A stretch of DNA of 64,000 nucleotides from Nemertoderma westbladi (lineage: Eukaryota; Animalia; Xenacoelomorpha): the NCBI GenBank assembly GCA_032718475.1, contig JAUCBJ010006611.1, positions 2,669 to 66,668 on the forward strand, given 5' to 3'. How positions within the stretch are numbered: the first letter of the stretch is position 1; each line of letters starts with the position of its first letter. Of the stretch, positions 1 through 64,000 are shown in pieces. The position numbers and the translations under genes are program-made. The notes beneath the pieces were generated by a model. It was not told the origin of the DNA and did no database searches. It saw nothing but the letters and a program-made list of their open reading frames with translations.

Positions 1-859
1 GTAAAGGCGTTAATAAAATACTGCAACTTTTTTGAAATTTGTAAAATTCTAGAACTAGAAAAAATTAATTTTTGAACGGCGCTGTTTGGGGTTTCGAAAC
101 ATGGATAGGCTGAAAGAGGACATCGAATTAAGTTGAAAAATGAAAACCCCATCGAATTTGGACAAAGCGTTCCGGAGTTATAGCGGATCGAAAAAAATTG
201 ACCCCCCCCAGTCGCCAAAAATTTACAGTAATTTAAAATTTTGCAAAAAAAATTTTTTGCGTTATTTTTGATGGCGAATCGATTGGCAGTACTGGCTACG
301 AAAAATTTTTTTTGAAATTTTTGGTCAGAAAAAAAAACATGGAAAAAGTATATTCTTAAAGAGATTTGATGTCTTTGCCTATGGTCAGAGAATGATCCAA
401 CTCTGTACTTGGCAATCGCTTAAATCCATTCAGCTGAATGGCACAGTAGAGTAAACTAAAGTAAATTCCCTATACAATGTTCTGAAGGGGAGACTGACAG
501 AGAGTAATCCAACAATAAAACATTTTGCAATAATGTTGGCATTAATGTAGCCAACACACTGTGTACTAAAGTCATTCAGCTTACATTAGCAGAGGGAGAT
601 ATTCGCATAGAATGCATTGGGAAGAGTAATTCAGCTGAGGCGATTAACTAAACCAACCAGTTAATATTTGCTTTGACAGAGTGTCCTAGGGCCTAAACAA
701 ACAGTATGGGTGTACTGAGTACAATAATCTTGGCAACCTCATCGATTTATACTAAGCCTTGTGTAGAAATGCATTACATAAGCCATTTTTCATGAGGACA
801 CCAGCTGTCATTGGTGTTATTTTACCATTGCGCCTATGGCGTTTTTTCGTTTATGTCTA

Positions 860-1052
860 TTTTTCGAACCCACGGCTCATGGACGAAATAGCGGAACATA
901 CCAGGGACCTTAGAATCGCGGTATCTAGCCGCTGTGAAAATTTCATCAAAATCGTTAGAGTGGTTTTGGCTAGAGATTAGTCAGTCAGTCAGCCAGCCAG
1001 CCAGCCAGCCAGTCTCGAGCAATTCTTACAGTAATGAACCTCTCGGTTCCTA
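860..1052. mobile_element. End of a probable non-autonomous Helentron/DINE-1-like element (other end not determined)
   Basis: (TCAG/CCAG)n microsatellite at ~978-1012, then a short hairpin GAACC-TCTC-GGTTC (1036-1049) abutting an interrupted coding exon. The layout resembles HINE/DINE-1 ends. Confidence 0.4.
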
Positions 1053-1272
1053 ATAATGTTCCAAGAGTATTATAAGGTCAAAATCCTTCTCTATTTCAGT
1101 AATTACATTCTGTATTTCCGAAACATTGCTCTCATCTTCTAATATATATCCGAAATCATTAAGCATTGGGTTCACAAATCTTCTTTTGTTGAAGAAAATT
1201 TTTTCAGGTTGTTTCATGTAGGTATCGAATAACTCGCTAGGTTCTTTCTCCTCATTTGATTTTATTTGAAAA
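1050..1272 (-). CDS. Galactose-3-O-sulfotransferase-like, exon 2, ending prematurely at the insertion junction
   Basis: Acceptor tttttctctcctag|T joins in frame to the exon-1 donor (TG|gtaatt). Translates ...FVNPMLNDFGY...EIEKDFDLIILLEHY*, matching the Gal3ST N..xDxG / FDLVLIxEY region. Absent from the ORF track. Confidence 0.7.
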
Positions 1273-1597
1273 CTAGGAGAGAAAAATTCGCATTCATCAT
1301 CATCACTGTTTGGGATTTTAGAAAATATCTATTGCAATTCTTAGATGTAAAATGGTATTAATATTAACAATCACAATGCTTTACATTTGGATTCATATGG
1401 ATATGGATTGATCCAAAATTTAAAAAATATTCAATCTTACTGTACTTCTTATTAACTTGAGGTTTTAATATTGTGTCGGGCACCGTTACCGTAAATTTCG
1501 TTAAAAAATAACCAGGTTTTCTTAACGATAGTCCCGCATATATTGCGCTGAACTTTACATGGAAGCTAAAAGTATAGTAAATATAGTAAACATCACT

Positions 1598-2466
1598 TAT
1601 AGATCTAATGGAGCACAGTACGGCATGTTGGCAAGGGTCGCGACGCGAGAATAGATCTAATGGAGCGCAGTAGGGCTATTGGATCGGCTCGGGGTGCGAG
1701 GATAGATCTAATGGAGCACAACAATAAGCTGTGTTGGCTCGGTTCGGTGCGCGAGAATATATCTAATGGAGCGCAGTAGGGCGTGTTGGCTCGGTTCAGG
1801 ACTCGAAAATAGATCTAATGGAGCGCAGAAGGGCGTGTTGGCTCGGTTCAGGATGCGAGAATATATCTAATGGAGCGCAGTAGGCCGTGTTGGCTCGGTT
1901 CAGGACTCGAAAATAGATCTAATGGAGCGCAGAAGGGCGTATTGGCTCGGTTCAGGACTCGAAAATAGATCTAAAGGAGCGCAGAAGGGCGTGTTGGCTC
2001 GGTTCAGGATGCGAGAATATATCTAATGGAGCGCAGTAGGCCGTGTTGGCTCGGTTCAGGACTCGAAAATAGATCTAATGGAGCGCAGTAGGGCGTGTTG
2101 GCTCGGTTCAGGACTCGAAAATAGATCTAATGGAGCGCAGAAGGGCGTATTGGCTCGGTTCAGGACTCGAAAATAGATCTAAAGGAGCGCAGAAGGGCGT
2201 GTTGGCTCGGTTCAGGACTCGAAAATAGATCTAATGGAGCGCAGAAGGGCGTGTTGGCTCGGTTCAGGACTCGAAAATAGATCTAATGGAGCGCAGAAGG
2301 GCGTGTTGGCTCGGTTCAGGACTCGAAAATAGATCTAATGGAGCGCAGTAGGGCGTATTGGCTCGGTTCAGGACTCGAAAATAGATCCAATGGAGCGCAG
2401 AAGGGCGTATTGGCTCGGTTCAGGACTCGAAAATAGATCTAAAGGAGCGCAGAAGGGCGTGTTGGC
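1598..2466. repeat. 52-bp tandem satellite, block 1 (~17 units)
   Basis: Unit atagatctaatggagcgcagaagggcgtgttggctcggttcaggactcgaaa; the outer units are more diverged. Confidence 0.95.
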
Positions 2467-2749
2467 CTGCTACCGGTAGGCCTACTGGTAAAATCAGTAC
2501 AGCAGTGTTTTATGTGAAGTAAATAATCTTAATTTTGCGACATCTTATAAGCAACTAAATTTATAATGTATGAAAAGACCAAATGAAATTCAATATTAAT
2601 TTTCACCTGTTTGCATGGATGGTTGTTTTTAGGTTATCTTTCATTTGGCAGTCCATCGGTCCAGTTCGCCACTCTTTCGATTCAGTTCGGTTCAGTTCGG
2701 TCCAGTTCGGTCCAGATTCGAGTACAGAACTATCCTTATAAATGCGTTG

Positions 2750-4087
2750 ATATAGATGAAAGCGAATATGAGGAACATGATGTATTTTTGAAAACAGCAA
2801 ATATTGAAATACTTAAAAATAAATTGGGTAAAATTCAAACAAATACAGTCAATTTGCCCAAAGTGGAACCGATAATATTACAAACAAAAATAAATGATAA
2901 GACAATGGAAATGGAATTCGATCCAGGTGCTAAACACAGCGTGATACCGAATACAATTTATAGAGAAAAATTCAGTGAATTGAAACTAAGTCGAGGCAAT
3001 ACAAAACATGCAAATACCTTCATCTAAAAAGGAATTACAGAGTGTACTGGCTACAACGAATTACTTACGTCGGTATGTACGTACACAATTACGCAGAGAT
3101 TTCACGTCCGTTATATGATTTATTGAAAGGTGATGGTCATTTATCATGGAATGACATGGCCACATACAGTTACAAGGTATTAAAGGAAGCGATAGTCAAA
3201 TCGACTCTCTTACACCATTTCAATCCAAAAGAAATACCAATAGTCATTACAGATGCATCCGAATACACGGTATCGGCTATATTAGGACAAGAAAACAATG
3301 GAGGATTTCGACCAATAGCATTTTTATCAGCAAAACTTGATAAAAGACAGCAAAACTATTCTCAACTCGATAGAGAAGGTTTAGCTATTATATATGGGGT
3401 TCGAAAATTCAAGCATTATATACTAGGAAGAAAGTTTAAGTTGATAACTGATAATAGTCCTCTGAAGAGAATTTTATCACCATCGAAGTCATTATCTTCG
3501 ACTACATTATCACGATTACAACATTGGGCGGTTGAACTTGCTGCATATGATTACACAGTTACAAGTGTACGATCACAAGAGAATATTGCAGATGCGCTCT
3601 CTCGTCTTACACCGAAAACGACAAACATTTTACAAAGATGTCGATATTGAATTACATAGTACTGATTTACAGCAGCAACAAATGGTAAATGTATTTCCTA
3701 TAAACAAAAAGAAATTACAGGAGGAAACAGAAAAGGATGCAGTGTTGCATCACTTTAAACGAAGTATAGAATGTGGTGAACGTATACATGGATTGAAAGG
3801 AACTCCCAAGTTACAGAATTACAAATCCATTGAAAACGAATTAACGGTACACGATGGTATTATTATGAGAGGTGGTACTGTAGAGTTGTGATTCCAAACA
3901 ATTTACAACATAAAATTCTTAATGAGTTGATACGGCTCATGTTGGTCAATCAAGAATGATGTACCAATCTTCAGAAGTTTGTTGGTGGCCTGGTATCAAA
4001 GAAGATATAAAGTTATACATAGAATCATGTATCCCATGCCAACAACACGCAAACTCACCAACACCGACTTATGAATCACTACCTATT
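2750..4087 (+). pseudogene. Ty3/Gypsy pol fragment (protease remnant, RT C-terminus/RNase H, integrase Zn-binding part)
   Basis: MEMEFDPGAKHSVI (protease-like); TDASEYTVSAIL, YSQLDREGLAIIYGVRKF, ADALSR (RNase H); H-x-G...WWPG...CIPC at ~3940-4040. Frameshifted, RT core missing, no LTRs. Confidence 0.85.
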
Positions 4088-4902
4088 AAGGGCGTGTTGG
4101 CTCGGTTGAGGACTCGAAAATAGATCTAATGGAGCGCAGAAGGGCGTGTTGGCTCGGTTGAGGACTCGAAAATAGATCTAATGGAGCGCAGAAGGGCGTG
4201 TTGGCTCGGTTCAGGACTCGAAAATAGATCTAATGGAGCGCAGAACGGCGTGTTGGCTCGGTTCAGGACTCGAAAATAGATCTAATGGAGCGCAGAACGG
4301 CGTGTTGGCTCGGTTGAGGACTCGAAAATAGATCTAATGGAGCGCAGAAGGGCGTGTTGGCTCGGTTCAGGACTCGAAAATAGATATAATGGAGCGCAGA
4401 ACGGCGTGTTGGCTCGGTTCAGGACTCGAAAATAGATCTAATGGAGCGCAGAACGGCGTGTTGGCTCGGTTGAGGACTCGAAAATAGATCTAATGGAGCG
4501 CAGAAGGGCGTGTTGGCTCGGTTGAGGACTCGAAAATAGATATAATGGAGCGCAGAAGGGCGTGTTGGCTCGGTTCAGGACTCGAAAATAGATCTAATGG
4601 AGCGCAGAAGGGCGTGTTGGCTCGGTTCAGGACTCGAAAATAGATCTAATGGAGCGCAGAACGGCGTGTTGGCTCGGTTCAGGACTCGAAAATAGATCTA
4701 AAGGAGCGCAGAAGGGCGTGTTGGCTCGGTTCAGGACTCGAAAATAGATCTAATGGAGCGCAGAACGGCGTGTTGGCTCGGTTCAGGACGCGAGAATAGA
4801 TCTAATGGAGCGCAGAAGGGCGTGTTGGCTCGGTTGATGACTCGAAAATAGAGCTAATGGAGCGCAGAACGGCGTGTTGGCTCGGTTCAGGACGCGAGAA
4901 TA
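4088..4902. repeat. 52-bp tandem satellite, block 2 (~15 units)
   Basis: Same unit as 1598-2466. Confidence 0.95.
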
Positions 4903-5209
4903 ATTACAATTCAATTCAATGTATTTAATCAGATAAACGGACATATAAAAAAATAAAACTGCAAAAATGCGGTTACTAGAATCGCACAGATAACGTTAAG
5001 AATAAATAAAATTAATGTTCACAGTTAATAAAAGATTGAACCCATGCAATGTAGTAGTAGCAAAAGGTGCATTGTGGGGTTTAATATTATTACTCCAGGG
5101 CAATGTATGTCCATGGAAAAGTACTGATTGTCGAGTGTTTCGTTTCAAAATTTACCCCCGCCGTATCATAAATCCCCTTTACAAAGTTTTCGCTTGCTAC
5201 TTCTTTAAT
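4903..5209 (-). mobile_element. Probable 5'-truncated non-LTR retroelement 3' end
   Basis: Flanked by a 14-bp direct repeat aggacgcgagaata (4889-4902 / 5210-5223); the minus strand ends in a (TTGAA)n-like tail. Confidence 0.5.
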
Positions 5210-5396
5210 AGGACGCGAGAATAGATCTAATGGAGTGTAGTAGGGAGTGTTGGCACGGTTCTGGACTCGAAAATAGATCCAATGGAGAGCAGTATGGCGT
5301 GTTGGCTCGGCTCGGGGCGCGAGAATAGATCTAATGGAGTGTAGTAGGGAGTGTTGGCTCGGCTAGGGGCGCGAGAATATATCAAATGGAGCACAG
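5210..5396. repeat. 52-bp satellite, diverged terminal units
   Basis: 3-4 degenerate copies of the unit. Confidence 0.85.
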
Positions 5397-6177
5397 TGTT
5401 CCCAATTGGTTCTGATCTGATTCTATTTTAGTTAACTATAATTTCGACCAAAGCATCTCCCTATGTTGTTCACTAAAATTATCAAAAAAAATCCGTCACC
5501 ATCGTCACCAGTTTTATCAAATGGGACATTAAAGACGGCCCCTAGGCCTAAACCAATAAAATTGTATAAAAGTCTTTAAAATTGGAGACTGTTTGTGGTT
5601 TTTAATGTTTTGCGACACTACTTTATATTTTTGTAATTTTATAAAATATATTGGATTTGCTGTGGTCCCAGTGTTCCCAAATGGGAACAGGTCTTTTTTG
5701 TGAAAACTAACAGGCACAATTTTTTTTACAAATTTAAATTGACTCGAATTGAAACTGTTTCGAAAATTTCAACAAATTTGCTCAGATTTAAAGAGGGTTG
5801 GGAAATAGAAGGTTAAAACTGTGACAATTCAACACTATTGAGAGCTCAACTAACTGATGAACATGACTGCATATGAAATGTACTGTAGGCCTATTACGTT
5901 TGTTAAAAAAGTTTGTTAAGTTTGTGAATTTTTGGCTTTGGGGTGGAGAGATCAAATGGAGCCAGTATATTGAGAAGATGCGAATTTTTCTGCAATGCAC
6001 TGCACATTGCACAATGCACTGAGTCACAAACTGCGGGTCAATGTAATTTATGATATCGTATAGACGGACCGGATCTCACGGGGACCGAATAATCCAGCAA
6101 TGAATTACATATTTTTATTACAATATTTGTGTTCTCTATTATTTTTAGACATACATATTATTAGGTGCAGATCAATA

Positions 6178-6178
6178 T

Positions 6179-6207
<29 letters not shown>
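6178..6207. repeat. Poly-C homopolymer (~30 nt)
   Basis: Seen directly. Confidence 0.9.
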
Positions 6208-6210
<3 letters not shown>

Positions 6211-7659
6211 ATCCCTACTCACCCAGCTAATTCCCCTGGAGCCTAATATTGCTCTCAGAGGACATTTAATTATCTTTTTTACTTTTATTTTTATGAGGAA
6301 TTTAATCATATTATTGTTGTTTGTTCTAAAATAATAATTGTTGAACCTTTTAACAGTCATAAATGATCATTAACTAAGGATTTTATTTAAAGGTAATTAT
6401 AATGGTTTGTTGTACAGTATATTTGTGTTAGTAATATATCATCCATCATCTTGGTCATTAGTTGGGTGGAAACAATAACGGAGGATGCGAGATACAAATA
6501 CAGTATAATAAATAATGATAAAATGATTTTATAATGCTTATAGCAGTTGGCAGGTTTTTTGGACTTTCAGAAGTGATCAGATCAGACAAACGTCCTTGCC
6601 GTTTCCGAAATCCGAATTCAAAAGTAGGCCTACTGTGTTAACAACAAACTGAATCGGTTCGGTAGGCCTACAGTAGCTACTGCAGTACGGTACGGAATCA
6701 CGTAATTTCCTTAGTAACAGAGGTAGACACGCTGACAGAGCCAGAAGTAGAAAGATGGCCGAGCGCGGCGTAATTTCCTTAGATACGGCTATCAGTGGAT
6801 ATTATTTTGATTATTTCGAATTTAAGGAAGCCTATGTAGATAATCGGAAATTTTTGAAGCCATCTACTATTTGTTAGTAGACTACTGTGTGTGGGATTGT
6901 TTTCTGACTGTAGGTTAGTTTTTCCGACTGTTGGAACAGTAGGTCTTTTTGACTGTTGGTGAGTTTTTCTGACTGTTGGTAGGTATTTTTGACTGTTGTC
7001 CCCAATACTATAGTATTGTCCTTAATTCGATCTATCCTGTTAGAAGTAGGATTACTGGAAAGTTGACTTTTGAAAACGACCTCATGTTGCCATGGTAAAA
7101 TGGGGCCCATAAATTATGTTGCAAATTTGGTTCCCCTTAAAAAATGAAAGGTATGGTAATTACCTACACCTGTGCCAATTTTGGTACTTTTGTCAAGAAT
7201 GTCCACATGGACCTTAATATTGAAGTTAAAGCGACTTGAATAAGCCATTGGATTGTACTCTACAGTTTTTAATGCACTACCAGTATTCAGCGTCTAAGAA
7301 CCATAATCATTTTATGTATATCTAACTCGCTTCCCTCGCTCGGCATATAAATACACTCGGTCCCTCTGGTCATAACGCTGCAAAGTGGTACTTTGCACAC
7401 AATTACTGTACGGTACCGTATGTAAATACTGTACTGTAAATGTAATTTTCTTGATTGTTGAGTATGTCACAGCTGCATGTGGAGAATAGTTAATGTAATT
7501 GTTCTGTGGGGTGGGGGCAAGTTTTCTCCAGTGACAATTCTTATTGACAGGGGGTAATTATCCCAGTTCCCATATTATTTTATTTTTATACAATTTTTTA
7601 ATTAAGATTTCAGGCTACGAACGATGTCATAAATTAATTGCCCCTTTGACCTTAATTAC

Positions 7660-8147
7660 CATTTTTTAAAGTAATGGAATTTGATGTACGACGTCGTCAA
7701 TGTGGCAGGATCCCGTATGTTAGAAATATACTTTGTACCGACTGGCATAACATGCTTAATCCTTCTATTGTAGCGCAAGTGTAGAAAAGAAACATTAGGG
7801 TGCTGTGTGTAGGTATTGAGATCTATAGTATCCCACCAATCTGTCCACCAGACATTTGAAACAGTGTAGCCAGAGACTACATTGCTTGGCATCAACGGTG
7901 TCAGTTTGTTCCAGAATGCATGATTAGTAAACATGGATATTGTCGAAGATGTCCCTGTTTTGTGTGTTTTTAACCAAAATATATTCATCACTCGCCGACA
8001 AGTTTTATCTGTAACAGTAACATCATTATCGATATAATTGGCGTTATTTAATTCATAGAAAGTCGTCGTCGTTATTAATCTGTATACTGTGAACCACAAT
8101 ACCGTAGCCACCAATAACAAGATACGTTTGATACGAAATATTCTCAT
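7660..8147 (-). CDS. Galactose-3-O-sulfotransferase-like, exon 1
   Basis: N-terminal type II TM segment, IFWLKTHKTGTSST (PAPS-binding PSB loop), HLRYN and IRDP motifs; GT donor at 7659. Confidence 0.85.
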
Positions 8148-9814
8148 TATGCAGCAATAATATTAATGTATAAACTGAACTATGATTTTTCACTTTCTAT
8201 CAGGATTTTTTTCAAATTTTTGTCGGTGAAAATCTTTGTGAAACTTTTCGATTTGACTGAAAAGTTTAAACGGTTGTTCACCTGAATGTAAGACCCGATG
8301 ACTCAAAAACCTCAGATTCAGAAATATATGATAATTATTCTGTTGGGTTTTATCTTGAAAATATAAAAACCCTGTGCGAGTGTGAATAAAACTCACGATT
8401 AATCGCCATCGTACGAGCAATTCTCATTTGTACTATTTCTACGATTAATCGTTGCAACGATTAATCGTATGTTTGATGTGAATGAAATCGCACGTTGTCA
8501 AGATTGATTGTAGAAATTTGACGATTAATCGTGAAAAAGATTAATCGTATTGCTATTGTGAATAAAATGTATCTTCACTACTAGTCGAGTCAATCTAGCA
8601 AAAACCCAGTATATCAAAAGTATTTCGTAATCAACCCGAATCACATATTTTGGATTCTACAGTATATACCTTGTTTATTTTGCTTATTTGTTTATTAATT
8701 TTATTTTGCGGATCATATTTATGTTTATTCATGGAAATTCTGCGGAAAATTTTTGGAAAATTTTTATTGATTTTAATCACGTTTTAGAACGAAAAAATTA
8801 AATTGAATTAAATAGAATCCACATTTTTTCTAAAAAATGTTCTAGAACAAAAATTATTTGATCAAGAACATAATTTATTTTTAATTAATAGCTAACATGT
8901 TCTGGAACATTTTCTATACAAATAGCAATAATAACTACAACTGTAGCTACTACCAAATATTTACAGAAGGAAGTAGGATGTTGGAACCAGTGACGAAATT
9001 ACTAGCTACAATAAACCTACCTAAAACGCTAGATACCATCAAAATGTAGTTAGTTTCTTATGCTTAACGATGAGACTTCAATTACGTCCGTTGACCAAAT
9101 TCCAGCAAATTAAAACTTATAGAACTCTCCCCATATCCTAAATATTATTTTAAAAAATTATTATCTTTTAATTATTAAACATGAATTGTGTGTGAGGCAC
9201 AATAGAACTGTACAATAAATACACGATATTGGTCAATATTTTATTTATTATATATACATGTAGTATAATACAAACACTAAATTTAAGTAGCACCTATTCT
9301 GTGTGAGGCACCAGATGGGAACTTAAATCGCATACAAAGCAGGGATTTATATTAATTCCAAATACGTCCCAACTCTTTATATAACCCTACAAACACTAAA
9401 TTTAATTAGCGCCAATTTTGTCTTAGGCACCAGATGGACCCTTAAATCACATACAAAGCAGGAGGTTAATATAACTCTTATAATATAATCGATAAGAGCT
9501 ATAGGCCTACCCCTATGACTTATACTGCGCCATCCGGTTGTGTAGCACCCACCATTCCCATTCGCTGTGCCATAGGTCAGGACCGACCCTTCCTTCACCT
9601 TACTGCTGTTTTGTACATCATTGCCTACCGGTTGTTGTGCCTGTGTCATTCATATTACCGCAATACCGTGTTTGTGCTGCATACCTATCGGTCCCATTAT
9701 ACTGTTATTTGAGTTGTGATACATCTAAGTTTGTCTTTGTTGCTGTTCATACACCAGCTTCTCCTTTACCTTGGCGTGGTTGCACCTTGCGTTCGATCTC
9801 CACTGCCTTGGTTC

Positions 9815-10457
9815 TTTTCGGGGAATCGCATTGATCTCGATTGCTGCAAAGCTATACAATAGAATTATATTAAATCGCATCAGGGATCCCATTGAGAGAC
9901 TGCTCCGTGGATATCAGAATGGGTTCCGTAAAGGTCGTGGGACCATGGAGCCCATTTTGGCACTTACAGTAGAAATTGAAGAGTTATCAAAAAAAGAAAG
10001 AGTACTCCATAGCGAGATATTCATCCGGTCTGGTGATAACCAGAAGTTTGAAACCTAGGTACCGGGTTCGAGCCCCAATTGGGCCGGTTGATATTTTTCG
10101 CTATGGAGAGCATTATCATATTGTCTTATTTCAGTATTTACATTGTATATTTAATACACCGCGTCACTCACCCCACAACAGTTCACTTATTATTATTAAA
10201 AAAGAAAGACAGGCATCTGGCTGTTATCTTTGTTGATTTCTTCAATGCCTTTGATTCAGTCTCTCGCTCACGCCTCACGTATGTTCAGCATACTTTCATT
10301 ATATGGGATTCCTGATGAAATTATGGCAGCAATCAGATCAGTATACGTTGGTTCGAAAACATTATTGTGTCTACTGTTGATGGTGACACAGAACCATGCC
10401 TCCAGGCATGGTCGGGCACGGGCGTCCTCCAGGGAGACACGCTGTTTGCACCATTCT
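9815..10457 (+). pseudogene. RTE-like LINE reverse transcriptase fragment
   Basis: FRGIALISIAAKLYNR...QNGFRKGR, FVDFxxAFDSV, GVLQG-like motifs; same family as 38851-39313. Confidence 0.85.
10002..10197 (+). mobile_element. tRNA-derived SINE-like insertion
   Basis: 12-bp TSD aaaaaagaaaga (9990-10001 / 10198-10209), B-box-like GGTTCGAGCCC, (TTA)n tail. Absent from the homologous LINE copy at ~38895. Confidence 0.75.
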
Positions 10458-11038
10458 GAAATTGGCTGAAATTCTTTATTTTGCATACCGTAGATTTAAT
10501 AAATAAAAATATAGCTAATAAATAATAATAATAATGATACAGAATAATAATTTCCTAAACAGTAAGAAAAGCACTAAAATTATATCATTGAGATAATTAA
10601 TATAAGTAGTTATAATGGTTGGATGCACAGATTTCAATGCTAGACAAACACACCAACCATGAATTGCACGTGCATGATAGACTCTAACTGAAGCTGCTGC
10701 TTATTTGTTTAACAATAAGTTATTATGGTTTCCAGTGTCAAATAAAAATGTTTCATTGGCATTAGCGATGAAATATAACATAATTAGAGATTTGTAGAAC
10801 TTGAAATAATATACTTTAAAATATGGTGAGGGTTACTGTTAAAGTAACGATTTCCTTATTTTTGGCATGTAGTTTGGGGCGTTTTTTTCCCACCTTTTTT
10901 CAGGGAAAAAATGGCCCATAACCAAGCCTTGCCCATAACTCGTCTAAAACAGCCTTGTGTACGATACTTAAAGGAGGCCCTTATTAAAAAATGATTTCTA
11001 AATGTGTAGTGAGCTGGTGAGCTGGGAAGAGTTCTGAT

Positions 11039-12607
11039 TTACGAAAGCAAATAACCATTATTATTAAATATGAAACTGTTATGCGATAATATCAAATGGA
11101 TAACACCCATCTGTTTTTCAAGATTCTCGTATCCCGGTTTCTTGAATAGAGTAGGAGAGAAGATGATAGCCAACTGCCTAACGCCCATCTTATTAACCTG
11201 TTCATGAGATGCTATCCGTACCAGATGGGCTGTCAGATACTTCAACGTCTCGTAATGCGACTCAGGTAATTCGTGAATTAATTGTTTTAAGGTATGCAGC
11301 TGATCCTGAAAGACCGGCAGACGGAGACAATCCATAAATGCGGTGTAACTGCTTTCAGTCATCAAGGAATCCGGTAGTTCGCGTATAAATGATTTTAATA
11401 GTTCAGCTACTATGTGTACATCATCAATGGATGGGTTCTCTGTTGTTCCCAAAAGGCGGAATTTTTTCATAGTCTCGACAACATCACAACCTTTATCCAA
11501 ATCCTTTTTTATTGTTGCAATAGTTTCTTTGTTTCCTGAGAGTCGGTATATGTGTTCAGTGTTGAGTCCAACTTTGTCAATTATCGTTACTAAAGTTTCA
11601 ACAAATTTTGGAACCTTACAGTTAACTGAAGACCCTTCGCATTCTTCCAAAGGTAGAATATAGTGTTTGTCGCTGCTTTCTGACGAATTTTTCGAGCGTT
11701 TTCCATTATTTACTAGGTAATTTTTAGCTCTCTGAAGAAAACTTAAATGGTATGGTTTTTTTATTGGCGGAGTAAAGCGTTCTTCATTGATATTCGCCCC
11801 TTGCTGGGGTCTGCATAGGCGATCCAATTCGTCTGGTTGATCGGGAATGCGGTCCCCTTGAGAACATAGACTCATGGAATTCACCCAAATCATCATGAGG
11901 TACTTGTCGGCGGCTTGGAATAAAAATTCAGAGGATACCTCATCACCTCGGCATCCAATCTCATTTGTTTTAATACGGAACACGTGTTTCCTTTTAGACT
12001 TTGGGTCTTCGACAACCTCGATATCGCAATCAGTAATATCAGCCCTGTGATCCTTAATATAACCGAGATGCATCAAATTCCGAGCGCCAACATTTGGGAA
12101 TCTCCCGTCGCATGAAAACTCAGGAGGGTTTCGCACTTCCAAAATATTGCCTTCCAGGGTAACTCTTAATTTAGACCAAAAAGACAATTTCCTGATGTCA
12201 TCCCCTCCGAGTCGTATTACCTTAGCCATGAGCTCTCCTTGCATCACGGTTAATCCATCGTCCTCGTCGTCTGACGTTATTGTTTCTCCGAGTGGCGGCT
12301 TCTTCCTCAGTATCACGGGAGTTTGGCAGGACGCCGAGACGGGATCATCCAACAGGGATCCGCGATGGGGCGCACCCGAATCGTCGGATCTGCGATCTCG
12401 GACCATCTCCGTGACCTCACGGATGGCCCCGACACACAGACTGCCTGTGTTGGAACGATGGGGAATCCGTTCGGGAAGGACGCCTTCTGTGTAACTTTTG
12501 GCGATCTGCTCAACACCGATGTTTTTCTGCCCAATTCTATTTCCCGGTATGGAGATAGGGGGCGTTTTTCTGCAAAAAGGTCTAGCGTCATTTCTTTGAG
12601 AAGACAT
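11039..12607 (-). CDS. PH + RhoGAP domain protein (ARHGAP21/23-like), single exon
   Basis: 522-aa ORF; PH C-terminus KRKHVFRI...FLFQAADKYLMMIWV; RhoGAP VPKFV...IYRLSGN (arginine finger), LLKSFIRELP, NKMGVRQLAIIFSPTL. Confidence 0.85.
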   Translation of the reverse strand: MSSQRNDARPFCRKTPPISIPGNRIGQKNIGVEQIAKSYTEGVLPERIPHRSNTGSLCVGAIREVTEMVRDRRSDDSGAPHRGSLLDDPVSASCQTPVILRKKPPLGETITSDDEDDGLTVMQGELMAKVIRLGGDDIRKLSFWSKLRVTLEGNILEVRNPPEFSCDGRFPNVGARNLMHLGYIKDHRADITDCDIEVVEDPKSKRKHVFRIKTNEIGCRGDEVSSEFLFQAADKYLMMIWVNSMSLCSQGDRIPDQPDELDRLCRPQQGANINEERFTPPIKKPYHLSFLQRAKNYLVNNGKRSKNSSESSDKHYILPLEECEGSSVNCKVPKFVETLVTIIDKVGLNTEHIYRLSGNKETIATIKKDLDKGCDVVETMKKFRLLGTTENPSIDDVHIVAELLKSFIRELPDSLMTESSYTAFMDCLRLPVFQDQLHTLKQLIHELPESHYETLKYLTAHLVRIASHEQVNKMGVRQLAIIFSPTLFKKPGYENLEKQMGVIHLILSHNSFIFNNNGYLLS

Positions 12608-13686
12608 TACTTCTATTTATTTTACAGTTAAATATTAATTAAATCAGTTATAAAACCTTCAACATCCAAATAAATCCTACTAAATCCTAAATCAACTAAA
12701 TAATTTTTGGAAATTAATTACATTATATTAGTTCCAGTTATAATATTATAAATGTGCAAAAACGTAATGCAATACTGACATTACGCAGAAATGTATCAAT
12801 GTTTCTAAGAAACGTGTTTTAATACCGCAATGCACTGTACTGTGGACTGTCACTGAGCAGTCAACATAGCCAAATCAGATTTTACTATTTACACTACCAA
12901 CTAATACACATTAGCACATCTGCAAACAAGCTGTCTTACTACAATAATAATATAATAATAGGTAGACTATGCATTCTTCTACTATACTAAAAATGGATAG
13001 AGCAATGTTTACTCACAAACATAAGATTTTGTTCAAAGTACAAATTGTCAAACATCAATCAGTCACGAGACCCGGAAGTACGAATATGCTAGGAATTTGT
13101 ATTTCCCACCTTCACAGACAGACTATATCTATTTCTGTATTTCACCATTCCATCATTTATTATTACTGTCAGACTGTATAATATTACTGCCGTAGGCCTA
13201 CTGTCTGACTGTAATTAATCAGTTAATAGGCCTACTGTAATATCTGAATATGCTGTACAGCTGTATGGTATATGCTACGTCATGTTAGTCCAGTAGTCAA
13301 GGTGGTGTAATACTGTACTGCTGTATGTAGTACTAAACTGTACTATGAGTAGTGGAGTGGCCCTACATTTTCTATATTTATTATTATGGTAAATAACTGC
13401 AGAACTGTATCCAGGTATCTATTAACCTGTTAACTGTATCTAACCAGTTGCCTATTGGATTTCTTTTTTATTGTTTTTGTTAGAATAGCCTAACGTTCCA
13501 CTGTAACCTGATCTTTCCCCTTAATTGACAATTTAAAATTTAGCAGAGATATTAATTATTATTAACCCAGAATCTTCAGATCTTAATGACGAGTTTTACG
13601 GATGACCATTTACCCACAATCCCAATCCTCCTCTTAAGCTTAGCCTAATCAATCCTGGCACAATTGCGACGATTAGCCGGGCGTTT

Positions 13687-14240
13687 ATGGGCCTTAATCG
13701 TCACGAGTCCCCGATGGCGACGGGTCAGAAACGCACCGAAGATAATGACTTTAGCGTTGTCGGCGCAGACGACAAAAACTCGACACCAGTAAAATACCAA
13801 AAACTGAGCCAAACTGATCCCGTTCAAACACACACCCGGGCCCGGCAAAGGAATTACCCGGGAAGCGATATACTCCGAACTCCGGTGCCCGACGATAAAG
13901 TGCGCTGGAAGTGCGAATTCCAGGATTACCATCCTGTAGTTTACACGGCCCCGTCTGTAACTAAAGGACCTGTGTGGGCGGACCCCGAGATCAATGGTTC
14001 GGGTGAACCCACCAAAGGTCCCCGCTTCCAGTACCACGACTTGGACGGCAAGGTGGACCGCAGGAGTTTTACGGGGGACTACACGGTGGTCGGGGGTGTT
14101 CCCTTGAATCCCTGCGGTCGTACCGGTGTCCGCGGACGGGGTCTATTGGGTAGATGGGGACCCAATCATGCGGCCGATCCTATAGTAACCCGATGGAAGC
14201 GAGAGAACGGCAAAATCTTACTCGATAAATCCTCCAACAA
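13687..14240 (+). CDS. NUDT9: ADP-ribose pyrophosphatase NUDT9, exon 1 (start codon tentative)
   Basis: VPDDKVRW, WADP, PLNPCGRTGVRGRGLLGRWGPNHAADPIVTRW; donor AA|gtgagt at 14241. Confidence 0.9.
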
Positions 14241-14652
14241 GTGAGTTTTATTCGTGTTAACAATAATATTTTACAGTACCGGTAGGTATATACGGTGTTT
14301 AAATTGGATTATAATTTTCGGGATCAGGACCGGCATTGTATAATAAACTTATTTACTCAGTTACTACTGTATTTATTTTCTGACTTATGAATTTAATATA
14401 ATAAATTAATTTTAATACAAATGGCATTATCATTATTCAACAAATATGCTTAACTTAAAGAGATTCCAACAAAAAATTTTCACATTTTCTTCTATTGCTT
14501 TTTTTCGCCGGTAAAATGTAAAATAAACGCAATCCAATGGATTACTTTATATGTCTAAGTAAATAAGCACTCCTTTTCCTCCCAAAGCCAAATTATTTGT
14601 TTGTATTTATTGTATTCATTCTTATTACGGGGGTATCTCTGATTATTTCCAG

Positions 14653-15085
14653 ACCAATCCTTCAATTCGTCGCAATCCAACGCAAGGATAGCGGTGAATG
14701 GGCTATTCCCGGCGGAATGGTGGACCCCGGAGAGAAGATCAGTATAACGTTAGCGCGGGAGTTTGCGGAGGAAGCGTTGAACGCGTTGGAGAATGAGCCC
14801 AACAATAAGTTACAGGATTTGGTTAGAGAAGCTTTTAGTAAAGGAGTTGAGGTATACAAAGGATATGTTGACGACCCGAGGAATACCGACAACGCGTGGA
14901 TGGAAACTGTAGCGGTTAACTTCCATGACGACGAGGGTAACAGTCTCGGTAAGATACCGCTGGAGGCCGGAGACGACGCCAAGGCTGTACGATGGAAGGA
15001 TATAGCGGGTTCCATGGCTCTATATGCTAATCATATTGAATTTCTACAGGAAACCGCGGAAATGCATCTCGCTCACTTCAATTAA
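14653..15085 (+). CDS. NUDT9: ADP-ribose pyrophosphatase NUDT9, exon 2
   Basis: Acceptor ttccag|A, in frame (K-P-I-L-Q-F); Nudix box WAIPGGMVDPGE...REFAEEA; YVDDPRNTDNAWMET; AGDDA. Confidence 0.92.
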
Positions 15086-15888
15086 ACTACCGCGGTATGT
15101 AAATTTATCGTAGGAATTAAATACGTCGGCCCGCAGTCAATACGAACCGCTAGTTGGTCAAGCAGTGAGCCCCAACTAGAACAACGGTAAGGAACACCGA
15201 CCGATACATATCTTATATTTGGAGTTATGTTATATAATATTATTTATTTTAGGTAAATTTCAGTGAATTAGTTATTTATATTATTGAATTTTCGTAAAAC
15301 TTTTGTAATAAATAAAATAGTTTTATTTCGTTATTTATATTTTATTATATTCGGGGATGTTGCCACTCACCTGGAACAGTCAGGGAATCCATTTTTCTTC
15401 AAATGTCAGGGAATTCATGGAAAAATAGACAAATCGTGAAAAACTTAGGGAAGTTACAGGACGTGTTTCGTGTGAAAATGTGTGAAATGTATTATTACAA
15501 AAATACGTTATATCGGTACAAGATTACATTTTAATAACTAGGCCTAATAAAGGTGCTCTATAACTCGCTACTTCTCCTTTGTCAGATAAATTAATCTGCC
15601 AGTCTGTTGTTGTGGTAGTTTATCGATATCTTTATTATGATTCTGTCTAAGGCATGTTTAAGGTGACTATTACCCCTAATGAAAGTTACATTTTCGAAAA
15701 TATACAAAATTCTAAAAAAAAAAATGTTCATCAATTTTTGTAGTTTGATAGAAGGGCTTTCAGATGACATCGGTTTCCAGTTTTCACAATTGAGTGCTTT
15801 TTTCACCTCAGAACAGCACAGTTTCCAGTGTGGAATTCTTGTATTATTGTAATCTTGTAACATTATACCATGTAACACATACGAAAAG

Positions 15889-17698
15889 GATATCTAAATA
15901 TTATTAGAGTCTTACACCCCACTAACTACAAAAAATATAGAATAAAGACATTAACGCCCAGAAATAGTCTCTTTAGTAGATATCTAAATATTATTAGAGT
16001 CTTACACCCCACAAACTACAGAAAATATAGAATAAAGACAATAATGCCCAGAAATAGTCTCTTTAGTAGATATCTAAATATTATTAGAGTCTTACACCCC
16101 ACTAACTACAAAAAATATAGAATAAAGACATTAACGCCCAGAAATAGTCTCTTTAGTAGATATCTAAATATTATTAGAGTCTTACACCCCACTAACTACA
16201 AAAAATATAGAATAAAGACATTAATGCCCAGAAATAGTCTCTTTAGTAGATATCTAAATGTTATTAGAGTCTTACACCCCACAAACTACAAAAAATATAG
16301 AATAAAGACATTAATGCCCAGAAATAGTCTCTTTAGTAGATATCTAAATATTATTAGAGTCTTACACCCCACAAACTACAGAAAATATAGAAAAAAGACA
16401 ATAATGCCCAGAAATAGTCTCTTTAGTAGATATCTAAATATTATTAGAGTCTTACACCCCACTAACTACAAAAAATATAGAATAAAGACATTAACGCCCA
16501 GAAATAGTCTCTTTAGTAGATATCTAAATATTATTAGAGTCTTACACCCCACTAACTACAAAAAATATAGAATAAAGACATTAATGCCCATAAATAGTCT
16601 CTTTAGTAGATATCTAAATATTATTAGAGTCTTACACCCCACAAACTACAAAAAATATAGAATAAAGACATTAATGCCCAGAAATAGTCTCTTTAGTAGA
16701 TATCTAAATATTATTAGAGTCTTACACCCCACAAACTACAAAAAATATAGAATAAAGACATTAATGCGCAGAAATAGTCTCTTTAGTAGATATCTAAATA
16801 TTATTAGAGTCTTACACCCCACAAACTACAAAAAATATAGAATAAAGACATTAATGCCCAGAAATAGGTAGTCTCTTTAGTAGATATATAAATATTATTA
16901 GAGTCTTACACCCCACAAACTACAAAAAATATAGAATAAAGACATTAATGCCCATAAATAGTCTCTTTAGTAGATATCTAAATATTATTAGAGTCTTACA
17001 CCCCACAAACTACAAAAAATATAGAGTAAAGACATTAATGCCCAGAAATAGTCTTTTTAGTAGATATCTAAATATTATTAGAGTCTTACACCCCACAAAC
17101 TACAAAAAATATAGAATAAAGACATTAATGCCCAGAAATAGTCTCTTTAGTAGATATCTAAATATTATTAGAGTCTTACACCCCACAAACTACAAAAAAT
17201 ATAGAATAAAGACATTAATGCCCAGAAATAGGTAGTCTCTTTAGTAGATATATAAATATTATTAGAGTCTTACACCCCACAAACTACAAAAAATATAGAA
17301 TAAAGACATTAATGCCCATAAATAGTCTCTTTAGTAGATATCTAAATATTATTAGAGTCTTACACCCCACTAACTACAAAAAATATAGAATAAAGACATT
17401 AATGCCCAGAAATAGTCTCTTTAGTAGATATCTAAATATTATTAGAGTCTTACACCCCACTAACTACAAAAAATATAGAATAAAGACAATAATGCCCAGA
17501 AATAGTCTCTTTAGTAGATATCTAAATATTATTAGAGTCTTACACCCCACAAACTACAAAAAATATAGAATAAAGACATTAACGCCCAGAAATAGTCTCT
17601 TTAGTAGATATCTAAATATTATTAGAGTCTTACACCCCACAAACTACAGAAAATATAGAATAAAGACATTAATGCCCAGAAATAGTCTCTTTAGTAGA
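15889..17698. repeat. 90-bp tandem satellite (~20 units)
   Basis: Near-identical units gatatctaaatattattagagtcttacacccc...gtctctttagta; GGTA insertions at ~16867 and ~17231. Confidence 0.97.
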
Positions 17699-18742
17699 CC
17701 GGTTTTGGTTTATTAGTTTAACAAGCCCCAGTGCCGGATTAAGCCTCTGGTGGCCCTAAGGCGCATTTTAGTAATTTCCTAAAATGGTCCGAAAATTGAT
17801 ATTTTTCCGCAAACCCTTTCAAAAGAAAACGCTGCTAAAAACAACTGACATTGTGAAAATGTTGCGAAGGAAATATAAAGTATTTTCGTTGGATGACTGC
17901 GTGCAAATACTGAAATAACTTGCAAATACTGCAAGTACTAAGTACTTTAATAATAAGTACTTTGCAAAAATAGTTTTTATCAACAACATTACGTAACATT
18001 ACTAAACGGAATATTATGCTATGCCTATAAAACCTTTGCTATAAAAAGACATTAACGCCCAGAAATAGTCTCTTTAGTAGATATCTAAATATTATTAGAG
18101 TCTTACACCCCACAAACTACAGAAAATATAGAATAAAGACATTAATGCCCAGAAATAGTCTCTTTAGTAGACCGGTTTTGGTTTATTAGTTTAACAAGCC
18201 CCAGTGCCGGATTAAGCCTCTGGTGGCCCTAAGGCGCATTTTAGTAATTTCCTAAAATGGTCCGAAAATTGATATTTTTCCGCAAACCCTTTCAAAAGAA
18301 AACGCTGCTAAAAACAACTGAAATTGTGAAAATGTTGCGAAGGAAATATAAAGTATTTTCGTTGGATGACTGCGTGCAAATACTGAAATAACTTGCAAAT
18401 ACTGCAAGTACTACGTACTTTAATAATAAGTACTTTGCAAAAATAGTTTTTATCAACAACATTACGTAACATTACTAAACGGAATATTATGCTATGCCTA
18501 TAAAACCTTTGCTATAAAAAGACATTAACGCCCAGAAATAGTCTCTTTAGTAGATATCTAAATATTATTAGAGTCTTACACCCCACAAACTACAGAAAAT
18601 ATAGAATAAAGACATTAATGCCCAGAAATAGTCTCTTTAGTAGACCGGTTTTGGTTTATTAGTTTAACAAGCCCCAGTGCCGGATTAAGCCTCTGGTGGC
18701 CCTAAGGCGCATTTTAGTAATTTCCTAAAATGGTCCGAAAAT
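17572..18742. repeat. 473-bp tandem units; the third copy is split by the LTR element and resumes at 37108-37363
   Basis: accggttttggtttattag recurs at 17698, 18171 and 18644. Confidence 0.9.
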
Positions 18743-19935
18743 TGTAAAAGCTTTTGCGGATATACTCAGTCCCCCTCGCCCGCAAGGTACCGTTATAGGT
18801 GTTTTAACGGACATAAAAGTGATTCTTCTATATACGTGCTTTGGCGGACATGGTAAGGCAAAAAACCCGCAATGCACCAAATACCCTGGCACAGCTTAGC
18901 CTTGATGATTCAGATTACGACATCTAACAGCTGGTTGCTGACATGGAAACGGCCATTGGACACATGGTTCTTTGTTTAGCTTAACAGCCAATCAGAGCGA
19001 TTTTTTCTGTCGATGTGGAGATATTTTGGCAGATCATGCTAGGAGTGTTCAGTCTTACTTTTTTTTCTTGATACTGTTGTGTTGTTTCTATCTAGGCCAG
19101 GAACACCGGCTCTAGAGTCAATTCGTTTCAGACTTTAGAAGAAACATTAGTAGGCTTAAGATTATAGAGCGTATAACTGTTAACATAACAACTCGGCTCA
19201 ATCGGCACATACATTGTCATATCATATCTTAACCTACCGTCTTAATGCTTTTACTGTTGTTATTATTTTGTATCAGTTGGTTGAATATTATTTGGAGAAC
19301 ATCTATAAAGAACCCAAATTTCCCAATTTTCTTGATACACTACAGGTTAGAGAGACAGGTTACATATAGCGATTGCGACTTATATTATTGTGGTTTGTAG
19401 TGAATTTAATGCTATTTGATAAGCACTACATGAGTCAGTTGCTGTTCTCTTTATATATGATAAAATTCATTGACGGTCGGCAAATTAGTGAGCAGTATTG
19501 TGTGTTACCGGTAGTGTGCATGATTGTGACTGATAACTAAGCATTTCCTAAAGAATGCGCCGCATACGTGAATCATAAGCCTTACCGACTTACCGTTGTG
19601 ATTAGTATAAGTCATATCTCTATTTACCTAGATAGAGCGCCACGTCCTAAAGGAACTGTTAATATTTCCCGAAAGTGAATAATATTGGTCAGAAATTATT
19701 TATTAACGATCAATCGAATAATACAGTAAGCTTACACTGCAATAATAATCTAAGCCCTCAGAATCCAGTCTCCCGGGTATATCCAGCGGGTGAATGGACG
19801 CGCACTAGGCTGGCTTCTGCTAATGTTGTGTTTATTGGTATTAAATATTTGTCAATTTCTAAAGTCTATTTATAAACCAAAAGACATATAAATTTTGGCA
19901 GGTTAAACTGCTAAAGGTCTTCAAAAGCGTGTACA
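18743..19935 (+). repeat. 5' LTR (1193 bp)
   Basis: TGTAAAAG...GTACA; about 8 substitutions versus the 3' LTR, counted by eye. Confidence 0.96.
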
Positions 19936-22170
19936 ATAACAGTTATTGTCTTTATTGCAGTAAGCAATAAAGTTGAAAGTACCGGTCGACCGGTAAACCT
20001 GAACCGGTACTTCTGTAGGTCAGTAGGTCCAACTGCCAGAACCGGTACTGCTGTAGGTCCGTAGGTCCAACTGCCAGAACCGGTACTTCTGTAGGTCCGT
20101 AGGCCCAACTGTCCTAACCGGTACTTCCAGTATAAGTACATTAGTATTATTCGATTTGATTATTGTATACCGGTAGGTCTCGATATTAAATCGGGGACGC
20201 CTGGTTTTTATTGGGATTTTACTTAGGTCTATTTCTGTCAGTTTTATTTCCTAGTAAGTTAATATTGAGCTGAAGACGTGTAAGTCTGCTCAGATTGTTC
20301 AGATAACTGTAGGCCGGACTGTTGTCGGATTGTTGTTGGGTTTGGAGAGATTGCGGCGTGTGTAGAGTTTGTCCGATAGAGTGCCAGTTAGTAAGTTGGG
20401 GCAGCCATAGCTGTAAGGTCAATCCCCTCTTAAAGAATAAGTCGTACTACCGTGTTAGAACGCATACTAACTAACCATTTTGGAATCTGCACATACTGTA
20501 GTTTATTTAGGCTTGACAGTATTCTGCCAACGTTTTGGCCTGTGTTTGTTTGTGTGGTCTGTTCAGGTACCGTAATAGTTATTACTCAGATATTTTGTAG
20601 GCTGGATTGTTGTCTAGCTATTATTAGGTCTGAAGAGATTGCTGCGTGTGTAGAGTTTGTCTGATAAAGTGCCAGTTAGTAAGTTGGGGCAGCCATAGCT
20701 GTAAGGTCAATCCCCTCTTAAAGAATAAGTCGTACTACCGTGTTAGAACGCATACTAACTAACCATTTCGGAATCTACACGTACGGTAGTTTATTTAGGC
20801 TTGGTGGTAGTCTGTCAGCGTTTGGTTTGTATTTTGTTTGAGTATTCTGTACGGGTAGCGTAATATTTATTATTCAGAGTTTATGCGATTATTCGCAACA
20901 TTCATGTCCCCAAGTTTATTCCTACAGTAATTGTGCTTGTTACACATACCGTTATAGTTAAATTAACCCCGGTACTACACGGGCTGCTTGGCGTAGGAAA
21001 AGACTGGTGACTTTGTGCTTCGGTCACTCCAGCAGATGCCGTGGTTCTTTTAACTGTTCAAGTATATTTAACTACTGATTATTTGTTGTACCAGTACTTG
21101 TACCTAATTTAGGGTTTAGTGTACAGTGCTTTCCGAAAGTAATTAGTGTGTAGGCAGTATATTTGTGTTGTAAAGTGGTTAATAGGCACGTTGGATCTGG
21201 TAGTCCGCGGTAATTAACTTCCAGGTAGGAACACTCCGTGATACATAACGTAGTACCTATAGCGATACGGCTATAGGTCGTCAGGCGGTGGTATTTTCCT
21301 ATCTGGACAGTGCAATATATTTACTACTACTTATTATTTTCAAATACCGTAGTACCCTGTCCGTCGTAATAACCAGAAATCTAACCATTTGTTAGACTGG
21401 TTGGTAGACTTCCTGTAAAATTACCCTAAAATTTCGTACGTAATATTTTTGTTGTGTTTAATTAGAGATTTAATCTCACCCGTATCGTAAGTAATTTGTA
21501 GTATTAAGTAACTTAGGTAAATTAGAATAATCTGTTTTAGTGTCCCATAAGTAGCACTCCACTGAGAGCGTACAGCTTCTGTGTAGTGACTCCCCCAGAA
21601 ATAATAACATTTATTTCAAATATTGACAAAACCCCTTTTAAACGGGTATATAAATATTATAAATCAACTCAAACGATTTATAAATAGTAGGCCTGCCATA
21701 CAACAACTAGGTCTTAATATCAGTTGGACTACTGCTTAAATAACGGTAACAAAGTAAGTTAAAGTAACCAAGTAACCCTAAAATATTCAGAAATTCAATT
21801 ATTCTAAAATAATTGACATACCGGTATTTACCATAGGCTTATTATATTTATTTCTATAAATTTGAGCTGAAATCATACCGGTATTCTGTAATTAATTCTA
21901 GTTCATAATTATACTTATATATACTATAAGTGTAAGCTGTATACCGGTATTCACGATAGGCCTATTATATATTTATATATATTTGTGCTAAATTTATATA
22001 CCGGTACTCTGTGACAAAACTAGTTTACAATACTTATATATATTATAAGTGTATACCGGTATTCTAATATACTGCAATAAATTACCGGTACTAGGCCAAC
22101 GGTCATACTGAATTAATAGACTTGCTTTAACTGTAACTATAGCTGTAGACATTCAACTGTATAGCTAAAC

Positions 22171-25100
22171 ATGTCTGACACCCAGCAAAACCTGTCAGAC
22201 AGTCTAATCGATACAACCATCTGTGACACAGATAGGAGTGTGGAGCGATTAAGAAAGGAGTTCAGCTCACCTCCTACTGAAAGAAAGGTCATCCCTCCAG
22301 TAGTAGTATCCGACCCTAAGCTAATCCAACACCGTAGGTCTATCATCGGCACTCTGGCCCAAGTCAAACGGAACCAGGAAGCAGCTGTCCAACAGCAGCA
22401 ACATCCTAGTCAAGAAACTTGTTCCCAGCGATCAGATAGCTCCAGTAGTTCGGATACTGTAGAGCTGACCCCCGAACGCGGATTGCAGATGGCGGCTACA
22501 GCCTACTCGGATCCCCTTCTCACCCTTCCTGCCGCAGTACTAACTACTATATTGATTGCGGTGGAGGAACATCAAGCCGATTGGGCGAGAAGTAAAAGAG
22601 TGACCCAAGATAATTATGCGGGATACGCCAGGGAAGAATTGGTGTCTATTGTCGAGTCACAATGGAACTTTCCCGGACCCGGACTCCCGTTAGATTTGTC
22701 CGAAGCTACTTGGGAAGATATACACAGGATGGGAGTGGCTAAAGATACGATGGATCCAGCTGTTTGGAAGAGGTCGGCAGCAGGATATTGTGCAGGGATT
22801 CTTCGGCTCCTTAGAGCAATTGGAAGAACAATTGTTTCGACAACCCCAAGGACCTCAAGAGCAGGAGGAGCTGCTTTATCAAGTACGCGAAAGAACCCTA
22901 CGTATTAGACTAATCCTATCAGCCTTTGAGGAAACTTCCAAAAGAAGACAGGACACGTCGCTGCAGGTCACTGTCAAGACTTGGTTCCAGCGGGTAGGTC
23001 TCAAAGTGCAAGAAACGGCCCAGTGGAAATCCCAGCTGGCTGAGAGACCAACCTATGAAGAACCAACCGATGCCACCCTTTCTCAAATGGAAAGCGAAGA
23101 AACACCAGCAGAGAAGCCGCCCTCGAGAGACGCCATAGACATCTATCTGTCAGACTATCAACGATTCCTAGGAGACGAAGAGTTGAGGAGACGACTGTCG
23201 GGACTTCGCCCTAATAGTGAAGGAACCAAGCTTGTGTTGGACGCAATCGATGCGGAAATGTTAGCTGCAAACCAAGCTGAATTTGATGAAAAACTCCGCC
23301 TCACTAGAGTCCAAGAAGAACAAGTAAAGAAAAAACGGATAGAGGACCGAAAGGCAGCAGCAGTAACGGCGGCAGAAGCAGAAGCAGCAAAGGCAGCAGC
23401 AGAAGCAGCAAAGGCAGCGGCAGCAGCAGAAGCAGAAAGAAAGGCAGCGGTGGCAGAAGCAGAACTGAGAGCGTCTGAGGAGACTACCCAACTAGAGTTG
23501 GAAAATCTGCAAGAGACGCAAGACAACATAAATAAACAGTTAACTGCTAGTCACATGCAGATGATGAGAAGATCTACTCCCAAACGCCAGGGATATACAT
23601 CATCGGAGGAAAGCGAAACCACCGATCCTGAAGGCGGAGGAAATAGATCTCGTCTAAGCAGGCGTAGAAAAACATCTTACCGTCACAAATTGCCTGATTT
23701 GCCCCCAGCTGTTAGAAGACAACTAGCTAGCACAGACTTAAGTAGTATAGAACCTACAGACCAAATTATTAAGGTCAAAAAACTCCCTACTATAGTTGAT
23801 GAGCCTGAAATAATTAGGCCTGTCGTTCCCAAAGTCACTCCTGTGCTAGAGACCCCTGTACTTCCAGAGCTTAACTCTAAATTCCCTTTACACAGTACTA
23901 CACTGCCTGTACCCGGTAGAACAGTCCATGAGAATATCCCTGTCCTGGAAGCTGAGAGAGAAATCAAAGATTTGTCTCCTGTCGTCCCGCGTCAGCCCGC
24001 TACAATGTTGGCGACTCCCGCTTCGGCGGTCGAGTGGGTAGAGGAGGGACGGCGGGGGATGAATCTCCTGCTCGGACAGATGCAGGAGACTGTCCACCAA
24101 CTTAAGGGAACCGTAAGGGAAGGTAGGGCAGAATTGCAAGAAGTGCAGCAAAGTATCGCGCTAGAACGCGACAAATTAGTCAATATACAAAATGGTATAC
24201 CAATACCCCCTGTAAAATTGTGTCAACCTGTTAGGTCTGAAGTATTACATGCGCAAGGTGTGGAGCCTACACGCATCTATACTGCTAGTGAAGTAGAAAC
24301 TCCTATAGCAAACCCTATTAAGGGTGATTATAGACCTGTTGTTAATGATATTCCCTATAGACCTGATAATGATCCAAGAAATTTATATACCGATAATTCG
24401 ATATTAAATAACACGATGGCCCAAGAAAGCTTTACGCGTCAGATGGCTAGAACAGAAGCCCGCCAAGCGGTCAAAGTGGGAGAGATCGTCAAATTCAATG
24501 GAGATGAGATGAAATGGTTACCTTTCAACGAATATTACAAAGACAGCATACAGAACTCTGTGCTATCTAACGGAGAGAAACTTAGGTTCCTCATCAAGTG
24601 CTTGGAAGGACCTCCCAAGTTAATGGCGTTAAAGTTTATTGGACATCCAGAAGGATTAAGACAAGTTTGGGATACATTAAACATCAGGTATGGTAACAAG
24701 GATAACATAGCTAAGTATTTGTATGCAAAATTAGTAGCCCCCCGAAACTTCCTTAGTAGCGGGATTATAGAGTTTTCCGATGAGATTCAAGAGATCTGTA
24801 GACAATTGGACTGGTTAGGTAAGTCTCATGAATATCAGAGTTCCATGGTTATTGGAGCAGTAGTCTCTACTTTACCAAAGGGTGGAGTATGTACGCGCTG
24901 GGACAAGAAAGTGTTGTATATGAATGAACAGCAACGACGAAGCCCTACCATGGCTGATCTCATGTCCTTCTTAGATGGTGAAGTAAAACTACAACTCATC
25001 AAGCAGTCCAGAGAAAAAACATCGGAAAATAAGGTAAGTGAGAAACCCGCTTCTAGGAGAAGAGTAACACCGGTGTGTTACACTGACGACGGCGAAAGCC

Positions 25101-26614
25101 AAGCTTCTCAAGACGAGGACAGCGGGAAAGACACTGATCGATCTTACTACGTTGACAAAACCTCAAAAGACGTAAGTAAATACAAGGCTCGAAACAACGA
25201 TAGGAGAGAACAGGTTGCCAAGACCCCTCCTCAGTCTCCTAACAGAATGCACCGAAGAAAGCCCGAAGAAAGAACGAGAGTGCATCAGGTTACCCAAGGT
25301 AAAGTGAGTAACATAAAACCTAACTGTGCGCTGTGCGACGGGACCCACCGTTTGAGTGCGTGTGCTGAATTTCTAAAGAAATCCCTTGTGGACAGACGTG
25401 CAGTCGTGTGGGATAAGCGGTTATGCTATAATTGCCTCAGACCAGGACACCAACGGCGAACCTGTTACTCCGACGTAAGGTGTGCAAAGTGTAGCGCGAA
25501 ACATCACATCTTGTTACACAGTGAGTTCGAACGAGACAACCCGAGTCAGGTAAGTGAGCCCGAACTACATGTCCAATTCAGTGATGTAAATGACACTGAT
25601 CAAGAATCTGAGATGGAAGGATTCTATACTGACGAATTTTCCGACGCCAACGAATCCTGTTATCTAATCAATACCGCAGTGTATCGAGCACTTACTTATG
25701 AAAAGGACACCAACAATGAGTTTCCCCCAACTACGTTTGCCAGACAACCATCTTGGAAAGCTCCAACTTCCAACGTAGGAATCAGAGAATTTCCTGTAGT
25801 GCAGGTAAGAGTTCACAGTCCTAACAAAAGTTACATAGTGAACGCACTCCTTGACTCCGGCAGCACAGGAACATTCATCGATCAAGAACTAGCCGAAGAT
25901 ATCTTTGCTGGACAACCCAAATTCCGGACTAAATTGAATATGTCAGGAATTATGCAGGTTTGGAAATCTACCCTAACGGCAGATTACTATGTAGGTGTGT
26001 TGTCCACCCCCCAGGATAAATTAGGAGCACAAGGTATAAGGTCGGTAAAAATGGTGGCTATAAAGAACTTCGCTTCTACTCAAGCAGACCTTTATAATTG
26101 GGACGAGGATGAGAGCATCCAACATCTTAAGATACCTCGATTCCAGACAGATTATCCTGGAGTGCAAATACTCATCGGCCAGAACGCGCATGAGGCGCTC
26201 GAGACATTGGAGAAACGGCCTGCTCAACCGCAGCCACTGCAAACCTATGCGGTAAGAACTAGAGTAGGTTGGTACTTTACTGGCCCTTCCCGCAAAACTC
26301 TCGAAGAGAGAATGCCACAAGAACGAATATACCAAGTAAACGATTGGGAAGTGGAGAGCAGTGAGGTGGACGAACTAACTGAGGTAACACCATACTCCTC
26401 AGATAATGACGACATCTACCAACTCTTCGATGAAGAGAACACAATCGACCTACTTACAGAAAACAAAACTTGGAAAAATCAGGTGAACCTATGTCAATTG
26501 ATTCGCCCATCGGAACCCATTGACTACAATGACGAACTAAATGATGAGATAGAGCGCTGCAACGCTAGAACTCGGGACGAACTCGCCGACGATTCTTTAC
26601 TCAAGAACTGGTAG
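22171..26614 (+). CDS. Bel/Pao Gag-protease (frameshift near 22790)
   Basis: KFNGDEMKW...EKLRFLIKCLEG (DUF1759-like); three knuckles CALCDGTHRLSAC / CYNCLRPGHQRRTC / CAKCSAKHHILLH; aspartic protease ALLDSGS. Confidence 0.88.
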
Positions 26615-29600
26615 AGCCCAATTCATATGATAAGGCCCTATCGATAGAAGAAGAAAGAGCCAAGCAAATCCAGGAAACAACTACACGTTTTTTAAAGGAC
26701 CAAGGTAGATATGAAATCGGCCTACCATTTCGAAAACGAGAACCTAGATTTATAAATAACAGACCCTTGGCAGAGAAAAGAATCGCTCAATTGCATCGAT
26801 GCCTTACGGCTAATGCTTCAGCTAAAGAAATGTACCAAACTCAGCTGAAGAAATTTATAACAAAGGGATACGCGGAGCGAGTACCGGAAGGAACACCAGT
26901 AACTGAGAGAACGTATTACTTAACACATCATTACGTTCCCAAACCCGGTAAACCCCATGAAGTACGAGTCGTATTCGATGGCTCTGCTCTATATATGGGC
27001 CAATCCCTCAATTCCGAGTTGTTACCAGGACCCAACTTACTCCAATCTTTGTTGGGAATACTTTTGAGATTAAGACAATATTCCATCGCGTTTGCCTCCG
27101 ATATAGAAGGAATGTTCTTACAAGTCAAGGCGCTGGATAGAGATAGAGACAGTCTGAGATTTCTGTGGTGGCCTGAAGGAGACCTCAACCATAAACCAGT
27201 AGAGTACTGGATGACCATCCAGGCTTTTGGGATCATATCTAGCCCTTCCAACGCCTGCTCCGTGGTGCGAACCACTGCGAATGACAACCGAGACGCCTTC
27301 TCCAAAGAGGTGATAGACAACATCAAACGTAATATATACATGGACGACAATTTAAGGTCCCTTCCATCAGTAGAAGAAGCCATAGATGTCGCGAAAGGAA
27401 CGGTTGAGTGTTTGAAAAGAGGTGGATTTCGACTGACGAAATTCACTAGCAACTCCCGTGAGTTTCTGGAAGCGATACCGGTAGAAGACCGAGGAACGAA
27501 AGACCTAGACTTAATAAAGGACGATCTTCCAGAAACCAAGACGCTTGGCTTGAAGTGGGACACTGAAAGAGACATCCTGTTTTTTCAGTTAAAACAGCGA
27601 GATAATCCAGTTCGGACCAAACGGATTTGTTTAAGTATCCTGAGCACTTATTTCGACCCATTGGGATTTATTAGCCCAGTTATATTGATTGCTCGGAGTT
27701 TAGTACAACAAATGTGGCTTGAAAACCACTCATGGGACGATCCGCTTAAGGGAGAACTGTTAAAGAAATGGATGAGATGGGAAGATTCTCTACCTGCCAT
27801 CGAGAACTTTATAATTTCCCGTGCATATTTTGGTCATGTTCTTCCTACGCTTTACTCGTGTTGGAGTATCTAACCAATGAAGTCTGTCAGTTCAGCGTTT
27901 TTGTTACTAACAGGGTAGCTATTATTCTTAGTCGCACAAAGATAGATCAATGGAGACATTGTCCTGGTACGATTAATCCAGCCGATATCGCCTCCAGGGG
28001 AGCAACTCCACAGGAACTGATAGATACTCCAGATTGGTTGGGTGGACCCGACTTCCTGAGCAAGGAAGAAGATGAATGGCCTCCTCACCTTACTACGGCG
28101 GAGATTAGACAAGCCAAGGGAGCGGAGACAATCAAACCTAAAACCCGGGCGAGTAAATCGAAGTTATTTAAACCGACAATCGATCTATCTGTATTACATA
28201 CTTCCGAAAATGATGCTTCGGATCCACAATCCCTCGCCACAAATAAGTCTGTTGTGGAAATTAGAGATAGAGATTGGAAATCTGGAATACCAGACGTCTC
28301 GCAAGGAATCTCACCCCTGCTGCAGAGAGCAATGCATCACTACAGTTCCTGGAATCGGCTCTGTAAAGCCGTCACATATTTAAGGAGATGTTTTCATCAT
28401 CACTACTCCAGGACGAAGACCATTAGTGATACCGCTCCATTGCCATCTGCGCAAGTTCATGTTATTAAAAATTTACCCAAATATAAAACATCCGACAGGT
28501 TTCTAAAGGAGAAAATTAGTCACCAGGAGCATGAAGAAACCAATAAGCAGATACTGAGACTCCTGCAATGCTATGAGGATTCCGAAAAGTATTTCCTGTT
28601 GCTGAGAAATCCGCAGATGCGCTTAAGGGATCGATTCTCTAGTACAATGATAGATGGGTTAATACGTGTTGGAGGAAGGCTCACCAATGCGCCATTATCC
28701 TTTGACACTAAATTCCCCATACTCATTAGAAATCTTGAAATCTTGACAAATCAAGATGATTGTAGATGTTCACAGCAAACTTTATCATGCTGGTAGAGAA
28801 CGAGTTCTTAGCGAAATCCGAACTCGCTATTATTTTTATAAACCCCGTAGAGCTCTGAACCAAGTTCTTAGGGACTGCATACCCTGTAGGAAAGCATTAC
28901 ACAGCGAGAGGCAGAATTACCTAGGGAAAGAGTAAGCTTCTATGAACCACCTTTTACTAATACTGGTGTAGATTTATTTGGCCCTATTGAAGTATATCGT
29001 GCTAGGACTATAGTCAAGAGATGGTGTGTCATCTTCGTGTGCATGACTTGTAGAGCCATCCATCTCGATATGGTGAATGATCTATCTACCAACAGCTTCG
29101 TCTTAAGTTTACGCCGACAGATCGCTCGCTTCGGGACGAGTAATACCATGAGATCGGATAAGGGAACGAACTTCATTGGTGCCAACAACGAAATACAGGC
29201 TTACGTGAAGGACTGGAACCAAAGACAGGTGGACGATCAGCTAAGGATAACAGCGTCTAGCTGGACCTTCAACGCCGCCGACGCCCCTTGGTGGGGAGGA
29301 AGTTGGGAGAGATTAATTAGAAGTGTCAAGACCGCATTTCACTTTATAGTGCCATGCCGCGCGTATCTCACCGACGAACTTTTGCGGACGTTAATGGAGG
29401 AAATAGCTGCCTATCTCAACGAGAGACCGCTTATGCCTGGAATTTCCGATTCCCTGGAAGCGCTAACACCCGCGCACTTCCTACTGAAGAAACCTGTAGC
29501 CATGCTCCCACGATCGGAGATTGCCGACGGAGACGAATACTGCTGTCGAACTTGGCAACTTATGCAGTTGCTATCCCGTCGCTTCGCTGACCATTTCGAG

Positions 29601-29963
29601 AAACATTATCTGCCCACGCTACAACTTCGAACTAAGTGGTTTGCGCAGCAAGAAAACGTCAGCGCCGGAGATATGGTGCTTATTGTAGATTCAGACCTCC
29701 CACGTAAACGGTGGCAGACAGGTCGTATCATCGAGACCCACATCTCGGATGATGGTTTAGTACGCTCGGTAGAACTCGTCGTCTTGCGGCGTAACTTCAA
29801 GAAGCCAGGTATAATCTTTGAGACGCAACAACTCAACCGCCCAGTTGGTCGTTTATGTCTACTGGAAAGAGACAGAGAACTCTCCGGAAACTATGGAAGG
29901 CAAGACACTCTTCCCACGACCACCTCCCTAATTCCTCAAACATCTAGGGACTCCCCAACGTGA
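26611..29963 (+). pseudogene. Bel/Pao RT-RNase H-integrase, frameshifted, part of RNase H apparently deleted
   Basis: RVVFDGSA, SDIEGMF, YMDD, FDPLG, WRHCPGTINPAD, RVGGRL, HAG..C..C, GVDLFGP, SDKGTNF, GGSWERLI, RPVGRLCLLE, spread over several frames. Confidence 0.92.
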
Positions 29964-31582
29964 TACGTCTGGAGTGGGTGTATGACTATATTATTTTATC
30001 TATTTTATTATATTTTATATGTGAACATTATTATGTACTTTATTATAATCGTTTTTATTTAATTTTATTTAGTAGAAGGTTATTTTAGATTATTTGGTAG
30101 ATTAGTGCAATAAATTAGTGTTTATTACGTAATTACATATATATAATATATATTTAGTGTGACGGCGAGAAAAATTTTTTCTCTTTCCTTACTGTCCGTA
30201 TCATATTATAAATACGTGACTACAGTAAGATGAAATGTCCGTACTTATTAAAGTACAATAAAGCCCCTACTATATTTAAGTATTATTGGTAGGCAGAGTA
30301 TTAGGAATGCAAAGTTCAGATCCTCGTGTCTCGGCTAAACCAAGCTCTGGGTAGACCTTGGAAACGACTTGCCTCTTCACACTGACATTGCTTCGTGCGA
30401 TATTGCTCTTCTACCTTATATTAAATAATACATATAGTAGCGTGATGTCCCTCTAACAGTAGCGTAAAACGCAAATAAATCTGTTAAACCTTTTGACCAT
30501 CTGTAATTCTAGTCGATTAAGATATCGCGGCACCCACCGATATACTTGAAAGACAAATTCTAGAATCAGTGGTTAACGTCCCCAGACAAGTTCTGGAATA
30601 AATCGGTGCCCATCTTAAATATTAATTTAATATTTATTAAAATCTGTAAAATTCAGATCCTTTAAATTTCTAGTCAATTAAGATATCGCAGCACTTACCG
30701 ATACTCTTAAAAGACAATTTTCATAGAATTAAGGATCCTATGTCCCCAGACCTGCTCTGGAATCAAATTGTGTCAATTTTAACATCAAATAATAAAATTC
30801 ACGGGAATAAATTTAAATTCATATTTTAAATGAATTTCATAAATTGTCGTTTTGTGCAATTTATAACATTCCCAAAATTCCATTAATTAATAGATCATGG
30901 GAGCGGAGATTCATCCTATTGAGTGTATTAGAGTGCGAGAATCTCCAACATATAGTCAATAGCCGATAAAATTAATAAAATCATGCATAAAGAGGATATT
31001 GACAATTAAAGAATTACTATTAAATAGCATTCCAGATCTGTATGCATGAGAATTACCCTAATTCTACCGCTAGCATTCCATAATGTCACCATAGCAACAC
31101 CCACGCTAAAATTAGAAGCAAGTTAAGAGAATAATAGAAAGCTTGTCACATTGCATAGCATAGAGAATACATAGCACACTGTTAGTATCCAAGGATACAC
31201 AGTAACAACGTGACATTCTGGAAGGCACTGACTAACGGACAAATGGCCTGTATGTGTACAATTGGTGACAGTTGTGTGGAATTTGTGCGTTTATAGGTGA
31301 ATGTTACTGCTAAAGTATGTTTACAGTAGCTAGTCGCAATTGTAAAAGTAGCCCAACTCTCCTATAGAAAGAACCTAAGTGGATCCAAGCCTTTGGGACG
31401 GACAGTGGAGTGACTTGTGCCGGTTATCGTTGTCGTGCTGTTGCTACATGTTGGCGTAAACACCGCGACGATGGTACATCGGCGCTGAGAATCCCACTGT
31501 CCGGGGGCAAAGAGAAGTAGGCAGCGACGCCCGCTCGCCTAAATATAAACTCATTTGATATTAATAAACTCAGATAGCAGAT

Positions 31583-34500
31583 ATGACGGAGTTGATAGAA
31601 GATGATCTTGGCATTAGGGAGCGATATACTCTACCTTTGCAAGCATTTGTGGATAGCTTAATGCGTGGTGAAGCCGATCCAACCATTATGGAGGACGATG
31701 GTCGTTATATCGAACCGCCGATGTCCTAAGAGCAACTTGCGCGTGAATTGGATTATCGAAAATTCACCACTCGCTATACGAATCGTAATGGTACGTATAT
31801 GGACTTCTTAACTACCGGCCATCCTATCGATTTACATGATACGGACGATGTAGATACAGAGAGGGAAATGGTTCTGTTTAAATATCATACCCAGCGGAGT
31901 CGTAACGATAAACCGAGAATAGATCACGAAAATTCTATTCGTAATAGACTAGAAAGAGAAAACATTGAAGAACCGGATAAATGCATCGACTTCAACGAAT
32001 ACCTAGAATTTTTTAGAGAAACCTATCTCAACATCGCCAGTCAGCAGAACCTAGAGACTCGATATCCTCAAGGTATACATCATGACCCTGTGGTAGAACT
32101 CAAACGGCTCTATTTCACTATGATGTATCTTACCGCCGATCGTCCACTACCTGTTATCCCGGATAGTTTTGAACAAATGGAAGAATACTGCAAAACTGGA
32201 GAACGATCACCCGCGTTTCCTCTGCAGGACGTACGTCTTTGGTATTATTGTGACGAATGCCCTAGACCCAACCAACAAACTGAAAGACACAAACATCCGC
32301 GGAGACGTTGCGCTAAACACAGCTTTACGCGTTATACTTACGGGAGTTTCGAGCGAAACCTGTTCGACGTATCACCTACGATCGCTCGTCTTAAACGATC
32401 ACTGAATAAACCCATGATCAGAGTTCCGGAATACTCGGTCAGGCCTCCTCATTCCCTAGTGAGACCTCAAACTCTTGATCCTAACAGTATCACTGATCCT
32501 CCCGAACTATATTCCCTGTTCAAAGACTTAGTGTTACCCGAACAATTAATCGGTGGTGCTCCGGTAGTGGGTTCGTTAGACATTCGCCCATCCTACTTAG
32601 CCGGATTGGGACGCGGGCAGCTAATATCGCCCTTTGATCCTTACAATCGTCCAGGATTAAACCCGATGCAACCCGCCACGGAAGTCGAGGAGAGCGTTAT
32701 AAGAAACGCTTTAGACGCTATTCGACAGAAGATCGGAAAGGGAACACAAGATTGTTTAGAGAAACGTAAATTACAACAACAAGTTCAATCGGTGAAGGAG
32801 TTAGCCTTGCCACAGTTCGATAGAGAAATCCAAAACCTCGAGGAAGACATCGAGCTTGGACGCACGTATTCTCTACAAGAATTTTTAGATGAACGCTTAC
32901 AGAGACAAGCGGAAGAAAATCTACTCGAGGAGAAACACACGAAACTGGAAGAGAGAGAAGAAGCCGCTTTAGCCCAACCTGAAGCTCAAATCCTTATGAC
33001 GGACCTCTACTCTCGAACCATTCGTCATCCCTCGATGATTCCACATTTCGGAGACAAACTCTTCGCGACGATACAACCTCAACCGGTTGATATCAGTACA
33101 GGATCGCAAAATCTTATCGCTGACGCCCCTATGTTACAGCGTCCGCCAATCGAGGCCGCTCGTGTTGACGGTATACTCGTTGAACCTCCGGACAATCGAG
33201 CGGATCTTGTCCGTCGTATGGTACACGATGTCAACATACGCGCTAGACCTTTACAGAACTCGTTTTATGGGATTAAAGACCACCCTTATTACGTTAATCT
33301 GACTCAATATTATATGGTAAAACCAGAAGACCCGACGCATAATTTAAAGTTTCTACCACTAATAAATCCTCTAGACATTGTCGAACTCGAACAATTGCAG
33401 AAACATCTGGATCAGTTAGTAAAAGTAAACTCATTTAGAAAACCATATAACATTTCTAGAATCGAGAAAGATATAGAACCCCCTTATAATCTCGATGGAT
33501 TTATTAAAACTCGATTAGTCCATTGGAATCTAGATGTATTATTTGAAGAAGAGAAAATACAAAGATACGGAAATTTGGAGACGTATACCACTCGGCACAT
33601 GAAGTATAGTGATCTCCCTGACGCTAACCAATGCGCCACCTTGTGGCATCCAGTAGGGATGACCCTAGAGAACGCCACCAAGGAGTGGAATGAAACTCTT
33701 AATGTTATTGAGATGTATGGAGTTGTCACCTACGATAATGAAGGTAGCGTTCCGGTCGGAGAACTAGGAACTACGCGCATGATCCACATACGCGGATTAG
33801 CTGGTTCTACCCATGTGTTTACTCGAGCGTGTTCCGACGTGATTGATTATTCCTTTGAAACTCTCACTGAAACACAAAAGAATCTCCGACATGGACAATT
33901 CGAACTCGCGCAGCGTTACGTCATTGACACCGAACGCAAACCGGCCATGGGTATCGATGGAGCGATGTTACCCCAGCCCGTACTCGAGATGTTGTTCAAC
34001 GAAAGAATCCTTAAAATCGGCTCAGCTGTTTATGGAGATCTCCAAAACGACTTTCGGAATATGGAGAACATTCCATACCCTTTCGTTGATACTCAGCTGA
34101 TTGCTCCCTGGGCAGAAGGTCGAGGTTTCTTCCGCACCATGTATGCTAATACGTCTAGCAACATTACAAAGGTGCAACGAACTTCCATCGGACATCTTGC
34201 CTTTCAGGAATACGGATGGAATTTCAAAGTCGGAAATCCCATTAACTATCAACAAGTATACGGAGACCATTATTCTCGATTATACTTTGATGGACCATTG
34301 ACCGCACCTGGCGCCGTGTATAGCTTCATGAGTGTTCCACTCCGTCCCTCCTTAGCTATATACACGATCTTTGAAAACACCGCACTTGCCGGTTGGCTAG
34401 CCGATGTGTGCAGTCGTACTATACGCGCCCATCCATTAATACTTGGGACCAAACTCGCTAAGCTAGATGAACATAATAAATTCATCCGCTTCGAATGTTT

Positions 34501-35836
34501 CCGGCGATTTTTAACCCCGTTCCGCAATGTGGATAGCCAATTTAAAGACCGCGCTTTGACCAAGCTCAGCCTAAGAAACTCAGCTGCAGAGAAGTTGGAT
34601 AGCGCTGGATTCGCCATTTTCCAAGAGATTTGTATATCGAACTTGCACTCCTCTGTTATACAAAGACCTCGAATCCCCACAGGTTATTCTGTCGTGGAAA
34701 TTCAGACAATAGGTCCACCTGAAGAGACAGACACGCCCACCTCAGCTATGCACTTAGAAGACGAACCAATATGTCTAGAATCTGAGGAGATTCAGCCTAT
34801 CGCGCCCCGGAACAGCGACAACGATTACATCATAGAATGGTATCAAGGTCCACAGTGTCTCACTGCGTATGATTATCGACATGTCAACTATGTTTCTAGG
34901 CAACGTTGTCGGTTATGCGCATCGAGAGACCATGATACACCCATGGACACAAACCTCCGCTGTTCCTATTTCCAAGAACAACCGACTATGGAAATTTATT
35001 GCGCATATTGCAGACTCAATAACTTGCATATTTTTGCGGTTTGCCCTCAATTTATGACTCAATGTCACCATTGTCAACAAAAGGGACACGCCAGTTTCGA
35101 TTGCCCTTTTAATCACGATTTGGAAAGCGTAGATGAAATGATCACACTATGTTACATCAGAGCTTGGGAAGCGAACGCTGATTTACATTGTGATTCGCGC
35201 CATCGCTATTATCCCGGACGCGCTTACGAAGGAGTTTATGCATTCCATCCTTATCTATTCGCTTCGGTCGAACAGAAATCACGCATATCGAGTTACGAGC
35301 TACTGAAGAGCGTCGGAGAATGTATTTCAACCAAATTTGTACGCAAATTTCTCAGGAGTGTTAATCCTAGCGACCTTCATTCCTATAACTTAATCAATTA
35401 CATCCGTCAGGATCCGGACTATGGAGACTTATTTGTTAACTCACACCCCGAGTTACAGGAAGTATATCGACGGCCTTACGAATACCGAGCCCGCGAACGC
35501 GAGTTGGAAAGAACTATTAAACCCCGGAGGTTTCTAACTGCCTATGGTCCATCCACGGCCCTCGTTCAGACCACTCGTAAAGGACCCGTAAGAGCGGCTG
35601 TCTTAAAACGAACTCTCAAAGCCATTAGACCCCTCTCCCCCGACGTTGATGTCAATCAACCCGGTACTTCGACTGGCGGATACACCGACCATAATCCTAC
35701 ACCCTCTGATGCAATCATATTGCACCCTTCACCCAGGAGTTATAGCCCTCCTTGTAAAGTGGCTCGCCCCAAAGAGAAAAGGACTCTGGCTAGCTTTAAA
35801 AAACTGCGTAAATGCTGTCCGCGCAAGAAAGACTAA
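31583..35836 (+). CDS. Extra ORF of the Bel/Pao element: coiled coil + DEDDy/WRN-like 3'-5' exonuclease-like domain + three zinc knuckles (one in-frame stop at 31727)
   Basis: ATG 31583 is in frame with the 1362-codon ORF; VVTYDNEG, LPQPVLEMLFNERILKIGSAVYGDL, FVDTQLIA, SIGHLA...FK, YTIFE; C-terminal CX2CX4HX4C. Confidence 0.75.
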
Positions 35837-35906
35837 CTGTTTAGAGTATTTACATATATTAGAAACTGTGATTTTTGTATATTTATAAACTTGAATCCCA
35901 TTTTCT

Positions 35907-35914
35907 GGGAGCGG
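35907..35914 (+). other. Polypurine-tract-like sequence
   Basis: GGGAGCGG immediately before the TG of the 3' LTR. Confidence 0.65.
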
Positions 35915-37107
35915 TGTAAAAGCTTTTGCGGATATACTCAGTCCCCCTCGCCCGCAAGGTACCGTTATAGGTGTTTTAACGGACATAAAAGTCATTCTTC
36001 TATATACGTGCTTTGGCGGACATGGTAAGGCAAAAAACCCGCAATGCACCAAATACCCTGGCACAGCTTAGCCTTGATGATTCAGATTACGACATCTAAC
36101 AGCTGGTTGCTGACATGGAAACGGCCATTGGACACATGGTTCTTTGTTTAGCTTAACAGCCAATAAGAGCGATTTTTTCTGTCGATGTGGAGATATTTTG
36201 GCAGATCATGCTAGGAGTGTTCAGTCTTACTTTTTTTTCTTGATACTGTTGTGTTGTTTCTATCTAGGCCAGGAACACCGGTTCTAGAGTCAATTCGTTT
36301 CAGACTTTAGAAGAAACATTAGTAGGCTTAAGATTATAGAGCGTATAACTGTTAACATAACAACTCGGCTCAATCGGCACATACATTGTCATATCATATC
36401 TTAACCTACCGTCTTAATGCTTTTACTGTTGTTATTATTTTGTATCAGTTGGTTGAATATTATTTGGAGAACATCTATAAAGAACCCAAATTTCCCAATT
36501 TTCTTGATACACTACAGGTTAGAGAGACAGGTTACATATAGCGATTGCGACTTATATTATTGTGGTTTGTAGTGAATTTAATGCTATTTGATAAGCACTA
36601 CATGAGTCAGTTGCTGTTCTCTTAATATATGATAAAATTCATTGACGGTCGGCAAATTAGTGAGCAGTATTGTGTGTTACCGGTAGTGTGCATGATTGTG
36701 ACTGATAACTAAGCATTTCCTAAAGAATGCGCCTCATACGTGAATCATAAGCCTTACCGACTTACCGTTGTGATTAGTATAAGTAATATCTCTATTTACC
36801 TAGATAGAGCGCCACGTCCTAAAGGAACTGTTAATATTTCCCGAAAGTGAATAATATTGGTCAGAAATTATTTATTAACGATCAATCGAATAATACAGTA
36901 AGCTTACACTGCAATAATAATCTAAGCCCTCAGAATCCAGTCTCCTGGGTATATCCAGCGGGTGAATGGACGCGCACTAGGCTGGCTTCTGCTAATGTTG
37001 TGTTTATTGGTATTAAATATTTGTCAATTTCTAAAGTCTATTTATAAACCAAAAGACATATAAATTTTGGCAGGTTAAACTGCTAAAGGTCTTCAAAAGC
37101 GCGTACA
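35915..37107 (+). repeat. 3' LTR (1193 bp)
   Basis: Direct repeat of 18743-19935. Confidence 0.96.
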
Positions 37108-37484
37108 AAAATTGATATTTTTCCGCAAACCCTTTCAAAAGAAAACGCTGCTAAAAACAACTGAAATTGTGAAAATGTTGCGAAGGAAATATAAAGTATT
37201 TTCGTTGGATGACTGCGTGCAAATACTGAAATAACTTGCAAATACTGCAAGTACTAAGTACTTTAATAATAAGTACTTTGCAAAAATAGTTTTTATCAAC
37301 AACATCACGTAACATTACTAAACGGAATATTATGCTATGTCTATAAAACCTTTGCTATAAAAAGTGTAATGGTTTTGGTAGAATTTCTCACGCTTTAATT
37401 TTTAATATATTAAAGGAACCATTATCACAAATCTATTTATTTTATTTATAAAGTTACTATTCTGAAACTTTAACACAATGATCG

Positions 37485-37700
37485 GCGCAGTGGCGGTACG
37501 GCTAATGTCGCGTTACGGAAAGTCACGTTACGGCTAATTTTCTGAGTAGCCGTAACGCGACTTTGAAAGTCGCGGTACTGCTACTCAAAAAGTCGCGTTA
37601 CGGTAATCTATTGTCTTGGTTTTACATAGGGAATCATTATCAATATTATTCTATGGTGTTTATGTTTAAGTACATGAGATGAGAAAGGTTCGAAAAATGG
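37485..37700 (+). repeat. Dispersed repeat with GTCGCGTTACGG palindromic subunits; inverted copy at 62910-63110
   Basis: aatctattgtcttggttttacatagggaatcatt... matches the reverse complement of 62910-63000. Confidence 0.7.
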
Positions 37701-38850
37701 TATATTAAATGTTATTAAATGTTATTATGTTATTAAAATGTTATTGTTATTAATGTTATTAAAATGTGGTAAATGGTATTATTATAATAGGTATATTGGT
37801 CGAGTCGAGTGTTGATCAGTATATTGCCGAAATATTGCACTTTGAATTTATCATTATAATATTCAAATGAAAAGTATCTAAAACTAACCAGTGATGGCCC
37901 GCGTATGGCATTTGGTTCGGTGGTGGAGTGGGTTGGAATGGTTGGCCACGGAGGGGTGGTCGGGGTTGGGTTGGGAAGAAATAGTTCAGCCGCGAAGGGG
38001 TGGTTCACTACACCAACATTCCAGTCGGGATCACCACCCCTTCCCAATGCATCTGGGGCGGTATTCATAAATGTGACTAACTAGGAACTTAGTCCTAGTC
38101 ACATCAAGTTAGTAAGTGCTTGTACTAATTCGGTATTCAGAGAAGTTGGTGCTACTTATTACTAACGTATTTAGTACTAGTTGTTGTTAAACTCGTATTC
38201 ATAGAATTTAGTCTTATTATTAGTTAGCATTAGCTGTAACTTAAATTTCTAGTCACATGAAGATGTGACTAAGTTGGTAAGAAAGCTTACTTATTCTATG
38301 TTGGCCTTCATACATACAGTATGGTTATTATGTTACTGACGACTCCGGCCACATTATACTCTCTCTTGTTTTTCTAGCGTTCTGTGTTCATTGCAAATGT
38401 GTTGTTGCAGAGAAACTGTCAAATGTAACGACGTAAAGCTTTTTGTTTTTAAACATATATCCGACTTAAATTTCCAAATTTCAGCTTACATTCTTGAATG
38501 GTGAGATTGCTCCCGAACGGTCCGCGTCCGTTGAAAAATGTGTTTCGCTAAAGAATTCTACCATTCGCGAACTTTCGCAAGATAAAAAAGTGGTAGCGTT
38601 CCCACTTCATTATTTGTCTCTCTATTACCGAATGTAAATAATGGTATTCGATAATGGTAGCCAATTGATTTATCGCCTTACTAAAAATATTAATTTTTCA
38701 CTAAAATTTTAACAGGAAATCACTAAAATATTCAGTTTCCACTAAAATCTATTAATTAACATGAAATCTATTAATTATAAATTATTGCTAAAATGTGGGC
38801 AAGGGCAGGTTACAGTGCCACGTTATTCTAACCTAAATAATGGGCCTAAA

Positions 38851-39313
38851 CCATGGAGCCCATTTTGGCACTTTGGATAATTGAAGAATTATCAAAAAAG
38901 AAAGACAGGCCTGGCTGTTATCTTTGTTGACTTCTTCAAGGCCTTTGATTCAGTCTCTCGCTCACGTATGTTCAGCATACTTTTATTATATGGGATTCCT
39001 GATGAAATCATTGCAGCAATCAGATCAGTATACGATGGTTCGACAACATTTGTGTCTACTGTTGACGGTGACACAGAACCATTTGAAGTGTTATGGGGCG
39101 TCCTCCAAGGAGACACACTTGCACCATTCTTGTTCATTATTGTGGTTGACTATGTTCTACGCATGTCCTTAGATCATTATAATGATGATGGGGTGATGAT
39201 AACTCCACCTACTGGCTCCAGAAGTCGAGGAAATCATGCCAAGTACCTAACCGATCTAGACTTTGCTGATGACTTAGGAGTACTCTCACAATCATTAGAG
39301 GGAGCCCAACGGC
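38851..39313 (+). pseudogene. RTE-like LINE RT, 5' portion (interrupted by the Polinton)
   Basis: FVDFFKAFDSV, GVLQGDTLAPFLF, LDFADD. Confidence 0.9.
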
Positions 39314-39511
39314 AGTAGTAGAAGAAACATAGACCTCAGCGTACTCCTCCCTAGCTTGGGCTATGGGCTAGATCTCGGAGGGCTATTAAAAATGCCAAAT
39401 TTCGGTGCTAAATTGCAGTGTTTAATGACCATCTGTCACCACCAGTATTGATTCGCGTCGTTGCCTTGCCTTCAACCAATCGTTGCGTATTCACCTACGC
39501 GTAGCCTAACC
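39314..39511 (+). repeat. Polinton left TIR (diverged extension to ~39836)
   Basis: Reverse complement of 58103-58300. Confidence 0.95.
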
Positions 39512-40073
39512 ACACGATGCCTGCCTTACTCCGCCATATGTCACCATCAGCAGTTGCCATCAACCAATCGTCGCGTAGCCTAACCTCGCGATGCCCGCCT
39601 TACTCGACTGACTGACTAACCCTAATGTTATTCACCTTTTCGCCACGTTACCACCGCTGCCACGTTACCACCACCACTGTATACTGTATATGGTGACGAC
39701 GTGGCCATCTACACGCATCACGCATATATTATATTATATTGATTGCCAACTCCACGACTGCTGTCGCCAAATCAACAAACCAACCAGTATGATACATGAA
39801 ATTCCGTCACGTTCCAGCTACGCGTATACGAGCATTAGTGATTATTATTATTATTATTACGCAATAATTTTTGTTTATACAGTAGTTCCCTACCGGCTAA
39901 TCAACCAATCAATAAACCGAATTTAGGCTATTTCTCAGTTTAAGACCAGTATTATTTTTGAAAATATCTTATATATATAATCTCTTGCTTTAATCACAAT
40001 TAATCATTTGTAATGGTTTTAGTTTAAAAGTTTTTACTTTGTTTGTTTGATTTACAATAAAATAAATTAAATA

Positions 40074-40517
40074 ATGTCTTCTGATTCCGATATGGTTATG
40101 CCAATAGTAAGGCATTCATTTTTTGCAGAAGATGGTGAAGCCTATATTGTTATTGATTATACAATTTACCGTCGGGGAGATGATACATATAAAATTGAGT
40201 TTTCTGAAAAAGCCAGGAAAGTTTTAAGCTCAATTGATATTGATGCTTCTGATAATAGTATTCATCTCTTAGATTACAACCTGAAAGTTGAGCATGAGGG
40301 AAAATTAATCAACATCTTACTATTATCCATGATAGAGGGGTTTATTGTTATTACACAATACAACGAAGCTGGTGAAAAGTTTGAAATACGGCTAAATCGG
40401 TATAGCCCCTACGAAATTATGTCTTTCTTTATTGTAATGATTTCAAAAGAATCCTTTGTCGAACCTGAAGAATCAACAGATAATGTTGAATATGTTGATA
40501 ATATCATTGATTCTTGA
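40074..40517 (+). CDS. Polinton hypothetical protein (147 aa, acidic)
   Basis: Clean ATG-stop ORF in AT-rich context; no recognised motif. Confidence 0.6.
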   Translation: MSSDSDMVMPIVRHSFFAEDGEAYIVIDYTIYRRGDDTYKIEFSEKARKVLSSIDIDASDNSIHLLDYNLKVEHEGKLINILLLSMIEGFIVITQYNEAGEKFEIRLNRYSPYEIMSFFIVMISKESFVEPEESTDNVEYVDNIIDS

Positions 40518-40703
40518 CTTTTCCCTCTATATTATAAATATTTTATGATTATTTATAAAATTTTGATGTTTTTAATTATGAAAAAACATCAAATTTTAAA
40601 TAATCGAAAATTGTAGTAGTAATTGCATATACAGTATAACAGATTTGTTTGTTGTTGTTGTGTATTGAGGTAATTATTTTCAATTTACTTTAAAATTTGG
40701 AAA

Positions 40704-41156
40704 ATGGATATTTTAAATGAAAAATGTCCAGTTTGCTATTCTAAGTTATTGCAACAACATCGAGATTATTATAAATGTGAAAATAAACATGCAACTTGCG
40801 TACAATGTATTGTACAATATTCCGAAATGAATAATTATTGTTCTAAAATTTGTCCTATTTGTCGCGCACCCATATCTAAGTTTAATATAAAGTTGGCAAG
40901 TTATCAACCCTATTATTGGAAAGAGCTTCGAAATATAACTTATACTTCTGCGGAAAGTAATGATCCAGGAGATTTATTTACAATATTGGAGAATATTTTT
41001 TATAGAAATGTAGTACGACGGTGTTGCTACTATATTCCTTATTTTTTTAGCAGCGAACATAAAAAAATCATTAGTGCGAAATTCTCGGAAAGTGATTTCC
41101 AAACCGCCGATGTTACCTATCATTATTTCGCGTATAAAGATGCTCACCATGCTTAA
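40704..41156 (+). CDS. RING-finger protein (putative E3 ligase)
   Basis: CPVC...CENKHATCVQC...CPICR C3HC4-type spacing. Confidence 0.75.
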   Translation: MDILNEKCPVCYSKLLQQHRDYYKCENKHATCVQCIVQYSEMNNYCSKICPICRAPISKFNIKLASYQPYYWKELRNITYTSAESNDPGDLFTILENIFYRNVVRRCCYYIPYFFSSEHKKIISAKFSESDFQTADVTYHYFAYKDAHHA

Positions 41157-41384
41157 AATTACATTGAAAATGAGTCTATACTATAATTGGAAATAGCACC
41201 TTTTGTTGCAGCGAGCGTCACATACTGTAGTTGTGTCATATGTTAATTAAATATACAGTACTCTAATATTGTAGTTGCATCAATTATTGTTATATACATA
41301 GTAATGGTGATGGTTTATTGATATTGATATTGATATTATATTATATTATATTGTATTGTTGATATATCTTAATAATAATAATAA

Positions 41385-42059
41385 ATGGCTGACTTTAATT
41401 CAGGTCCATATAATTTAAACTTTCAAATGGGAACGAGTATGATAATTTCTGGCCCATCTGGTTCTGGAAAATCAACGTTTGTCAGTAATTTAATTAAACA
41501 CAAGAATGGTTGTTTCAACGAAGCCCCCCTGGGAGTATTGTATTGTTACGGGAGCAATCCCCCGACTATTCCCGGTATTACTCACCTTTACAAAGGTTTG
41601 CCAGAAAATATAGATAGTTTAGTAAATAGTCGAGATTTATTAATTATAGATGATTTATTAACAGAAACTGAGTCCAGTACAGCTTTAACTGTATTGTTTA
41701 CTAAGGTAGCTCATCATTCCAATATATTTATTTGTTTTATAACGCAAAACATGTTTTACGGTGGGAAGCATAACCGCACAAGATCAATTAATAGCCATAC
41801 CTTAGTATTAATGAAAAATCCGCGAGACAGTCTATCGGTTTTAAATTTCGCAAAGCAGATGTTACCAGGGCAGACCAAATTTTTAGTAGATTCCTATCAA
41901 GATGCGACAATTGAACCATTTTCGCATTTCTTAATTGATTTACGACAGGAAACACCCGAACATTTAAGATTTAGATCGGATATATTTCGTAATCATAATT
42001 GTTACATTAAAAATTACATTGACTATAAACGTAGCGAAAATAATAATAATGATAAATAA
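41385..42059 (+). CDS. Packaging ATPase (A32/FtsK-HerA-like)
   Basis: Walker A GPSGSGKS, Walker B LLIIDD, HH..I..ITQN, KNPRD. Confidence 0.92.
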   Translation: MADFNSGPYNLNFQMGTSMIISGPSGSGKSTFVSNLIKHKNGCFNEAPLGVLYCYGSNPPTIPGITHLYKGLPENIDSLVNSRDLLIIDDLLTETESSTALTVLFTKVAHHSNIFICFITQNMFYGGKHNRTRSINSHTLVLMKNPRDSLSVLNFAKQMLPGQTKFLVDSYQDATIEPFSHFLIDLRQETPEHLRFRSDIFRNHNCYIKNYIDYKRSENNNNDK

Positions 42060-42096
42060 TTAATATTTTGTAACAATTTTCAATAATGTTGCAACA

Positions 42097-42480
42097 ATGA
42101 ATAGACTTGTGCAGAAATATCGTAACGAACTGGAATTTCTACGCAGCGCTACCCCTCAACAAAGAACTTATTTTATTAACCATACCGCGAGTAACGAATT
42201 AATACGGCTCATTGTAAATACTGCATTAAATGTTCTAAAAGGTAACGTACAATTAACCCCTCATTCATTTAGAAATATTCGCCGCTATAAGAAGGTATTG
42301 AAATCACTCAACCGTAAAACAAAAAATATATCAAGTTACAGAAAAAAGTTAAGCAATCAATCTGGAGGTATACTACCGTTTCTAATACCCTTACTCGGCA
42401 TTGGTGCGAAACTTGCTGCGAGTGCTGGTGCCGCCGCCGCTGGAGCAGCTATTGCGAAAAAAATTAACCGTGGACGGTAA
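42097..42480 (+). CDS. Basic virion core protein with adenovirus pX-like C-terminus
   Basis: QSGGILPFLIPLLGIGA resembles adenoviral pX GGILPLLIPLIAAAIGA. Confidence 0.7.
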   Translation: MNRLVQKYRNELEFLRSATPQQRTYFINHTASNELIRLIVNTALNVLKGNVQLTPHSFRNIRRYKKVLKSLNRKTKNISSYRKKLSNQSGGILPFLIPLLGIGAKLAASAGAAAAGAAIAKKINRGR

Positions 42481-42482
42481 TA

Positions 42483-42653
42483 ATGGTTAAAACGGGAGTA
42501 ACATTTAGAAAATTATATTTAGTATCGAGTAAACCGTTAGCTACTGATTTAAAACCACAAGATATACCTAGAGTAAATACTACAAAAAGAAAACCCTTTA
42601 AAACATCAACTTCAAAGAAAATAATTAAAAAATTTCAGTTGTTCTTACGGTGA
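42483..42653 (+). CDS. Small basic hypothetical protein (56 aa)
   Basis: MVKTGVTFRKLYLVS...; fills the gap between packed genes; below the ORF-track cutoff. Confidence 0.4.
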   Translation: MVKTGVTFRKLYLVSSKPLATDLKPQDIPRVNTTKRKPFKTSTSKKIIKKFQLFLR

Positions 42654-42703
42654 GATTTGAATAAGAGATTTGAATATACATATTACTTGCGGTTGTCGAA
42701 AAG

Positions 42704-43792
42704 ATGCCACGCAAGATGAAACCGATTTTAAGCCGAAGCTTAGACAAAAAACTGTTAAGAATTTATTTAGATCCATCATCCCCTGCGGGTTTTGCAAGTA
42801 TTGCAAAATTAGCAAAAGCTGCAAACATCAAACCAGCACAAGCCCAGAAATGGTTGAGCAGGCAAAAGACATACACCCTTCACGCTCCACGTAGACATCA
42901 TTATCCAACATCTAAAATATTTACGGGAGGCTTAAAAGATATATATATGATAGATCTGGTGGATATGCAGCAATATAAATCGCAAAATAATAATTATAAC
43001 TATATATTAACATGTATTGATGCCTTTAGCAGGCTTGCTTTTGCCTATGGTATGAAAACAAAAAAGGGTATTGAAATTATTAGTATATTGCAAAAAATAC
43101 TCCAGAAAGGAAAACCAAACAGAATCGCGACTGATCAAGGGTCTGAGTTTCTAAATAAATCTGTAAGAAAATATTTAGATACGTTAGGTATACAGTATTA
43201 CGTAATGTATTCTGTGAATAAGGCGGCTATTATCGAGAGATTCAATAGAACATTAAAAACAAAGATGTTCAAAATTTTCACGCAACGGGGAAATAATGTT
43301 TGGATTAAAATTTTACCAAAGCTCATTTATGCTTATAATAGGTCATATCATAGGACAATACAAATGACACCTATTGAAGTTAATAAATTTAATGAAACTG
43401 AATTAATGAATAGATTATATGGGAAATATAGACAGATTAATCACAAGAAAATAAAATTTAAAGTTGGAGATACAGTACGATTATCTATCGCTCGTACTGC
43501 TTTTGCTAAAGGCTATCGAGAACAATGGACACGTGAATTATTTATTATTCATCGTGTCAGGTTGGATAGAGTACCAGCGGTAATGTTCGATATTAAGGAC
43601 AGCGCTGGAGCTATAATAAATGGCTCATTTTATTCATACGAACTCCAAAAGGTCCACCCGAATAGTAATATTTATCTACCAATTGACAAAAATATTGGCA
43701 AACTTAAAGAACGTGTACGCAATGGGAAGAAAGAATATTTAGTCCGATTCATCGGATCCAAGAAACAGTCGTGGGTACAGCATATTCAATAA
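42704..43792 (+). CDS. Retroviral-like (rve) integrase with C-terminal chromodomain-like tail
   Basis: IDLVDM, IDAFSR, TDQGSEF, KAAIIERFNRTLK; GKKEYLVRFIG...SWV. Confidence 0.93.
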   Translation: MPRKMKPILSRSLDKKLLRIYLDPSSPAGFASIAKLAKAANIKPAQAQKWLSRQKTYTLHAPRRHHYPTSKIFTGGLKDIYMIDLVDMQQYKSQNNNYNYILTCIDAFSRLAFAYGMKTKKGIEIISILQKILQKGKPNRIATDQGSEFLNKSVRKYLDTLGIQYYVMYSVNKAAIIERFNRTLKTKMFKIFTQRGNNVWIKILPKLIYAYNRSYHRTIQMTPIEVNKFNETELMNRLYGKYRQINHKKIKFKVGDTVRLSIARTAFAKGYREQWTRELFIIHRVRLDRVPAVMFDIKDSAGAIINGSFYSYELQKVHPNSNIYLPIDKNIGKLKERVRNGKKEYLVRFIGSKKQSWVQHIQ

Positions 43793-44041
43793 GCTTAGGT
43801 TTATACTGTATATTAATTCATTTTGGTTGCATATGTCCGTAATTAATCAATATTAACTCGAATGATATTACTATATCTATAGTTCATCCGCTTTAAATAA
43901 AGCCAGTAAAATATTGATCCCTCACATATATTGTAGAAGCGACAATGAACGTGGTCACAGATGTCTATAATTTAACATTATACTGTACTGTATGTACAAT
44001 GGAGTCAAGTAGAGAGAGAGAGAGCTTAAATAATAATAATA

Positions 44042-44914
44042 ATGGCCACAGATACATATATCACTCTACTTTCAGATAGCTCATTAAACACTTACCCCAA
44101 TAATAATCCTAGTGAGTTTACTGTTGATTTAGCCGAAGAATTATATATTGGTCCAAACGCTAAAATTGGTTTGGCTGAGCTTCAATACCAAGCAACATAC
44201 AGTAATATTACACTGCAAACTCAAATCTCGCTGTCAATCGGGGTAGATGCAAAAGATGCCAAATTATATAGTTTATTTCCTGGTATGCATAGCTCTATTC
44301 AAGTGATTATTGATGATATAAATAAACTGTTTAATTCTGAAGCGAAATATAGAGATTTCGAATTCATTTTTAATACAAATAATTCTAGAATTAAATTTAA
44401 ATTTCCTAAAAAGTTGAAAAAAATACAATTAAGTCTACGTGGTGATTTAATACAAATTCTAGGCTTAAAACCGTTATTGGATCAGAATCATCCAGGTATT
44501 CCAAATTGGGATATATACAGTACCACTACAGTAGATGAATTAAGCAATATAGAACAACCGATATTAATTTTAAATTATAGCGGACCAAAAATTTCGGAAA
44601 TTGGCATTTTAGATTTTCCAGCTCCCACGAATATAACACGTAATAAAGATACAATTTTTATATATACTGATATTATTAAGAGCTCATTTGTTGGTGACGC
44701 TTTAGCTCCGCTCTTAAGAACCTGCCCTTTAAAGCAATTAAATCGAAAATATATTAATCACGAATACGAGAGTATTTGCTATTACCCATTGTTGAATAAA
44801 AAACTAAAAACAATCTTAATTACTTTACGTGACGGACAAGGCGAATTAATTAATTTTAGCGGAGGTCGCACTGTTATAACACTTAAGTTAATACGGGGTG
44901 GCGGTGATGGATGA
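44042..44914 (+). CDS. Minor capsid (penton-like) protein 1
   Basis: YITLLSDSS..YPNNNPSEFTVDL...IGLAEL; IFIYTDII...GDALAPLLR; F.GG..VITL, typical of the Polinton penton. Confidence 0.8.
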   Translation: MATDTYITLLSDSSLNTYPNNNPSEFTVDLAEELYIGPNAKIGLAELQYQATYSNITLQTQISLSIGVDAKDAKLYSLFPGMHSSIQVIIDDINKLFNSEAKYRDFEFIFNTNNSRIKFKFPKKLKKIQLSLRGDLIQILGLKPLLDQNHPGIPNWDIYSTTTVDELSNIEQPILILNYSGPKISEIGILDFPAPTNITRNKDTIFIYTDIIKSSFVGDALAPLLRTCPLKQLNRKYINHEYESICYYPLLNKKLKTILITLRDGQGELINFSGGRTVITLKLIRGGGDG

Positions 44915-45751
44915 ATTCTACGTAAGACTACCGAGTAACTCCTGTCCAGTTGATTTTCCGCGTAATTCTGCTAGTAGTTATCAGATCAATTTCCATGGCG
45001 CCTTACCTATAAACCCAAACGAAAACTGGGTGGTAGGTATAAAAAGTATATTTTACTTAGCAATGTTGCCGTCCATGTATAACAATGTAGAGAATGTTAT
45101 TTTATTAAAAAAAGGGAAAAAAAATTTTGAGGATACACTTCCATCCGGTTTGTTCTACAGTATCAATGACATTATAGATTATTTTAACACGGGGGCGTTG
45201 AAAGATAAATTACAAACAGTTGAAAATACTCAGCAAAATAGGTTGCAATTTATTTTAGGGAAAACTGTGCGAGAGTTATTTATAGGTCAACAATTAGCCT
45301 ATTATTTTGGAATTACTGAAAATAATCTCTGCGCGAATTTAAATCCAAATTTTAAAATTATTTTGAAGACGAAAAATAATATAAAGGGTTATTTAATAAA
45401 GGTTATCGGAAATGGAGAAAAAGCTTACCAGATGGTATTTTTATGCCCTCAACCACCCAATTCTATTCCAGAACCTAAGTCGAACATGTACGTGACTACT
45501 AATATAATTGAAAATCAATATATTAATGACTTGGTTTAGCTTTACTTCGTCGTGTTGCGATACCTGATGACGTGAAATATGGTAGCGTAATAAATAAAGA
45601 ATTTGTCAAGGATACAATTCATTATATCCCTGTAAAAAAATCATATAAGATAACATACATTCATATTGAAATAACAGACAAAGAAGGAAAAGATTTGAAT
45701 TTTGAATATGGGACAACATCTATTACATTACACTTTAAACGAATAAATTAA
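44907..45751 (+). pseudogene. Minor capsid (penton-like) protein 2, frameshifted near 45537
   Basis: FYVRLPSNS...WVVGIKSI; MYVTTNII; continues in a shifted frame as LLRRV...HYIPV...LNFEYGTTSITLHFKRIN*. Confidence 0.75.
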
Positions 45752-45752
45752 A

Positions 45753-46319
45753 ATGGATTCTGATTTATTTCAAAGATACAGTAAACCTCAATATGGTGGT
45801 GCAGACTCTAATCTTGCTGTTTTTAAAGGTGGTAGAAGTACGAGAGGCTCGACGCAAGTTCCTGTTTTTCGAGGTGGTTCATATATTGACCCTTACGGTC
45901 AACAAATTGGTGCATTTGGTCCAAACTTAAAACAACGTCGTTTTCAACGTTATCGTAGAGGTATGTCGCAAACAAATCAACACGGAGAAGGTATATTTAC
46001 AGACGCTTTATCGACATTGAAAAAATTTGGTAAGCCATTAGCTAAAAAAGTTTTACAAAAAGCTTTACCATTTACCACAAAATTTATGAGACAACACGTA
46101 ATACCAAAAGGTAAGCGGGTCTTACATCAGCAGGCTAATACGGTTATTAATAAAGCATTAAATAAAATGAAACCGTCAACAAGGTCAGTTGTAGAAAAAG
46201 TTTATAGAGATTTAAAGCGACCTGCTAGACCAATGTCTTTGAACATACATCATCGTCGTAGTAAAAATAGAAAAATAAAAAAAGGCAAACTGAAACACTG
46301 CGAAAAAAGTATTTTTTAA
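45753..46319 (+). CDS. Basic core-like protein with repeated xxGG motifs
   Basis: Arg/Lys-rich; QYGG, FKGG, FRGG, QHGEGIF; lies directly upstream of the MCP. Confidence 0.7.
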   Translation: MDSDLFQRYSKPQYGGADSNLAVFKGGRSTRGSTQVPVFRGGSYIDPYGQQIGAFGPNLKQRRFQRYRRGMSQTNQHGEGIFTDALSTLKKFGKPLAKKVLQKALPFTTKFMRQHVIPKGKRVLHQQANTVINKALNKMKPSTRSVVEKVYRDLKRPARPMSLNIHHRRSKNRKIKKGKLKHCEKSIF

Positions 46320-46321
46320 TA

Positions 46322-47581
46322 ATGTCAATTATTAAGGAATTAGATTTATTTTCTACACAGCCAATACAGACTGAATTTAAAGCAAAGCATTATGAAACAA
46401 TTTACCCCGTATCTAATCTCAGAAGTGAGTCTAGGGAAGTCACGTTCCTTGTACCGAGATCCAATGAATTCTATACGAAACTGCAAGATGCGTTATTAAT
46501 TACAAAATGTACTGTACGGTGGGATAGACAACTTGAAAACTCTCATATATATATGTTGAATTACCCTTCTGGGACTATGTGGAGTGATATTAAAATAGAC
46601 CTTAATGAGAAGCAGGTTGAAAATAGCAATAACCATTATTTCTACAAGTCGTACTTATCCAATTTATTATTTACAACTTATGAGGATAAAAATGGGCTAC
46701 TGGGTGCGGGTGGCTTTCATCAGCCTTTATCTGAACACGGAAATGAAATTGATCCCGGTGCGCATCCTATTGGCGATGCCTTTAGTAAACAAATGCAATT
46801 TGTAAGTGGATTGACGATTGATTTTGATACTGAAACTAAAATAATACAACCCGGGTATGATTTAAGAATGCATTTTAGAAAAGTATCAAATTCGTTTATT
46901 TTTAAAATCACTCCAAACGCAAACGCAGTGACAAATCTTCGGCTAGAATTAGATGAAGTAAAGATCCTAATCCCTAGAATGGAGGTTAATCCGGTAATAG
47001 AAAGCAGTCACCTAAAAGGTTTAGAGAGTTACGATATTGAATATCAATTCCAAAAAAAGGAGGTTACAACATTTACTATTCCCGCTCAAACCACAAATTA
47101 CACCCAAACAAACATATTTGATGGTAAAAAACCCAAATTAGTTATTATCGGCTTCATAACAAATAACGCTTATTCGGGAGAATTAATTAGCAATCCCTTG
47201 AAATTTGAACATTTTAACCTTAGACGCGCGGAACTGATTGTAGACGGTCTTCCAGTAGGTGGTGTAATATATGAGCCTAATTTTACAGATGGAACATATA
47301 TTTTTGAGTATACTCAATTAATGAAGAACATTAATACATATATTAACGGTTATGGAGGTAATAATATAGACCATGAAACCTACTTAGGTAATTGCCCCCT
47401 CCTATCCTGGGACCTAACCGCCGACGGCTATGTTAGAGATCCGCAACCGTCGATATATACTAATGGCCAATTAAAATTAAGATTTGCCGAACCGTTGGTT
47501 GAAACCATAAATGTAATCGTTTTTAATATTTATGATCAATCATTAAGTTTAAATAGCAGGAAAGAAATACATATCGATTAA
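46322..47581 (+). CDS. Major capsid protein (double jelly-roll)
   Basis: ELDLFSTQPIQT, YxYKSYLxxLL, GKKPKLVIIGF, NPLKFEHFNL, WDLT, LRFAEPL motifs of Polinton MCP. Confidence 0.88.
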   Translation: MSIIKELDLFSTQPIQTEFKAKHYETIYPVSNLRSESREVTFLVPRSNEFYTKLQDALLITKCTVRWDRQLENSHIYMLNYPSGTMWSDIKIDLNEKQVENSNNHYFYKSYLSNLLFTTYEDKNGLLGAGGFHQPLSEHGNEIDPGAHPIGDAFSKQMQFVSGLTIDFDTETKIIQPGYDLRMHFRKVSNSFIFKITPNANAVTNLRLELDEVKILIPRMEVNPVIESSHLKGLESYDIEYQFQKKEVTTFTIPAQTTNYTQTNIFDGKKPKLVIIGFITNNAYSGELISNPLKFEHFNLRRAELIVDGLPVGGVIYEPNFTDGTYIFEYTQLMKNINTYINGYGGNNIDHETYLGNCPLLSWDLTADGYVRDPQPSIYTNGQLKLRFAEPLVETINVIVFNIYDQSLSLNSRKEIHID

Positions 47582-47583
47582 GT

Positions 47584-48036
47584 ATGTTATCTACAGAGGA
47601 CCTTGATATGTTTCCAGTGGGTGGTCACTATTTGGGAGCGTTTCCAGCTAATAAATTACCTAAATTAGATAATAATAAGCGGAGAGATTATGGGTTAATA
47701 GTAAATACCGATAAAGAGCATCTGCCCGGGATTCATTGGATCGCAATATATATACGAGATAATGAGGCTGAATTATTTGATTCATTCGGATCAAAATATC
47801 CAAACAGATGTATCGAAAAATGGCTTGAGAAAAATTCCGCAAGATGGCGTACTACTCGCAAACAATTTCGAGACCCAAGGAGGACCACATGCGGCCTATA
47901 CTGTCTTTATTATTTGGTAAATCGAATTCACACAAACTATCCAATGAGTGCGTTTACAAATAATGTGGAAATAAATGAAATAATATTATATAAATGGCTT
48001 ATTAATTATTATAAAATAAACCAACAAGCGTTGTAA
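47584..48036 (+). CDS. Adenain-like cysteine maturation protease
   Basis: NTD...PGIHWIA, FDSFG, Q...CGLYCLYYL (His/Asp/Cys triad order). Confidence 0.9.
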   Translation: MLSTEDLDMFPVGGHYLGAFPANKLPKLDNNKRRDYGLIVNTDKEHLPGIHWIAIYIRDNEAELFDSFGSKYPNRCIEKWLEKNSARWRTTRKQFRDPRRTTCGLYCLYYLVNRIHTNYPMSAFTNNVEINEIILYKWLINYYKINQQAL

Positions 48037-48067
48037 TTAATCATTTAGCTTTTGTTTATCAGATAAA

Positions 48068-48670
48068 ATGGATAATATTATTTTTGTTGATTTTCAATAT
48101 TATAAGATAGACAATAAAGAGTATCCGGTAGTATTTAAAGAATTTGCTATATTCGATTCTAATTACACCAAAACTAATGTAAAGACGTTTTTAATTAAAG
48201 GCCCACCTAATATTAAGTTATCAGCCTTAGATGTAGCTCACGTAAACAATTTACGAGACATGACTTCGCATTTACCTTGGGATTACGGCGACTTTTCGCA
48301 AGATGACTTTAAAAAATACATGAAGAGACATTTAAAATATAAAAAAAATATACATGTATTTGGGTTGATGAAGCGGGCAATATTAGTTTCCCAACTTGAT
48401 GTTCTCGCACCAAATTCGATGGAGAAATTGTGGATATATCATCAGCAATATTACAATTATTTAACCCCCTGTCGCTTCCACGATCAATTTATTGCACTAG
48501 AAAATAAATGTGCGTTCCACTTAAACACAAAGGATAACTGTCTGCGGTATTGCTCAGCAAAACAGGTCGGTGGGTTTGAATTGAAACGATTTTTCGTGAG
48601 AAAGCGTTTAACTGCGACTGATGATGATGATAAACAGAAAGAAATAACTGTGGTGGAAGATGTACTGTAG
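48068..48670 (+). CDS. Polinton accessory protein, possibly a derived DnaQ-like fold with C-terminal Cys/His cluster
   Basis: IIFVDFQ...FKEFAI, LPWDYG, CRFH...CAFH...C...CS. Confidence 0.55.
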   Translation: MDNIIFVDFQYYKIDNKEYPVVFKEFAIFDSNYTKTNVKTFLIKGPPNIKLSALDVAHVNNLRDMTSHLPWDYGDFSQDDFKKYMKRHLKYKKNIHVFGLMKRAILVSQLDVLAPNSMEKLWIYHQQYYNYLTPCRFHDQFIALENKCAFHLNTKDNCLRYCSAKQVGGFELKRFFVRKRLTATDDDDKQKEITVVEDVL

Positions 48671-49699
48671 GTTTACTCTAAGCATGTAATGTGATGGGAT
48701 AATATAATTGTTTTAATGTCAATAAAAATAATAAAAACATTAAAATCTATTTTTTAATATCTCAGTTTGACTGAAGGTGTAGGGCTTAAGTTTACACTCA
48801 CAAACACACCGCACCTACCGGTAGCCGGCTGTTGTATCAGAGTTTAACTACCAGCAGCTAGCTGATTTTACTACATATACCAAAAACGCTAAACTGTAGA
48901 ACGGCAGAATGGCCCCGACAGCAACCATAGCGCTTTAGCGTTACCGTACTTACTAATAATAAAATTAAATTAACTTGACATGTGGGGTTCGTGAATGCAG
49001 CATTAGAGGAGGCCCACCTAACAATAGGCCTACTGGTACCGGCACCGTAGCACTCTTGTAACTGTATACTTGGATAGAGCAAGGGCATGCTGGTTTCTTT
49101 GATTTAAGGATTAGGCTATTACACTTGAATGCTTCCAATTTTCTGTTTACAAATTTAATTGGTCTAATCTACATTACTGCGGGCTACTACTGTTGCATAG
49201 GTAAGCCTATACAGCTATAGTTAACTTTATGCGGCCCCCCCTTTTCGAATGTTGACCCAATATGCTTTACGGTTAACCTTTAGAACACACGGATAGGCCC
49301 ACCTTCATTCGTTAGGCATATAGGCCTAATGACTACTCCTCAACTGAAAGCCACCTACCACATTGATACAATAGGTATGGTTAGGCGTCGGTAGCGCTAT
49401 AGGCCCTATAAAATCCCCTCGCACTCTGTTACTCTAGCTGATACAATAGGTGTGGTTTGAGGTATAACTATATAAAATCCACCACATTCTCTGGTTACTA
49501 ACATTCACTCTATGTTAACGATCCTATATAAAACATAGTTAGTTAGTTTATTTTATTTATTTATGCGTCCGCTTTTTAAATTAAATTACATATAATATAG
49601 ACATACACAGACCGGTAACATTTAGGTCTACTTTATAAATGCAGAAATGAGTATGAGTGTACGGGTGTACAGGTGTACTAGTTAGATACCAGTATCCAT

Positions 49700-50107
49700 C
49701 TATGAAAAATATTCATGATTAGGCCTATTATTATTACAGGTAGGCATTGCTAGTTTAATTTCTTTCCAAATAGTCTCTACCGGTTCTGGTATAGTTGCAG
49801 CGGTCTCTGTTTCCCAATTCTCTTGTAGAGTTGCTGGTATTAATTCGTTTTGATTACTGGTAACTTCTTCTTCTTCTTCCGTTCCTGGATTTATTCTTAT
49901 ATTCAAAGTAAAGTTTTTTGTTGTTTCTAACTTTGTTACACCATGTTCGTGATTGATGATATTGGTAAATCCGATTTCAAATTTTTTATTAATGTATCTG
50001 ATTTCCAAATCAGATACGTTTGATGATGATACAAAAGTATCCTCACTCTCAAAATCAAACTTTATGTTGCTTTTCAACGAACGGTTGTTGATATAGGCGA
50101 AAGTCAT
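49700..50107 (-). CDS. Hypothetical protein (135 aa)
   Basis: ATG ORF with TATATATAAA ~25 nt upstream on the minus strand; no recognised motif. Confidence 0.5.
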   Translation of the reverse strand: MTFAYINNRSLKSNIKFDFESEDTFVSSSNVSDLEIRYINKKFEIGFTNIINHEHGVTKLETTKNFTLNIRINPGTEEEEEVTSNQNELIPATLQENWETETAATIPEPVETIWKEIKLAMPTCNNNRPNHEYFS

Positions 50108-50806
50108 CTTCTTGCTGTCTCAGGTTAGTTTAGGTTTATATATATAGTCTAAGGGTAACAGACAGGGTGGATACAGTATACCAGTATTTTTATTTTTTTT
50201 CTTATTTTGGTTAACAAAATTATAGTTCATTGTTTGAAAATTGAGTTTATATATATTTTTGTAGTGGGTCGCAGATGTTTACATTACAAAATTCACATAG
50301 TTAACAAAATGTAGAACATAAACCTTTCCCATGTGGATTAGCGATATATGCTCTGTTCATTGTTCTATTCTGAAAGTAGGGAGATGCATAGCGGATGTTT
50401 TAATAATAATAATATGTGCCGGTATACAGACTAGTAACAGATAGGATGGCATCGTCTTTGACTATGAATACCAGCACATACCCCTAATCTTTTTCTCACT
50501 GAGCTTAGCGTTGCCTGCTGTACACACGCACACTCATAAGTAACAGATGCGCTATTGTAGCTCACTCATGAGCAACAATGCTTAGTTAGCTAGCTAGCTA
50601 GCTATGGCTGCTGAGTATACTATGCCTACTTGAGTGTTACAAGCAATCGCTCTACTGAAGTTAGTTAGTTAATTTCCCATCAAACTAGTTGTTGATTTAA
50701 AAAAAAATATTCATAAATTTCTTCTCCCCCCAATTTAATATATATATATTTTACAGTAAAAATCTCCACCACCAAACAGCAACAACAACAATAAATTTCA
50801 CTCACA

Positions 50807-51361
50807 CTAATTATATTTTACATCAAAAACCCCCACACCAAACAATAATAAATTATTAACCAGTTTGTTGAATATAGGATAATATATATGAAATTTAAAC
50901 GGGGAACACATTAATGTACATTTACCAGTGTAGAAACAGAAAACAACAACAATATTATTTATTCTGACTTTACAGTTATTGAATATTTCAGGGTCGTATG
51001 AAATTTCTAGTTTAACATTATCAAATATAACATAAAACCCGATATTGTTTATAAGTAACCTATAAATTACAGTATCGATACTAAAAATATAAGTACACAA
51101 ATTGATTGATTTAAAAATCAAATTAATGTTTGTTTTTTCTAATATATGCTTTTTCACTTTATTAAAATTATATTTTCTACCGAGAATTGTTATTCGTCCA
51201 TTTGTAAACATTAATATGGTTGCACCAAATACCTTATATATAAACTGATTAGGTTTGAGTACAATTTTACCATTCAATTGATTTTTTAATTCTCTTAAAT
51301 TAAGTCCATAAATAATCTGCTTACAACTTATATTTTTATTTACTATTTGATAATTCATCAT
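50807..51361 (-). CDS. TATA-box-binding-protein-like protein
   Basis: Two TBP-like half repeats: YQIVN..LNLREL..ATILMFTNGRITILG and SYDPEIF..VVFCFYTGKCTL (cf. TBP TTALIFSSGKMVCTG, SYEPELF, LLIFVSGKVVL). Start could be 51388, 51361 or 51358. Confidence 0.78.
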   Translation of the reverse strand: MMNYQIVNKNISCKQIIYGLNLRELKNQLNGKIVLKPNQFIYKVFGATILMFTNGRITILGRKYNFNKVKKHILEKTNINLIFKSINLCTYIFSIDTVIYRLLINNIGFYVIFDNVKLEISYDPEIFNNCKVRINNIVVVFCFYTGKCTLMCSPFKFHIYYPIFNKLVNNLLLFGVGVFDVKYN

Positions 51362-54300
51362 CAACACCATCGTCTTTTGGTTCTTCATAAATTGGTATAT
51401 TTGTGGCTGGCCACGAGAAAAGGGACCTTATGTTACCGGAGGTCGATTTTGAGTTATTAGGCCTATGAGATGCAGAATTTTACAGAGATTTTAACAAAAA
51501 AAACGGTGTCTCAATATCTATTTCCAAAAAAAAGTTATAGCGATTTATGTGAAGGTGATTCGGGTAGCTCTATTCCTACCTACCCTTATTAGTACCTTTT
51601 ATTAAAGTCCTAAATTCAGACATGAAAACACTAAAACAGTGTTATATACAACACTGCAACATCTTATATTGCTTCCTGTAATTAGTTCTTTCCTAGGTAT
51701 CTTGAATATCAGAACCAATTTGAATTTCCCGCATCGTTTTATACATTTATAAATTGATAATCCAATTAAATTAGTTCAAAATTAGAGGGAAACTTTAAAC
51801 GCGATTATCTCAGAATCAGGTTTTGCGACATAAGGTCCCTTTTCTCGTGGCCAGCCACATTTGATATTTTTATAGGTTTTTTGAGGTTTGTTTTATAGTG
51901 CCCCCAAGGAAGTGATTGATTTTTATTAACCCAATAAAGTTTATCATCAAAGCTACTGAGTGCAAATTTATTTTGCTTTAAGGTATAAATATGATGTAAT
52001 TTAGATTGAAATCTGTGTATGTTTTTTTTTATTTCTTCATTTGAGTTATATGCTTTTAAATATTCTTCATGTGTAATATTCGTTTCCACAACAGCTCTTG
52101 TAATACCTTTTGCTCTACGAATATTTTTATTATTCCATTCCAAAATTGAATATAATTTTGGTCTTAAAAATACTGCTTGTTTAATTTCACGTGAGGCTAG
52201 TTCGTCTTTACAGTAATAGAGTCTGGATTTATTTTTATCGCTGTAGAGTGGGTGATCCTTAGGGTAATTGGATGTATCTAAAATATTATTTTTAATTAAT
52301 GCTTTTAAAAAATTATTCTGTGATGTATTATAATAACAACCTATCAACAAGTCAGTGTCTGATGCAGCAATTTCAATACAGCAGTTTAATTCTTTCTCAA
52401 TAGGTAGCAATTTATTGTAATACAGCTCATACATATCCAATTTAGCCAAGTCCAACACAGTGCTACCAATAAATATAGGCTTATCGAGAGTTACAGAGTC
52501 TTTCACTAATAAATGTCCCGATAGTGTATTATTGTATATTATAAATTGTTCATGATTAATACGATTTACCAATTGATCGCATTTATTGTTGCTATTTGCG
52601 ATACGAAAGTTACATCGATCTCTTATCTTTTCTATTGATTTGCCAAACAACGAATTATTGAGCAATTTCGCGACAGCTGTTTCAATATAACTTTTTGCCA
52701 GTCGCCTTTGATTAATATTAAAATCGATGTAATTTTTAATACAAATTCTTGTTGAAAAGAATATAATTTATGTAGTTTAGTAACAATTAATCCATGTTTT
52801 ATATAAAATTTTAACAGTTTCAAATGTAAATGATAAAACTCTTTATCAAATTGCGTCAGCATGAGTTTTGGTATAGACATTCTATATTTACGGGAGGTAC
52901 CTCTTTGTAATGACAAGTTATTAAATTGTTCCATCATATAAGGCAAAAGCATTGATTCATTTATACTTAAATGCTCAGGGGCTAACGGTAATTGTAATGT
53001 TTGATCGTGAATAGCCTTGGGATAATTTAAATCACATATTAAAAAATATCCAGTAGATCCATCAATGTCTAAATCTACCAAGTACTCGATTAGTTTTTCT
53101 GGAATTGCATTCTCTAAATGTTTAATACTTACTTCTTTGAATTGTGAGGTGGGTAGTTTTTTACTTAAATTCCCAGAATATAAAGAGTTGAAATCAATAT
53201 TAAAAATATGGCATTCTTCCTTAGTAGAATCATATGTACTTGTACCTGGTATATTTGATTCTATATAATGCTTTCGACAAAATGAAACACCACCCCTAAT
53301 TGATTTTTCAAAATCTCTATATGTCTGATAATCCTTTATTAATTCTATTTTACATTTATTATATTTTAGCGCGCAATCATCTAGGTAAATGACGCGATAC
53401 TACAGTAAAAAACCGCTTCTAAATCGTAATTTTGTTTACAAACATTCCTAAAATTCTCAAATATATCAGCAAGCAAACAAACATCGAGTTTTAAATAGGC
53501 TAAAAGATAATCTTTGAGATTCACACAGTCGAATTCTACCCATGATATTCCCGCAAACCTATAATCTTCAATTGTGCATGTTTTTTGACTTAAGTTACTA
53601 AAAAAATTATTTATAGACGGCAAACCAGTATCATTAAATTTATTTATATCTGTCAAGTACTCGTATGGAAATACTCCTTTCCGTTTAATTGTTGAGTTAT
53701 TCAAGTTTGGATAAAAATATTTCATTTCTTGTAGAGTAATAGGTAAAATTGAGCTTATATCATGACTCACTACATCCTTTGTTGAACACTCAACTAAATT
53801 ACTTAAAGAAAAGCTTAAAAATTGATATGTGTCTAAGAAACGTAACTCAATTTTCTTAGAAGTGTTTTTAATTGGGATAAATGCACTCAGTGAAATATAT
53901 CGTTCTGTATTTCTCGGTATAACCTTTATATCCCAATCTGTGTATTTCTTATCTCTAAATCCGCTTTGTAATATACAATGTATATCGTAATTGTTGGAAT
54001 TATGTCCGCAAAGTACATACAGGTATCGTTTCAATGATAAACTTCGGTTACAACTATTACAGGCTGCCGCAATATATTTACCTGTAATATGTGAATGATG
54101 TCTGTTTTTCCCTACATTATTATTTAAAGTAACATTACAATAAAAACAAAATTTTGCTTGTTCAAAATTTACAAAATCAATATTAGTAAATGACATAGTT
54201 TTATGCGTGTATATTTCTGACCAACAACATAATTCAGTTAAATCAGTATATAATGTATCTAAGAAATCTTGAATACAATTATTATTATTTGACTTTACGA

Positions 54301-55828
54301 ATGTTTTCAAATGACATTTTGGAGCATCAATTAATTCAGTATTGGGAACAATTAAATAACTCACAGCACACGGTATATGCTCCTGTATAATTTGATTATT
54401 AACTGACGGTTGTAAGATACATTCTATATCAAAGTAGGTGACAAACAATGGGGTTAAGGTTCTATCTAAATTTGTAAAACTAATGTGTGTTCTTTTTTTA
54501 TTAGGTAGTGTCTCTCGCTGACTTCTTCCTTGGTAGCAGGCGAGACGGTGTCGATGAAGAACTTCCGCACGAAAAAAATGAGCCAAACACCTTTCGCAAT
54601 ATTTCCTATTCCCGATATGAAGAGCTCTCGTATTCAGCAATCGATTCAGGTTAGTTATGCAAACATAATGATTCAGTTTAGGTACATTGTTATTTTTTAC
54701 TACAAGTAATATATTTAATAACTGTTTATCGGGTGTAATTTTACTAAACGGAGGTTGTCTTAATATAGATACGGGGGTGCGTTTGTTGTCGTTATTCCAA
54801 CATAGTAAATTAATTATATATTTTGAATTTTGTTTTTCAAAAAGTTTAATCGCTAACTGCCACTCTGTTGGATAATCATTTTTCCCATTGTCAAAAATGA
54901 AATGACTCATATAATTTTTGTACGACGAAGTACGCTGTTTGTTGTTTTTCACTTTGCTACCAAATTTTGCAGATATAATTGCCCATTTAAAACAGTCATT
55001 ATCAGCCGATTGTACATTTATAACACACTGTTTACCTGATAGAGCCTTAGGTAATTCCATATATCCATGCCCCTTATATAGTAACGACCTACACTTAGAT
55101 TCAGCTAATTTAATTTCAACCCTTAATAAAGATTTAATACGCCACCCCGAACCACGTGTGTTAAAGATGGCTATTTTTTGTAATATATTTTCCACCACAT
55201 ACTCAAACCATGTGTCAAAACTTTGCGATGAATCTACAGTATTAATAGCACCACCGGAAGAATTAAAATAAAAGGTTTCCAATTGCTCACCTTCTGAAAA
55301 ATGTGATCTGTACATTAATACATTTAGACCTAACCACAGTCTAAGAACATTCATTTCTTTCAATCTATCTAATATTAACTGAAGAATATTACCTCGAATT
55401 TGCGCTAATGCTGTTTCTACATCGGGATAATCTCTAGAAGTTGGGAGGTCGTGGGCTTCTTGTTCCCGCGTAAAAATTGTTGCGCATGTACCAAGAGCCA
55501 CCCTTAAGTTTTTTCTGGATATTATATTTTTATGTTGCGGAAATTTACGCTTTCTTGTGTAGTAACATTTCAAGTGACAATCGTGTCGTATATAATTCTC
55601 ATATGTATACTCTTTATTACAGGTAGAACAAGTCAATTGATAGGTGCGGAACTCCATTTCTTTACAACCAGTAGTTGATTCATGTCGTTTACAAATTTCG
55701 CTGCATGAAGTCATGACATGACACTTAAAACAAGAATAACCTTCAAAATGCGAGCGTAGGTGGCGTAAATAATTATGTCTAGTTACATTCATATGACAGA
55801 ATGAACAACATATTGTTATTTTATCCAT
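51336..55828 (-). pseudogene. Protein-primed family B DNA polymerase (pPolB); two frameshifts and a MITE near the 3' end
   Basis: GSGW, NDCFKWAI, FDIEC, EndoVII-like RHHSHITGKY..ACNSCN, HNSNNYD, FLDTY, RKGVFPYEY, IRGG, DFNSLY, LNNSLFGK, SDTD, KLY, KGI. Confidence 0.93.
51403..51858. mobile_element. Non-autonomous TIR DNA transposon (Sola-like by TSD)
   Basis: 31-bp TIR GTGGCTGGCCACGAGAAAAGGGACCTTATGT; 4-bp TSD ATTT (51399-402 / 51859-62). Confidence 0.85.
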
Positions 55829-56015
55829 GTTGAAGTTTGTTTAGATAAATAATAATAATAATAATAATAATAAAATATGTCCAAAGATTAAAATAAAATG
55901 ATATGATATTGACTATATCTAAACATTTATATGCTAGCGAGGGAAATAATTTTAAACCAATCACCAATCGCTTATGACTATTGGAAACCGCAAAGAGTTT
56001 AACTTATGATTAGGT

Positions 56016-57080
56016 TTACATATTAGGATAATAATCTGGTTTCCATGGAGAATTAGTAACAGGCTCTACTAGAACTGGGTTACTGACAACTTTCTGTTTC
56101 TTTGCAGGTGATGCGTTGGTAAATTTACTCGATGATCTTGGCTTCCGAGGTAATATTTCAGGAAAGACCTGTTGCGGTTGAGAGCAACTCTCTTCAACAT
56201 CCGGATTAGGTGATGGGATCTCTACGAATGCTTTAGGTTTATCCAAAAGGACAAAACCGTCAACATGGGCTTCAGTAAGAGAAACGCCATCCATCGATTC
56301 TTTGAGAAAACTAATATGGGCTTTATCATTCAAGTAATGCAACTCAATAGAATTTCCGCCGGCACCTACTTCAGTAGAATTATCGGTGTTGGTGATAATA
56401 ATTTTTTTATTATTGGTTTTAATCATTTTGAGCCGGTCTGATAATTGAATGATATTTTTATCAAAAAGATGCTTGTCTGTTTCATCGACTTGGTTGTCCC
56501 ACTCTCGCAACAAAACGGTTAGTTCCTGTTTTGACAAATTGAAACCCGTATAATAGTTAAAACCAACACTATCAGCGTATCTGAGGCTGATTTTCCATAA
56601 GCCAACATAGTTGGTTCCTTTAAAAGCTGTTACAAATCCAATAAACTCTGGATTTGATAATTCAATGTAGAATTGATCGCTAATAATCTCTAGCGGTGGA
56701 GAGAGAAATTGCAATAATTTCCCTCTGTATTGAATTAGAACTTCAGTAAAAGCTTTGTTGAGAACTTTACATTTGCCTTGTTTCTGAACGTAAACATCAC
56801 CCGATGTGGGGTTGATGGAAATATTCAAATTTCCCCGCGCAAAATGAAGAGTTGGATATATCCTACCTGGTATAATTGCTGGTCTGGATTGATGTTGGTT
56901 GTTGTTGGTTGTTTCTAGAATGTCTAACAAATAGCGGGTATCTTGATGGGAAAAACAAATTGATTCATTGTCCTCCTGAGATTCCACAATAAAATACTTG
57001 CTGTGAACGACGGTACAAGTATATTTATTGTAAGTAAATTTCCAGCTATTTGTTCCTCCGGTTTTTTGCGTTAAGGCCAT
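56016..57080 (-). CDS. Polinton protein with PC4/Sub1-like ssDNA-binding motif(s)
   Basis: FVTAFKGTNYVGLW...TGFNLSKQEL resembles PC4 VSVRDFKGKVLIDIR...KGISLNPEQW; NLS-like PAKKQK. Confidence 0.55.
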   Translation of the reverse strand: MALTQKTGGTNSWKFTYNKYTCTVVHSKYFIVESQEDNESICFSHQDTRYLLDILETTNNNQHQSRPAIIPGRIYPTLHFARGNLNISINPTSGDVYVQKQGKCKVLNKAFTEVLIQYRGKLLQFLSPPLEIISDQFYIELSNPEFIGFVTAFKGTNYVGLWKISLRYADSVGFNYYTGFNLSKQELTVLLREWDNQVDETDKHLFDKNIIQLSDRLKMIKTNNKKIIITNTDNSTEVGAGGNSIELHYLNDKAHISFLKESMDGVSLTEAHVDGFVLLDKPKAFVEIPSPNPDVEESCSQPQQVFPEILPRKPRSSSKFTNASPAKKQKVVSNPVLVEPVTNSPWKPDYYPNM

Positions 57081-58102
57081 AATAATAATAAATACGAAAA
57101 ATATTACAAGTGATAAATTTTAAACCATATCGCTGTAATAAATTGACACCATAGTTCTCACTCTAAAAATTGTGATGGTTGGAAAACAACACCTGATAAA
57201 ATGATACTGAATCCGACATTGGGGTTGAAAAACCCATAAAAAAATAGAAAGCTGTTACAAATCCAATAAACTCTGGATTTGATAATTCAATGTAGAATTG
57301 ATCGCTAATAATCTCTAGCAGCTATTTATTTTTTTACAGGTTTTACAACCCTAATGTTGGAAACAGTATCATTTATAATGTAGAAATTATTAAGAAAATA
57401 ACACAATTTTAGAGTGAGAACAAAAAATTAGATATGGTATCAATATATTAAAATGAAGATTACAAGTGATGAATTTTATTAAAAACATTCAGTTATATAT
57501 AAATTTGCGATGTGGCATAGTCAACGTAGAAGAGATGGGACGTGTCATAATCATCGACGAATAAGAAAAGAGATGGGGTGCAATGCGGATGAATGGTTGA
57601 TTGGTTGCGTGGATAGGAAATACATGAAAGAATATGAATCATAGGGTTGTGCGTAATAATCAATAATTATTATAATAAAAACGCTCAGTATAATGTTAGT
57701 ATTAGCCTTTCAATATGGCACAGATGCTGTGGGATCGGTTAGGATGATTAACAATGGAAATGTTCGTATACGTGTAGCTGGAACGTGGCGGAATTTCATG
57801 TATCATAGTGCTGGACTGGTAGGCTGGTTGGTTGGTTTGGATTGGTGACAGCCGTCGAGGAGTAGCGGTAGCTAGCGGTGGGGTGGGTAAATCGTTGAGT
57901 TGGCAATCGATATAATATCGGGTGGGGTATATGCGTGTAGATGGCCACGTCGTTGTTAGTAGTATCATCACATATACAGTATACAGTGGGGGTGGTGGTA
58001 GCGTGGCGAAAAGGTGAATAACCGGTGGGCCAGTTAGTTTGTTAGTTAGTTAGTGGGTAACAGCATTCAGTCAGTCGATCGATCGGTCGGTCGGTCGATT
58101 GA

Positions 58103-58300
58103 GGTTAGGCTACGCGTAGGTGAATACGCAACGATTGGTTGAAGGCAAGGCAACGACGCGAATCAATACTGGTGGTGACAGATGGTCATTAAACACTGCA
58201 ATTTAGCACCGGAATTTGGCATTTTTAATAGCCCTCCGAGATCTAGCCCATAGCCCAAGCTAGGGAGGAGTACGCTGAGGTCTATGTTTCTCCTACTACT
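58103..58300 (-). repeat. Polinton right TIR
   Basis: Reverse complement of 39314-39511. Confidence 0.95.
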
Positions 58301-58556
58301 AACGGCTCCTCAGCTCACTAGAACATGCTGCTTCTAGTGTTGGTCTTTTTATTAACTCCAGAAAGACCAAAATTCTGCAATTTAGCACCGGAATTTGGCA
58401 TTTTTAATAGCCCTCCGAGATCTAGCCCATAGCCCAAGCTAGGGAGGAGTACGCTGAGGTCTATGTTTCTCCTACTACTAACGGCTCCTCAGCTCACTAG
58501 AACATGCTGCTTCTAGTGTTGGTCTTTTTATTAACTCCAGAAAGACCAAAATTCTG
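58196..58556. repeat. 179-bp tandem duplication spanning the Polinton right end, TSD and LINE flank
   Basis: ctactact-aacggc occurs at both 58293-58306 and 58472-58485. Confidence 0.9.
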
Positions 58557-59263
58557 ACAGTTAACTTTGAAACTCCTCAGCAAGTCTCTGATCGGATGAG
58601 CATAAGCTCAAAGGATGGTATGCTTGAGCATGTGGACGACTTCTGTTACCTGGGATCATGGATCCGGAAGTCAGGTGAGGACCTTCGAATACGTAAGGGA
58701 AAGGCATGGGCAGCCTTGAATAGGCTTTCCAGGATTTGGAAGTCACCGAGAATTAATCGGAAACTTAAGGTCCGATTATTTAGAGCAGCAGTAGTTCCAG
58801 TACACCTCTACGGGAGTCCATGCTGGGCTCTAACTGCTGAGGACACCAAATCTCTGGATGGCACATTCACAAGAATGCTACGCCGGGTTCATTGTGTCAA
58901 GTACAATGCACACATCTCCAACCAGACACTATATAACATTGGAGGTGTTTCATTGGTTTCCCCAAGCTTGACACTAGAACAAAATCGCCTCCGCTTTGCA
59001 GGACATTGCTTTCGCCGTGAGGACCAGCCAGTGCATAATCTTGTACTTTGGCAGCCTCGTGGAGTGAATAAGCATGGTGGACAGCCCATGACTTTCTTGA
59101 GACGCATCTTAAAGGACACTGGCCTTAAAGATGCGGATGATCTAGCAAATGTCATGGGTGATAGGGAGTTGTGGCGGTGCAATTTTGTTGACAAGCCGGC
59201 ACAGCATTCTTAAAAATGCAGCTGCAATGCAGCATGCCGATCCTAGTAGTAGTAGTAGAAGTA
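58480..59263 (+). pseudogene. RTE-like LINE 3' portion with (AGT)n tail
   Basis: GLFINSRKTK, FCYLGS, KAWAAL..IWKS, LYGS..W, LRFAGHCFR; tail tagtagtagtagtag at ~59243. Confidence 0.88.
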
Positions 59264-59361
59264 GGGCTGCCTAAAAAACGGAAAACGCAAAACGAAACAC
59301 TGGGCAATCTACCGTCTGTACAAAATACAATTATTATTGTTGTAATAAATTAGGCGCCTAA

Positions 59362-60100
59362 ACCCCGGTTTCCATGATGCAATATAGCTAGTAGCCTCGA
59401 GCTAGTAGCTACTGGGTCGTCGCCAATAGCTAATAGCCGCGGCCACTAGCTACTGGCCGCAGCCAGTGGCTACTTGCCGCAAAACCAATAGCTACTGGCC
59501 GCGAAACTTCTAGCTATTTGCGCGAGGAAAATATCCTTCAACCAATTCAGAGCCGTAGCTGCACGCTACGTGCAATACAATATTTTAATCAATAACAATC
59601 ACTTTTTAATTATTACTAGCAATACTGTAGTAGTACTATACAATATAATAGCAAAGTATATTAATTTTTTAATTTTAAATGTTCTACAACATTTCATGTA
59701 TTTATTTTGAAAAAAAATTGTTCTAGAACATATGTATATAGGTATATAATATATATATTGTTCTAGAAACTAGTTATAATTTGTTCTAGAACAACTGGTG
59801 TGGGGTCCATCCACAATTAAAAAATTAAAGAAAGCCGTAAAAAACCTTTTATGTGATGGGTAGAAATTATCTGAAAGATACAAAAACAAGATATTAAAAG
59901 GCGAGGACCGAGGAACCATTTCAGATAGCCGTGTGTTTTATGGAAACAGGGTGTTTCATGGAAACCGGGATGACAGTGTCTCAAATAGCCGGTAGCTACG
60001 AGCCGCTGCTAACAGCTAGTAGTCTGCTGAAACCAGCTATTTTCAGTAGTATTTTCAGCTACATTATTAGCTAGCTATGTTACATCATGGAAACCGGGCT
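59362..60100. mobile_element. PIF/Harbinger-like MITE
   Basis: Imperfect ~30-bp TIR a(c/g)cccggtttccatgatg..; TAA on both flanks; internal GCTACT/TAGC subrepeats. Confidence 0.7.
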
Positions 60101-60640
60101 TAAAACCAAATAAAATATAAGTTATTTTCGTTAAAATAAACTTATCATTCGAGGTTAAGACACCTAGATCCCTTTCTTATAATATATTGTATGTTAAAAA
60201 AACACTGTTTGAAAGAAATGTATCTTCTCCTACAATTCTAAATGAAATAAAGCGAAAATTTGCAGAAAACATGTCCAATAGGTGCTCCCTATGGGGTGTG
60301 GACAGAATTTTGATTGAGTGAATTCTACGATTATGATCGGTAATTCTAGAATTAATTTCACTGTTGCCAAGCAACCAGCAGGTCCCTCGCAACCAAAACC
60401 TTGCATACACAACTAGGTCCGATAATAAACCTACCATCAAAGTTTCATCCAACTCCATCAACATTAAGTGCAAGAAGTTGTGTGTACAAACAAACACACA
60501 TAGAAACAAACAAGCGTGAGAAATAAGCAGATGAAATGAGATGAAATAATGAGAAATATACATCCATGATGGATCCGTCCAATTAATCATTATCTTTAAT
60601 GCGTGCATTGTCTTACATTTATCTGTAAAAGCCATCAACC

Positions 60641-60712
60641 AGCAGAGTGGCGCAGTGGAAGCGTGCTGGGCCCATAACCCAGAGGTCCGTGGATCGAAAC
60701 CACGCTCTGCTA
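60641..60712 (+). tRNA. Initiator tRNA-Met (CAT)
   Basis: AGCAGAG...CTCTGCTA cloverleaf, A1:U72 pair, GGG/CCC anticodon stem, GATCGAAAC T-loop, downstream T-run at ~60720. Confidence 0.96.
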
Positions 60713-62150
60713 GGTTCCGTTTTTGCTTATTATAAACATGGCAGCCTTCAACCCTAAAAAAAGATAACAGAAATTAAGTTTCTATCTGCGAACAAAACCA
60801 TCCTAATGTTGATTCTGAAAGTCCTAGTACATTATATAATCGCAGCCTTATTATATACGGCTGCGAAATCTGTGGATGTAATGTAAAGCTCCGAAAAAAC
60901 TTATTACATACAGTATACACTATTTCCTTCCCGTTCCACCTAAATCTCCATGGCGTTCCCTCCCATTCTGTCGAAATCACCAACAACGTTCCTTCATGTT
61001 CCACCTATATCATCCATGGCGTTCCCTCCCGTTCCGACTTATGAGTTATTTCTTCGAGTTGTTTTCCTTTGAACTCACTCATTCTCCCCTCTGAAATCAA
61101 AACCATGAGTTTTGAAACTTGAGAAACCTCAATTACATCGCTATCCATCTATACATTGCTATACATGTATTTACCGCACAATACGTCGGTACGCCAAATG
61201 CTGGAATGCTTCACTACACGGCTCTCGTAAAGAACGTGCAAGCGAATAAGAGAGAAGGTTTGAGACAAGATTGGTTTGAAGAACTTAGTAAATAGTTTAT
61301 ATAGAAAGAAAGTGAATGCATACTGTAAGCCAAGGTAAATGTTTAACTTTTTGATTAAAAATTAAATTCATATTTATGTTCTCTCGACATACTTGCCAGT
61401 CATAGATAATGTATTTTTCAAATGAATTTATCCTAATAGTTGACATGTAATACTAAATAATATCGACGGAACCACATCAAGTGTATCGGGTATACGCCTA
61501 TGTGCAAACACATACCGCTTATAATAAAAATATATTATATAAGGATGTAGCTGTAGCAGATATGTGAAATTGAAAGTATTAAAATTGAAGTGCAGTACAA
61601 CAGTATATAGGCCTACCGGTTTTAGGCCTACTAGTAGTGATAATGGTAGTAATATAACAGTATGCCTACTACAGTACTACTAGCCTACTATACAGGAGCC
61701 CATAAAACAACAGGAGACTTAAACATTCTTGCTGATTAGTGGACCTCAAACACCGGTCAGCCGGTGCATTACAGTAGGGCCTACATTTGCATAACGAACG
61801 CTCAGATTAGAATTCACTTTCATTTTATTAATACGGAATCTACCTCCTACAGTCCTACACAGCAATCCTACTAAAAGACAGGCATGGCAGCCGGATTTAT
61901 GCCTTCAAACTTGAAGGCTAACTTATGCAGGACCGCCAGGCAGCAGACCAGCACTGGAGCACTGCATACAATACAGTACTGGCCAACTGTTATACTTTAT
62001 GTACTACCGGTACCAGTAACATACTTATTACTTATGTCTGTACAGTATGTAATAAGTACATTTTACGTCTGTAGCTAGCTTTCATATTCCTGTTAATTCT
62101 GTAATTATTGAATTGTATTGCATTTGTTATTATTGTTTATATATTTGAAT

Positions 62151-62500
62151 ATGGTAAGAAAGTATTCTGTTGGTGGTTGTCGAGCGAATTGCCGCCCTAA
62201 ACGTGAAAACGTACGTCTAATTTTTATAAACGCCACCTATTCCGTTTCCACCAGGTTATAGCTTATTTCCTAAGAGTGCTGTTGAGCTTGGTTCTTTTGC
62301 TGACTGTGCTCCCTAACGCAGTAACGTGATACTCTTACTGTATAATCATGATACTGTTACGTCGAATATGGGAGTTTGTCGGAGACATTGGCCGGTAACC
62401 GCTGAGTTCAAGAAGAGTGGAGGGCGTTTCAAAGTTCCGGCGAATCCACCATCTATCTTCGAGGGTGTAGCGCCTTTTATTATCCCTACAGTACTCCGCC
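62151..62500 (+). pseudogene. Degraded THAP-domain ORF (DNA transposon relic)
   Basis: MVRK..V.GC..N, FRF, VCRRHWP, PPSIF across frameshifts. Confidence 0.55.
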
Positions 62501-62909
62501 ACCTCCTCCTCACCCTGCATATCTCGTAGTTCGCCATCTTCACGAAATCCAGGTGTGGATCAGTTGGGCGAATTTTCAACTTTTCAACTGGACTTTCAAC
62601 TGGGTGATCGGCGGTTGGAAGGACGGCCATTGCCCGCTTTGTCAGTCCCCTAACAGAACGCCATATGGTCTATGTAGCGAGCCAGGCGTTGGTTAACAAC
62701 ATCGATATGAAGTAGTGGAATATATTCCACAAAACCATTCATTGCTTCTTCGGCTGCTATTATTGGCTGTAATCGGTACCTGTGCTTGAGGCTGTGACTA
62801 AGAATACCATAGAATTCAATATTATATTGAATGTGAGGTTGTCGAGTCTATGAAAGATGGTAAAATCCCCCCACCCCCGGATACTCCCATGCTGTAAAAC
62901 ATTATTACA

Positions 62910-63110
62910 TTACATTTTTCGAACCTTTCTCATCTGTATGTAAACACCATAGAATAATATTGCTAATGATTCCCTATGTAAAACCAAGACAATAGATTAG
63001 CCGTAACGCGACAATTAGCCGTAACGCGACTTTTAGAGTAGCCGTATCGCGACTTTTAAAGTCGCGTTACGGCTAATCTCCCAAAAAATTTGCCGTAACG
63101 CGACGACACC
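62910..63110 (-). repeat. Inverted copy of the 37485-37700 repeat
   Basis: Shared core and CCGTAACGCGAC subunits. Confidence 0.7.
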
Positions 63111-64000
63111 GGCTGCTTCCACCCCATCTATAGTACTGTACTGTATGTTGGTCTGCAGACATTCGCAGCACAAAGTCCCACAAGAGACATAAGGGCACTT
63201 ACTTATATAGCCTTAATGGCTTGCCGTGTGTAGATGTCTCACCGGATGTTTAATAAAAAAAATATATTCTAGGGATTATTTTAGTAGAAGGTAATTAAAA
63301 CTTTACCACACAAAGGAAGTATGCGCGCCTCATATCGGATGCGACAAGGTCCAATGCTCTAGTGCCGAAGGTATCACAAATCCGTTATTCTATGCGGTTG
63401 TTGTTTCTTTTGAATATTTTTTACATTTTCGTTAGTTAAATAATAAAGTTTTCATTATAATTCATCATATACACTTTCCAGATCCCCCAGTTCAGCATGT
63501 ATTACACGTTGCGGGGCCTTCGCGCAGCACGATAGACTATATAAGAAAGTGTACTAATCTCTAATAGATATACGAAAACCGTCATTCCCAAAATATCAAT
63601 GAGTGATGCCTTCAGTTTGCGTTAAACGGGTTGTAAAAAACAGATTTCAGTTTGCCCTTATACGCTTTAATTGTCCGGCGCTTAAATGCCAAAACCGTCT
63701 ATCTCATATTTACATAGTTTTGAGAAAAACTCAAAATACATAGGAGGCCTGTTATTTGATTCCTGATTGGTGGAAATCCTGTGAAATGATATTATTAGGT
63801 AAGCTATTATAGTCATAGAATTCTTTCAACAGCATTATCTGAAACTTCGATCTACACAGTGTAATGTGAGATAGAGCGTAATTGTAGCATAAAACTTACA
63901 AGTGCCAAAAATTGAATTTGGTTGGAAAATATGATATTTTTGAGTCTCATATTTGTGATCAGCGTCTCAGAAAATCCCTAATGTCATGAAATAGGGTTGA

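What the first reader, a model, noticed from the sequence alone, without database searches (positions are those of the whole stretch)
31583..35836. Bel/Pao retrotransposon with a giant extra ORF: DEDDy-like exonuclease plus triple zinc knuckle
Seen: ~1417 codons between integrase and the 3' LTR, with only one stop (31727). Motifs fall in ExoI/II/III order (YDNEG ~33731; ILKIGSAVYGD ~34007-34039; FVDTQ ~34082; YTIFE ~34361). They are followed by CX2CX4HX9C, CX2CX5HX4C and CX2CX4HX4C (34907-35104), with an N-terminal Cys/His cluster and coiled coil. No signal peptide or TM segment is evident, so it is not env-like. Established: this pattern is typical of the WRN/EXD/MUT-7/Nibbler RNase D-like family, some of which act in small-RNA pathways. 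From memory, DEDDy ORFs have been reported in rotifer retroelements; I know of no Bel/Pao case. Inference: a candidate anti-silencing or cDNA/RNA-processing module.
Basis: partly seen in the sequence, partly recalled or inferred. Interest (0 to 1): 0.88.

Follow-up and report, generated by a model that had tools for sequence, protein, structure and literature searches.

The report
Giant Bel/Pao retrotransposon carrying exonuclease gene
An 18-kb jumping gene of the Bel/Pao type, about twice the size described for this family, carries a large third gene that selection keeps intact across its many copies and that contains a predicted RNA-trimming nuclease domain with zinc knuckles, which likely trims RNA ends for the element's own copying cycle, a kind of cargo we found in print only for rotifer elements of other groups.

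Summary
A recent 18,365-bp Bel/Pao element (1,193-bp LTRs with 8 mismatches, 5-bp target duplication) has a 1,417-codon third gene between integrase and 3' LTR. Its one internal stop is private to this copy: about 98-100% of laid depth differs there in 4 of 4 runs. The gene is family-wide and under strong purifying selection (exonuclease region: 28 synonymous, 3 non-synonymous variants; about 35% synonymous expected). The ExoII core is homologous to RNase D (NCBIfam E 0.0019; 24 of the 30 best bacterial hits are RNase D; language-model neighbours are PF01612). One distant relative (29% identity) has the same order, exonuclease then three knuckles, and the same altered last motif (YxxxE where DEDDy enzymes have YxxxD). 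Not shown: the fold (both models weak), the ExoI register (preferred, not significant), catalysis, expression, function. Best reading: a trans-acting 3'-5' exonuclease that trims RNA ends in the element's particle; rivals are a non-cutting RNA adaptor or an anti-silencing nuclease. DEDDy third genes are known from rotifer Juno/Vesta and Terminons; ten literature searches found no Bel/Pao case. New variant of a known kind.

The parts
18738..18742 (.). 5-bp target-site duplication, left copy (right copy 37108-37112)
   Evidence: identical 5-mers flank both LTRs; the element interrupts the third copy of a 473-bp tandem unit
18743..19935 (+). 5' LTR, 1,193 bp, TG...CA
   Evidence: 8 mismatches to the 3' LTR
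19936..22164 (+). 2.2-kb leader with short tandem duplications; no canonical TGG-starting primer-binding site next to the LTR
   Evidence: first TGG is 266 nt downstream; repeats of 38, 288 and 123 bp
22165..26614 (+). gag-protease region in two overlapping open pieces (DUF1759, Gag zinc knuckles, aspartic protease)
26569..29963 (+). pol: reverse transcriptase, RNase H (Peptidase_A17), integrase (DUF5641), in three open pieces in this copy (frame changes near 26.6 and 27.8 kb, closed frame at 28.8-28.9 kb)
29964..31582 (+). 1.6-kb AT-rich non-coding spacer before the third gene
   Evidence: GC 0.35 without codon-position pattern; covered in all four laid runs
31583..35836 (+). third gene (ORF3), 1,417 codons; one stop at 31727 private to this copy
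   Evidence: GC by codon position 0.54/0.39/0.42, as in gag 0.55/0.40/0.43
32249..32320 (+). N-terminal Cys/His cluster in a region with no family match
   Evidence: sequence; no Pfam match for 31730-33000 or 32999-33700
33680..34420 (+). RNase D/WRN-like 3'-5' exonuclease domain; candidate site D718 (33734), E720 (33740), D819 (34037), Y927 (34361), E931 (34373)
   Evidence: 28 synonymous and 3 non-synonymous variants; ExoI register preferred, not significant
34907..35104 (+). three CCHC-type zinc knuckles
   Evidence: similar triple array after the exonuclease in P0001 (2 of 2000 shuffles score as high)
35900..35914 (+). short purine-rich tract directly before the 3' LTR (likely plus-strand primer site)
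   Evidence: sequence
35915..37107 (+). 3' LTR, beginning 79 nt after the ORF3 stop codon

Best explanation
The ORF is a selected, family-wide third gene of an 18-kb Bel/Pao retrotransposon, and its product likely works as a zinc-knuckle-guided 3'-5' exonuclease of the RNase D/WRN type that would trim RNA 3' ends (genomic RNA or primer RNA) in the element's own particle. Shown: the gene lies inside paired LTRs on the gag-pol strand, is shared by the family, is under purifying selection, and its central domain is homologous to RNase D around ExoII. Inferred: it is made from a separate message (a 1.6-kb spacer parts it from pol); the three knuckles bind single-stranded RNA and hold the enzyme on the particle; D718, E720, D819 and E931 bind two metal ions and Y927 orients the water, as D108, E110, D171, Y242 and D246 do in EXD2; it can act in trans, since copies that lack the nuclease domain exist. 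The N-terminal 700 residues have no assignable job and are guessed to be a scaffold.
For: Element anatomy. Stop private to this copy: other letter at 98.8%, 97.7%, 100% and 100% of depth in runs X1, X3, X4, X5 (63, 31, 1, 8 contigs). Exonuclease region in run X1: all 31 listed variants at 20% share or more give 28 synonymous and 3 non-synonymous against 35% synonymous expected (binomial p 3e-10, ratio about 0.06); none falls in the five candidate catalytic codons; no indel listed. Whole ORF: 22 synonymous, 10 non-synonymous among 32 of the best-supported rows (p 4e-5, ratio about 0.23). Homology: NCBIfam RNase D E 0.0019; ESM neighbours PF01612 at 0.92, 10 of the ten best family hits agreeing; best hit lies in the RNase D gene in 2 of 2 genomes; 24 of the 30 best loci among 301 genomes are RNase D; a profile built from RNase D genes not chosen by this query ranks ORF3 first of 213 window ORF pieces (9.9 bits, next 1.8; 0 of 1000 shuffles as high). 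P0001 keeps acidic residues at all four places and shares the ExoIII stretch (score 83, best of 2000 shuffles 45). Rotifer DEDDy ORF3s were proposed to process retroelement RNA 3' ends (PMC5408684). The element has no canonical tRNA primer site, so it may need an unusual primer.
Against: No activity, expression or localisation data; no RNA holder on record. Pfam gives no exonuclease hit for the window protein, and three sequence searches of solved structures with the window domain or its alignment found no nuclease. Only about 47-62 residues around ExoII align significantly with RNase D. The ExoI register is not significant (1516 of 3000 shuffles score as high), and automatic alignments put RNase D's DTE on IDYSF instead, which would remove the ExoI Glu. 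The fourth acidic residue is Glu, not Asp. The YDNEG register needs an insertion of about 33 residues in the domain. Both structure models are poor (pLDDT 27 and 50). A deletion form lacking the nuclease is in 3 of 4 runs, which fits action in trans but also a dispensable gene. Purifying selection shows that the protein matters, not that it cuts.
Confidence: 0.4

Rival explanations
1. The exonuclease fold is kept for binding, not cutting: with the knuckles and the charged helical region the protein works as an RNA adaptor that carries or packages the element's RNA, as Egalitarian or EXD1 do with their exonuclease-like domains.
For: Glu in place of the last Asp, uncertain ExoI register, large insertions. 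Egalitarian-BicD-RNA complexes, one with I-factor RNA, are among the weak Foldseek rows (E 0.7 and worse). Inactive DEDD derivatives that keep RNA binding are named in PMC5408684. Two earlier scan notes report dead DEDDh domains in other LTR elements (not tested). That Egalitarian needs no catalysis is recalled, not from a call.
Against: Acidic residues and the Tyr are kept at all five places in both this protein and P0001 at about 29% identity; dead domains usually lose them.
Confidence: 0.25
2. The protein is an active nuclease aimed at host defence: it trims or degrades piRNAs/siRNAs or their precursors, or competes with host trimming enzymes such as Nibbler or MUT-7, and so shields the family from silencing.
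For: The domain belongs to the group that holds EXD2, WRN, MUT-7 and Nibbler (the small-RNA roles of the last two are recalled, and MUT-7 is mentioned in PMC5408684). The family is very abundant (29,892 contigs laid in X1). Action in trans fits.
Against: No small-RNA data. Suppressors in conflict with the host often evolve fast (general knowledge), whereas this domain is strongly conserved. In rotifers DEDDy ORF3 did not clearly track copy number (PMC5408684).
Confidence: 0.2
3. The nuclease works on DNA: it proofreads or trims cDNA ends during reverse transcription of an unusually long genome, or shapes the ends before integration.
For: DEDDy enzymes include WRN, EXD2 and polymerase proofreading domains; the nearest ESM clusters are largely phage 3'-5' exonucleases. 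The element is 18.4 kb against 4.2-10 kb for the family (PMC8742986).
Against: The best sequence matches are RNase D, though those searches covered bacteria only; family copies are 80-99% alike, which gives no hint of unusual fidelity.
Confidence: 0.12
4. The ORF is a passenger: a recently captured host gene or a nested unrelated element that drifts without function for the retrotransposon.
For: No listed contig spans pol to ORF3 to LTR in another copy, so linkage in other copies is inferred, not seen. The surroundings of P0001 could not be read.
Against: Strong synonymous excess among copies; no direct or inverted 11-mer repeat between the ORF's two edges, same strand as gag-pol, same codon-position GC, intron-free, ends 79 nt before the LTR; 30 of 30 bins from integrase to LTR covered in 4 of 4 runs; no close cellular homolog among 1.84 billion representatives.
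Confidence: 0.03

Closest known systems
DEDDy (RNase D-like) ORF3 of bdelloid rotifer LTR retrotransposons Juno and Vesta, and of Terminons (PMC5408684, parts 1-3 of 5 read; PMC6431247, passages)
   Same: Separate non-env third gene behind pol, RNase D-like 3'-5' exonuclease with one Asp changed to Glu, no transmembrane segment, function untested.
   Different: Carrier here is Bel/Pao by Pfam markers; the rotifer LTR clades named are Juno, Vesta, TelKA and Mag. The change is at the fourth acidic position (DEDE) and not the third (DEED). The gene is 1,417 codons with three C-terminal knuckles and a 700-residue orphan N-terminus. The rotifer paper tested env and GDSL ORF3s and found near-neutral variation within the genome; here purifying selection is strong.
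Belpaoviridae (Bel/Pao; ICTV profile PMC8742986, whole text read)
   Same: LTRs with TG...CA ends, gag with knuckles, PR-RT-RH-IN order, Pao-type Pfam domains, purine tract before the 3' LTR.
   Different: 18.4 kb against 4.2-10 kb; LTR at the upper limit (1.2 kb); the third gene is not env-like; no 18-nt tRNA-type primer site next to the LTR.
Cellular DEDDy exonucleases: RNase D, EXD2, WRN-exo, NrnC, Egalitarian (PF01612; EXD2 site from PMC6648332, passages)
   Same: ExoII core (hhKhGxxhxxD ... hhDTQ) and PLxxxxxxYxxx-acidic ExoIII pattern.
   Different: Below Pfam's cut-off; large insertions; Glu at the last position; no HRDC domain seen; fused to three knuckles.
P0001, unnamed 648-aa protein from an ENA assembly
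   Same: Exonuclease (29% identity over the matched stretches) followed by three knuckles; YxxxE-N-T motif.
   Different: Lacks the long N-terminus; its genomic context (a 9,449-bp contig) could not be read, so it is not known to lie in a Bel/Pao element.

Membership tests
Bel/Pao LTR retrotransposon (Belpaoviridae) | Paired LTRs with TG...CA ends and a target-site duplication | tested here: met
   1,193-bp LTRs, 8 mismatches, 5-bp duplication
Bel/Pao LTR retrotransposon (Belpaoviridae) | gag with knuckles, then PR-RT-RH-IN with Pao-type domains | tested here: met
   DUF1759 E 1.7e-12, Peptidase_A17 E 1.8e-16, DUF5641 E 1.2e-20, in that order
Bel/Pao LTR retrotransposon (Belpaoviridae) | Placement by reverse-transcriptase phylogeny | not tested
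   no reference Bel/Pao sequences could be fetched (empty); subclade unknown
Bel/Pao LTR retrotransposon (Belpaoviridae) | 18-nt primer-binding site for tRNA-Arg or tRNA-Gly after the 5' LTR (ICTV description) | tested here: not met
   no TGG within 266 nt of the LTR end; complementarity to internal tRNA parts was not tested; this is a described trait, and one copy may have lost it
Bel/Pao LTR retrotransposon (Belpaoviridae) | Size 4.2-10 kb; third gene, if any, env-like (ICTV description) | tested here: not met
   18,365 bp; no hydrophobic segment. Departs from the description; the pol markers still place it in the group
DEDDy 3'-5' exonuclease (PF01612; RNase D/WRN/EXD2) | Sequence homology to the family core | tested here: met
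   NCBIfam rnd E 0.0019 over 46 residues, far under its whole-protein cut-off; no Pfam hit for the window protein, P0001 E 0.2
DEDDy 3'-5' exonuclease (PF01612; RNase D/WRN/EXD2) | ExoI DxE at the end of the first strand | tested here: inconclusive
   YDNEG is the best local match to P0001's IDVER but not above shuffles; MAFFT prefers IDYSF
DEDDy 3'-5' exonuclease (PF01612; RNase D/WRN/EXD2) | ExoII Asp | tested here: met
   D819 aligns with the invariant Asp of RNase D and P0001
DEDDy 3'-5' exonuclease (PF01612; RNase D/WRN/EXD2) | ExoIII YxxxD | tested here: not met
   YxxxE in this protein and in P0001; Tyr and an acidic residue are kept, so it may work like the family without matching the strict motif
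DEDDy 3'-5' exonuclease (PF01612; RNase D/WRN/EXD2) | DnaQ/RNase H-like fold | tested here: inconclusive
   models at pLDDT 27 and 50; Foldseek ranks 1-17 are EXD2, NrnC-type, WRN, Egalitarian and RNase D entries but E 0.14 or worse, and the model was built with RNase D rows; best VIA Z 3.6 over 64 residues, rmsd 3.7
DEDDy 3'-5' exonuclease (PF01612; RNase D/WRN/EXD2) | Two-metal 3'-5' exonuclease activity | not testable with these tools
   needs an assay
Rotifer-type DEDDy ORF3 | Separate ORF between pol and 3' LTR with an RNase D-like domain | tested here: met
Rotifer-type DEDDy ORF3 | DEED variant of the motif | tested here: not met
   third position is Asp, fourth is Glu
Rotifer-type DEDDy ORF3 | Common descent with Juno/Vesta/Terminon exonucleases | not testable with these tools
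   no rotifer sequence came up
env-like third gene | Transmembrane anchor or fusion-protein homology | tested here: not met
   highest 19-residue hydropathy 1.21; no env family in Pfam scans

The most novel reading that the evidence does not exclude
This is the first described member of a lineage of giant Bel/Pao elements that encode their own active exonuclease-knuckle enzyme with a DEDE-y site, independent of the rotifer genes, and use it to make or trim a non-canonical primer (the element lacks a tRNA-type primer site and has a 10-nt complement to that position inside its LTR) or to disarm small RNAs; either would be an element-encoded enzymatic step not known in LTR retrotransposon replication.
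Probability: 0.25. Interest if true: 0.85.

Novelty: new variant of a known kind. Interest (0 to 1): 0.62.

Why it matters
LTR retrotransposons are described with gag, pol and sometimes env. A nuclease gene kept under strong selection in a very abundant Bel/Pao family shows that the cargo reported for rotifer elements is not a local oddity and that it has a job the element pays for. It nearly doubles the size range given for Belpaoviridae. Because the family has many copies and the nuclease domain of this copy is unbroken, the open question of what retrotransposon DEDDy genes do (RNA processing, cDNA processing, anti-silencing or binding only) becomes testable with one purified domain and small-RNA data.

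Tried and rejected
No whole genome is held, so copies could not be collected as sequences and dN/dS rests on variant tables. Word-index protein searches found no new relative: 0 of 2600 candidates, 0 of 2846, only the query itself among 7989; each covered a limited length range. Relatives in DNA collections: none in viral contigs, none in prokaryote genomes with the two-row alignment, and one 25-residue match in metagenomes (L001), an unrelated-looking broken gene with an ExoII-like motif, not used. Phage tblastn gave only E 6-10 rows; PHROGs nothing useful. Solved-structure sequence searches found no nuclease; P0001 matched retroviral nucleocapsid knuckles only. The first AlphaFold model (2 rows) failed and was not searched; the second used alignment A3, which is out of register at ExoI and ExoIII, so its fold matches are weak and circular; no DEDDy match reached Z 5. 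Alignments A4 and A5 were tried to get a better register and dropped. The 27.8-bit score uses RNase D genes chosen by this query and is inflated; one search is the fair version. N- and C-terminal RNase D sub-profiles did not place ExoI or ExoIII in the window protein. No RNA holder was listed; run X4 is only guessed to be RNA and was not used as evidence of expression. Depth differences along the ORF were not used to count copies. ORF3 knuckles are not a clear copy of the Gag knuckles (blastp E 0.07). Earlier scan notes: none at this place or sequence, none with all of Bel, Pao, exonuclease, accessory. No complex prediction was run: no partner is claimed.
Full report
Observation. The stretch 31583-35836 translates to 1,417 codons with one internal stop at codon 49, position 31727. 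The 1,368 codons after it are open, which chance does not give (about 1e-33; 70-100 stops in each other frame). There is no transmembrane segment.

The element. Two 1,193-bp LTRs (18743-19935, 35915-37107; TG...CA; 8 mismatches) with a 5-bp target duplication bound an 18,365-bp element, so the insertion is recent. Pfam finds DUF1759, Peptidase_A17 and DUF5641 in gag-pol order, which marks it as Bel/Pao; no RT tree was built. gag-pol is in five open pieces in this copy; whether any frame change is programmed was not tested. ORF3 follows the integrase after a 1.6-kb spacer, on the same strand, and ends 79 nt before the 3' LTR. It has the same codon-position GC as gag, and no direct or inverted 11-mer repeat links its two edges, so it does not look like a nested insertion. 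The ICTV profile (PMC8742986, whole text) gives 4.2-10 kb for the family and names env as the only third gene.

Family-wide and selected. No genome is held, so I used public runs. Seven were listed, four laid on 29900-37200; the best may be the source sample. All 30 bins are covered in 4 of 4 runs, by up to 29,892 short contigs at 80-99% identity; none spans the stretch, so linkage of pol and ORF3 in other copies is inferred, not seen. At the internal stop 97.7-100% of the depth shows another letter in each run, so the stop is private to this copy. Of the 40 best-supported variant rows shown (of 1,638), 33 lie in ORF3; leaving out the stop row, 22 of 32 are synonymous against 33% expected (p 4e-5). 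For 33700-34400 in run X1 the table at 20% share has 31 rows, all shown: 28 synonymous, 3 non-synonymous, 35% expected, p 3e-10, ratio about 0.06; none touches the five candidate catalytic codons and no indel is listed. One site is in both sets, each variant was classed alone, and depth is not a copy count, so these are ratios of variant sites and not a tree-based dN/dS. A deletion that removes the nuclease domain occurs in 3 of 4 runs.

The domain. Pfam gives no exonuclease hit. Among 1.84 billion representatives a single relative was found, P0001 (E 2e-6, 29% identity), a 648-residue protein with the same order of exonuclease and three knuckles and unknown context. Several lines point to the RNase D/WRN group: NCBIfam RNase D E 0.0019 over 46 residues; ESM feature neighbours of PF01612 at 0.92 for the window domain and 0.86 for P0001, a lead only; the two-row profile's best hit is the RNase D gene in 2 of 2 genomes, at E 0.6-0.7; 75 of 301 genomes have a hit at E 0.1, and 24 of the 30 best loci are RNase D, 2 are something else and 4 were read in the wrong frame by my script and stay untested. 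A profile from 80 RNase D genes fetched without this query ranks ORF3 first of 213 window ORF pieces, 9.9 bits against 1.8, with 0 of 1000 shuffles as high. Profile-profile alignment to the query-selected RNase D set gives 95.7% over 62 columns (inflated by selection). The significant part is the ExoII core. ExoIII is placed by P0001 (score 83, best shuffle 45) and by the global profile alignment: both proteins have YxxxE where EXD2 has Tyr242 and Asp246 (PMC6648332, passages). ExoI is the weak point: YDNEG is the best local match to P0001's IDVER and keeps the preceding helix pattern (12 against 0 for the alternative), but 1516 of 3000 shuffles score as well, and MAFFT puts RNase D's DTE on IDYSF, which would lose the Glu. 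Structure prediction did not settle the fold: pLDDT 27 with two rows, 50 with RNase D rows. Foldseek ranks 1-17 are all DEDDy-type entries, EXD2 first, but at E 0.14 or worse; the widest search peaks at Z 3.6 and 3.1 (an exosome chain, recalled to be Rrp6, and EXD2). These are weak and partly circular.

How it most likely works. Shown: a selected third gene with an RNase D-like core and nucleocapsid-like knuckles (P0001's knuckles match retroviral nucleocapsid at E 1e-4). Inferred: a separate message, RNA binding by the knuckles, a two-metal site D718/E720/D819/E931 with Y927, and action in trans. I put 0.4 on an active enzyme that trims RNA 3' ends in the element's own particle, 0.25 on a binding-only adaptor, 0.2 on an anti-silencing nuclease, 0.12 on cDNA processing, 0.03 on a passenger. 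That the gene is a functional, exonuclease-derived accessory gene of the family I put at about 0.9. The missing canonical primer site and the 10-nt complement within the LTR (p about 0.015, after the fact) are a lead towards a role in priming, no more.

Comparison with what is known. Rodriguez et al. 2017 (PMC5408684; parts 1-3 of 5 read, through the discussion; supplement not opened) describe RNase D-like DEDDy ORF3s in rotifer Juno and Vesta and in Terminons, with DEED, untested activity, and state that such exonucleases had not been reported in retrotransposons before. Two reviews repeat this for rotifers only (PMC5718144, PMC6431247; passages). The word exonuclease does not occur in the main text of the Bel/Pao survey PMC3118150, of PMC554778 or of PMC2774666 (word counts and passages); passages of PMC9094657, PMC7084138 and PMC3315495 on nematode elements gave none either. 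Ten full-text searches (listings seen) showed no Bel/Pao element with an exonuclease gene. Limits: most subscription papers, Repbase and GyDB are not searchable, no supplements were read, and Malik et al. 2000 is not held. I recall, without being able to check, that an RNase D-like domain was noted there in some nematode Cer (BEL) elements; if so, a Bel/Pao precedent exists and novelty drops, though not for this env-less, knuckle-fused, 1,417-codon form. Unchecked notes of this scan report Rrp6-like and dead DEDDh third genes in Gypsy elements of other genomes and accessory genes in other Bel/Pao elements, which suggests that nuclease cargo recurs; they are leads, not support.

Verdict. Real, family-wide and strongly selected; exonuclease ancestry well supported for the core, catalysis and job open. 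New variant of a known kind; interest 0.62.

Noticed in passing
window 19936-19946 and 19173-19182: No canonical TGG primer site follows the 5' LTR. The 10 nt at 19937-19946 are complementary to 19173-19182 inside the LTR (43 of 3000 simulated LTRs and 5 of 305 other leader positions do as well; found after the fact). A weak hint of self-priming of the Tf1 type (Tf1 mechanism recalled).
   Followed up: partly
window 31952-34757: A joint that skips 2,804 nt of ORF3 (out of frame, removing the whole nuclease domain) is in contigs of 3 of 4 runs: a deletion derivative of the family.
   Followed up: no
window 39314-58300: Polinton/Maverick-like element: terminal inverted repeats of about 200 bp, P-loop ATPase 41385, integrase 42674, capsid-like ORF 46271 (by eye), adenovirus-type protease 47557, RING protein 40674, polymerase-like ORFs in pieces on the minus strand 51805-55840 (by eye), and a small ORF at 48041 that starts with a nuclease-like hhhhDxQ motif.
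   Followed up: partly
window 11039-12616 (minus): Uninterrupted 525-codon PH plus RhoGAP ORF (RhoGAP E 2.5e-43); single-exon, possibly a retrocopy.
   Followed up: no
window 1621-5494 and 15785-18742: Tandem arrays of 52 bp and 90 bp, and a 473-bp unit in three copies; the Bel/Pao element sits in the third copy.
   Followed up: no
window 38881-39318 and 58482-59213: Two pieces of a non-LTR-type reverse transcriptase gene flank the Polinton-like element (RVT_1 E 6e-10; DUF6451), suggesting that it inserted into a LINE; a related piece lies near 10192-10457.
   Followed up: no
window 60641-60712: tRNA-Met gene.
   Followed up: no
window 22165-26614: The gag region is unusually long (about 1,250 codons before the protease) with an alanine/glutamate-rich repeat at 23350-23465.
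   Followed up: no

Follow-up and report, generated by a model that had tools for sequence, protein, structure and literature searches.

The DNA analyzed here, a 64,000-nucleotide stretch of a contig from Nemertoderma westbladi (hereafter the window), contains a minus-strand open reading frame (ORF) that raises a question about the Polinton in which it lies. Does a mobile element of 19 kb carry a TBP gene of its own, and if so, what might the encoded protein do? An earlier sequence-only reading had proposed that the ORF has the signatures of both TBP half-repeats, that it is native to the element, and that it is coupled to the neighboring pPolB gene. It also suggested that the product may divert the host polymerase to the element's promoters or serve as a TBP decoy.

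The Polinton sits within a LINE reverse transcriptase gene. We found terminal repeats starting with AGT, a 6-bp TSD, and integrase, ATPase, protease and major capsid genes, which are criteria for Polintons. These features, the further capsid genes and a probable pPolB are held in common with known Polintons, Mavericks and adintoviruses, from which the element differs in that TBP is not among the genes described for them in the portions of the literature consulted. The terminal inverted repeats are alike at 198 of 201 nt. The features of the element are:

39314..58479, no strand assigned, Polinton/Maverick element of 19,166 bp with AGTAGT termini and the TSD AACGGC
39314..39514, plus strand, left terminal inverted repeat (201 nt at the outer end, with patchy similarity inward to ~39836)
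40704..41156, plus strand, RING-finger ORF, accessory (RING families below the Pfam cut-off)
41385..42059, plus strand, packaging ATPase (P-loop; Pox_A32 E=1.2e-3, below cut-off)
42097..42480, plus strand, pX-like core protein (Adeno_PX E=0.013, below cut-off)
42704..43792, plus strand, retroviral-type integrase (rve E=1.9e-10)
44042..45751, plus strand, two probable minor capsid genes (by position and look, with no match; the second broken by a stop)
46322..47581, plus strand, major capsid protein (45 homologues at 21-28% identity, two of them named capsid/major capsid protein)
47584..48036, plus strand, adenovirus-type maturation protease (Peptidase_C5 E=1.3e-5)
49700..50107, minus strand, 135-aa accessory ORF, downstream of the TBP-like gene
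50807..51370, minus strand, TBP-like ORF with two TBP lobes (184 aa from ATG 51361; 187 aa from ATG 51370)
51336..55828, minus strand, pPolB gene (three reading frames here, a MITE near the 3' end, last stop at 51336-51338)
56016..57080, minus strand, 354-aa accessory ORF, upstream of pPolB
58100..58479, minus strand, right terminal inverted repeat

The minus-strand genes are thus arranged in the order 354-aa ORF, pPolB, TBP-like ORF and 135-aa ORF. Over the three frames of pPolB lie, in order, what we take to be the exonuclease and polymerase motifs of a protein-primed family B polymerase, and the gene has no Pfam, NCBIfam or PDB match. By eye, a stretch of the 354-aa ORF (56016-57080) resembles what is presumably a PC4-type single-stranded-DNA-binding motif; Pfam, PDB and Atlas gave no support to this reading, and it was set aside. 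A Polinton fragment from a metagenome, L125, has the same gene order and ends after the protease. Locus searches found no related Polinton locus that reaches the pPolB end: locus L123, considered as a candidate, looks like a phage and was rejected, and a scan of locus L124 for TBP returned no match. We also looked for other components of a transcription apparatus in the element. Pfam searches of 73 further ORFs gave no match to a TFIIB-like protein, although a very divergent TFIIB could escape them, and a 5-sequence archaeal TFB profile run on 271 segments reached E=2.4 at best. No RNA polymerase gene was detected in the 19-kb element.

At 58191-58548, the TSD and the outermost part of the right terminal repeat occur as a 179-nt tandem duplication. 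Inverted repeats at 37544-37662 and 62941-63078, 25 kb apart, enclose both the LINE and the Polinton, which suggests three nested elements. Farther away in the window, a 525-aa frame encoding PH and RhoGAP domains runs without interruption (11039-12616, minus strand; E=2.5e-43) and is either a retrocopy or one large exon. On the plus strand, 22694-29963 holds the ORFs of a Pao/BEL-type retrotransposon (DUF1759, Peptidase_A17, DUF5641), which are followed by a 1368-aa ORF at 31730-35836. The LTRs of this retrotransposon are possibly the two nearly identical 300-nt repeats at 18743 and 35915. Tandem arrays at 1600-5500 and 15785-17800 have 52-nt and 90-nt units.

The frame of the TBP-like ORF is open from stop to stop over 50807-51427 of the minus strand, and the coding part runs across 555 nt at 23% GC. 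The start had been placed at ATG 51361. The open frame is present, as are both of the motifs that had been quoted for it, and the placement of the start is the part that fares less well, since ATG 51370 has the best start context (A at -3, G at +4). The motif ILMFTNG maps to 51217-51197, YDPEIF to 50998-50981, and FCFYTGK to 50941-50921. At the other end of the ORF (50740-50860), the final codons resemble the stretch just beyond the stop, so that a local duplication may have produced the tail from about residue 173 onward. On the minus strand, an ATTAAA is found nearby at 50739, and Rfam gave no matches over 48600-52000.

Judged by sequence profiles, the ORF is a two-lobed, strongly diverged TBP homologue. 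The Pfam family PF00352 matches its first lobe only, with an E value of 1.2e-5 and a score of 25.5 bits, where the cut-off is 22.9. A profile of our own, built from 68 TBPs (67 from prokaryote genome contigs and one viral), aligns residues 13-148 and hence both lobes at 17.5 bits, compared with 6.6 for the best of 2000 shuffles. Profiles that include eukaryotic TBPs (151 TBPs) score the ORF at 21.5-22.0 bits, where the best of 2000 shuffles reached 8.0 and 12.5. Among 934 six-frame segments from the window and two control loci, the ORF is the sole significant profile match. The second lobe by itself is weaker (11.1 bits, outscored by one of 1000 shuffles), and the NCBIfam TBP model matches weakly over residues 9-149 (E=0.004). 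In the ESM Atlas, 29 of 30 matches are TBP clusters, wherein the best has a score of 0.94 and 202 of 256 features in common with the ORF; the recognition value of 1827 lies under the tool's threshold of 2300. Both half-repeat signatures and the homology that had been read from them are therefore upheld, the likeness being beyond chance by profiles.

Direct comparisons are silent. The internal repeat is not detectable when one half of the ORF is aligned directly with the other (1040 of 2000 shuffles are equally good), and PDB sequences hold no direct sequence match. Direct searches of protein sets, viral contigs, metagenome contigs and phage records returned no relatives, and a close homologue is absent among 1.84 billion protein representatives.

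The residues that are kept resemble in several respects those of cellular TBP (PF00352; yeast 1ytb, human 1cdw), with which the ORF shares two lobes, a core of ~180 aa, the F-x-x-G-K/R turns, four phenylalanines and an acidic C-terminal stirrup. Using yeast numbering (counted from the yeast-type TBP P0065 and the 1rm1 range), profile alignment places Phe at all four intercalating positions, namely F40, F52, F127 and F143 (yeast 99, 116, 190 and 207). The sequence-only reading had indeed noted Phe at TBP-equivalent positions, and F40 aligns only with a 5-residue gap behind Phe99. Also kept are Gly125, Arg196 (ORF Arg133), Lys211 (ORF Lys147) and the acidic pair of the C-terminal stirrup, Asp123 and Glu125 of the ORF (yeast 186 and 188). 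These two acidic positions are described as TFIIB contacts, and the TFIIB-specific pair as missing from bacterial TBP lobes, in the relevant passages of PMC7221094.

Other hallmarks of cellular TBP are lost. The ORF is at most 24% identical to the cellular protein and is without the N-terminal extension, and its N-terminal stirrup and hairpin are 5 residues shorter owing to a deletion behind Phe99. Asn159 is replaced by Thr (ORF Thr90), Pro191-Gly192 by Asn-Asn, and Thr215-Gly216 by Met-Cys. The counterpart of Asn69 depends on the alignment, being Asn10 in one and unmatched in another, and the paired central Asn (69/159) and the Thr-Gly pairs (124-125 and 215-216) are not conserved as a set. 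Among the 27 columns that are conserved in at least 90% of TBPs, 13 are kept by the ORF.

Structure prediction gave a mixed result. An AlphaFold model made from the single sequence, with no alignment, has a pLDDT of 33. When this model was compared with 48,161 chains, the first five matches were RnlA, three TBPs and RNase H3, all of which are TBP-lobe proteins, with Z 3.2-3.5 and rmsd 2.1-3.9 Å over 43-56 residues and covering only residues 33-88. A second model, guided by 36 TBPs, shows two lobes at pLDDT 62 (<50 over most of 98-127). It matches TBPs at a Foldseek E of 2e-7 and with Z 8-9.8 over 157-169 residues, and TBP-like models from large dsDNA viruses at Foldseek E 4e-7 to 1e-4. Because it was built on a TBP alignment, however, these matches are not independent evidence. 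The Foldseek comparison proposed earlier thus returned the TBP matches, but with no closed TBP saddle, and the TM of ~0.4 and rmsd of 7-8 Å mean that the saddle geometry is not confirmed.

Whether the gene belongs to the element turns on its junction with pPolB, which in this copy is interrupted:

51335..51340, minus strand, AATAAA overlapping the pPolB stop, within the 5' end of the TBP-like ORF
51403..51858, no strand assigned, MITE of 456 bp with 31-32-nt terminal inverted repeats and ATTT on both sides, missing from other copies

It had been claimed that removal of the MITE puts the pPolB stop at 51336-51338. Indeed, the frame on the far side of the MITE ends at exactly this stop. The stretch is present in five sequencing runs of four studies, and in all four of the runs in which the junction was examined, contigs skip exactly 460 nt (the MITE plus one target copy), with the joint at 51398-51859. 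The fact that contigs of all four runs join the pPolB tail to the ORF without the MITE argues that the TBP-like gene is native to the Polinton family, as had been supposed. Moreover, a single contig spans the pPolB tail and the ORF in run X4 and likewise in run X5, and the predicted pair is thereby found in other family copies.

The proposed coupling of the two genes comes down to adjacency and a short overlap. The frames overlap by 26-35 nt, with ATG 51370 lying 35 nt inside the pPolB frame. Tight packing is general, in that other gene pairs of the element abut just as closely, and the AATAAA over the pPolB stop points to separate pPolB and TBP transcripts. The ends of the MITE are joined to unrelated flanks in contigs of X4, so the MITE is an independent mobile element of the genome. 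Run X5 is labelled as a second organism and shows the pPolB-TBP junction (50937-52299) at high identity and low depth, which reflects a close relative, a mixed sample or a mislabel.

The variation among copies bears on whether the frame is maintained. The 1804 contigs of run X1 range from >99% to <90% alike, and the Polinton family therefore has many variants. Among the indels listed (12 of 22), the single one inside the ORF is 3 nt long; the other 11 are all in non-coding sequence immediately 3' of it. Seven of the pieces listed lie wholly inside the ORF and were scored for gaps only; six are gapless, one of them despite 53 differences in 289 nt, and the seventh has a 1-nt gap. Among the pieces listed, copies that are 10-18% diverged align to the ORF without gaps. 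On the basis of the indel distribution and the gapless pieces, the reading frame looks constrained. The substitutions are less telling: the 10 listed within the ORF comprise four synonymous, six non-synonymous and no nonsense changes, two being private to the window and five falling in one 9-nt cluster, and their synonymous share does not differ significantly from a neutral share of 0.19 (P=0.11).

The ORF is 14-24% identical to 151 TBPs, a set that includes insect and nematode TBP/TRF and from which the host's own TBP is absent. Identity to the eukaryotic TBPs averages 19%, whereas a yeast-type TBP has a median of 59% to the same set. Given identities of 24% or less, a recent host retrocopy is excluded, in agreement with the earlier reading. 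Among 152 sequences the ORF has the longest branch (3.4 versus a median of 0.24). It pairs with P0136, a 176-aa TBP from a short Logan contig that is 23-26% identical to it (SH 0.983; SH-aLRT 95-96 in a quick tree, which used 51 of the 152 rows), and both members of the pair are long branches. They share Asn118, Thr159, Asp186, Asn191, Cys206 and Thr209, each of which occurs in 0-4 of the other 150 TBPs; P0136 was itself retrieved by words of the TBP-like ORF, and Asp186 probably lies within such a word. We count these rare shared residues in favor of an old, selected divergence. Relative to P0136, the ORF has further lost 5 residues of the first stirrup and Thr215-Gly216. The phylogenetic check that had been suggested thus yields the deep divergence and the pairing with P0136, but the donor lineage could not be placed in the quick tree (51 of 152 rows).

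A protein of this kind invites a search for the promoters it might serve. The element has seven minus-strand TATAAAA sites, two of which form a candidate promoter of the TBP-like gene itself:

51868..51897, minus strand, two TATAAAA boxes in the pPolB tail, with first bases at 51897 and 51874

In MITE-free copies, these boxes would precede the ORF by a few tens of bases. Synonymous shuffles contain two TATAAAA words in 790 of 20,000 cases (4%) and one or more in 57%. Because the encoded residues favor such words, the boxes give only a weak hint of an internal promoter. Upstream of nine structural and packaging genes, the best motif was no better than those that 10-15 of 25 random sets gave, and exact k-mers upstream of 14 genes showed nothing beyond multiple testing. 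A TATT-like box of the herpesvirus type, shared upstream of late genes, was not found in this one copy. All of these motif tests rest on a single copy of the element and on start sites deduced from the ORFs. With its pPolB broken and the MITE separating the boxes from the ORF, this copy is probably silent.

Precedents for such a gene come from larger DNA viruses. TBP-like genes are widespread in DNA viruses according to passages of PMC7221094, and PMC12917281 and PMC10132985 add poxvirus VITF-3 and mirusvirus proteins. Like the Polinton ORF, the TBPs of large dsDNA viruses are divergent and two-lobed, with the key Phe kept and the N-terminal lobe altered; for viral TBPs, a loss of host-regulator surfaces is described as well. 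Almost all of the viruses with a TBP also encode a TFIIB-like protein, whereas none was detected in the Polinton. Most TBP-bearing viruses, which encode their own TFIIB, vary at the acidic stirrup positions, the first of which is kept in ~40% of cases (same passages of PMC7221094); the Polinton ORF keeps both. The BcRF1/ORF24/UL87 proteins of beta- and gamma-herpesviruses offer a parallel of another kind, being viral TBP-fold proteins that bring the RNA polymerase II (Pol II) of the host to viral promoters (passages of PMC4893493). They differ in their size of 577-1005 aa, their six-member complex and their TATT box, whereas the Polinton ORF is a bare 184-aa core. Among viral contigs, L001 carries a near-canonical 186-aa TBP (1341-1901, minus strand) beside an ORF of 411 aa with the look of a capsid gene from a giant virus.

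For Polintons themselves, the openly accessible texts surveyed yielded a single entry. The Fig. 5 legend of Starrett et al. 2021 (PMC8502044; preprint 10.1101/697771) uses "TBP" to label a gene in a MELD virus with an adintovirus-like PolB. As in our case, the TBP-like gene belongs to a linear DNA virus or element of medium size and Polinton type. It differs from ours in being a figure label only, with no analysis of residues or function, and the related section 3.4 of the same paper concerns non-animal data sets. TBPs are named in mirusvirus-like elements, not Polintons, in PMC10675990, and PMC12220804 is without a passage on a Polinton TBP. A TBP-like gene in a small Polinton is therefore barely described, whereas larger DNA viruses were already known to carry such genes.

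The reading that we favor, and to which we give a slightly better than even chance, is that the protein serves as the element's own promoter factor and uses host TFIIB and Pol II. It would bind AT-rich DNA through its four phenylalanines, with a sequence preference that was presumably changed by the replacement of Asn159, Pro191-Gly192 and Thr215-Gly216. Host TFIIB would dock on the conserved acidic stirrup, and host Pol II would then transcribe the genes of the element. The shorter N-terminal stirrup may free the protein from those host regulators that act through the N-terminal lobe, and the gene itself might be expressed from the TATA boxes in the pPolB tail. We count in favor of this role that the acidic TFIIB positions are kept in an element with no detected TFIIB-like ORF, and that BcRF1/ORF24/UL87, which drive late genes with host Pol II, provide a precedent by analogy. 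Counted against it are the absence of a shared motif, the retention of 13 of 27 conserved columns, the lack of a saddle in the model and the lack of a close homologue. A wider proposal, which we advance tentatively as a possibility, is that animal Polintons keep a minimal-TBP lineage of their own that acts at non-standard promoters, with the dock for host TFIIB kept and the host-regulator surface shed.

The same features can be read in other ways. Of the protein's motifs, the acidic stirrup YDPE is kept best, changes affect the N-terminal stirrup and a number of DNA-contact residues, and the regions upstream of the element's genes yielded no dedicated promoter box; this is what might be expected of a decoy or repressor that holds host TFIIB or occupies AT-rich promoters, thereby damping host genes or early genes of the element. 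We consider this unlikely, because a pure TFIIB sponge would not need the four phenylalanines, Lys147 and Arg133 of the DNA face, and because the viral TBP-like proteins characterized in the passages of PMC4893493 and PMC12917281 are activators. It is quite unlikely, too, that the gene worked in an ancestral element and is now decaying in this Polinton family. Its branch length, the additional residue losses relative to P0136 and the synonymous count that does not differ significantly from neutral would agree with decay, but the 555-nt frame is open, nearly all the listed indels lie beside it, diverged copies align without gaps, and no nonsense change is among the 10 substitutions listed.

In RNase HIII and RnlA, TBP lobes also bind nucleic acids in a general way (passages of PMC7221094), and the ORF adjoins pPolB in the same orientation and has a saddle geometry that its model does not confirm. 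A protein re-used outside of transcription, to bend or hold AT-rich element DNA in protein-primed replication or packaging, would fit these observations; we regard it as improbable, given that the TFIIB-specific acidic pair is kept and that adjacency is unremarkable in a tightly packed element. Finally, the lack of a direct match in PDB or in large protein sets and the subthreshold Atlas recognition would be expected if the likeness were due to chance or if the gene were a recent host TBP retrocopy. Either origin is very improbable, since four profile searches agree and beat all shuffles and the mean identity to eukaryotic TBPs falls far from the yeast-type median. Furthermore, the third-position GC of 0.22 is at the low end of, and close to, the 0.23-0.34 of the element's other genes.

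The value of the promoter-factor reading is tempered by the precedent in larger viruses, by the published figure label and by the fact that no target motif was found here. Nevertheless, the way in which Polintons switch on their capsid genes bears on whether they live as viruses. The Polinton TBP lacks residues that hardly vary among cellular TBPs, and it thereby also offers a natural experiment on how little TBP function requires. If the minimal Polinton TBP does act as we propose, an element of 19 kb would be hijacking Pol II initiation with one gene, where giant viruses use a TBP paired with TFIIB and herpesviruses a complex of six proteins.
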